Sequence record: SRR22947727_5974
Length of the DNA stretch: 32,525 bases
Reading direction: 5' to 3' (one strand)
Shown here: piece after piece, positions 1 to 32,525 of the stretch
How the letters are laid out: the number at the start of each line of letters is the position of its first letter
How positions within the stretch are numbered: position 1 is the stretch's first letter
The notes under the pieces: generated by a model
Database searches by the model: none
The model's input: only the letters and a program-made list of their open reading frames with translations
What the model was told of the DNA's origin: nothing
Position numbers and translations under genes: made by a program

Positions 1-16
1 AACAGGAATTGACTGA
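1..16 (+). CDS. 3' end of an upstream gene (reads ...T-G-I-D-stop), possibly F420H2:NADP+ oxidoreductase (NpdG/Fno)
   Basis: aca gga att gac tga at 2-16 ends 5 nt before the cofE start. NpdG proteins typically end in GIRITG-x. Only four codons are visible. Confidence 0.2.
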
Positions 17-21
17 CCGCT

Positions 22-795
22 GTGTTGCCGGGCGCTTTACAACTTAGCCCCCTGCCTGATTTTCCCGCGGTCGTCGCGGGCGATGTGTTGGCAGATTTGG
101 TCATCACAGCAACCCGCCGAAGCGGTCATCAGCTGCAAGACGGCGCGGTGTTGGTCATTGCGCAAAAAGTAGTGTCCAAGGCAGAGGGTCGCTTGGTTCA
201 TCTGCAAGACGTTATCGTCACGGCAGAGGCGCGGACCTTAGCCAAAGCGACGCAAAAAGATCCTCGGCTTGTCACCTTGATTCTGCAGGAGTCACGCGCC
301 GTGATTCGCACGCGGCCGGGCTTAATCATTAGCGAGCATCGTACCGGGCATATTCTTGCCAATGCGGGTATCGATTCATCTAATGTGGGGGCGGAGGGTC
401 AGAGTGAGTCGGTATTGCTGTGGCCTGAAGACCCCGATGCCAGCGCACGCACACTGTCGCTTCAGCTCTCGGCCGCACTGAATAGGAGAGTGCCCGTGCT
501 GATCAATGACAGTTTGGGGCGTCCATGGCGAATGGGCACGGTCGGCTTTGCGATCGGTACCTTTGGATTTGAGCCGGTCTGGGATCAAATTGGTGAAAAA
601 GACTTAGATGGCAGAATAATGCGGGTAACGGCACCGGCTATCGCCGATGCCTTAGCGGCAGCTGCCTCACTGGTACAGGGTGAGACAAATCAGGGTCGGC
701 CTGCGGTGTGGGTCGAGGGATGCGATTTGCGCCACGATGATCAGGTCAACACGAGCGTGCTGTTGCGGCCAGCGGAACAGGATTTGTTTCGATGA
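22..795 (+). CDS. cofE: Coenzyme F420-0:L-glutamate ligase (single domain, no C-terminal nitroreductase)
   Basis: Motifs AQKVVSKAEGR, ANAGIDSSN, LLWPEDPDASA, DSLGRPWRMG, DALAAAASLVQGE. 257 aa. Stop overlaps the cofD ATG (ATGA). Confidence 0.95.
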   Translation: MLPGALQLSPLPDFPAVVAGDVLADLVITATRRSGHQLQDGAVLVIAQKVVSKAEGRLVHLQDVIVTAEARTLAKATQKDPRLVTLILQESRAVIRTRPGLIISEHRTGHILANAGIDSSNVGAEGQSESVLLWPEDPDASARTLSLQLSAALNRRVPVLINDSLGRPWRMGTVGFAIGTFGFEPVWDQIGEKDLDGRIMRVTAPAIADALAAAASLVQGETNQGRPAVWVEGCDLRHDDQVNTSVLLRPAEQDLFR

Positions 796-1790
796 CTAGC
801 GGGTCGATTCGAGCTCACGGGCAAACCGACATACTGCTCCTAAGTGGCGGCGGCGGAGGTGCTCGACTGGCCGCGGGGTTGCACGCCGCGACCGGAGGTG
901 AGCACTTTAGCGTGGTGACCAATACCGGCGACGATTTTGAGCATCTGGGACTGATGATCTGTCCCGACACGGACAGCGTCCTCTATGCGCTATCGCAGCA
1001 AATTGACCCGGTGCGAGGGTGGGGCCGTGAAGGGGAGAGCTGGCAGGTTTTTGACGAGCTAACCCAGCTTGGGGGGCCTGACTGGTTTCAGTTAGGAGAC
1101 AAAGATCTGGCGCTCCATCTTATTCGCGCAGCGCTCTTGGCCGAGGGTAGGAGCCTCTCTGAGGTCACAGCGATATTGGCGCGTCGATTAGGCGTAGCGT
1201 CAGCGGCGTCGATTATGCCGGCCACCGAGGATCGCGTGCGAACCCGCGTGATGACTTCCCAAGGCGAGATGGCGTTTCAAGAGTATTTTGTAAAGCACCG
1301 GTGTGAACCTCAATTAACGGCGGTGCGCTACGAGGGGATCGCGGCAGCCAAACCTTCTCCAAGTTTGGTTGGCTTGTTAGCGGGCGCTGCGAGTCGAAGT
1401 ATCGACGTCGTGCTCGGCCCGTCTAATCCTTTTTTAAGTCTTGCGCCGATTTTAGACTTGCCAGGTATGGCCGACTTACTGCGTGAGCGAGCCCGACGAG
1501 TCATTGCTGTCTCGCCGATCGTGGCGGGGCAGGCCTTAAAAGGCCCCGCCGCGAAAATCATGTCCGAACTGGGATTGTCGGTGTCGGCGGCAGGGTGGAT
1601 GGAGTGGATGGCTGATCGCTATCCAGAACTGATCGATGTATGGGTGTGGGATGAACGAGATCATGCGCTCGCTGATGCGACTCGGATAGCGCACCCGAAC
1701 ATTGTCGTCACGGACACGATCATGAGTGACCGCGAGCGTGCGCAGCAATTCGCTGAGTGGATTCTGGGTGTGAGTGGCGATGGGGACTGA
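792..1790 (+). CDS. cofD: 2-phospho-L-lactate/PEP transferase (CofD/FbiA)
   Basis: LSGGGGGARL, VTNTGDDF, ICPDTDSVLY, WFQLGDKDLALH, FQEYFV, GPSNPFLS, VSPIVAGQALKGPAAK. Confidence 0.95.
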   Translation: MTSGSIRAHGQTDILLLSGGGGGARLAAGLHAATGGEHFSVVTNTGDDFEHLGLMICPDTDSVLYALSQQIDPVRGWGREGESWQVFDELTQLGGPDWFQLGDKDLALHLIRAALLAEGRSLSEVTAILARRLGVASAASIMPATEDRVRTRVMTSQGEMAFQEYFVKHRCEPQLTAVRYEGIAAAKPSPSLVGLLAGAASRSIDVVLGPSNPFLSLAPILDLPGMADLLRERARRVIAVSPIVAGQALKGPAAKIMSELGLSVSAAGWMEWMADRYPELIDVWVWDERDHALADATRIAHPNIVVTDTIMSDRERAQQFAEWILGVSGDGD

Positions 1791-2421
1791 GGCGATTGTC
1801 CCGCTGAAGTCCGTGTCCTCGACAAAGCAGCGGTTAACGGCTGCGCTCTCTGAGGTTGCTCGGCAGTCACTCGTGAAGGCGATGGCAGAAGACGTGCTAT
1901 CACAATTGCGATTGCATCCGGGTATCGATTCGGTGTCGATTGTGTGCGGCGACGGATGGTCGGCGGAGCAGTTTGCAGACCCGACGACTCGCGTCTGGCA
2001 TGAATCGACCCTAGGGGTTAATGGCCTTAACGGTGTCCTCACCGCGGCGCTGAAAAAAGCGGAGAGCGATAGCGTGTTGCTGATCCACGGGGATCTCCCT
2101 TTTTTGCAGCGAGACGACATTACAACGGTGCTCTCTGCGGCCTCGCGAGTCGACGTCGTGCTGTGCTCGGATCAATCCGGCGTCGGCACGAATGCCTTGT
2201 TGATGCAGCGTGAAGAGCCGATGGTGCTGTCTTTCGGTGAGCGGAGCTTTGCTCGCCACTGCGAAACCGTTACCGCGCTCGGCGCCTCCTGGGAAGCGCT
2301 GCAAAGCGCGGGCCTGGCAACGGATATTGATACGCCAGAGGACCTAGCGCTGCTCGGGCCGGAAGCAGTTGGTTTGGGGATGAGGACAGCGGCGTGGTGT
2401 CGAGATAATCGGTGGCGATAG
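1780..2421 (+). CDS. cofC: 2-phospho-L-lactate/PEP guanylyltransferase (CofC/FbiD)
   Basis: IVPLK..TKQRL, GLN, HGDLP, GTNAL, FGERSFARH, DIDTPEDL. ATG at 1780 (or GTG 1774) overlaps the end of cofD. Confidence 0.92.
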   Translation: MGTEAIVPLKSVSSTKQRLTAALSEVARQSLVKAMAEDVLSQLRLHPGIDSVSIVCGDGWSAEQFADPTTRVWHESTLGVNGLNGVLTAALKKAESDSVLLIHGDLPFLQRDDITTVLSAASRVDVVLCSDQSGVGTNALLMQREEPMVLSFGERSFARHCETVTALGASWEALQSAGLATDIDTPEDLALLGPEAVGLGMRTAAWCRDNRWR

Positions 2422-2596
2422 CGGGCGCATTGAGCGGTGGCTGACTGGCGCGTGAAAGTGTTGGGAGGCCTGAGATGGTTATGGGCGCCGGCAAGTTACC
2501 CACTTGTGTGATTAATGTCATGAAGGACGAGAGAATGTGCGTTGTGATCTCAAATGCTATTCAAAGTTACTTGTAACACTGTAAAGTAGGCGACCT

Positions 2597-5014
2597 ATGG
2601 GGGCAGATCAGATTGAGCGGTATGCCGCGCCGGCAGTCGAGGTGCGGAAGGTAGGCGTTGTTGTTCACGACACCGACGCCGAGCTTGCGCGCGCGCGAAT
2701 CTTACGCGATCAGGGTTATGGCGCTCGCATCACCTATAGCCCAAAAGTGTTTATCCCTGTGACGCAGTTGTGCCGGGATGTTTGCCACTACTGTACGTTT
2801 GCAAAAACCCCCTCTCAGCTAGACAACCTGTACTTACCAATCGATGAGATTCTCGAGACTGTGCGCTCGGGTGCGCGAGCCGGCTGTCGAGAAGTGCTGC
2901 TGACGCTCGGCGAGAAGCCGGAGCTACGCTATCGAGTCGCCAAGGAGTGGCTCGCGGATGCGGGATATGCGAGCACCGTCGATTATGTCGCCGCTGTGGC
3001 AGCGCGAATCGTCACGGAGACTGGTCTGTTACCGCACGTTAATGCGGGCACGATGAGTCGAAGCGAATTGACCCAACTCAGGCCTTATGCGGCATCGATG
3101 GGTCTCATGTTAGAGAGCGGTGCAGCTCGATTAGGCGAGAAGGGTGGCCCCCATTACGGTTCGCCCGACAAGGCGCCATGGCGACGGTGGTTAACGCTGG
3201 CCAGAGCCGGCGCGCTGCGAATACCCATGACGACGGGCTTGCTAGTGGGAATTGGTGAGACACGGGAAGAGCGGTTACAGGATTTACGAGGTATTCGCCG
3301 TTTGCATGAGCGTTACGGTCATATTCAGGAAGTGATCATCCAAAATTTCTGTGCCAAGGCCGGGACAAAAATGGCGGGCACTGACAATCTGAATCTCACT
3401 GAGATGACTTGGACGATCGCGCAGGCGAGGGCGATATTGCCGATTGAGATCAGTATTCAGGCGCCCCCTAATCTTAATGCGGGGCAGCTGGGCCAGCTCA
3501 TCGATGCGGGGATCAATGACTGGGGTGGTGTGTCGCCATTGACCCCGGATTATGTGAACCCTGAGGCGCCGTGGCCGAGTTTATCTGTTTTGCGTGCAGC
3601 GACCGCTGAGCGCGGTAAGCAGCTGTTGCCCAGATTGACGGTTTATCCACGTTATCTGAGCGAGCCGGAGTGGTTGGATCCCGCAATCCGGCCCGCTGCG
3701 CTCGAACTGGCTGACGCCGATGGCTTGGCGAGAGAGGATGACTGGCGGGCGGGAGCGTCCACTAAACCACCGGTCGCTTATTGGCGATCGAACGAGAGCG
3801 AGATCTCATCCCCAGTCGCCGAAGCGATAGAAGCGTGCTTGCGTGGCGAGGAAGTAGATGACGGTGCGATGTTGGCTTTATTTTCTGCGCGCGGTGCCGA
3901 GGTTGATGCGGTGTGTTCGGCAGCGGATACGCTCCGGCAGACGCAAGTGGGCGATGAAGTCACCTATGTGGTGAATCGCAATATTAACTACACCAATGTG
4001 TGCCAATACAGCTGCAGGTTTTGTGCATTTTCAAAGGGTGGCGGTGACGTGGAAGTCGCGCGTACGGCCTATGATATTGATGCGGCAGAGCTGCACCGTC
4101 GGGTTCAAGAAGCGGCGTCGCTGGGTGCCACTGAGGTGTGTTTGCAAGGCGGTATCCACCCGGATTACACCGGCCAGACCTACCTCGATATTGTGCGTAC
4201 GGTGAGAGAGGCTGCCCCCGATATCCATATTCATGCGTTTTCGCCTCTCGAAATAGACCAAGGCGCGTCAACCCTGCAACTGCCGGTCGCTCGTTTCTTA
4301 GAGATGCTCAGGGACGCCGGCTTGCAGTCTATGCCGGGTACTGCGGCGGAGGTGCTCGATGAGCGTGTGCGCGCGATTTTGTGTCCTGACAAGGTGACGT
4401 CTCAGCGATGGCTCGACATTATGGAGCAAGCGCACGGCGTCGGTTTGCGTAGTACCGCGACGATCATGTTTGGTCACGTTGATGATGCACGCTCATGGGT
4501 GCGGCACTGGCGCCAAGTGTTGGCGTTGCAACAACGAACCCAGGGTTTTACCGAGGTGGTGCCGCTCCCTTTCGTCAGCGAGGGCGCCCCAATTTATCGT
4601 CGCGGCGGGTCGAGGCCCGGTCCGACATGGCGTGAGGCGCTGTTAATGCACGCGGTGCTGCGGCTGACCTTGGGACACGCGATTCCCAATGTTCAGGCTT
4701 CCTGGGTGAAGCTCGGTCAGCAGGGCGCGCTTCAGATGCTGTCGGCTGGCGCCAATGATTTGGGCGGCGTATTGATTAACGAGAGCATTACCCGAGCGGC
4801 TGGCGCGGCGCATGGCCAAGTGTGGACGCCCTCGGATATGCAGGAGGCGATTAGTGGCTGCAATCGCTCTCCTCGCCAGAGGACGACGCTATATGGTCGG
4901 GTCAGTGACAGTCCGGCAGTTTCGTGGGGAACAACGCCGGTCCGATGGACGGACAACACACCGGCGGGTCGCAAGGAGAATCCGAAATACGTGACGCGGG
5001 CAATCTCGCTTTAA
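2597..5014 (+). CDS. fbiC: Bifunctional FO synthase (CofG-CofH fusion), two radical SAM domains
   Basis: ITYSPKVFIP-CRDVCHYC (CofG half) and YVVNRNINYTNVCQYSCRFC (CofH half); also NDWGGVSP, DYVNPEAPWP, PGTAAEVL, QASWVKLG, GANDLGG. 805 aa. Confidence 0.96.
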   Translation: MGADQIERYAAPAVEVRKVGVVVHDTDAELARARILRDQGYGARITYSPKVFIPVTQLCRDVCHYCTFAKTPSQLDNLYLPIDEILETVRSGARAGCREVLLTLGEKPELRYRVAKEWLADAGYASTVDYVAAVAARIVTETGLLPHVNAGTMSRSELTQLRPYAASMGLMLESGAARLGEKGGPHYGSPDKAPWRRWLTLARAGALRIPMTTGLLVGIGETREERLQDLRGIRRLHERYGHIQEVIIQNFCAKAGTKMAGTDNLNLTEMTWTIAQARAILPIEISIQAPPNLNAGQLGQLIDAGINDWGGVSPLTPDYVNPEAPWPSLSVLRAATAERGKQLLPRLTVYPRYLSEPEWLDPAIRPAALELADADGLAREDDWRAGASTKPPVAYWRSNESEISSPVAEAIEACLRGEEVDDGAMLALFSARGAEVDAVCSAADTLRQTQVGDEVTYVVNRNINYTNVCQYSCRFCAFSKGGGDVEVARTAYDIDAAELHRRVQEAASLGATEVCLQGGIHPDYTGQTYLDIVRTVREAAPDIHIHAFSPLEIDQGASTLQLPVARFLEMLRDAGLQSMPGTAAEVLDERVRAILCPDKVTSQRWLDIMEQAHGVGLRSTATIMFGHVDDARSWVRHWRQVLALQQRTQGFTEVVPLPFVSEGAPIYRRGGSRPGPTWREALLMHAVLRLTLGHAIPNVQASWVKLGQQGALQMLSAGANDLGGVLINESITRAAGAAHGQVWTPSDMQEAISGCNRSPRQRTTLYGRVSDSPAVSWGTTPVRWTDNTPAGRKENPKYVTRAISL

Positions 5015-5159
5015 GACTAACAGTCTTGACGTCAGGGGATCCATCTGGCTTTCTGGCAACGGGCTGCTGATCCGCAAGTTTTGGTGACAAGAGGTCAATC
5101 AGTAGCGGGTGCAGAGTAATCAGTGAGCGCAGAGAGAGCCGAGAGAGGGGTATTTTCCA

Positions 5160-5630
5160 GTGACCGATGAACTAGCAGCAAAGCTCGATCGCCTTGAGAG
5201 TCGGGGCCTGATTGAAGATCTTGTCAGCAATTATTGTCATGGTTTTGACAAGCGCGATTACGATCGTTTTCTCTCGATCTGGTGGGATGACTGCGTTTGG
5301 AAAATAGGCCCCCCGTTTGGCGATTTTAGCGGGCACGAGGGCATTCGTCAGGCGATCCACGAGGTGTTGTGGCCCGCATGGGCGCAGTCCCAGCATGTGA
5401 CCTCTAATTTAGTGGTGGAATTTACGTCGCCCGACTCCGCCTCTGGGATCTGCGATGTGGACTGCATGGGGCTATTGAGCGACAGCACTGACGCGACCTT
5501 CGTCGGTGCGACTTATCGAGATCGCTTTGAGCGTCGTGAGGGTGTTTGGAAAATGCGTGAGCGCGAGGTGGTGATTCACCACTTTAATGGGTTCCCGGGT
5601 ACTCAATTGACCAAGCCAGAAGCGATATAG
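5160..5630 (+). CDS. NTF2/SnoaL-like protein, LinA (gamma-HCH dehydrochlorinase)-like lyase
   Basis: 156 aa. The blocks LDRL.SR..I.DL, DKR, SIWWDD..W.I, VLWP, H...NL..EF.S.D...GI.DV and D..ERR.GVWK...R match my recollection of LinA. GTG start preceded by purine-rich GAGGGG. Confidence 0.8.
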   Translation: MTDELAAKLDRLESRGLIEDLVSNYCHGFDKRDYDRFLSIWWDDCVWKIGPPFGDFSGHEGIRQAIHEVLWPAWAQSQHVTSNLVVEFTSPDSASGICDVDCMGLLSDSTDATFVGATYRDRFERREGVWKMREREVVIHHFNGFPGTQLTKPEAI

Positions 5631-5718
5631 AATTGCGGTTGATATGCCACATACAGTGGTGATGGGTTGATGTTCTAAGAGTGAACCGATAACGAGTGAC
5701 ACGATTGAGGAAGGAAAG

Positions 5719-6564
5719 ATGGATAAAAGATTAGCAAACAAAGTGGCTGTGATTACTGGCGCGGCAAGTGGTATCGGCGCTGCGACGGCCAAAACTTTCG
5801 TCGAGCACGGTGCACGGGTGGTATTGGGGGATATTCAAGATGAGCTGGGTGCTTCTCTGGCGGAGGCGCTGGGTGGTGCTGACCATGCGACGTTTTGTCA
5901 CTGTGATGTCACGGATGAGCAGCAAGTTGAGGCGATGGTAGAAACCGCGGTATCGCAATATGGTGGTATCGACATCATGTTCAATTGCGCGGGGATCGTG
6001 GGGGCTGTCGGCCCCATGTCGACAACACCTGCGGCAGAGTGGAAGTTAACCATCGATATCATGCTTAATGGCGTGTTCTACGGTATGAAGCATGCCAGCC
6101 GCCACATGAAGGCCGCTGGATCGGGCTCCATTATCAGCATGTCGAGCACTGCTGGGGTAATGGGCGGACTGGGCCCTCACGCTTACGCGGCTGCCAAGCA
6201 TGCTGTGGTGGGTATGACCAAAAATCTGGCTGCCGAGGTGGGATCCTGTGGTGTGCGGGTAAACTGTATTGCACCCGCGGGTATGGCTACTCCGATGGTG
6301 GCCGATGTCATCACCGGTAATCACCAAAATCTTGATGAGACGATTGCGGCACTCGCCGAGGGTTCCCCGCTTAAGGGGCGCGCTGGGTTGGCGCAAGATG
6401 TCGCCAATGCGGCACTCTGGCTGGCCAGCGATGAGTCGGGGTACACCAGTGGTCTGACCTTAACGGTTGACGCAGGGGCGACCACTGGGTCAACCGCTGC
6501 AGCACCGGCATTTGCCGATTATGAGCCGATGAAGCGCGAAGCGGGCCGGACTGGACTAGAGTAA
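5719..6564 (+). CDS. Classical SDR oxidoreductase, NAD-preferring, secoisolariciresinol-dehydrogenase-like subgroup
   Basis: TGAASGIG, acidic GDI after beta2, FNCAGI, SS..G, GPHAYAAAKHAVVG (YxxxK), VRVNCIAP. Strong RBS gaggaagg. Confidence 0.9.
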   Translation: MDKRLANKVAVITGAASGIGAATAKTFVEHGARVVLGDIQDELGASLAEALGGADHATFCHCDVTDEQQVEAMVETAVSQYGGIDIMFNCAGIVGAVGPMSTTPAAEWKLTIDIMLNGVFYGMKHASRHMKAAGSGSIISMSSTAGVMGGLGPHAYAAAKHAVVGMTKNLAAEVGSCGVRVNCIAPAGMATPMVADVITGNHQNLDETIAALAEGSPLKGRAGLAQDVANAALWLASDESGYTSGLTLTVDAGATTGSTAAAPAFADYEPMKREAGRTGLE

Positions 6565-6570
6565 ACGCGT

Positions 6571-8631
6571 CTAGCGGTTGAGTCCGAAAACATACAGCCC
6601 CTGGCCGTCTGGGGGCTGATAAATATCGGGAAAGATCACCGCAGTCAGCGCTCTAAACACACCAATACCGGTTGGGATTGCTACGAACTGCTGGCCGTTA
6701 GCTTGATAGGTGATGGGGTAGCCATGAGCAGGTGCGGGGAGACGAGTCGACCATAGCTTCTTGCCCGTGTTGATATCAAAGGCCTGAAAATACCGATCTA
6801 AATCACCAATAAACAGGACCTCTCCGTCGGTGGAAACTGCGCCACTTAAAAATAGAGCGGGTTGTTCTATACGCCATTTTATGGTCATGGTACGCACGTC
6901 AATGGCCAGCAGTGCACCCGCCTTATCTTCTTTACCCGGCATAGGGTAGGTCGCAACATCGGCACCATAGCCGCCGCCGCCGGGGCCGAGATCCACCTCG
7001 CGGGGTGTCATGTCAGAGCACAGTTGGTGCACCGGCAGCAATAAAAGATGTGTCGACGCATCATAGGTGCCCGATTGCCAGTTATGGCCACCATAGATAC
7101 CGGGGCAGGCAGTGTAAGTATCGCCAATCTGCGCACCGGCAATGTCCGATCGGTAGGCGAGTGTCCCCGTTTTTCTATCGACCTCGAAAATGGTTTGATC
7201 CATGGTATCGAGCAGATCGATGTAGTCGCCCGTCTCTCGGTTCAGCTTCCACAAGATGCCATCTTTGCCAACGGTTAAGACTGTCGGTACCCCGTCAATA
7301 TCAGCAACAATGCGCTCAAACCCGACTTCCATATCGATCGTTTCCCCGGGAATGTGTTGGAAGTACCACATCAGGTCACCGGTTTTCGGTTTTAGCGCGA
7401 GGGTCGAATTGGTATAGAGCGCGGCGTCCTCAACCGACATTCCCCGGCTGGGTGCGGCCCATGGCTTGGGTTGAGAGGTGCCAAAGTAAATCAGATCTAG
7501 CGCAGGATCATAGGACCCGGTAATCCAAATGTCACCGCCGCCACGTCGATCAGGTGCCACATTGCCCCACGTGGCGTATTCGGGCGTACCGGGCAGCGCT
7601 AGCGTGGAGGTGCGCCACAATTCTTCTCCGGTGTCAGGATCGTGGCCGGTGATAAAGCAGCCATCTTCCGTGAACAGTTCGCATCCATTAATCCCACTGA
7701 CCACCACGCCATTGGCAACGATGGGTCCCGCGCTATGGGTAAAGGCTTCTCGGTAGTCTGCTTTTTGGGTGCGCCAAATTTGCTGCCCTGTTACCGCGTC
7801 CACCGCGACGAGCGCTGCGTCATAGGTCGCAAGGAATAGCTTGTCACCCCACAAAGCGATATTGCGGGTCGGTCCCCCCAGCATTTTTGATGCCGGCGGG
7901 AAGGCGTATTGATACTCCCAAATCAGTTCCCCAGAGTCCGCCTCTATCGCCTGAATTTTGTTGTTGGAGTGTGTCAGAAACATCACGCCATCTCGCACAA
8001 GCGGCGTCGGCTGATTGCTGCCAGTATGCATTGCCATGGACCACTTAAGACCGAGTCTGCTCACCGTCGAGGTGTTAATCGCTGTCAGCGGGCTGTGCCC
8101 ATGGCCATCCAGGGTGCGTCGCCAATTGAGCCAATCGCCGTCATCGGGCTGATTCAATTCCGCGGTACTAACAGGGCGAAAATTGGCCACGGTTTTGGCG
8201 GCATACTCACCTGCGTTACGCGCAAGATCCATGACGCTCCCAGCGCCCGAGAACGCGACCGCGTCAGGTGCCTCGGCGGCACTCAGGTCAGCGACTGACG
8301 TCCTCATCAGCGAATCTGCGGGTAGGCGTGATTGTGCAATAACGTGCTGCAGAATTTCAGCGTGTTGAGCAGGGGAGAGCGTGTCTGCCTGGCCGGGAGG
8401 CATCTCACTCATTTGATAAGTCAACAGCGCTTGTGCGGGTTGATGCGCCCATTTTGTCGTGAAGGCGGGACCTGACAGCGAAGCGCCGTGAGCAGATCCT
8501 CGGAGGGAAACCGCGTGACAGGTCGCACAGTGCTCAGCGTAAAGGGCTTCTCCCTGCTCTGTGGCACTGCCGAGGGAGCTGACAAATGCGCTGACAACGA
8601 GCATCAGCTGGAGTGTTCGCGTTTTCATCAT
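6571..8631 (-). CDS. Periplasmic PQQ-dependent dehydrogenase with an N-terminal cytochrome c domain
   Basis: Signal peptide, CATCH heme motif (aa 35-39) and MPPG axial Met. Then PQQ beta-propeller motifs DWLNWRR, SPLTAIN, repeated xDxxTGxxxW, GGHNW and YPITY..NG.QFV. Confidence 0.85.
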   Translation of the reverse strand: MMKTRTLQLMLVVSAFVSSLGSATEQGEALYAEHCATCHAVSLRGSAHGASLSGPAFTTKWAHQPAQALLTYQMSEMPPGQADTLSPAQHAEILQHVIAQSRLPADSLMRTSVADLSAAEAPDAVAFSGAGSVMDLARNAGEYAAKTVANFRPVSTAELNQPDDGDWLNWRRTLDGHGHSPLTAINTSTVSRLGLKWSMAMHTGSNQPTPLVRDGVMFLTHSNNKIQAIEADSGELIWEYQYAFPPASKMLGGPTRNIALWGDKLFLATYDAALVAVDAVTGQQIWRTQKADYREAFTHSAGPIVANGVVVSGINGCELFTEDGCFITGHDPDTGEELWRTSTLALPGTPEYATWGNVAPDRRGGGDIWITGSYDPALDLIYFGTSQPKPWAAPSRGMSVEDAALYTNSTLALKPKTGDLMWYFQHIPGETIDMEVGFERIVADIDGVPTVLTVGKDGILWKLNRETGDYIDLLDTMDQTIFEVDRKTGTLAYRSDIAGAQIGDTYTACPGIYGGHNWQSGTYDASTHLLLLPVHQLCSDMTPREVDLGPGGGGYGADVATYPMPGKEDKAGALLAIDVRTMTIKWRIEQPALFLSGAVSTDGEVLFIGDLDRYFQAFDINTGKKLWSTRLPAPAHGYPITYQANGQQFVAIPTGIGVFRALTAVIFPDIYQPPDGQGLYVFGLNR

Positions 8632-8674
8632 CGAATAGGCCTCTTTCGATGGTCACCATAGCGCATTTGTCAGA

Positions 8675-8702
8675 CTGCCGGCGGATGAATATCGGCCGGC
8701 AG
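8675..8702. other. GC-rich stem-loop between the ACAD and PQQ dehydrogenase genes (mRNA stabiliser or weak terminator)
   Basis: ctgccggc (8675-8682) and gccggcag (8695-8702) form perfect 8-bp arms with an extra gat/atc inner pairing. No U-tract on the minus strand. Confidence 0.45.
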
Positions 8703-8711
8703 CTTGAATCG

Positions 8712-10004
8712 CTATGTCGTTAAAAAATGTCCATACTTCTCGAGAGCTGCTTTTCGCAGTGTCGGCGTGTGGTAGCTGGGGAACAACGCATCATGCGGTT
8801 CATAGTGTCTCAGCACGGCTTTGGCCACGGCAATTTTATGCACCTCGGTGGGGCCATCGACCACTCCCAGCTCGGGAATGTTGGCCCACATGTGGGCCAG
8901 TGGTGTCTCGTCGGAACTGCCTAAGCTGCCGTGTAAATGCATCGCTCTCGAGACGATCTCTAGTAGCACTTTGGGTGTTGCCGCTTTAATGGCAGCGATC
9001 TCTTTACGCACTTCGCGGTTGTACTCCTTGTGCTTGTCGATCAGCCACGCGGTGTAGAGCACATGAAGGCGATACTGCATCATCATGGTGTACGCGTCGG
9101 CGATTTTTTCCTGTGTCATTTGCTTGTCTGCCAGCAATTCACCCTTGGTACGACGGCTGACTGCTCGCTCGCACATCATATCGAGTGCCTTACGAATCAC
9201 ACCCACGGTCCGCATGGCATGGTGGACTCGTCCGCCACCGAGTCGTGTTTGAGCCACATGGAAGCCTTGCCCTTCATCCCCGAGTAAGTTGTCGGCGGGA
9301 ACGCGACAGTTCTTAAAAGAAATATAGGCGTGAACGCCGTCACCTTGCTCCACATAAGGACCGACTGCAGAGTTGCGGATGATGTCCATCCCAGGTGTGC
9401 CTTGCTCGACTAAAAAGATCGATGCGCCCTGGTGGATCGGCGCTTCGGTATCGGTCACCACCATCACGAGGAGAAACGCGGAAAAGCGGGCATGGGAGGC
9501 AAACCATTTTTCGCCATTAATCACCCATTCGTTTCCGTCACGCGTGGCGGTGCATAAAAACTCGCCCGGGTCCGCACCGGCTTGCGGCTCTGTCATGGAG
9601 TAGCAGGAGGCGATTTCCGCATTGAGCAGGGGCTGTAGGTATCGGGTTTTTTGCTCTGGCGTGCCGAATTTGGCGAGGATCTCTGCATTGCCAGAATCGG
9701 GCGCCTGACACCCAAAGACACTGGGTCCGAAACGACTTCGGCCTAAAATCTCATTCATAAGGCCCAAGTTGACTTGTCCGTATCCTTGGCCGCCGAGCTC
9801 GGGTTCGAGGTGGCAGGCCCACAGGCGCTTTTCTTTGACAATCTCTCTCAGTGGCTCCATTGCTTTAAAAGCGGGCGATTTCGGATCCCAGGGATCGCCG
9901 GGCTCGCGAAAGACTAAATCAAGGGGCTCAATTTCTTCACGCGTGAACGTGTCTACCCAATCTAATGACGCTTGAAATTCGGGATCTGTTTCAAAAGACC
10001 ACAC
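8712..10004 (-). CDS. Acyl-CoA dehydrogenase family protein, ACAD10/11 / LvaC-like subfamily
   Basis: GCQAPDSGNAEIL, SMTEPQAGAD, WVINGEKWF, RLGGGRVHHAMR, VDGPTEVHK. GTG start at 10004 chosen because AAGGAGGT (minus strand 10019-10012) lies 7 nt upstream. Confidence 0.9.
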   Translation of the reverse strand: MWSFETDPEFQASLDWVDTFTREEIEPLDLVFREPGDPWDPKSPAFKAMEPLREIVKEKRLWACHLEPELGGQGYGQVNLGLMNEILGRSRFGPSVFGCQAPDSGNAEILAKFGTPEQKTRYLQPLLNAEIASCYSMTEPQAGADPGEFLCTATRDGNEWVINGEKWFASHARFSAFLLVMVVTDTEAPIHQGASIFLVEQGTPGMDIIRNSAVGPYVEQGDGVHAYISFKNCRVPADNLLGDEGQGFHVAQTRLGGGRVHHAMRTVGVIRKALDMMCERAVSRRTKGELLADKQMTQEKIADAYTMMMQYRLHVLYTAWLIDKHKEYNREVRKEIAAIKAATPKVLLEIVSRAMHLHGSLGSSDETPLAHMWANIPELGVVDGPTEVHKIAVAKAVLRHYEPHDALFPSYHTPTLRKAALEKYGHFLTT

Positions 10005-10079
10005 AGCCTTTACCTCCTTGGAGTTGAGATGTAATTGACAGGTAATAGGGCCAAGCACGCCACTTTTTTGAGTGAGCGT

Positions 10080-10121
10080 CGGCACTAGGGTTGCCAAATT
10101 GAGCCGCTAGTTTAAACTTGC
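10080..10121. promoter_or_regulatory. Divergent control region: sigma54-like GG-N10-GC element and adjacent palindromic operator candidate
   Basis: cGGCAC-TAGGG-TTGC at 10080-10094. GCTAGTTTAAACTTGC at 10106-10121 is a 16-bp palindrome with one mismatched pair. Confidence 0.4.
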
Positions 10122-10200
10122 TAGACGCAAACAAGCAACGCGACTGATAAAAAATTAGCAGTTTGTGGCGTCTTTGGATGCCCTATGGGGGAATTGTAGT

Positions 10201-10929
10201 ATGTCTGGCGGTAAAGTGTGGGTGGTGACCGGGGCGTCACGGGGGATCGGTGCGGCGATCGCGCGGGTGGCGTCGGAGAGCGGAGACCGTGTTGCCTTAA
10301 TGGCACGGGGTGAGTCGGTTCTCACGTTAGCGGGTGAGCTTGGCCCTGACACGATAGGGGTGCAATGTGATGTGGCAAATCCAGAGGCCGTTGTTGCCGC
10401 AATGGATGCCGTCATCGCACGATTTGGCCGGGTCGATACTTTGGTCAATAACGCCGGGGTGCATCGAGGCGGTAAAGTAAAGCGCTTAGCTGACGAGGCC
10501 TGGCACGAGGTATTGCAAGTTAACTTGACGGGCGCTATGACCATGACGAGAGCGGCATTAGCTCACATGGAGGCGGGTAGCGCGATTATTAATGTGGGTG
10601 CCGTTGTGGGTTTCCGCGGTTTTCCCGGTGATGCCGCCTATGCGTCCTCTAAGGCGGGTCTGGCAGGACTGACAAAGGCTTTGGCAATTGAGCTAGCCCC
10701 CAAGGATATTACAGCCAACCTGGTGATACCCGGACTGGTGTTGACGGAAATGACGTCAGGGCTCACTGAAGCGTCGCTTGAAGCGATGAACAAACAAATT
10801 CCCATGCGACGTTTTGCAGAAGAGCGCGAGATCGCCGAGGTGGTTTATTGGGTCAGCCAAAGTCGATATATGACGGGCGCCTGTGTCCCGGTAGATGGGG
10901 GTCTTCTCTCCAGCTTTGGAGTCACGTGA
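10201..10929 (+). CDS. FabG-like SDR ketoreductase (LvaD-like position)
   Basis: VVTGASRGIG, basic MAR after beta2 (NADP preference), VNNAG, YASSK. ATG at 10201 preferred over 10165. Confidence 0.88.
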   Translation: MSGGKVWVVTGASRGIGAAIARVASESGDRVALMARGESVLTLAGELGPDTIGVQCDVANPEAVVAAMDAVIARFGRVDTLVNNAGVHRGGKVKRLADEAWHEVLQVNLTGAMTMTRAALAHMEAGSAIINVGAVVGFRGFPGDAAYASSKAGLAGLTKALAIELAPKDITANLVIPGLVLTEMTSGLTEASLEAMNKQIPMRRFAEEREIAEVVYWVSQSRYMTGACVPVDGGLLSSFGVT

Positions 10930-11954
10930 TGACGTCAGTACCCGCAGAGCAGCTGGCTTCGTGGTTGGATGCTCACTTAGGTTGGGAGAATACTCGGTTT
11001 TGCGCCGCCCTCAGCGGGGGTAATTCTAATTTGACTTGGCAGTTTCAGTCGGGCGATCGAGCCTGCGTGGTGCGGACGCCGCCGGCTAATGACATCTCCC
11101 CCACGTCGGCAAGAGGTATCCAGCGTGAGGCGCAAATGCTGCAAGCAATCGCCGGGTTCGACGTGAGAGCGCCCGCCGTATTGGCTTGGTGCGACGACGC
11201 CTCAGTGATTGGTCGATCTTTTTTAGTGCAGGAATTTATCGATGGCAGAGCGCTGACCGATACCCTACCCGATCGTTATCCGGACACCATCGAGACAGTG
11301 AATCGGTTGGGCATTGATCTGATAGATCAACTGGCGGTGCTACATAAAGTCCCCACTGATTTACCCGCCTTAGCGAAGCTAGGTCGTCCAGAACGCTTTC
11401 TGGAGCGACAAATTGAGCGTTGGTTATCCGTGCGGAGGGAGCATTGTGTGCGCGATCTGCCAGCGCTGTTTGCCCTCGGCGAGTGGTTAGGTGCACATGT
11501 GCCCGAGGCGGGAGCGCCTGCGGTGATTCATGGGGACTATCATCTCGACAACACGCTGGCATCACCTGATGAGCCAGCCATTTTAGCGATCATAGACTGG
11601 GAGTTGGCGACAGTTGGCGACCCCTATATGGATGTGGCGTTAATGCTGATGTTTTGGGGTGAATATCGGACCCAGCAGCCGCCTGCTTTTACGGCATTGC
11701 AGTCTGTCTCGCGTCGTTCCGGTGTGATCAGTCGTCGGGAATTAGCCGGGCGCTGGGCTGAAGCGGTGGGCCGGCCGTTGCACCATATGAACTTTTACAT
11801 GGCTTTGGCCTTTTGGCGTCTCGCCGCCATTATTGAAGGCGCTTATGGGCTCTATTTGGCGGGCCAGTTAGACACCGATTACGCACGTGGGCTGGAGTAC
11901 GATGTGCCCGCCTTGCTTGCCGAGGCTGAGCGGGCTGCCGGAGGCGATTGGTGA
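10929..11954 (+). CDS. APH-family phosphotransferase, ACAD10/11 N-terminal kinase / LvaA-like
   Basis: LSGGNSNLT, VVRTPP, REA..L, HGDYHLDN, IDWELATVGDP, WRLAAIIEG. ATG overlaps the SDR stop (TGATG). Confidence 0.9.
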   Translation: MTSVPAEQLASWLDAHLGWENTRFCAALSGGNSNLTWQFQSGDRACVVRTPPANDISPTSARGIQREAQMLQAIAGFDVRAPAVLAWCDDASVIGRSFLVQEFIDGRALTDTLPDRYPDTIETVNRLGIDLIDQLAVLHKVPTDLPALAKLGRPERFLERQIERWLSVRREHCVRDLPALFALGEWLGAHVPEAGAPAVIHGDYHLDNTLASPDEPAILAIIDWELATVGDPYMDVALMLMFWGEYRTQQPPAFTALQSVSRRSGVISRRELAGRWAEAVGRPLHHMNFYMALAFWRLAAIIEGAYGLYLAGQLDTDYARGLEYDVPALLAEAERAAGGDW

Positions 11955-11959
11955 CCGCG

Positions 11960-13582
11960 ATGTTGAGTACGATGATGAATACGCCGCTCGGCGTGACGAC
12001 ATTGCATCGTTTTGGCGCGCGTCATTTTGTCAGTAGCCGCGTCGGAGATTACGACGGCGAGCGAATCCACTGGCGCCGCTACGACGAGATCGACGCCGAT
12101 AGCGCCCGCCTCGCCAATGGCTTGCGAGGGTTAGGGCTCTCAGAGGGTGATCGAGTCGGCACCTTCATGTGGAATAGCTCACGGCATCTTGAGGCCTACC
12201 TGGCGGTACCCTCAATGGGGGCGGTGCTGCATACCGTAAACTGCCGATTGTCTCCAGAGCACATGGCTTACATTATCAACCATGCAGGGGACCGATTCCT
12301 GATCGTGGACAGTCGTCTGGCATCCGTCTTGTTGCCAGTGCTACCCCTGATATCCAAGGTCGAGTACCTCATTGTCACCGGTGATGCCGCGAGTTTGGAT
12401 GATCCCCGGGTGGTCGCTTATGACGCGCTCGTTGCCGATAGTCCGGCTGACTATCCTTGGCCAGAACCGACAGAAAATGCGGCCGCCGGTATTTGCTACA
12501 CGAGCGGCACCACGGGTAATCCAAAAGGCGTTGCCTACAGTCAGCGCACCACCTACCTGCATGCACTGGCTTCTCGCGCCGTTGACAGTTTTGCAGTGCA
12601 AGAGCGCGATGTCATTTTAATGTTGCCCTCGATGTTCCATGCGAATGCCTGGGGTTTTCCTTACAGTGGATGGATGTCCGGCGCAGATATGGTCATGCCA
12701 GGCCCCTTTCTTCAAGGGCAACACCTGCGAACAATGATCGAGCAGACTCGGCCAACCCTGACGGCAATGGTGCCCACACTGCTGGGAGATTTGTTGCGCG
12801 CAGACGAACAAAAGCCTCTCGATCTAGCGTGTTTTCGCGCAATCGTATCCGGTGGATCGGCGGTGCCGTCCTCGATGATCGAGGCGGTGCGAGACCGCTG
12901 GGGCGTCCCAGTGGTTCAAGGTTGGGGGATGACTGAAACGAGTCCTCTGTGTGTCTTGTCTCACCCCCCTAAAGATTTAGAGGGCGAGTCTGAAACCTTT
13001 TGGCGGCTAAAAAGTGGTCGACCGGTGCCCGGCATTGAGGTGCGTGTCGTCGATGATGAAGGTCACTGTTTGGCGCAGGATGGCCTCGCAGTAGGTGAGT
13101 TACAGCTCCGCGGAGCGTGGGTTACCGGAGAGTATCTCGACACGGATAGTGATGCCTTTGCGCCCGATGGCTGGTTGCGCACGGGCGATGTGGGAATGAT
13201 TGATGCGAGAGGGTATGTACAGTTGACCGATCGCACTAAGGATGTCATTAAGTCAGGCGGGGAATGGATTTCCTCAGTCGACTTAGAAGATGTTTTACTG
13301 AAACATACTGCGGTCATTGAAGTGGCCGTGATTGCGATGCCCGATGAGCGGTGGCAAGAGCGGCCACTGGCGGTCATTGTCAGTCAGCATGAGGGCGAGG
13401 CGACTGATCTTCTGTCAGAGTTGCGTCAGTTTTTGGCGGAGAGAGTGGCGAAGTTTTGGATTCCTGAGTATTGGTGTCTGCGAGAGTCGATTCCCAAGAC
13501 CAGCGTAGGTAAGATTGACAAAAAAGGGTTACGAGAGGCGCTCGCGTCTGACGAGCTCGTGGTGCAGCGGCAGGATAGCTAG
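11960..13582 (+). CDS. Fatty-acid--CoA ligase (AlkK/DmdB-like AMP-binding family)
   Basis: MLSTMM..PL N-terminus, YTSGTTGNPKG, MFHANAWG, QGWGMTE, GWLRTGD, DRTKDVIKSGGEWISS, PKTSVGKIDK. Alternative GTG start at 11951. Confidence 0.92.
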   Translation: MLSTMMNTPLGVTTLHRFGARHFVSSRVGDYDGERIHWRRYDEIDADSARLANGLRGLGLSEGDRVGTFMWNSSRHLEAYLAVPSMGAVLHTVNCRLSPEHMAYIINHAGDRFLIVDSRLASVLLPVLPLISKVEYLIVTGDAASLDDPRVVAYDALVADSPADYPWPEPTENAAAGICYTSGTTGNPKGVAYSQRTTYLHALASRAVDSFAVQERDVILMLPSMFHANAWGFPYSGWMSGADMVMPGPFLQGQHLRTMIEQTRPTLTAMVPTLLGDLLRADEQKPLDLACFRAIVSGGSAVPSSMIEAVRDRWGVPVVQGWGMTETSPLCVLSHPPKDLEGESETFWRLKSGRPVPGIEVRVVDDEGHCLAQDGLAVGELQLRGAWVTGEYLDTDSDAFAPDGWLRTGDVGMIDARGYVQLTDRTKDVIKSGGEWISSVDLEDVLLKHTAVIEVAVIAMPDERWQERPLAVIVSQHEGEATDLLSELRQFLAERVAKFWIPEYWCLRESIPKTSVGKIDKKGLREALASDELVVQRQDS

Positions 13583-13593
13583 GGGACGGATAG

Positions 13594-14226
13594 GTGACTG
13601 AGGGGACAGTGAGGGAGGCGGCGTCGATCTCGACGCAGGCAGAGCGGAGCGCATTGTCCGATCAAAAAATGTTCGAGGTGGCCATTGAGTTAGTCAATGA
13701 GCGCGGCACTGCCAAAACCACGTTAAAAGATATTGGGGAGCAGGCGGGTTACAGCAGAGGCCTGGCGAGTTATCGATTTGGATCAAAGGACGGGTTGTGG
13801 ATGGAGCTGTTCGCTCGCTTCGATGACTTGTGGAAAGAGCATATATCGAGCCACCTCTCGGACAAGCGGGGACTTGCGGCGCTGACCGCGGCAATGGAGG
13901 CACAGCGCGATATTTTTTCGCGAGAGTCGGGTTACCTCAGGGCGATGTATATTTTGTGGTACGAGTCCCTGGGTAGAGAGTCGGATATTCGGGCGAGTCT
14001 TGCTCGACACCATGTGATTTATCGACGTGACGTTCAGCAGTGGGTCGAGGAGGGACAGGCCGCAGGCGATATTAAAGCGGATGTTGATGCGGCGCACTTC
14101 GCAACGGGGTATTGCTCGATGATGTTCGGGACTATTTATCAATGGGTGGTGGCGCCAGATGCCATCGATATCGATGCATTTTTTGCACGCTTCGCGGAAA
14201 CGACGGTGCGGACAATTACGGATTAG
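13594..14226 (+). CDS. TetR/AcrR family transcriptional regulator
   Basis: N-terminal HTH: AIELVNERG..KTTLKDIGEQAGYSRGLASYRFGSKDGL. 210 aa. Confidence 0.92.
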   Translation: MTEGTVREAASISTQAERSALSDQKMFEVAIELVNERGTAKTTLKDIGEQAGYSRGLASYRFGSKDGLWMELFARFDDLWKEHISSHLSDKRGLAALTAAMEAQRDIFSRESGYLRAMYILWYESLGRESDIRASLARHHVIYRRDVQQWVEEGQAAGDIKADVDAAHFATGYCSMMFGTIYQWVVAPDAIDIDAFFARFAETTVRTITD

Positions 14227-14241
14227 AAGGGGGGATGAGTG

Positions 14242-15045
14242 ATGGCTAGATTGGCAGTCGACGGGACAAAAAGCATTTACTTTGAAGATTTGGGTGGCGC
14301 TGGCCGGCCGCTCATCATGGTGCATGGTTGGGGTATGGATAACCGCTGTTGGGACGGCGTGATTTTGCCATTACTCGCGGCGGGACATCGCGTGATCACA
14401 ACAGATCATCGAGGCTGTGGCCGATCTGATCATGACTTTGCAGACTTAAGCATCGCGGCGAATGCCGCTGACGTCGTTCAGCTCGTTGATCATTTGGGAT
14501 TGAATGACGTGGTCGTCAATGGGTGGTCTTTAGGCGGCGCTGTAGCGACCCATGCGGCAAGCTTGCTGGGTGGCCGCTGTGCAGGGCTGATCCTTACTGC
14601 CGGCGCGAGTCCGATCTACACGCAAAAATCCGACCTGCCAATTGGCGGTATGCCGGCTGACGTGGAGGGTAATGTGGCCGCCATGAATGATGACCGCGTG
14701 AATTTTTTAACGATGCTAGCGACCGCCATTTGTGCCAAGCCACCCACTGATGCAGTACTGGCTTGGATGGCGGGGGCTTTTATTAATTCTAGCGCCCGCG
14801 TGTCGTCGACATTGGGCGAGCTCGCACATTTGGACCAACGTGACATGATGATGGCGCTGGAAACGCCTATTCTTTCTGTCATCTGTGGGCAGGATGGTTT
14901 TGTGTCCCCCGACATTTCGCGCTGGGTCGCAGAGAACCATCCGCGGGCAACGGGCGTAGAGTTCTCTGAAAGCGGGCATGCCCCTTTTATCGAAGCACGC
15001 GAGGGTTATTTAGCAGCCCTCAATGATTTCATTAGTCACCTCTGA
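14242..15045 (+). CDS. Alpha/beta serine hydrolase (arylesterase / non-heme haloperoxidase / lactonase-like)
   Basis: HGW oxyanion motif, DHRGCGRSD, GWSLGG nucleophile elbow, GQDGFV acid, SGHAPF His. Start at ATG 14242 or GTG 14239. Confidence 0.88.
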   Translation: MARLAVDGTKSIYFEDLGGAGRPLIMVHGWGMDNRCWDGVILPLLAAGHRVITTDHRGCGRSDHDFADLSIAANAADVVQLVDHLGLNDVVVNGWSLGGAVATHAASLLGGRCAGLILTAGASPIYTQKSDLPIGGMPADVEGNVAAMNDDRVNFLTMLATAICAKPPTDAVLAWMAGAFINSSARVSSTLGELAHLDQRDMMMALETPILSVICGQDGFVSPDISRWVAENHPRATGVEFSESGHAPFIEAREGYLAALNDFISHL

Positions 15046-15059
15046 AGGAGGATAGCCGA

Positions 15060-16061
15060 ATGGCGGGAAAGGTAGATTTTGGTCTGTGGTACGACTTTCG
15101 TAACCCCGAGCCATGGCAGATAGACTTTGAGCAGTTTTATGCTGAGCGTCTCGATCAGATCGAACGTGCGGAGACCATGGGCTTCGACTCAGTCTGGTTG
15201 ACGGAGCATCACTTTTGCGACGATGGTTATACGCCCTCTCCGCTGGTGATTCATGCAGCGATTGCAGCGCGGACGGAACGTATGCGCTTGGGCACGAACC
15301 TGATGCTCTTACCGATCGCCGACCCCGTGAGAATGGCAGAAGACGCCGCGACGCTATCACTGATTTCGGGTGGCCGATTTGATTTAGGCGTGGGTATTGG
15401 CTATCGCCAAATGGAGTTTGATCAGTTTGGCCGCAAAATTTCACACCGTCCCAGTTTGGTTGAAGAGGGCATTGAGATACTGCGGCGGGCTTGGTCAGGG
15501 GAGCCGATCAATTTTGAGGGCAAGCGCTTTACCGTCGGCGATTTCAAAATAACGCCTCAGCCCAAGACAGCCCCTAAACTGTTCCTCGGCGGGATGGCGC
15601 CACCGGCTATTGATCGTGCTGCAAGAATTGCTGACGGATTTTTGTGTACCGGTGGCATTGGTATGGATACCTACGTTGAGTGCTTGGCGGCCAATGGTAA
15701 GTCACCCGAAGAGGGCAACATTATCTTGGGCTGCTGGGCGATTATTGCGGAGGACCCCGAGGCTGAAGCGGCAATCGTGGGAGACCACGTGCTCTATCAG
15801 TCGAATGAGTATATTCGGTGGGGGGCATTTGGGCCGCCGGACCAAACCCCATTGTTCCCAGATAGTCGCACGGCCATTGAAAATGGTTTGTATGAGCTCT
15901 GGGATGCAGACATGGCAGTTGAGAAGCTCAGTGGAATGATCGAGCAATACCCGCAAATCTCGGACATCCACTTCTGGGCGCAGTTTCCGGGCGAAGGTAT
16001 CGAGACAGGCAATCGCCGTATGGCCTACATTGCCGAAAAGGTGCTGCCAAGATTGCGTTAA
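15060..16061 (+). CDS. LLM-class (luciferase-like) flavin- or deazaflavin-dependent oxidoreductase
   Basis: AETMGFDSVWLTEHHF..DGY.PSP, AIAARTERMRLGT, PVRMAEDAATL..ISGGRFDLGVGIGY, AIDRAARIADG. RBS aggagg. Confidence 0.92.
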   Translation: MAGKVDFGLWYDFRNPEPWQIDFEQFYAERLDQIERAETMGFDSVWLTEHHFCDDGYTPSPLVIHAAIAARTERMRLGTNLMLLPIADPVRMAEDAATLSLISGGRFDLGVGIGYRQMEFDQFGRKISHRPSLVEEGIEILRRAWSGEPINFEGKRFTVGDFKITPQPKTAPKLFLGGMAPPAIDRAARIADGFLCTGGIGMDTYVECLAANGKSPEEGNIILGCWAIIAEDPEAEAAIVGDHVLYQSNEYIRWGAFGPPDQTPLFPDSRTAIENGLYELWDADMAVEKLSGMIEQYPQISDIHFWAQFPGEGIETGNRRMAYIAEKVLPRLR

Positions 16062-16068
16062 TGGCGCA

Positions 16069-16497
16069 CTAGGGCGCTTTACGTCGACTGAGCTTGGCAA
16101 CTGAGTGAGCGGTGGCGACGATCGTGTTGTCTTCAGATCGAGCCTGAGCTTCAAGGAAGACGGTTCGATGGGTCGCTTTCTTGATCCATCCACTCACCCG
16201 CAGTGCCTGATTACCTCGGCAAATGCCGAGGTATTGCGTCGAGATGTCGAGTGAGGCAATACCGTTGACCGTTGGGTCTGTTCCAAAGACGGCGTGAGAC
16301 ATGGCCGCGTCGAGCATCGCGGTAATAAACCCGCCTTGGACAATATCGCCAGAGTGGCAGTAATCGAGTGGAACCGTGAAGACAAAAGTTGCTTTCTGTT
16401 CATTTAGTGCCAGCTCGATGAGCTCACCGCCTAGTAATCGGATGAAGCCCGGCGCGTTGTTGTTCAATTCTATGATTCGGTTTACTGCATCAGTCAT
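16069..16497 (-). CDS. PaaI-family hotdog thioesterase
   Basis: CHSGDIVQGGFITAMLDAAMSHA. 142 aa from ATG 16497; the longer ORF start overlaps the next gene and is unlikely. Confidence 0.85.
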   Translation of the reverse strand: MTDAVNRIIELNNNAPGFIRLLGGELIELALNEQKATFVFTVPLDYCHSGDIVQGGFITAMLDAAMSHAVFGTDPTVNGIASLDISTQYLGICRGNQALRVSGWIKKATHRTVFLEAQARSEDNTIVATAHSVAKLSRRKAP

Positions 16498-16632
16498 GGG
16501 GCGCTTTCCTACGGCATTGACGGCGCGCAGTGTAGCGACAAACGAGGTGAAAAACCCAGCACCACTCGCGGGCGTTGCTACCCTCCATCGAACACAGTGG
16601 GTAACTCGATGGCCCGCAGAGGGGCTTGAGAG

Positions 16633-18045
16633 ATGACAAGCCCGGCTGAGTTGATCGGTGTTGCCGATTTTGTGGGTGACGGACTGAATATCCCTACTTG
16701 GCGGATTTGTGCGGGCCAGGGTTGGTGTGTGTTTGGTCGCAATGGCTCGGGTAAGCAATTACTCGATCGGTTGTTGGTGGGGAAACTCGCAACCGAGGCG
16801 GGCGCGATTGATCGAAAGATCGCGATCGCCGATATCGCCCTTATATCATTTGAGAGCCAGCAGGGGGTCTACGAGCAAGAACGGCGATTGGCGGCCACCG
16901 ATTTGCTCACCGATGACGAATCGGGAACACGGGTCGTGGATTTTTTACCATCGCAGAAATTAAGTGATCCTCTCATCGATGAGCTGAACCTTCGTCATCG
17001 CTTACAAGCTTTCTATCGAGAGCTGAGTACTGGGGAAAGTCGCAAGCTACTCGTGCTCAAGGCCTTGCTGGAAGATTCACGGCTGCTGGTTTGCGACAAT
17101 CCGTTTGATGGTCTGGATCCAGACGCGGTGGCGGCGATATCGATCGCTTTTGAGCATGCCATTCAGCGGGGTGTTGCGGTGGTGCTGCTTCTGAGTAACC
17201 GCACCGATATCCCCAGCTGGGTAACCTGTTTTGGCCATGTCGAGGACGGTGTTCTGGCGGTGATGGCGTCAGTGTCGCGAGAGCAGGCTTTGCGCGAGCT
17301 GGAGGACCGCGTCGCGGAGCCCACAATGCAGCAACCTGGGATCCCAGCTGATTCCATTCCACTCGCGCATTACGGCGCTGCACTGATTGCGGAGCTGAAC
17401 CAGTGCACGGTGCGTTATGGCGGTCGCTCCATCCTTCAAGATCTCTCTCTCAATATTGCGCCACTGCAACATACGTTGGTAACGGGAGAAAATGGGGCAG
17501 GTAAATCGACCCTGTTGGGACTGATCACGGGTGACTGTCCGCAGTGCTTTAGCAATGACGTTTCCGTGTTCGGTTATCGGCGGGGTACTGGCGAATCAGT
17601 GTGGGAAATCAAGCGACATCTGGGTTTGGTCAGTAATGACTTGCATCGGCGCTATACCGTGAGATGCGATGTGCTGGCGGCCGTCTGCTCGGGGTTTCAT
17701 GACTCGATCGGCGTGTACGATCCGGTATCGGATTTTCAAGTTCGATTGGCACGAGAGTGGTTGGCGGCGGTGGGCATGGAAGCAAAGGCGTCGCTCCCCC
17801 TACATTCCTTGAGTTATGGCGAGCAGCGTCTCGTGTTGATTGCGAGAGCGATGGTCAAGTCGCCATTGCTGTTGGTACTTGATGAGCCCACGCAAGGATT
17901 GGACGAGATGAACCGGGGTCGTATTCTCGATTTTCTCACGTCTATCGAGGCGCGGCGTCACAGCACGCTGTTGTTTGTTAGCCATCGGCAGGACGAACAT
18001 TTACCGCTCTTTCGCCAGCACATTCATTTGAAGCTGACGCTGTAG
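16633..18045 (+). CDS. modF: ModF-like ABC ATPase with two NBDs
   Basis: LISFESQ, LSTGESRK, PFDGLD (NBD1); GENGAGKSTLL..ITGD.PQ...N, FGYRRGTGESVWEIK, SGFHDSIG, LSYGEQR..LIARAMVK.P.LL.LDEPTQGLD (NBD2). Confidence 0.85.
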   Translation: MTSPAELIGVADFVGDGLNIPTWRICAGQGWCVFGRNGSGKQLLDRLLVGKLATEAGAIDRKIAIADIALISFESQQGVYEQERRLAATDLLTDDESGTRVVDFLPSQKLSDPLIDELNLRHRLQAFYRELSTGESRKLLVLKALLEDSRLLVCDNPFDGLDPDAVAAISIAFEHAIQRGVAVVLLLSNRTDIPSWVTCFGHVEDGVLAVMASVSREQALRELEDRVAEPTMQQPGIPADSIPLAHYGAALIAELNQCTVRYGGRSILQDLSLNIAPLQHTLVTGENGAGKSTLLGLITGDCPQCFSNDVSVFGYRRGTGESVWEIKRHLGLVSNDLHRRYTVRCDVLAAVCSGFHDSIGVYDPVSDFQVRLAREWLAAVGMEAKASLPLHSLSYGEQRLVLIARAMVKSPLLLVLDEPTQGLDEMNRGRILDFLTSIEARRHSTLLFVSHRQDEHLPLFRQHIHLKLTL

Positions 18046-18048
18046 AAG

Positions 18049-18080
18049 GAAAACGCTTTAAAAAGAAAACGCTTTAAAAA
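18049..18080 (+). repeat. Perfect 16-bp tandem duplication GAAAACGCTTTAAAAA x2
   Basis: Copies at 18049-18064 and 18065-18080, in the short gap between converging genes. Confidence 0.95.
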
Positions 18081-18089
18081 GCAGACGTT

Positions 18090-18828
18090 CTAACAAGCAG
18101 ACAGTCCCGTCTGACTCTTACCTAGGATGAGTGCGTGGATATCATGCGTCCCTTCATAGGTGTTCACGACCTCCAAATTCACCATGTGACGCATCACAGA
18201 GCAGTCGTCCGAGATGCCATTACCGCCCAGCATATCTCGCGCAGAGCGGGCAATATCGAGCGCCTCACCACACGAGTTTCGCTTGATGAGGCTGATGAGG
18301 TCGGGTGAGATAGCGCCTGCGGAGCGTAATCGTCCAATTTGCAGGCAGCCCTGCAGTGCCAGCCCAATTGCTGTCTGCATATCGGCAAGTTTTACTTGCA
18401 CCAATTGTTTAGAGACGAGCGGGGCGCCAAACTGAGTGCGTTCTAGGGTGTCATCGCGCGCGACATGCCAGCAGTCCACAGCTGCGCCCAAAACCCCCAA
18501 GCGATGCCGTAACGGGCATTGTTGAGTCAACCAAAGGGGCCTTTGAGTCCCTCTACATTGGGCAAATTATTTTCGGTAGGCACGAACACATCATCCATAA
18601 CAATTTCGCCCGTGATCGACGCTCTCAGCGCCAATTTACCGTCATCTCCGCAAAGAGACTCGCATCGGTCTGCTCGTGACGAAAAGCATTTTGCACTCTT
18701 GGCGCCGGAGAGCCTTGGGCAAACTGCTGGGCACTGTCTCGCACCATGCGCTGTTCTTCCATGAGCTGCGCATTGAGCTCAAAGGGATCTTGCCAGTTAA
18801 GTGGCATCCAGTGCGTTCTTGCGGTCAT
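18090..18828 (-). pseudogene. gcdH: Glutaryl-CoA dehydrogenase pseudogene
   Basis: N-terminal [20 protein letters not shown]...[10 protein letters not shown] joins out of frame at about 18643/18642 to [21 protein letters not shown]...GLKGPFG. There is a TGA at 18529-18527 and a one-base loss in the G-run at 18498-18494. The C-terminus [23 protein letters not shown]...[15 protein letters not shown] is intact. Confidence 0.9.
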
Positions 18829-18844
18829 GATCAGATATCCAATG

Positions 18845-18867
18845 ACCATTGACGGAGAGTGAATGGT
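18845..18867. promoter_or_regulatory. Inverted repeat in the divergent gcdH / YeiH-family promoter region (operator candidate)
   Basis: ACCATTGAC-GGAGA-GTGAATGGT: 9-bp arms with one mismatch. Confidence 0.3.
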
Positions 18868-18923
18868 AAAATATCAACTAGCTAGGTGAACGTTATGCTG
18901 GCGAGAGAGTTAGGAGCCACTCA

Positions 18924-19913
18924 GTGATTGCTTTTCCGTTTCAACAGTACCTGCCCGGTGTGGCGGTATCCGCTGCCTTAGCCGTCGCTGCCACCGTGGT
19001 GTCCTCGCGCTATGGCGCGCCTGCCATGTTGATAGGGCTGCTGCTGGGTATGGCTTGCCATTTTGTTAGCGACATCAAAAGAATGCGGTTGGGGTTGGAT
19101 CTGATCGCGGGACCCGCGTTGCGCGTGGGGGTTGCACTGTTGGCCTTACGGTTGACGTTGACCGATTTAGCACAGCTGGGCTGGCAATCTGTCTTGTTCT
19201 TGGTGGTTGCAATCGTGCTGACAATCGTCGTGGGCATGATCGGTGCACGGTTACTCAAAGTTGACCGAGCGCTTGGCGTGCTGACCGGTGGCGCCGTCGC
19301 CATTTGTGGCGCATCGGCGGCGATGGCGATTGCGAGTGTATTGCCCGATTCGGCTTATAAGCAACGCTTGACCTCGTTCACGGTGATCGGGGTGGCGAGC
19401 TTCAGTACCATTGCGATGATCTTCTATCCCGTCGTAGGGCAGTATGTGGCCCTCGATCATCAAGCCATGGGCTTTTTTATCGGCGCAGCTATTCACGATG
19501 TTGCTCAAGTGGTTGGCGCGGGTTATAGCGTTTCGCTGGAGTCTGGCGACACCGCAACATTAGTGAAGCTCTTCAGGGTGGCGATGCTCATACCGGTTGT
19601 TGGCGTCATCTCGGTGTGGATGACGATGTCTCGCAGTGTGCCTACAGCGAGCCACCGGATACCGCCGGTGCCTTTATTTTTAGTGGGATTTTTGTTGCTC
19701 TTTGGAGCAAACAGTATGGAATGGATTCCGCCATCGTTAAGCCATTCGTTGGCGGGTATTGCGCCGATACTGTTGCTGCTGGCGATTACAGCACTGGGTA
19801 TGAAGACGTCGCTGCGCGATATGATGGAAATTGGTCCGAGACCGGTCATTTTGCTAGGCGTGGAGACGCTGTTCCTAGCGGCGCTGGTCTTAACGTTTTT
19901 GCTTTTACGCTAA
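18924..19913 (+). CDS. YeiH/TauZ-family putative sulfate exporter membrane protein
   Basis: Highly hydrophobic; YGAPAML..LLLGM, LRVGVALL, GGAVAICGASAAMA, GAAIHDVAQVVGAGY, ATLVKLFRV, ALGMKTS. RBS aggag. Confidence 0.88.
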   Translation: MIAFPFQQYLPGVAVSAALAVAATVVSSRYGAPAMLIGLLLGMACHFVSDIKRMRLGLDLIAGPALRVGVALLALRLTLTDLAQLGWQSVLFLVVAIVLTIVVGMIGARLLKVDRALGVLTGGAVAICGASAAMAIASVLPDSAYKQRLTSFTVIGVASFSTIAMIFYPVVGQYVALDHQAMGFFIGAAIHDVAQVVGAGYSVSLESGDTATLVKLFRVAMLIPVVGVISVWMTMSRSVPTASHRIPPVPLFLVGFLLLFGANSMEWIPPSLSHSLAGIAPILLLLAITALGMKTSLRDMMEIGPRPVILLGVETLFLAALVLTFLLLR

Positions 19914-20145
19914 GGCAACGAGTGGGCCCTTAGGGAGCCCAGTGAGCTGCGCAGACGAGGCGTTAAGTGAGCGTCGTCCCAAGGCATTTGCGATGATATT
20001 AAATCGATGGTGTTGTTAATCAAGGCGCTACATTAAGATGCGCCGTTCCTGCTGACTGAGTCGTCACATTGCATGGCAGGAAGCGAGTGTGAGGCACCTC
20101 ACAAGCTTTTCACAGTGTACTGATACGAAACAAAAAGGAGACGAT

Positions 20146-21606
20146 ATGTCTTTCGAGCTTTCAGATCCCGCGCTATTGCGCAAATCCTCTTTTATTGACG
20201 GTATTTGGCAGGAGGGGGAAGGGCGCATGTTACCGGTGGTGAATCCAGCGACGGGAGCGGTGGTCGCAGAGGTGCTGACAACCGATCGTGCGGGTACTGA
20301 AAAAGCCATTGCCGCCGCGGATATGGCAATGACTTCCTGGAAGGCTCAGCCTGCCAAACAGCGCGCGCAAGTGTTACGGCGTTGGTTTGAGTTAATGATG
20401 ACGCATCAAGAAGATCTTGCGAGGATTATGACGATCGAGCAGGGTAAAGCGATCGCTGAGAGCCGGGGCGAAGTGGCATATGGTGCCGCATTCATGGAGT
20501 GGTTTGGCGAGCAAGCGAAAAGAATCGATGGCGATGTGATACCTGCACCCTCAGCAGATAAGCGTGTGATCTGTATCAAGCAGCCGGTGGGTGTGGTCGC
20601 GGCGATCACGCCATGGAATTTTCCGAATGCGATGATCGCCCGCAAGGCGGCCCCAGCGCTGGCGGCAGGCTGTTCCATTGTAATTAAGCCGGCTTCTGAG
20701 ACGCCGTTGTCGGCCTTGGCAATGGCAGAGTTGGCACACCGGGCGGGAGTGCCGCCGGGTGTCGTTAATGTGGTCGTGGGCGCTTCATCCGCAATTGGCC
20801 CCGCACTGACAGAGAGTCAGGTCGTGCGTAAGCTCACGTTTACCGGTTCGACCGAGGTGGGCCGTCAGTTGGAACAGGACTGCGCGCAGACCTTGAAGCG
20901 CACCTCTATGGAGCTGGGCGGCAATGCCCCCTTCATCGTGTTTGACGATGCTGATGTTGAGGCGGCCGTGGCGGGTGCGCTGGTATCGAAATACCGAAAT
21001 AGCGGTCAAACCTGTGTTTGTACTAATCGGATCCTCGTACAGGATACGATCTATGAGCAGTTCGTCGATCAGTTGGTGACTGCTACTGCGGCGCTTAAAA
21101 TGGGTGATGGACTCGATCCTGACACTGATCAGGGACCTCTGGTGAACGAGGGGGCAGTGGATGACGTAGAGCGCCTGGTGGCGTTATCGACTGCCGCAGG
21201 GGCAACTGTTGCTTTGGGTGGGGCGAGATCTGATTTAGGCGCTTGCTTTTATCAACCGACAATATTGACTCAGGTGACGCCGGATATGGCGGTTTTTCGT
21301 AACGAGATTTTTGGTCCAGTTGCCCCCGTTACCGTATTTCACGATGAGTCCGAGGCAGTTGCGCTGGCCAATGATACGGAATTTGGATTAGCCGCTTATT
21401 TTTATACCCGTGATATTGGGCGAGTATGGCGGGTTGCCGAAGCGCTCGAGTACGGCATGGTGGGGATTAACGAGGGCATTATCTCGAACGAAATGGCGCC
21501 TTTTGGTGGGGTCAAATGGTCGGGTTCTGGGCGCGAAGGGTCGAAGTACGGTATTGAAGATTATCTAGATATTAAATATATCTTAATGGGCGGGCTCGAT
21601 CGCTAG
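20146..21606 (+). CDS. gabD: NAD(P)-dependent succinate-semialdehyde dehydrogenase (GabD/DavD family)
   Basis: ITPWNFP, KAAPALAAGC, FTGSTEVG, SMELGGNAPFIVF, RNSGQTCVC, EIFGPV, APFGGVK.SG.GREGSKYG. ATG 20146 has an aaggag RBS. Confidence 0.9.
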   Translation: MSFELSDPALLRKSSFIDGIWQEGEGRMLPVVNPATGAVVAEVLTTDRAGTEKAIAAADMAMTSWKAQPAKQRAQVLRRWFELMMTHQEDLARIMTIEQGKAIAESRGEVAYGAAFMEWFGEQAKRIDGDVIPAPSADKRVICIKQPVGVVAAITPWNFPNAMIARKAAPALAAGCSIVIKPASETPLSALAMAELAHRAGVPPGVVNVVVGASSAIGPALTESQVVRKLTFTGSTEVGRQLEQDCAQTLKRTSMELGGNAPFIVFDDADVEAAVAGALVSKYRNSGQTCVCTNRILVQDTIYEQFVDQLVTATAALKMGDGLDPDTDQGPLVNEGAVDDVERLVALSTAAGATVALGGARSDLGACFYQPTILTQVTPDMAVFRNEIFGPVAPVTVFHDESEAVALANDTEFGLAAYFYTRDIGRVWRVAEALEYGMVGINEGIISNEMAPFGGVKWSGSGREGSKYGIEDYLDIKYILMGGLDR

Positions 21607-21680
21607 CGAGCGCCAGTTGGCGAGTCAATCGACGCCCGCGTGCTAGGGCAGTGGTTTCGTGAATAAAGAGATGAAGGCAT

Positions 21681-22148
21681 ATGGATTTAAGTCAATTTCG
21701 ACAAGCGCTCGGGTCATTCGCCACGGGTATCTGTCTGGTCACCGTGACAGACGAAACCCTGGGTCCGCTGGCGATGACGGTCAATTCCTTCTCCTCTGTA
21801 TCGCTCGAACCCGCTTTGGTGCTGTGGAGTATTCAGGATACCTCTGATCATCTTCAGACTTATACGGAGTGCCCTCATTTTGGCATCAGTATCTTGAGTG
21901 AGGAGCAGGCCGCGTTATCCAGCCATTACGCTCAGCGGGGTGGTCACGCGGCGCTTGAAGAACACTTTATCGTGGGCCCTTCGGGCGAACCGCAGCTGAT
22001 TGATGCACACGTCCATTTCACCTGTGCCACACACGCAACCTATCCCGGAGGAGATCATCAAATTATTCTCGGGGAGGTGCTGGATATGACACTGCGCGAT
22101 GCGTCCCCTCTCATCTTTTATGGTGGTGGCTACAGAGGGCTCAGTTGA
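21681..22148 (+). CDS. Flavin reductase family protein (HpaC/DszD-like)
   Basis: FRQALGSFATGI, TVNSFSSVSLEPALVLWSI, GGDHQI.LGEV, PLIFY.GGY. Confidence 0.92.
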   Translation: MDLSQFRQALGSFATGICLVTVTDETLGPLAMTVNSFSSVSLEPALVLWSIQDTSDHLQTYTECPHFGISILSEEQAALSSHYAQRGGHAALEEHFIVGPSGEPQLIDAHVHFTCATHATYPGGDHQIILGEVLDMTLRDASPLIFYGGGYRGLS

Positions 22149-22154
22149 AACGCG

Positions 22155-22763
22155 TTACATCCCGTTCATAAACTGAGTGTGATCAATTTGTGTATCTTCC
22201 CTGATGGGCTTGAGCGCCTTGGCATAAGCCAGCAGTAACGTGAGGGCATAGTGCGCTCTCATGCCAAACGCTGCCTGAAGGTCTGCGTCATTCAACGTGG
22301 TGTCTGCATTGCAAATGGCCTTGACCGAACGCGCAATCAAGTGCTCGGGCAGCCAGCATAAACGGTTATTTTTATAGCTGCTCATTCTCAGCTCGGCAAT
22401 GACGTATGCCCCCCCTTCACCGGCAGATACTGCACAGGCGACGGCAGGTTTATGTGCCAGCTCAGGCATGCCAATACACAAAAAAAAGTTTTTGATGGCG
22501 GCGGGGGCCATGCCATGCCACTCCGGCGCAACCACAATGAGCCCATCGCTTTGTGTTAGCTGCGCGCTCAACAGTTTGAGTGGTTCCCATTGAGGCCCGT
22601 CACTCCAGATCTCTTCATCCCATAGGGGAAGTGGGTCAGCACCTAAGTCGCGCGTCCAGGTGTCGGCGCCGAACTGGGTCGTCAGCAGTGTCGATAAAAA
22701 ACGACCTACTTTGGCGCTTTGGGAGTCTTTGCGATGACTCCCGATGATGATGCCGATGTTCAT
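22155..22763 (-). CDS. NADPH-dependent FMN reductase (flavodoxin fold)
   Basis: IIGSHR.DSQS.KV, VVAPEWHG..PAAIKNFF, LAHKP, VSAGEGG. Confidence 0.85.
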   Translation of the reverse strand: MNIGIIIGSHRKDSQSAKVGRFLSTLLTTQFGADTWTRDLGADPLPLWDEEIWSDGPQWEPLKLLSAQLTQSDGLIVVAPEWHGMAPAAIKNFFLCIGMPELAHKPAVACAVSAGEGGAYVIAELRMSSYKNNRLCWLPEHLIARSVKAICNADTTLNDADLQAAFGMRAHYALTLLLAYAKALKPIREDTQIDHTQFMNGM

Positions 22764-22774
22764 AGCGATGCCGC

Positions 22775-23446
22775 CTAAGCAGCCAGCTCGGCAGAGAATA
22801 ACGCCAGCGTTCGCGCCTTAGCCGCAGCGGCAGCTGTTGCATCATAGGCGTCACGCTGATCACAATTAAAGCCGTGATCGGCCGCATAAAGGTGTACCGG
22901 CAAATCGGGTTTTTGTGCTTGAAACGCGGTCACCGATGCCATCGGGATATGCGCATCCAGCTCACCAAAATGGAGAATGGTAGGGCAAGAGGGAGAGATG
23001 TCGGCGTTATCAGGAATCCCGCCTCCGTAATAGGCTGAGGCGGCGGAGACGTTGTCTAGTTGGCAGCTGGATAGCCACGTGAGGAGTCCGCCAAAGCAGT
23101 ATCCGACAATGCCCACCTTGCCATGGTGTGCCGCATGGCCGATTGCGGCTTGCAAATCAGCGAGGGTTTGCGTCATCTCTAGCCGCTGAAAAGCGAGCTC
23201 GATCCCCTTCGTCATGCCAGATTCTGAATAGTCCAGCTGCACATCGCGCTCGAGGCGGTCAAATATTGCCGGGGCGATGGCATAAAAGCCTTCTGCCGCA
23301 TAGTCGTCGACCACTGAACGGATGTGCGAGTTGACACCAAAAACCTCTTGAATCACCACGACGGCCCCTTTGGCTTGGCCAGCGGGGGCGGCCTCGTAGG
23401 CGCCGAGTTCAAACCCATCGGTGCAGATGATATTCGTTAAAGCCAT
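22775..23446 (-). CDS. Dienelactone hydrolase family protein
   Basis: VVVIQEVFGVNSHI, GYCFGG (Cys nucleophile), HFGELDAHIP, ADHGFNCDQR. RBS gaggag. Confidence 0.93.
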   Translation of the reverse strand: MALTNIICTDGFELGAYEAAPAGQAKGAVVVIQEVFGVNSHIRSVVDDYAAEGFYAIAPAIFDRLERDVQLDYSESGMTKGIELAFQRLEMTQTLADLQAAIGHAAHHGKVGIVGYCFGGLLTWLSSCQLDNVSAASAYYGGGIPDNADISPSCPTILHFGELDAHIPMASVTAFQAQKPDLPVHLYAADHGFNCDQRDAYDATAAAAAKARTLALFSAELAA

Positions 23447-23686
23447 AGTGACTCTCCTCTCAAATGATGCGCGCGCAGGCGTGGCGGGCTATTGTGAACA
23501 AACTGACGCAAATGTAAAACCTTGCTTCTGAGGTTTTGCGAGTGCTTCGAGGTGCATAGTCCATGCTCGGTGGCATTCGTCGATATTTTCATTGACGAAA
23601 CCAGGTATTACAATTTGGCCTCTGCGCTCAGCCTTCGCACCCGAATGAAGTGCTGTCTCATCTGTTCCGATGACTGAGGATTCTAT

Positions 23687-24544
23687 GTGATGCATTGTTC
23701 AACGTCATTGATTTCGCCGACTCAATTGGCAGCGCGACAGTCAGACGAGAACCTGGTGATGCTCGATGCGTCTTGGTATCTCCCGACGGATGGGCGTGAT
23801 CCTGGCGCTGAGTATGTGACCAGTCATATCCCCGGGGCGCATTTTTTTGATATCGATGTCGTAGCGGACACCACGCATCCTTGTCCGCATATGTTGCCAA
23901 CAGCATCGATGTTTACTGAGCACATCCGAGCGCTGGGTATTGGTGCGGACACGGATGTGGTGATCTACGACACGAAGGGGTTGTTCTCTGCGCCGCGAGC
24001 GTGGTGGATGTTTCGCGTTTTCGGGCACCAGTCGGTCAAAGTGCTCGATGGCGGGCTACCGGCTTGGCTTGCCGCAGGGCAGTCGACGACGGCTGCAAAA
24101 AGTCCCATTGGGGTGCCGGCTAGTCCCTTCTCAGCTGGGTTTTGTCCAGAGTGGGTGGCCGATAAGGAGGAGGTGGCCAGACATCTCGCGCAACACTCCG
24201 CAATGGTCGTGGATGCTCGCTCAGCGCCGCGGTTTGCCGGCGCAGAACCCGAGCCAAGGCCCGGGGTGCGGCCCGGCCACATGCCAGGTGCTCGCAACCT
24301 GCATTACGCCAAGGTGATAGCCGGTGAGCCAGGCGTGTTGGCGTCTGAAGGAGAGCTGAGGGCGCTCTTTGATGCGGTGGGTGTCGATCACTCAACGCCG
24401 GTCGTCACCACCTGTGGATCGGGTATTTCTGCGTGTTTGCTGGCGTTGGCGTTGACTGAGTTGCACCCACGACCCATTGCGGTTTACGACGGATCATGGG
24501 CGGAATGGGGCGCAGATCCCAATTGTCCGGTAGAGAGGGCGTGA
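23687..24544 (+). CDS. sseA: 3-mercaptopyruvate sulfurtransferase (tandem rhodanese)
   Basis: DASWYLP, HIPGAHFFDID, PHMLP, RAWWMF, LDGGL..W, DARS..RF.G...EPRPG, CGSGISAC active site, YDGSWAEWG. Confidence 0.93.
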   Translation: MMHCSTSLISPTQLAARQSDENLVMLDASWYLPTDGRDPGAEYVTSHIPGAHFFDIDVVADTTHPCPHMLPTASMFTEHIRALGIGADTDVVIYDTKGLFSAPRAWWMFRVFGHQSVKVLDGGLPAWLAAGQSTTAAKSPIGVPASPFSAGFCPEWVADKEEVARHLAQHSAMVVDARSAPRFAGAEPEPRPGVRPGHMPGARNLHYAKVIAGEPGVLASEGELRALFDAVGVDHSTPVVTTCGSGISACLLALALTELHPRPIAVYDGSWAEWGADPNCPVERA

Positions 24545-24597
24545 TCGTTGCCTCAGGGTCTGCTATCTTCACGCGCGATAGCAACGACTGACACCCT

Positions 24598-25341
24598 ATG
24601 ACGCATCTGTATTTAATCGGAAACTGGAAAATGAACGGCAGCCGAGAGGCGATCGCTCAGTTTGCTGAGGAGTGGACCGTTCCGATGTCAGACGCCCTGC
24701 AGGTTGCCGTCGCCGTGCCATCTCCCTATTTGCAGCTCACGGCTGAGTTGCTACCCCAATTGGCTTTGGCGGCGCAGGATTGTGCACCAGAGGAAAAAGG
24801 CGCGCACACGGGGCAGGTATCGGCGGGCATGCTGGTCGATTGGGGCTGTCAGTTTGTCATCATTGGACATTCTGAACGCCGATCCGATCAAGGGGAGAGC
24901 GATGCGCTCGTTGCGGAGAAAGTGCATGCGGCGCAGCAGGCGGGTCTAAAGGCTGTGCTGTGTGTGGGGGAGAGTCACGCTGCCCGCGAGGCGGGAGATC
25001 ACAAAACGATGGTAACGAATCAGCTCCAAGCCGCGCTCGCTGGGGTGGATGCATCGCGTCTATTGGTGGCATATGAGCCGATCTGGGCGATTGGCACCGG
25101 TCTGACGGCGTCGACCGCACAGGTCGAGGAAATGCATGCCGTGATCAAGGGTGAGCTCGCATCGCACTTTGGCAACGAAGCAGCGGTGCCCGTTTTATAC
25201 GGTGGCAGCGTGACGGCTGACAATGCGCGGGCCCTGTTCGACTGTGCCGGCGTCGATGGCGCATTAGTGGGCGGTGCTTCCCTGAGTGCCGCCTCGTTTT
25301 CAGAAATTACTCAGGCCGGTTTGGCCCAATTACAGGCGTGA
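24598..25341 (+). CDS. tpiA: Triosephosphate isomerase
   Basis: GNWKMNG, GAHTG.VS, IIGHSERR, CVGE, AYEPIWAIGTG, LYGGSV, DGALVGGASL. Confidence 0.95.
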   Translation: MTHLYLIGNWKMNGSREAIAQFAEEWTVPMSDALQVAVAVPSPYLQLTAELLPQLALAAQDCAPEEKGAHTGQVSAGMLVDWGCQFVIIGHSERRSDQGESDALVAEKVHAAQQAGLKAVLCVGESHAAREAGDHKTMVTNQLQAALAGVDASRLLVAYEPIWAIGTGLTASTAQVEEMHAVIKGELASHFGNEAAVPVLYGGSVTADNARALFDCAGVDGALVGGASLSAASFSEITQAGLAQLQA

Positions 25342-25342
25342 T

Positions 25343-26878
25343 ATGAGTATTGATCCCAACACCCCCGTCCTGCTGGGCGCTGGGCAGGCAACAGAGCATT
25401 TAGACGATCAATTTTTAGGATTGACGCCGCAGCAACTGGGGGCCAGGGCCTGTCAGGCCGCACTGGCGGATACGGGGGCTCAAGAGACGCTCGCGACGCT
25501 AGTAGACCGACTGGCCTGTGTCAGGCTGTTCGTAGACTCGGTGCCCGAGGCGATGGCTTCAGTGATTGCCCCGTTTGGGCGCAGCACGAGCCCGCCACTG
25601 TCGATTATTCAGCAGCTGGGTTTACCCAATGCGTCTGCCATTTACTCTCGTTCCTGTGGTGACGAGCCACAGAGGCTAGTTTACGAATTGGGGAGCGCGA
25701 TTAGAGACGGTGAGATTCGGGCAGCAATGATTTGCGGCACGGAGGCGATTGCGACGTCACGCCATCTACAACGCATGGGGCAGACGGTGAACTGGGACGA
25801 AGATCCAGTGGGCCACACGGATGATCGAGGAGCGGTGATGGACCTGCTTTTCGACACTGAATTGAATCGTCACGGTGCTTTTGCGCCGGTTGATATTTAT
25901 CCATTGCAAGAACAGGCGCGCCGCGGTGAATTGGGTCTCGATAAGGCGGCCTACCGAGACCAGCTAGCGGGGTTAATGTCTCGTTTTGCGGAGGTTGCTG
26001 CGCGTAATCCTTATGCCATGTTTGAGGCGCCAGCCACGCTCGAAGCCATTCGTGACGAATCGCAAAAAAATCGGATGATCAGCGATCCGCACCTAAAATC
26101 GATGGTGGCCAAAGATGGCGTTAATCAAGCTGCTGCGCTGGTGATGACCCGGTACGAAACAGCAGAGTCGCTGGGTGTGGCGGATAGAGCTATTTTTCTC
26201 CATGGTCACGCCACAGGTTCAGAGCCAGCGGTACTTAATCGTCCATCACTCGCTCAGGCTGAGTCGATGACAGCGGCTTATCATGGGGCGCTGCGCAATG
26301 CCGGCATTGAAGCTCATCAGCTGGGCGCGATGGATTTATACTCTTGTTTTCCGATTGCGGTGTGGTGTGCAATGGACGCCTTGGGCGTCACGCTAGATGA
26401 CCCGCGCCCTTTGACGTTGACCGGGGGCCTGTCGTTTTTTGGTGGTCCCGGCAATAATTATTCGACCCATGGTATCGCCGAAATGGTGCATTGGTTGAGG
26501 GCTAGATCAGAGCCGAGTTATGGGCTTGTGGGCGCAAATGGTGGATACCTTTCCAAGCATGCAGTAGGCGTTTATGCCAATGTGAGTAGCCCTTTTCCGG
26601 AGCCTGTTAGCGAACCGGGTCCAGCCACACCTGTCGAGACGATTGAAAAGCCAGCAGGGCCTGGGCGAATAGAAAGTTACACCGTACAGCAGCAGGGTGA
26701 TAAAACGCGTGCCATCGTCGTGGGCCGGCAGTTGTCTGACGAGCGTCGTTGGGTCGGCGTAGCAGACCCTGAAGATGATGCCCTGTTGGGATGGTTCCGA
26801 GATGAAGACCCATTGGGGGCTCATGTCACCGTCCGCGCTGAGGAACGCAATATTGTCCGTCGATTGGCGGATTCCTAA
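25343..26878 (+). CDS. Thiolase-like protein (TLP1 type, often annotated acetyl-CoA acetyltransferase) with an extra C-terminal domain
   Basis: DPNTPVLLGAGQ, NRMISDP, VNQAAAL, DLYSCFP, TLTGGLSFFGGPGNNYSTH, ANGGYLSKH, C-terminal GRIESYTV. ATG 25343 lies 1 nt after the tpiA stop. Confidence 0.85.
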   Translation: MSIDPNTPVLLGAGQATEHLDDQFLGLTPQQLGARACQAALADTGAQETLATLVDRLACVRLFVDSVPEAMASVIAPFGRSTSPPLSIIQQLGLPNASAIYSRSCGDEPQRLVYELGSAIRDGEIRAAMICGTEAIATSRHLQRMGQTVNWDEDPVGHTDDRGAVMDLLFDTELNRHGAFAPVDIYPLQEQARRGELGLDKAAYRDQLAGLMSRFAEVAARNPYAMFEAPATLEAIRDESQKNRMISDPHLKSMVAKDGVNQAAALVMTRYETAESLGVADRAIFLHGHATGSEPAVLNRPSLAQAESMTAAYHGALRNAGIEAHQLGAMDLYSCFPIAVWCAMDALGVTLDDPRPLTLTGGLSFFGGPGNNYSTHGIAEMVHWLRARSEPSYGLVGANGGYLSKHAVGVYANVSSPFPEPVSEPGPATPVETIEKPAGPGRIESYTVQQQGDKTRAIVVGRQLSDERRWVGVADPEDDALLGWFRDEDPLGAHVTVRAEERNIVRRLADS

Positions 26879-26910
26879 TACCAAAATCAAATCGTTAGAG
26901 GAGTGAAGTA

Positions 26911-27684
26911 ATGGATGTAAATGGGAAAGTGGCTGTCGTAACCGGTGGCGCATCAGGTATTGGTCAAGCGGTGGCACGACGAATTGCCGGTGCGGGCGGT
27001 AAAGTGGTGATCTTTGACCTGAATGAAGAAGCCGGCAACGCGATGGTCGCCGAATTAGGCGCGGATCATTGTGTTTTCGCCAACGTTAACGTGGTGGATG
27101 AGGCTTCGGTCAAAAGTGGGATTGAGGCGGCGGTCGCGGGTTTCGGCGCCATTCACGTCTGCGTCAACTGCGCGGGCATTGGTAACGCCGCCAAGACATT
27201 AGGAAAAGACGGTCCCTTCCCCCTCGATTTATGGAACAAGGTCATCTCCATTAACTTGACCGGCAGCTTCAATGTGTTGCGCCTCTGTGCCGAAGTCATG
27301 GCAAAGAATGAGCCTGTGACCGATGATGGCGGGCGCGGTGTGATTATCAATACGGCCTCCATTGCTGCCTACGAGGGGCAAATGGGACAAGCGGCTTACA
27401 GTGCCAGTAAAGGGGGTATTGTCGGCATGACATTGCCCATTGCGAGAGATCTCTCTTCATTGGGTATCCGCGTGAATACCATCGTTCCGGGCTTAATTAA
27501 CACGCCGCTGTTTAATGGCCTGACGCCTGAATTTGTCGAGTCGCTGTCTCAGTCCGTACTGTACCCAAAGCGACTGGGCCGGCCAGAGGAGATCGCACAG
27601 CTAGCGGCGGCGATTATCGATAACGATTATATCAACGGTGAATGCATTCGAATGGATGGCGGTATCCGGATGCAGCCACGTTAG
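26911..27684 (+). CDS. 3-hydroxyacyl-CoA dehydrogenase type II (HSD17B10-like SDR)
   Basis: VTGGASGIG, VNCAGI, INL.GSFNV.RL.AE.M, RGVIINTASIAAYEGQMGQAAYSASKGGIVGMTLPIARDL, P.RLGRPEE, INGE.IRMDG.IRMQPR. Confidence 0.92.
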   Translation: MDVNGKVAVVTGGASGIGQAVARRIAGAGGKVVIFDLNEEAGNAMVAELGADHCVFANVNVVDEASVKSGIEAAVAGFGAIHVCVNCAGIGNAAKTLGKDGPFPLDLWNKVISINLTGSFNVLRLCAEVMAKNEPVTDDGGRGVIINTASIAAYEGQMGQAAYSASKGGIVGMTLPIARDLSSLGIRVNTIVPGLINTPLFNGLTPEFVESLSQSVLYPKRLGRPEEIAQLAAAIIDNDYINGECIRMDGGIRMQPR

Positions 27685-27696
27685 AGGAGAGCAACC

Positions 27697-28467
27697 ATGA
27701 CTGAAGAAGCAACTGTATTGACCGAAGCGGCAGACGGTGTCCTCGTGATTACCATTAATCGACCTGCAGCCAAAAACGCAGTAAATCGATCGGTTTCTGA
27801 GGGTATAGCCGCCGCGCTGGATAGACTAGATGCCGACGACGCACTGCGGGTCGGGGTGCTCACGGGTGCCGGTGGTACTTTTTGCGCAGGTATGGACCTG
27901 AAGGCTTTTGTCTCTGGAGAGTTTCCGCAGATTGAGGGCCGGGGCTTTGGTGGCATGACTGAGCGATCAGCGGACAAGCCGCTGATCGCCGCAGTGGAGG
28001 GCTACGCGTTGGCGGGTGGCTGCGAGTTGGCGATTGCCTGTGATTTAATCGTCGCAGCAGAGTCAGCCAAGTTTGGCATCCCTGAGGTAAAGCGAGGCTT
28101 GGTGGCAGCGGCAGGAGGGCTGGTCCGTTTGCCCTCACAAATTCCTTACCGTGTCGCAATGGAGTTGGCTTTGACAGGCGAGTTCATGGACGCGGAGCGC
28201 GCGATGGCCATGGGCTTGATCAATCACATCACGCCGCAAGGCGATGCGTTGGCAACCGCCAAAGCGTTGGCCCAACGGATTGCTGAGAACGGTCCTTTGG
28301 CCGTCAAGGTCAGTAAGGCGATCATTAAGGCGTCGCGCGACTGGAGCGAGGATGAGGCATTCGAGAAGCAAGGTGGCTACACGCAGCCTGTCTTCACCAG
28401 TGAAGATGCGATCGAGGGTGCGACCGCTTTTGCCGAGAAACGAAAGCCCGAATGGAAGGGACGTTAA
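27697..28467 (+). CDS. Enoyl-CoA hydratase/crotonase family protein
   Basis: ITINRP..KNA, FCAGMDLKAF, AAVEGYALAGGCELA..CD, FGIPEVKRGL (both catalytic Glu present), DAIEGATAFAEKRKPEWKGR. Confidence 0.93.
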   Translation: MTEEATVLTEAADGVLVITINRPAAKNAVNRSVSEGIAAALDRLDADDALRVGVLTGAGGTFCAGMDLKAFVSGEFPQIEGRGFGGMTERSADKPLIAAVEGYALAGGCELAIACDLIVAAESAKFGIPEVKRGLVAAAGGLVRLPSQIPYRVAMELALTGEFMDAERAMAMGLINHITPQGDALATAKALAQRIAENGPLAVKVSKAIIKASRDWSEDEAFEKQGGYTQPVFTSEDAIEGATAFAEKRKPEWKGR

Positions 28468-28528
28468 CAACGCACGGCTCTAGACGGCGATAACGTGACG
28501 TGATGCAGGAACGGGTAAGGAGGATGGC

Positions 28529-29623
28529 GTGAACGATGATTTCAATGTGATTCGCAAGCTACTGTCGCAGGACCTAATGCAGGTCTATGTGCGCTTGTTT
28601 CTGCTGCTAGCGATCGTTTGGTTTTGTGTTGAGACCTTCGCACCTTTCTTACCTTTGTTGCTGTGGTCGGTGATTCTTGCGGTGTCGCTTTATCCGCTGA
28701 ACGCATGGCTTGCCGGTCGTTTGCATTTGAGTGAGGGTAAGGCGGCGATTGTCTTCGTGTTGTGTGGCTTTCTGATCATCGGTGTTCCGTTAGTGACATT
28801 AGGGATTTCCCTCGCGGACCATGCTGATGAGTGGGCATTGCTGCTAACCGATCAGCAATTTACGGTGCCCGTGGCGGACCCGGCTGTGGCCGAGTGGCCG
28901 GTCATCGGTCCCGCCTTATTTGAGCTATGGGATCGCGCTCATGAAGACCTTGTTTCTGCGGTGAAGCAGATGCAGCCGCAGCTCATTGCAGGGGGCAAGG
29001 TGGTGTTCGGTGCTGTTGCCAATACAGTATTGACGTTGCTGCTGTTTCTAGTGGCGTTGGTGCTGGCCGGATTTATGATGGGTAACGCGAGCCAAGGGGA
29101 GCATCAGATTCGTCGTGTGTTGGGGACGATTGCCGACCACGAGCGCGGTGAGGAGCTTCACGCGCTGGTAGTCGCGACGGTGCGCTCTGTGTCAAACGGC
29201 GTGGTGGGGGTGGCGTTCCTGCAGGCATTGGCGTTGGGGATTGGGTTTTTGGCCTTAGACATTCCCGGAGCGAGTGTGCTCGCATTCGCGGTTTTGCTGA
29301 TAGGCGTGGTGCAATTGCCGGGGTCCCTTGTCGTGATTCCCGTGATCGCGTGGCTGTGGTTAGTGGGCGATGGGTCGCTAGTCAGCAATGTGGTTGGTAG
29401 TGTTTATTTATTCTTAGCGGGCATGGCGGATAATGTGTTGAAGCCTATCTTGCTCGGCCGCGGGGTCGAGACGCCGATGCCGATTGTATTGGTGGGGGCA
29501 TTAGGGGGGCTGGCTGCCGAGGGGTTAATCGGCCTTTTCGTCGGCGCTGTCATGTTGTCGGTGGGTTATAAGCTTCTGATGGCATGGGTCGAGCATAGTG
29601 TGGCTGAGCACGAGGCGCGCTAA
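28529..29623 (+). CDS. AI-2E family transporter
   Basis: Multi-TM; PFL..LLW.VILAVSLYPL, VAEWPVIG, DNVLKPILLGRG..TPMP..LVGALGG....GLIGLFVGAV. Confidence 0.9.
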   Translation: MNDDFNVIRKLLSQDLMQVYVRLFLLLAIVWFCVETFAPFLPLLLWSVILAVSLYPLNAWLAGRLHLSEGKAAIVFVLCGFLIIGVPLVTLGISLADHADEWALLLTDQQFTVPVADPAVAEWPVIGPALFELWDRAHEDLVSAVKQMQPQLIAGGKVVFGAVANTVLTLLLFLVALVLAGFMMGNASQGEHQIRRVLGTIADHERGEELHALVVATVRSVSNGVVGVAFLQALALGIGFLALDIPGASVLAFAVLLIGVVQLPGSLVVIPVIAWLWLVGDGSLVSNVVGSVYLFLAGMADNVLKPILLGRGVETPMPIVLVGALGGLAAEGLIGLFVGAVMLSVGYKLLMAWVEHSVAEHEAR

Positions 29624-29767
29624 ACACGCTGCGCCTCGCGCCGCTGGGTGTTTTCGATGTGATTTAGCGAGACGGCATGGATTCCCGGCCGCCTCGGCTG
29701 GTCTGACTGAGATGGTAAAGCGTAACAATGCCCTTATGATCTCTTTTCTATCAGCGGCTGCCAATTT

Positions 29768-31585
29768 ATGAAGACGATGTTGCTAGGCCCAGTATTCTGC
29801 GGGCTCTTGGTGGGAGTCTTGTTGTCCTGCTCGGCTCAGGATCATTCCGCCGTGTCAAACGTTGCGGGGTTGGACCATACGGTACGCACCACGAGTGGCA
29901 CCGTTTCTGCCGCGATGGGCCCCGAGGGCGCTCGCGTCTTCCGCGATATTCCTTTTGCGTTGCCGCCTAACGGTGACCGACGATGGCAAGCGCCTGCCGA
30001 ATTTGAGCGCGTTGATGCGATCGTTGAGCCACTCGCCGAGCCGGTGATGTGCCCTCAGCCACAGAGCCAAGCCTCGGGTCAGAACCAGGGTGAGGACGAT
30101 TATCTCGGCAGCGAGGACTGCTTGTACCTCGACATCTATGTGCCCAATGGTCAAAAAGAGACAGTGCGCTGGCCGGTCATGGTCTGGGTACATGGGGGTA
30201 GCAATCTGACGGGGCATAAGGGGACTTATGACTTTGCTCGGCTGGCTGCTCGGCAGCAGGTCGTGGTGGTGGTCATTAACTACCGACTCGGCCCGTTGGG
30301 ATGGTTTAGTCATTCGGCACTCAATGGAAGGGACCTCGACGCCCCCGCACTGGCCAATTTTGGCACGCTCGATATTATCGAGGCGTTGCGCTGGACTCAG
30401 CGCAATATCAGTGGGTTTGGTGGAGATGTAGGCAACGTGACGCTCTTTGGCGAGAGCGCCGGCGGTCGCAACGTATTCAGTTTATTGGCCTCGCCGATGG
30501 CGGATGGTTTGTTCCACCGCGCGATTGCCCAGTCCGGGCATGTGCGAAGTGTCACGCGGGCACAGGCGCACAACGCCCAGCGTCAGTATCCCAGAGTGTC
30601 GAGGGGCAGCTGGGAAGTAGTTGAAGCGCTAGGGCTAGACAACGATACGGTAAGTGCTGAAACCCTCCGCGGGGTGAGTGCGTCAGCGTTGTTGAAGTCG
30701 TATTTCGAACTGAATGATGGCCATATCCAGCCAGCGGTCATCGCCGATGGCGTGGTCATTCCCGAGGTCGGTCTACAGGCAGCGCTAGCCGAGCCGCGTT
30801 ACGCAAAAAACATTCCCGTCATGGCGGGCACTAACCGAGATGAGATTACGCTTTGGATCGGTTTAAATCGCTATTTCATTGATGTCAGTTTCCCCTTTTC
30901 CAAGCTGTTTCCAGCAAAGCTGCGCGTCAAGGATCCTGCTTTATATGAGTTTTGGGCGGACATGAGATCGCGCGGATGGAAATTGAGTGCGGTGGATGTT
31001 CCTCTCAGCGCCATGCAAGCCGCCGGATACGAGGATCTTTACGCGTATCGTTATGACTGGAATGAGCAGGCTGACAACTACCTAGTGCCGTTTTCTACTA
31101 TCTTAGGCGCGACCCATGCGAGCGAAATTGCCTTCATTATGGGGGCACCCATGTTTGGTGAGATCGGTGACTATATGTATCCAGACTCAGACTCAGCTCA
31201 GAGGATGACCGAGGTGATGATGTCAGCGTGGGGCAGTTTCGCCAGAGAGGGTGCGCCGCGTCTGCCGAATAAAATCGATTGGCCCCGCTATGAGGCGTCT
31301 CAGCCGGCATTCATGACGCTTGATAGCGGCGATGCTTTGGTATTGAGCGGCGACGTACCCACACTAGCCACACTCCTTGATCGAGTGTCCAGCAGTCAGG
31401 TGGTGTCAGAGCTCGAACGGTGTTTGTTGGTCTGGGAACTGCTCACCGCGGTAGGCACGCCCGACTATGATGCCTATGCAACCTGGGAGTCTGGGCGCTG
31501 CGCTGCCATCGACGCGCCACAGGAGCAACGTGTGATCCGCGAGGCACTAGAGGCGGAATATGGCAGCGTGTATTACCCAGAATAA
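29768..31585 (+). CDS. Type B carboxylesterase, probable lipoprotein
   Basis: Lipobox LLSC after a hydrophobic leader; FRDIPFA.PP, EDCLYL, WVHGG, INYRLGPLG, FGESAGG (Ser), GTNRDE (Glu), ATHASE (His). Confidence 0.9.
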   Translation: MKTMLLGPVFCGLLVGVLLSCSAQDHSAVSNVAGLDHTVRTTSGTVSAAMGPEGARVFRDIPFALPPNGDRRWQAPAEFERVDAIVEPLAEPVMCPQPQSQASGQNQGEDDYLGSEDCLYLDIYVPNGQKETVRWPVMVWVHGGSNLTGHKGTYDFARLAARQQVVVVVINYRLGPLGWFSHSALNGRDLDAPALANFGTLDIIEALRWTQRNISGFGGDVGNVTLFGESAGGRNVFSLLASPMADGLFHRAIAQSGHVRSVTRAQAHNAQRQYPRVSRGSWEVVEALGLDNDTVSAETLRGVSASALLKSYFELNDGHIQPAVIADGVVIPEVGLQAALAEPRYAKNIPVMAGTNRDEITLWIGLNRYFIDVSFPFSKLFPAKLRVKDPALYEFWADMRSRGWKLSAVDVPLSAMQAAGYEDLYAYRYDWNEQADNYLVPFSTILGATHASEIAFIMGAPMFGEIGDYMYPDSDSAQRMTEVMMSAWGSFAREGAPRLPNKIDWPRYEASQPAFMTLDSGDALVLSGDVPTLATLLDRVSSSQVVSELERCLLVWELLTAVGTPDYDAYATWESGRCAAIDAPQEQRVIREALEAEYGSVYYPE

Positions 31586-31591
31586 GCGGTC

Positions 31592-32242
31592 ATGGCAGTG
31601 AGCAATCCTCCTCCCTTGGCGGATAGTTATGTCATTGCCATTGCAGGTGGGTCGGGTAGCGGCAAGTCGACCTTAGCCAACGCATTGGCGTCAGAGCTGG
31701 GCTCGTCATTTGCCACGGTGTTGGCGGTTGACGCGTACTACCATGACCTCGCGCATCTTTCATTGACGGAGCGCGAGCGAACCAACTTCGATCATCCTGA
31801 TGCATTGGACCTAGCGCTGTTTGAACAGCACGTGTTGGCTTTGAAGGCGGGGCAGACGATACAGCAGCCTTGTTATGACTTTGGGACGCACTGTCGGCAG
31901 GCACAGACGACAGAGATCATCCCTCGCAAATGGATGGTGGTAGAAGGTATTTTGGTCACCGCCACGGCATCATTGCGCGCCTTATACGATCAAGTGATTT
32001 ACGTGGAAGCAGACCGCACCGTACGCTGGCAACGGCGCCTGCTGCGCGATCAGAGAGATCGGGGCCGCGACGAAGCATCGATTGCGCGATTTTGGGCTCG
32101 GGCGGAAGACACGTTTATGACGCAGGGATCGACCGCGAGCCAGTATGCTCATCTAATCATTTCTGGTGAGCAAGCACTGGACGCCAATGTGCGACACATT
32201 ATGAAGGTCATCTGTGGGAGTGACCTCAGTAGCTCCCAATAA
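31592..32242 (+). CDS. udk: Uridine kinase family protein
   Basis: IAIAGGSGSGKST, DAYYHD, NFDHPDA.D, YDF.TH.R, VVEGI, RRLLRD..DRGR. Confidence 0.82.
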   Translation: MAVSNPPPLADSYVIAIAGGSGSGKSTLANALASELGSSFATVLAVDAYYHDLAHLSLTERERTNFDHPDALDLALFEQHVLALKAGQTIQQPCYDFGTHCRQAQTTEIIPRKWMVVEGILVTATASLRALYDQVIYVEADRTVRWQRRLLRDQRDRGRDEASIARFWARAEDTFMTQGSTASQYAHLIISGEQALDANVRHIMKVICGSDLSSSQ

Positions 32243-32257
32243 ATCTTTCTCTTCTGT

Positions 32258-32525
32258 CTCGAATGCTACCTGTGTTGTCCCATCCCGGTAGGGCGTCTTC
32301 AGGGTATAGACCACCTTGCCGGTGGAGCTGAGTGAGAGGCGGGGAACGGCTCCGGCGGGGCGAGCAATATACCTACACAAGCGCTCGCGCTTGTCTTTTT
32401 GCGTTCCTTCGCAGCTCACCCCCGGGTGCAGGGAGAACCCATTTGGCTTGGCCACTCGCTCCAGTCCGGGGTCAGGCCGGTTTAGCGGGCGGATAGTGCG
32501 AATCATGAAGGCCTTGCGCCCTTGC
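32258..32525 (-). mobile_element. Truncated IS91/ISCR-family rolling-circle transposase fragment (continues beyond the window end)
   Basis: QGRKAF..., GFSLHPGV, ERLCRYIARPA, YTLKTPYRDGTTQVAFE. Similarity stops abruptly after FE, where PLDFIARLAALVP is expected. Confidence 0.85.

Follow-up and report, generated by a model that had tools for sequence, protein, structure and literature searches.

A LinA-like protein of a marine, Luminiphilus-like bacterium as a lead to the function of LinA's ancestors

The origin and natural substrate of LinA, the lindane dehydrochlorinase of Sphingobium, are an open question in the evolution of pesticide-degrading enzymes. Scytalone dehydratase also relies on a D-H dyad and catalyses the syn-elimination of water from a hydroxy-ketone. 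In LinA, K20 and F113 line the substrate cavity and K26-D93' forms an interface salt bridge, while the fully active LinA-type2 has N115 and L129, as described in PMC3507683. BaiE, one of the bile-acid 7-alpha-hydroxysteroid dehydratases (BaiE/Hsh2; PDB 4LEH, 4L8O, 4L8P), is described as using Tyr30 and Asp35 of helix 1 and His83 of strand 3, with Tyr126 assisting (PMC11110704). LinA shares length class and fold with the protein analyzed here and BaiE/Hsh2 shares the fold; both are trimers, the state predicted for this protein.

We analyzed a stretch of 32,525 nucleotides (sequence record SRR22947727_5974, referred to here as the window) from a marine, Luminiphilus-like bacterium. A plus-strand gene at 5160..5630 has a GTG start and encodes a SnoaL_4/NTF2-fold protein of 156 amino acids, with Y25, D30, W47, H79, Y119, D121, and R135 as its key residues. 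A first-pass annotation had called it a LinA homologue on a hand count of roughly 55 identities over about 145 positions with one gap. The count was right: BLASTP against UT26-type LinA, the reference being translated from Sphingobium sp. TKS pTK4, found 56 identities in 145 positions (39%) from end to end with 1 gap (E 7e-37, approximately 112 bits). LinA entries are the best matches among PDB sequences (phmmer; 5kvb 1.4e-31, 3s5c 3e-31, 3a76 1.3e-29), and the first non-LinA match is 3b8l at 2e-5. The protein belongs to Pfam SnoaL_4 (PF13577; E 1.8e-24, 86.6 bits with a cut-off of 24), with residues 10-135 on profile positions 1-125 of 126, and no NCBIfam family scored above its cut-off. A homologue in a public genome already carries the label 'putative hexachlorocyclohexane dehydrochlorinase 1'. 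The GC content of the gene (53.9%) is close to that of linA (53.5%) and of a copy on plasmid pISP0 (53.8%), with sphingomonad family members at 62-64%; this likeness is a weak hint only, and we did not count it as evidence for a gammaproteobacterial donor.

Superposition of an AlphaFold model, as the annotation had advised, agrees with the sequence comparison. The model (pLDDT 96.5) has the LinA-type alpha+beta barrel and fits LinA (3a76_A) with Z 24.2 and an rmsd of 0.9 Å over 147 residues, and Foldseek gave TM scores of 0.91/0.96 against 3a76. By phmmer, Foldseek, and superposition, the protein is a genuine LinA homologue, with LinA by far the closest characterized or solved protein. As in LinA, a trimer is predicted, with a score of 0.93 and 0.00 for the best control, at least 91% of contacts in agreement between runs, and a partner pLDDT of at least 90; the mark that it passes was reached by 20 of 30 proteins solved as one-chain pairs and by 1 of 23 solved as single chains, and the pass may stem from the predictor's memory of solved LinA trimers. 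The interface pair K26-D93' of LinA is retained as K31/D99.

In a MAFFT alignment, LinA D25, H73, W42, D115, and R129 correspond to D30, H79, W47, D121, and R135, and pocket positions differ (K20 to Y25, L21 to C26, F68 to W74, L96 to C102, F113 to Y119). Every residue mapping in the first-pass annotation was correct, as was its remark that G28, C102, and Y119 resemble LinA1 (B90A; G23, C96, Y113). D30 and H79 align with the catalytic dyad D25-H73, and the 0.9 Å fit to 3A76 suggests that they would also share its geometry. The hydrophobic pocket of LinA is not reproduced: LinA has K/Q20, L21, V24, F/Y68, C/T71, L/C96, I109, and F/Y113 where the window protein has Y25, C26, F29, W74, S77, C102, V115, and Y119, and only the states at 96 and 113 match LinA1/type2.

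The annotation read the conserved residues as an intact catalytic set. All four are indeed present, but they are generic. Across 86 SnoaL_4 representatives beyond the group formed by LinA and the family, D25 is kept in 84, H73 in 83, D115 in 76, and R129 in 79, and D/H/D/R is therefore not a LinA signature. The pocket substitutions are likewise real, yet they lie on the LinA side. Tyrosines at both the K20 and F113 sites were found in all 199 family members scored, namely 80 locus proteins (73/73 gammaproteobacterial and other, 5/5 sphingomonad, 2/2 Rhodobiaceae) and 119/119 metagenome relatives; the outside group has Tyr in 78 of 86 at the first site and in 73 of 86 at the second. K/Q20 is confined to LinA in the alignment. 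Y25, C26, W74, C102, and Y119 are invariant within the family and common outside it; these states are ancestral, and LinA is a derived, long-branch outlier.

Relationships within SnoaL_4 suggest that the family is among the nearest kin of LinA. An identity to LinA above that to generic SnoaL_4 proteins, which the annotation had taken as the mark of such kinship, holds for characterized proteins, but five unnamed SnoaL_4 clusters outside the family are nearer to the window protein (41-48% identity and 118-131 bits, compared with 39% and approximately 112 bits for LinA), in part the outcome that the annotation had named as refuting it. A search of 5.8 billion proteins with LinA returned 36 matches, each at least 64% identical over the covered part and the lowest near-full-length one 74% identical. 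The family was missing from these matches and thus lies outside the tight LinA cluster; the search needs shared 5-residue words and misses relatives at 39-45% identity, so that an absence of intermediates is not implied. In the phylogeny, the protein falls in a clade separate from LinA, and the order among the LinA, alpha, and gamma clades is not settled (support 54/75). A tree with these three clades constrained together, a group named after the tree had been seen, was 4.69 lnL better than the free-search tree and was not rejected (p-AU 0.628). The stem branch of LinA is long (0.96 vs 0.42 for its sister), which is consistent with a change of function on the LinA branch.

The setting of the gene is an ordinary chromosomal catabolic one, as had been proposed. 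Unlike linA, it has no lin genes nearby, and the window holds no tblastn match to the IS6100 transposase better than E 0.95. Upstream on the plus strand stand the F420 genes cofE (F420-0:gamma-glutamyl ligase, 22..795; Pfam F420_ligase 5.3e-67), cofD (2-phospho-L-lactate transferase, 792..1790; CofD 8.2e-41), cofC (guanylyltransferase, 1774..2421; CofC 2.3e-25), and fbiC (2597..5014), which encodes a fused CofG/CofH radical-SAM FO synthase of 805 amino acids with two Radical_SAM stretches and CofH_C. A spacer (5631..5718) separates the LinA-like gene from SDR1, a short-chain dehydrogenase of 281 amino acids (5719..6564, plus strand). In three close relatives, this spacer holds an extra 4.4 kb encoding a TonB-dependent receptor, a 98-amino-acid open reading frame, an SDR paralogue, and a second SnoaL_4 protein; homology to them resumes at 5699, where runs X1 and X14 also have a loose end. 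Two genes follow on the minus strand: a PQQ-dependent alcohol dehydrogenase with an N-terminal cytochrome c domain (6571..8631; Pfam PQQ and Cytochrome_CBB3; PDB 9m2c 7.9e-101, 7wmd, 4cvb) and an ACAD11/LvaC-like acyl-CoA dehydrogenase (8712..10097; Pfam ACAD domains; top PDB match ACAD11, 8v3u, 1.9e-74). Further genes, up to 16061, are on the plus strand and encode SDR2, a FabG-like short-chain reductase (10165..10929), an APH-family phosphotransferase resembling the LvaA kinase (10848..11954; Pfam APH 1.5e-44), whose listed TTG start, overlapping SDR2, is probably too far upstream, an AMP-binding acyl-CoA ligase (11948..13582), a TetR-family regulator (13594..14226), an esterase/lactonase-like alpha/beta-hydrolase (14239..15045), and a luciferase-like (LLM) oxidoreductase, possibly F420-dependent (15060..16061; TIGR03619 at 147 bits, under the cut-off of 166.9).

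A scan of 4800-6800 for promoters and terminators found no plus-strand site, with counts no higher than in shuffled sequence. Contigs from three metatranscriptome runs cover fbiC and SDR1. In the LinA-like gene, coverage is limited to approximately the last 120 bases and comes from a single contig of run X15 (5511-5747), which may stem from DNA carried over into the library. Contigs cannot show transcription, and the uncovered part carries no weight either way.

Most members of the family come from Halieaceae, where 46 of 121 genomes, a sample of the bacterial family around the nearest genome, each have one copy; others come from sphingomonad and Rhodobiaceae MAGs. Among the cultured bacteria that carry it are Luminiphilus syltensis NOR5-1B, Pseudohalioglobus sediminis NY5, and Litorirhabdus singularis. 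Unlike linA, the gene has spread vertically through Halieaceae. We surveyed its context at 80 loci, of which 72 extend 1.5 kb or more downstream and 40 extend 6 kb or more in both directions. An island recurs in shuffled order, with a TonB receptor, SDRs, a second SnoaL_4 gene, a Baeyer-Villiger monooxygenase (BVMO), PQQ alcohol dehydrogenase, the ACAD11-like dehydrogenase and APH kinase, CoA ligase, hydrolase, LLM oxidoreductase, and often F420 genes. Of the 72 loci, 54 have a TonB receptor directly downstream. Where both flanks are long (40 loci), 38 have a TonB receptor, 33 SDR1, 25 BVMO, 25 ACAD, 24 the second SnoaL_4, 23 PQQ dehydrogenase, 15 cofE, and 15 SDR2. The F420 cluster stressed in the first-pass annotation is thus present and recurs, though its recurrence is limited to a part of the family (fbiC at 30 of 80 loci). 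Since gene order is shuffled, the survey does not show operon-level coupling. The TonB receptor, second SnoaL_4, and BVMO common in relatives are missing from the window, and the pathway here may therefore be incomplete or differently wired.

Given these data, the most likely role is that of a dehydratase or isomerase with a Tyr-Asp-His set and no cofactor, which acts on a catabolic intermediate bearing a carbonyl, and not that of a dehydrochlorinase, although the nearest characterized enzyme is one. The explanation we favor, at about even chances, is a cytoplasmic, probably homotrimeric, cofactor-free SnoaL_4/NTF2-fold enzyme that performs a carbonyl-dependent elimination, likely of water, or a double-bond shift within the catabolic island. 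Homology, fold, residue conservation, and gene context are directly supported; the chemistry and substrate class are what we infer. In this mechanism, the PQQ alcohol dehydrogenase and SDRs of the island would oxidize an imported compound, which in relatives the Baeyer-Villiger monooxygenase and hydrolase would open. An intermediate derived from it, either a hydroxy-ketone or an acyl-CoA, would serve as the substrate. His79, tuned by Asp30, would abstract a proton at a position adjacent or vinylogous to a carbonyl polarized by Tyr25 with help from Tyr119, and a beta leaving group, most likely hydroxyl, would be expelled or the double bond shifted. A module resembling the levulinate pathway (CoA ligase, SDR2, APH kinase, and ACAD11-like enzyme) would channel the product into beta-oxidation; ACAD10/11 and LvaA/LvaC are described as processing 4-hydroxyacyl-CoA via a phosphorylated intermediate (PMC12440821).

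BaiE offers a parallel for such chemistry. Its Tyr-to-Asp spacing of 5 is that of the window protein, and the secondary-structure positions of Tyr, Asp, and His agree: in the model, helix 1 spans residues 3-30 and includes Y25 and D30, and the third strand, at 74-90, includes H79. The putative equivalence of Y25/D30/H79 to Tyr30/Asp35/His83 is drawn from spacing and secondary structure; the BaiE/Hsh2 structures match in fold (Z 16.4-17.8; 4leh 17.8) but are only 16-18% identical, match the profile weakly (E 3.9e-4 to 8.1e-3), and rank ninth or lower among PDB sequences, and the ends of the VIA-align superposition (model 1..154 to chain 9..165) do not alone fix the residue register. The partner genes of BaiE include an SDR and a CoA ligase, as in the island; no other bai or steroid-nucleus degradation genes were recognized among the annotated genes of the window. 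Scytalone dehydratase (3STD, 1IDP) has the common fold (Z 15.6-15.7) at 13-15% identity, and its carbonyl-polarizing tyrosines (Y30, Y50) probably sit at positions other than those of Y25 and Y119. The literature searched named no substrate and no assay for any family member.

The same residues could serve a different reaction, and the protein might be a double-bond isomerase, a tautomerase, or another NTF2-type catalyst (e.g., epoxide hydrolase-like) instead of a dehydratase. We consider this possible, though clearly less likely than the favored explanation. The Tyr/Asp/His constellation would also support enolization without loss of a leaving group, and one possibility is a shift from 3-enoyl to 2-enoyl, or from beta,gamma- to alpha,beta-unsaturated ketone, on a substrate supplied by the ACAD11-like or SDR enzymes; at nine loci, the LinA-like gene lies directly behind an ACAD11-like gene in the same direction. 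Both D121 and R135 are dispensable in LinA-type2 yet never vary in the family alignment, which suggests that they have a role in addition to that of the dyad. Although the fold is common to ketosteroid isomerases (Z approximately 15.5-16), these are just 12-13% identical, and LinA and BaiE, the closest among characterized relatives in both sequence and fold, are eliminases.

It seems improbable to us that the protein acts on natural marine organohalogens as a true dehydrohalogenase, which would make it a LinA-type enzyme with its native role. LinA is its only characterized close relative, the D30/H79 dyad is present, and the habitat is marine. However, the dyad and D/R are generic in the wider SnoaL_4 group, and LinA replaced one or both of the strictly conserved pocket tyrosines (K/Q20; F113 in UT26-type), which argues for a carbonyl-dependent reaction in the family; the long stem of LinA also fits a functional change there. 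No haloalkane-dehalogenase-like or other dehalogenase gene was seen in the island, whose alpha/beta-hydrolase matches esterases and perhydrolases with no haloalkane dehalogenase among its best 60 PDB sequence matches. We found no pointer to the halogenated substrate that the annotation had imagined; of the two ancestral activities that it suggested, a dehydration-like role before pesticides fits the evidence better than dehydrochlorination. Very improbable indeed is a protein with no catalytic role, whether an NTF2 protein that binds a ligand or a stray beta (small) subunit from a ring-hydroxylating dioxygenase. In favor of it, JGI annotates some relatives as '3-phenylpropionate/cinnamic acid dioxygenase small subunit', and Pfam Ring_hydroxyl_B matches weakly (E 0.53). 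Against it, the match of 10.8 bits is far under the cut-off of 27, no Rieske alpha subunit is among the annotated neighbors, and the polar residues of the pocket (Y25, D30, H79, Y119, D121, R135) do not vary in the family alignment, as is usual for an active site.

Sphingomonas sp. MM-1, an HCH degrader, encodes an uncharacterized LinA-like NTF2 protein on its conjugative plasmid pISP0 (WP_015449273; metagenome cluster P0136). This protein forms the sister clade of LinA (support 99/97), is 47-53% identical to family members, and has Y, C, W, C, Y, D, and R in its pocket, as the window protein does, but V, not F, at the LinA-V24 site. An SDR gene follows in both cases, but the pISP0 gene lies between IS6100 and a truncated SDR whereas the window gene is chromosomal. 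An IS6100-adjacent protein of an HCH degrader that keeps the family Y/C/W/C/Y pocket is a point in favor of dehydrohalogenation. At five sphingomonad loci, we also found a LinX-like SDR (61-62% identical) two genes from the LinA-like gene, which hints at a joint recruitment of linX and linA. For the lin neighborhood as a whole, shared ancestry is unsupported: the acyl-CoA dehydrogenase beside linX in B90A is only approximately 35% identical to the ACAD of the island, and a TonB-receptor fragment next to linA has only approximately 26% identity to the island receptors.

We tentatively propose a wider history, which we regard as somewhat unlikely in its entirety. LinA and the long-known 'unnecessary' linX would be relics of one ancestral NTF2-plus-SDR pair from a TonB-receptor-linked island, the Halieaceae and sphingomonad family would keep the Tyr-assisted elimination on a natural hydroxy-ketone that preceded pesticides, and LinA would have arisen by loss of one or both pocket tyrosines on a fast-evolving branch. 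If this is true, family members, above all the IS6100-flanked pISP0 copy, would be the natural points of departure, and a latent ability to dehydrohalogenate may be present in them.

The surprise is moderate, as this is probably not in itself a lindane-degradation gene and a homologue was already labeled a putative HCH dehydrochlorinase. The analysis adds the LinX-like SDR beside LinA-like genes in sphingomonads and assigns the window protein to a chromosomal family, large and conserved, in which the ancestral active site is retained and the gene context is reproducible. The island, with its F420 operon, LLM oxidoreductase, split ACAD11/APH module, and TonB-dependent uptake, looks like an uncharacterized marine catabolic pathway. 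The LinA-like protein is a lead to the function of LinA's ancestors and probably not a lindane-degrading enzyme, and the question of what LinA's ancestor did becomes answerable by ordinary experiments.

The LinA-like gene (5160-5630, plus strand) begins with a GTG about 12 bases 3' of a purine-rich stretch read from the sequence and encodes 156 amino acids, with no obvious signal peptide by eye in the first 20 residues. The protein matched the whole Pfam SnoaL_4 domain (86.6 bits; cut-off 24), and no NCBIfam model matched at cut-off. Among all PDB sequences, entries for LinA, the hexachlorocyclohexane (HCH) dehydrochlorinase of Sphingobium, stand apart (5kvb, 1.4e-31; 3s5c, 3e-31; 3a76, 1.3e-29), the first non-LinA match being 3b8l, an uncharacterised Novosphingobium protein, at 2e-5. 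We took LinA references from annotated plasmids, namely pTK4 of Sphingobium sp. TKS (UT26-type) and pSRL1 of S. indicum B90A (LinA1). BLASTP against the UT26-type protein gave 56 identities over 145 positions (39%) with one gap, in line with the roughly 55 over about 145, also with one gap, counted by hand in the first-pass annotation; every residue equivalence named there was correct in the alignment, as was the likeness of G28, C102 and Y119 to LinA1. Our data confirm that the protein is a LinA homologue.

An AlphaFold2 model built from 25 family sequences (mean pLDDT 96.5) was superposed on LinA, as had been proposed from the sequence, and agreed closely with 3A76 (TM 0.91/0.96; Z 24.2, rmsd 0.9 Å across 147 residues), compared with Z of about 18.9 for the next unrelated structures and 17.8 for BaiE, a SnoaL_4 bile-acid 7-alpha-dehydratase. 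The three-copy prediction scored 0.93 against 0.00 for the best control, with runs sharing at least 91% of contacts and a partner pLDDT of at least 90, a mark reached in calibration by 20 of 30 proteins solved as same-chain pairs and 1 of 23 solved as single chains. Since LinA trimers have already been solved, this pass may reflect only likeness to LinA.

By sequence comparison LinA is the closest characterised relative of the window protein, yet not its closest relative. We found three groups in a maximum-likelihood tree of 57 sequences: LinA with a "pISP0-type" clade (support 99/97), an alphaproteobacterial clade of Rhodobiaceae and sphingomonads (93/93), and a gammaproteobacterial clade that includes the window protein (96/90). 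The order of these groups and their split from a few other unnamed clusters are weakly supported (54/75). A tree constrained to unite the three groups, a clade named only after inspection of the free-search tree, was not rejected (p-AU 0.628) and was 4.69 lnL better than the free-search tree. The LinA stem branch is long, at 0.96 changes per site versus 0.42 in its sister. Judged by plain similarity, several other SnoaL_4 clusters, unnamed and not part of the family (P0137, P0138, P0139, P0141 and P0144), come as near to the window protein as LinA does, sharing 41-48% identity and 118-131 bits with it. A search of 5.8 billion proteins with LinA returned 36 matches, LinA variants only, a result that leaves room for intermediates because such a search requires shared five-residue words. 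In two LinA variants of metagenome or PCR origin (P0276 and P0277; 82% and 73% identical to LinA), the catalytic D25 is replaced by V or H and position 20 is Q or L; these variants may be inactive or mechanistically different.

We scored the LinA pocket positions across 305 aligned sequences (LinA sites 20, 25, 73, 113, 115 and 129 are Y25, D30, H79, Y119, D121 and R135 in the window protein). The first-pass annotation had described an intact catalytic set, and the residues are indeed present; the D25/H73/D115/R129 sites are kept throughout the family, the sole exception being a Y at the D25 site in 1 of 119 metagenome relatives. They are, however, not LinA-specific, as most representatives outside the LinA-plus-family group keep them too (D25 in 84, H73 in 83, D115 in 76 and R129 in 79 of 86). 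Across this alignment the D/H/D/R set is a hallmark of this entire branch of SnoaL_4, not of dehydrochlorinases. LinA-type2 has been described as fully active despite N115 and L129 (PMC3507683). The sites at which the window protein departs from LinA say more: tyrosine occupies both the K20 and F113 sites in all 73 gammaproteobacterial or other, all 5 sphingomonad and both Rhodobiaceae locus proteins, in 119/119 metagenome relatives and in both pISP0-type proteins; among the outside representatives it occurs at the K20 site in 78/86 and at the F113 site in 73/86. LinA is the exception, with K or Q at position 20 and F at position 113 in the UT26-type sequence, and K20 and F113 are reported to line its substrate cavity (PMC3507683). 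In BaiE, as reviewed in PMC11110704, Tyr30 of helix 1 polarises the 3-oxo group with assistance from Tyr126, His83 of strand 3 takes a proton and then protonates the leaving hydroxyl, and Asp35 of helix 1 tunes His83. In our model, helix 1 (residues 3-30) contains Y25 and D30, the third strand (74-90) contains H79, and the Tyr-to-Asp spacing is five in both proteins. From spacing and secondary structure, we infer that Tyr25/Asp30/His79 may be equivalent to the Tyr-Asp-His of BaiE.

Searching the same 5.8 billion proteins with the window protein yielded 234 relatives among 243 candidates, with 59-99% identity among the 120 matches listed. The relative from Luminiphilus syltensis NOR5-1B (65% identity) is already named "putative hexachlorocyclohexane dehydrochlorinase 1" by NCBI, while JGI names for others include "dioxygenase small subunit" and "ketosteroid isomerase-like". 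Scanning one genome per species gave 161 stretches that encode relatives, the best 80 of which come mostly from Luminiphilus and other Halieaceae (MAGs and isolates) and also from Rhodobiaceae, Novosphingobium and Sphingomonas MAGs at 58-62% identity. Because the top genome-scan match (94%) is a Luminiphilus MAG, the window most likely derives from a Luminiphilus. Within our Halieaceae sample, 46 of 121 genomes carry one copy each (40/106 high-quality genomes; 21/40 genera), and the gene is therefore widespread, though not universal, and present as a single copy.

In this Luminiphilus-like gammaproteobacterium, the LinA-like gene is preceded by a complete operon for F420 biosynthesis (cofE, cofD, cofC and a fused fbiC; 22-5014). 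Downstream, an SDR (SDR1, 5719-6564) comes first, followed by a PQQ alcohol dehydrogenase with an N-terminal cytochrome c domain and an acyl-CoA dehydrogenase (ACAD), both on the minus strand, and then by a second SDR (SDR2), an APH-family kinase, an acyl-CoA ligase, a TetR regulator and an alpha/beta hydrolase. A luciferase-like (LLM) oxidoreductase is encoded at 15060-16061, its best models being F420-dependent LLM families, all below cut-off. The proximity of the F420 operon and this oxidoreductase, and the operon's recurrence beside the island in Rhodobiaceae MAGs (L057/L058, 1538-6504), suggest that the island needs F420. The best solved relative of the ACAD is ACAD11 (1.9e-74, PDB sequence search). 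ACAD10/11, in which an APH-like kinase is fused to an ACAD, and the unfused proteins LvaA and LvaC from the Pseudomonas levulinate operon are described as converting 4-hydroxyacyl-CoA via a 4-phospho intermediate to a beta-oxidation substrate (PMC12440821; PMC11342911). By this analogy, the ACAD/SDR2/APH/CoA-ligase block (8712-13582) looks like a split 4-oxo/4-hydroxy-acid module of the levulinate (lva)/ACAD10-11 kind. The hydrolase is akin to esterases, arylesterases and perhydrolases, and no haloalkane dehalogenase was among its 60 best PDB matches. Elsewhere in the window, a 146-aa ORF (18090-18530, minus strand) that matches only the acyl-CoA dehydrogenase C-terminal domain may be a truncated or mis-started gene, and three consecutive genes (25286-28467), for a thiolase-like protein with a TLP1 C-terminal domain, an SDR and an enoyl-CoA hydratase, form another lipid or side-chain beta-oxidation-type block.

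We compared 80 related loci with the window genes, counting as a match at least 40% identity over at least half of the reference; the TonB-dependent receptor, Baeyer-Villiger-type flavin monooxygenase and second SnoaL_4 gene were identified by Pfam. Of the 72 loci whose sequence continues for at least 1.5 kb past the LinA-like gene, 54 have the receptor immediately downstream of it; the other 8 loci stop short of that distance. In the 40 loci with 6 kb or more on each side, for which 8-kb flanks restrict the counts of more distant genes, we found the receptor in 38, SDR1 in 33, the monooxygenase and ACAD in 25 each, the second SnoaL_4 (just 21-25% identical to the window protein) in 24, the PQQ dehydrogenase in 23, cofE and SDR2 in 15 each, fbiC in 14, APH in 8, the hydrolase in 7 and LLM in 5. 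Only one (L082) lacks ACAD, SDR1, a LinX-like SDR and the PQQ dehydrogenase alike. Gene order varies by lineage: in the Luminiphilus group the LinA-like gene is immediately preceded by fbiC, in others the PQQ dehydrogenase lies upstream, and in nine loci (L055, L057, L058, L069, L072, L074, L075, L079 and L083) an ACAD11-like gene lies directly upstream in the same direction. The Rhodobiaceae loci likewise group the F420 operon, ACAD, the LinA-like gene, LLM and the hydrolase together. That one gene set recurs in differing orders in two classes speaks for a functional link, without thereby proving an operon. The window itself is a minority form, with 4.4 kb fewer between the stop codon and 5699 than its close relatives L004, L005 and L007. 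The receptor and the second SnoaL_4 both lie in this segment (L004 8471-12876), together with a 98-aa ORF and an SDR paralogue. The compact form also occurs in L008, and contigs from sequencing runs X1 and X14 end at 5699, indicating that the longer form co-occurs in the same samples. The segment is a presence/absence polymorphism between very close relatives.

We also asked how these loci relate to lin genes. On B90A pSRL1, linX and a second SDR precede linA, and IS6100 follows it; linX is described as linC-like, associated with linA and dispensable for HCH degradation (PMC4478539). All five sphingomonad loci (L072, L074, L075, L079 and L083) have the order SDR, ACAD, LinA-like gene, and this SDR, two genes upstream, is 61-62% identical to LinX and 59-61% to the second pSRL1 SDR. 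Both pSRL1 proteins are also about 50% identical to the SDR divergently adjacent in L056 and L064, and L073 has an SDR of that kind in the same position. In the HCH degrader Sphingomonas sp. MM-1, pISP0 (L002 3463-5971) carries IS6100, a 555-bp hypothetical gene, a LinA-like NTF2 gene and a truncated LinX-like SDR. The NTF2 protein is 42% identical to LinA and up to 53% to family members, with a family-type pocket, and the truncated SDR is 58% identical to that of the five sphingomonad loci. Taken together, these similarities fit co-recruitment of an NTF2-SDR pair, on the limited evidence of five related MAG loci, and pISP0 may represent a second, uncharacterised recruitment of the pair. LinA was not placed within the sphingomonad clade of the 57-sequence tree. 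In GC content, linA (53.5%) and the pISP0 copy (53.8%) are closer to the window gene (53.9%) than to the sphingomonad members (62-64%), which is only a weak hint. The linA-adjacent ACAD and TonB receptor show no specific relationship to the island versions (about 35% and about 26% identity) and so lend no support to shared ancestry of the whole neighbourhood. On pSRL1 (L084 6179-6865) an EthD-domain protein is encoded beside linC; a newly described 7-beta-hydroxysteroid dehydratase, Hsh3 from Sphingobium sp. Chol11, also belongs to the EthD family (PMC12175502), which is probably a coincidence.

We regard the window protein as most likely a cofactor-free lyase or isomerase that forms a trimer and uses a Tyr-Asp-His set. 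Its substrate would be a carbonyl-bearing intermediate of an imported compound degraded by the island: a hydroxy-ketone formed by the SDR or PQQ dehydrogenases is one candidate and an acyl-CoA from the ACAD11-like module another. Our first choice of reaction is beta-elimination of water, with double-bond isomerisation as its chief rival. The protein could also be a native dehydrohalogenase, but this is disfavoured by the strict conservation of the pocket tyrosines and by the absence of any recognised dehalogenase partner in the island. Our literature searches, which covered openly readable papers, found no study of marine LinA homologues or of the island, and a term search of a Halieaceae genomics paper (PMC10100682) for F420, steroid, lindane and hexachlorocyclohexane found none of them. 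"Dehydrochlorinase" is among the gene classes counted in a study of organohalide cycling in the ocean, which also cites LinA type 3 (PMC12660952). The window protein is a real LinA homologue, but it is unexceptional within its large, uncharacterised SnoaL_4 subfamily, which keeps the ancestral active site, and its gene is not a lindane-degradation gene. It offers a handle on the origin of LinA and a marker of an unstudied marine catabolic island.
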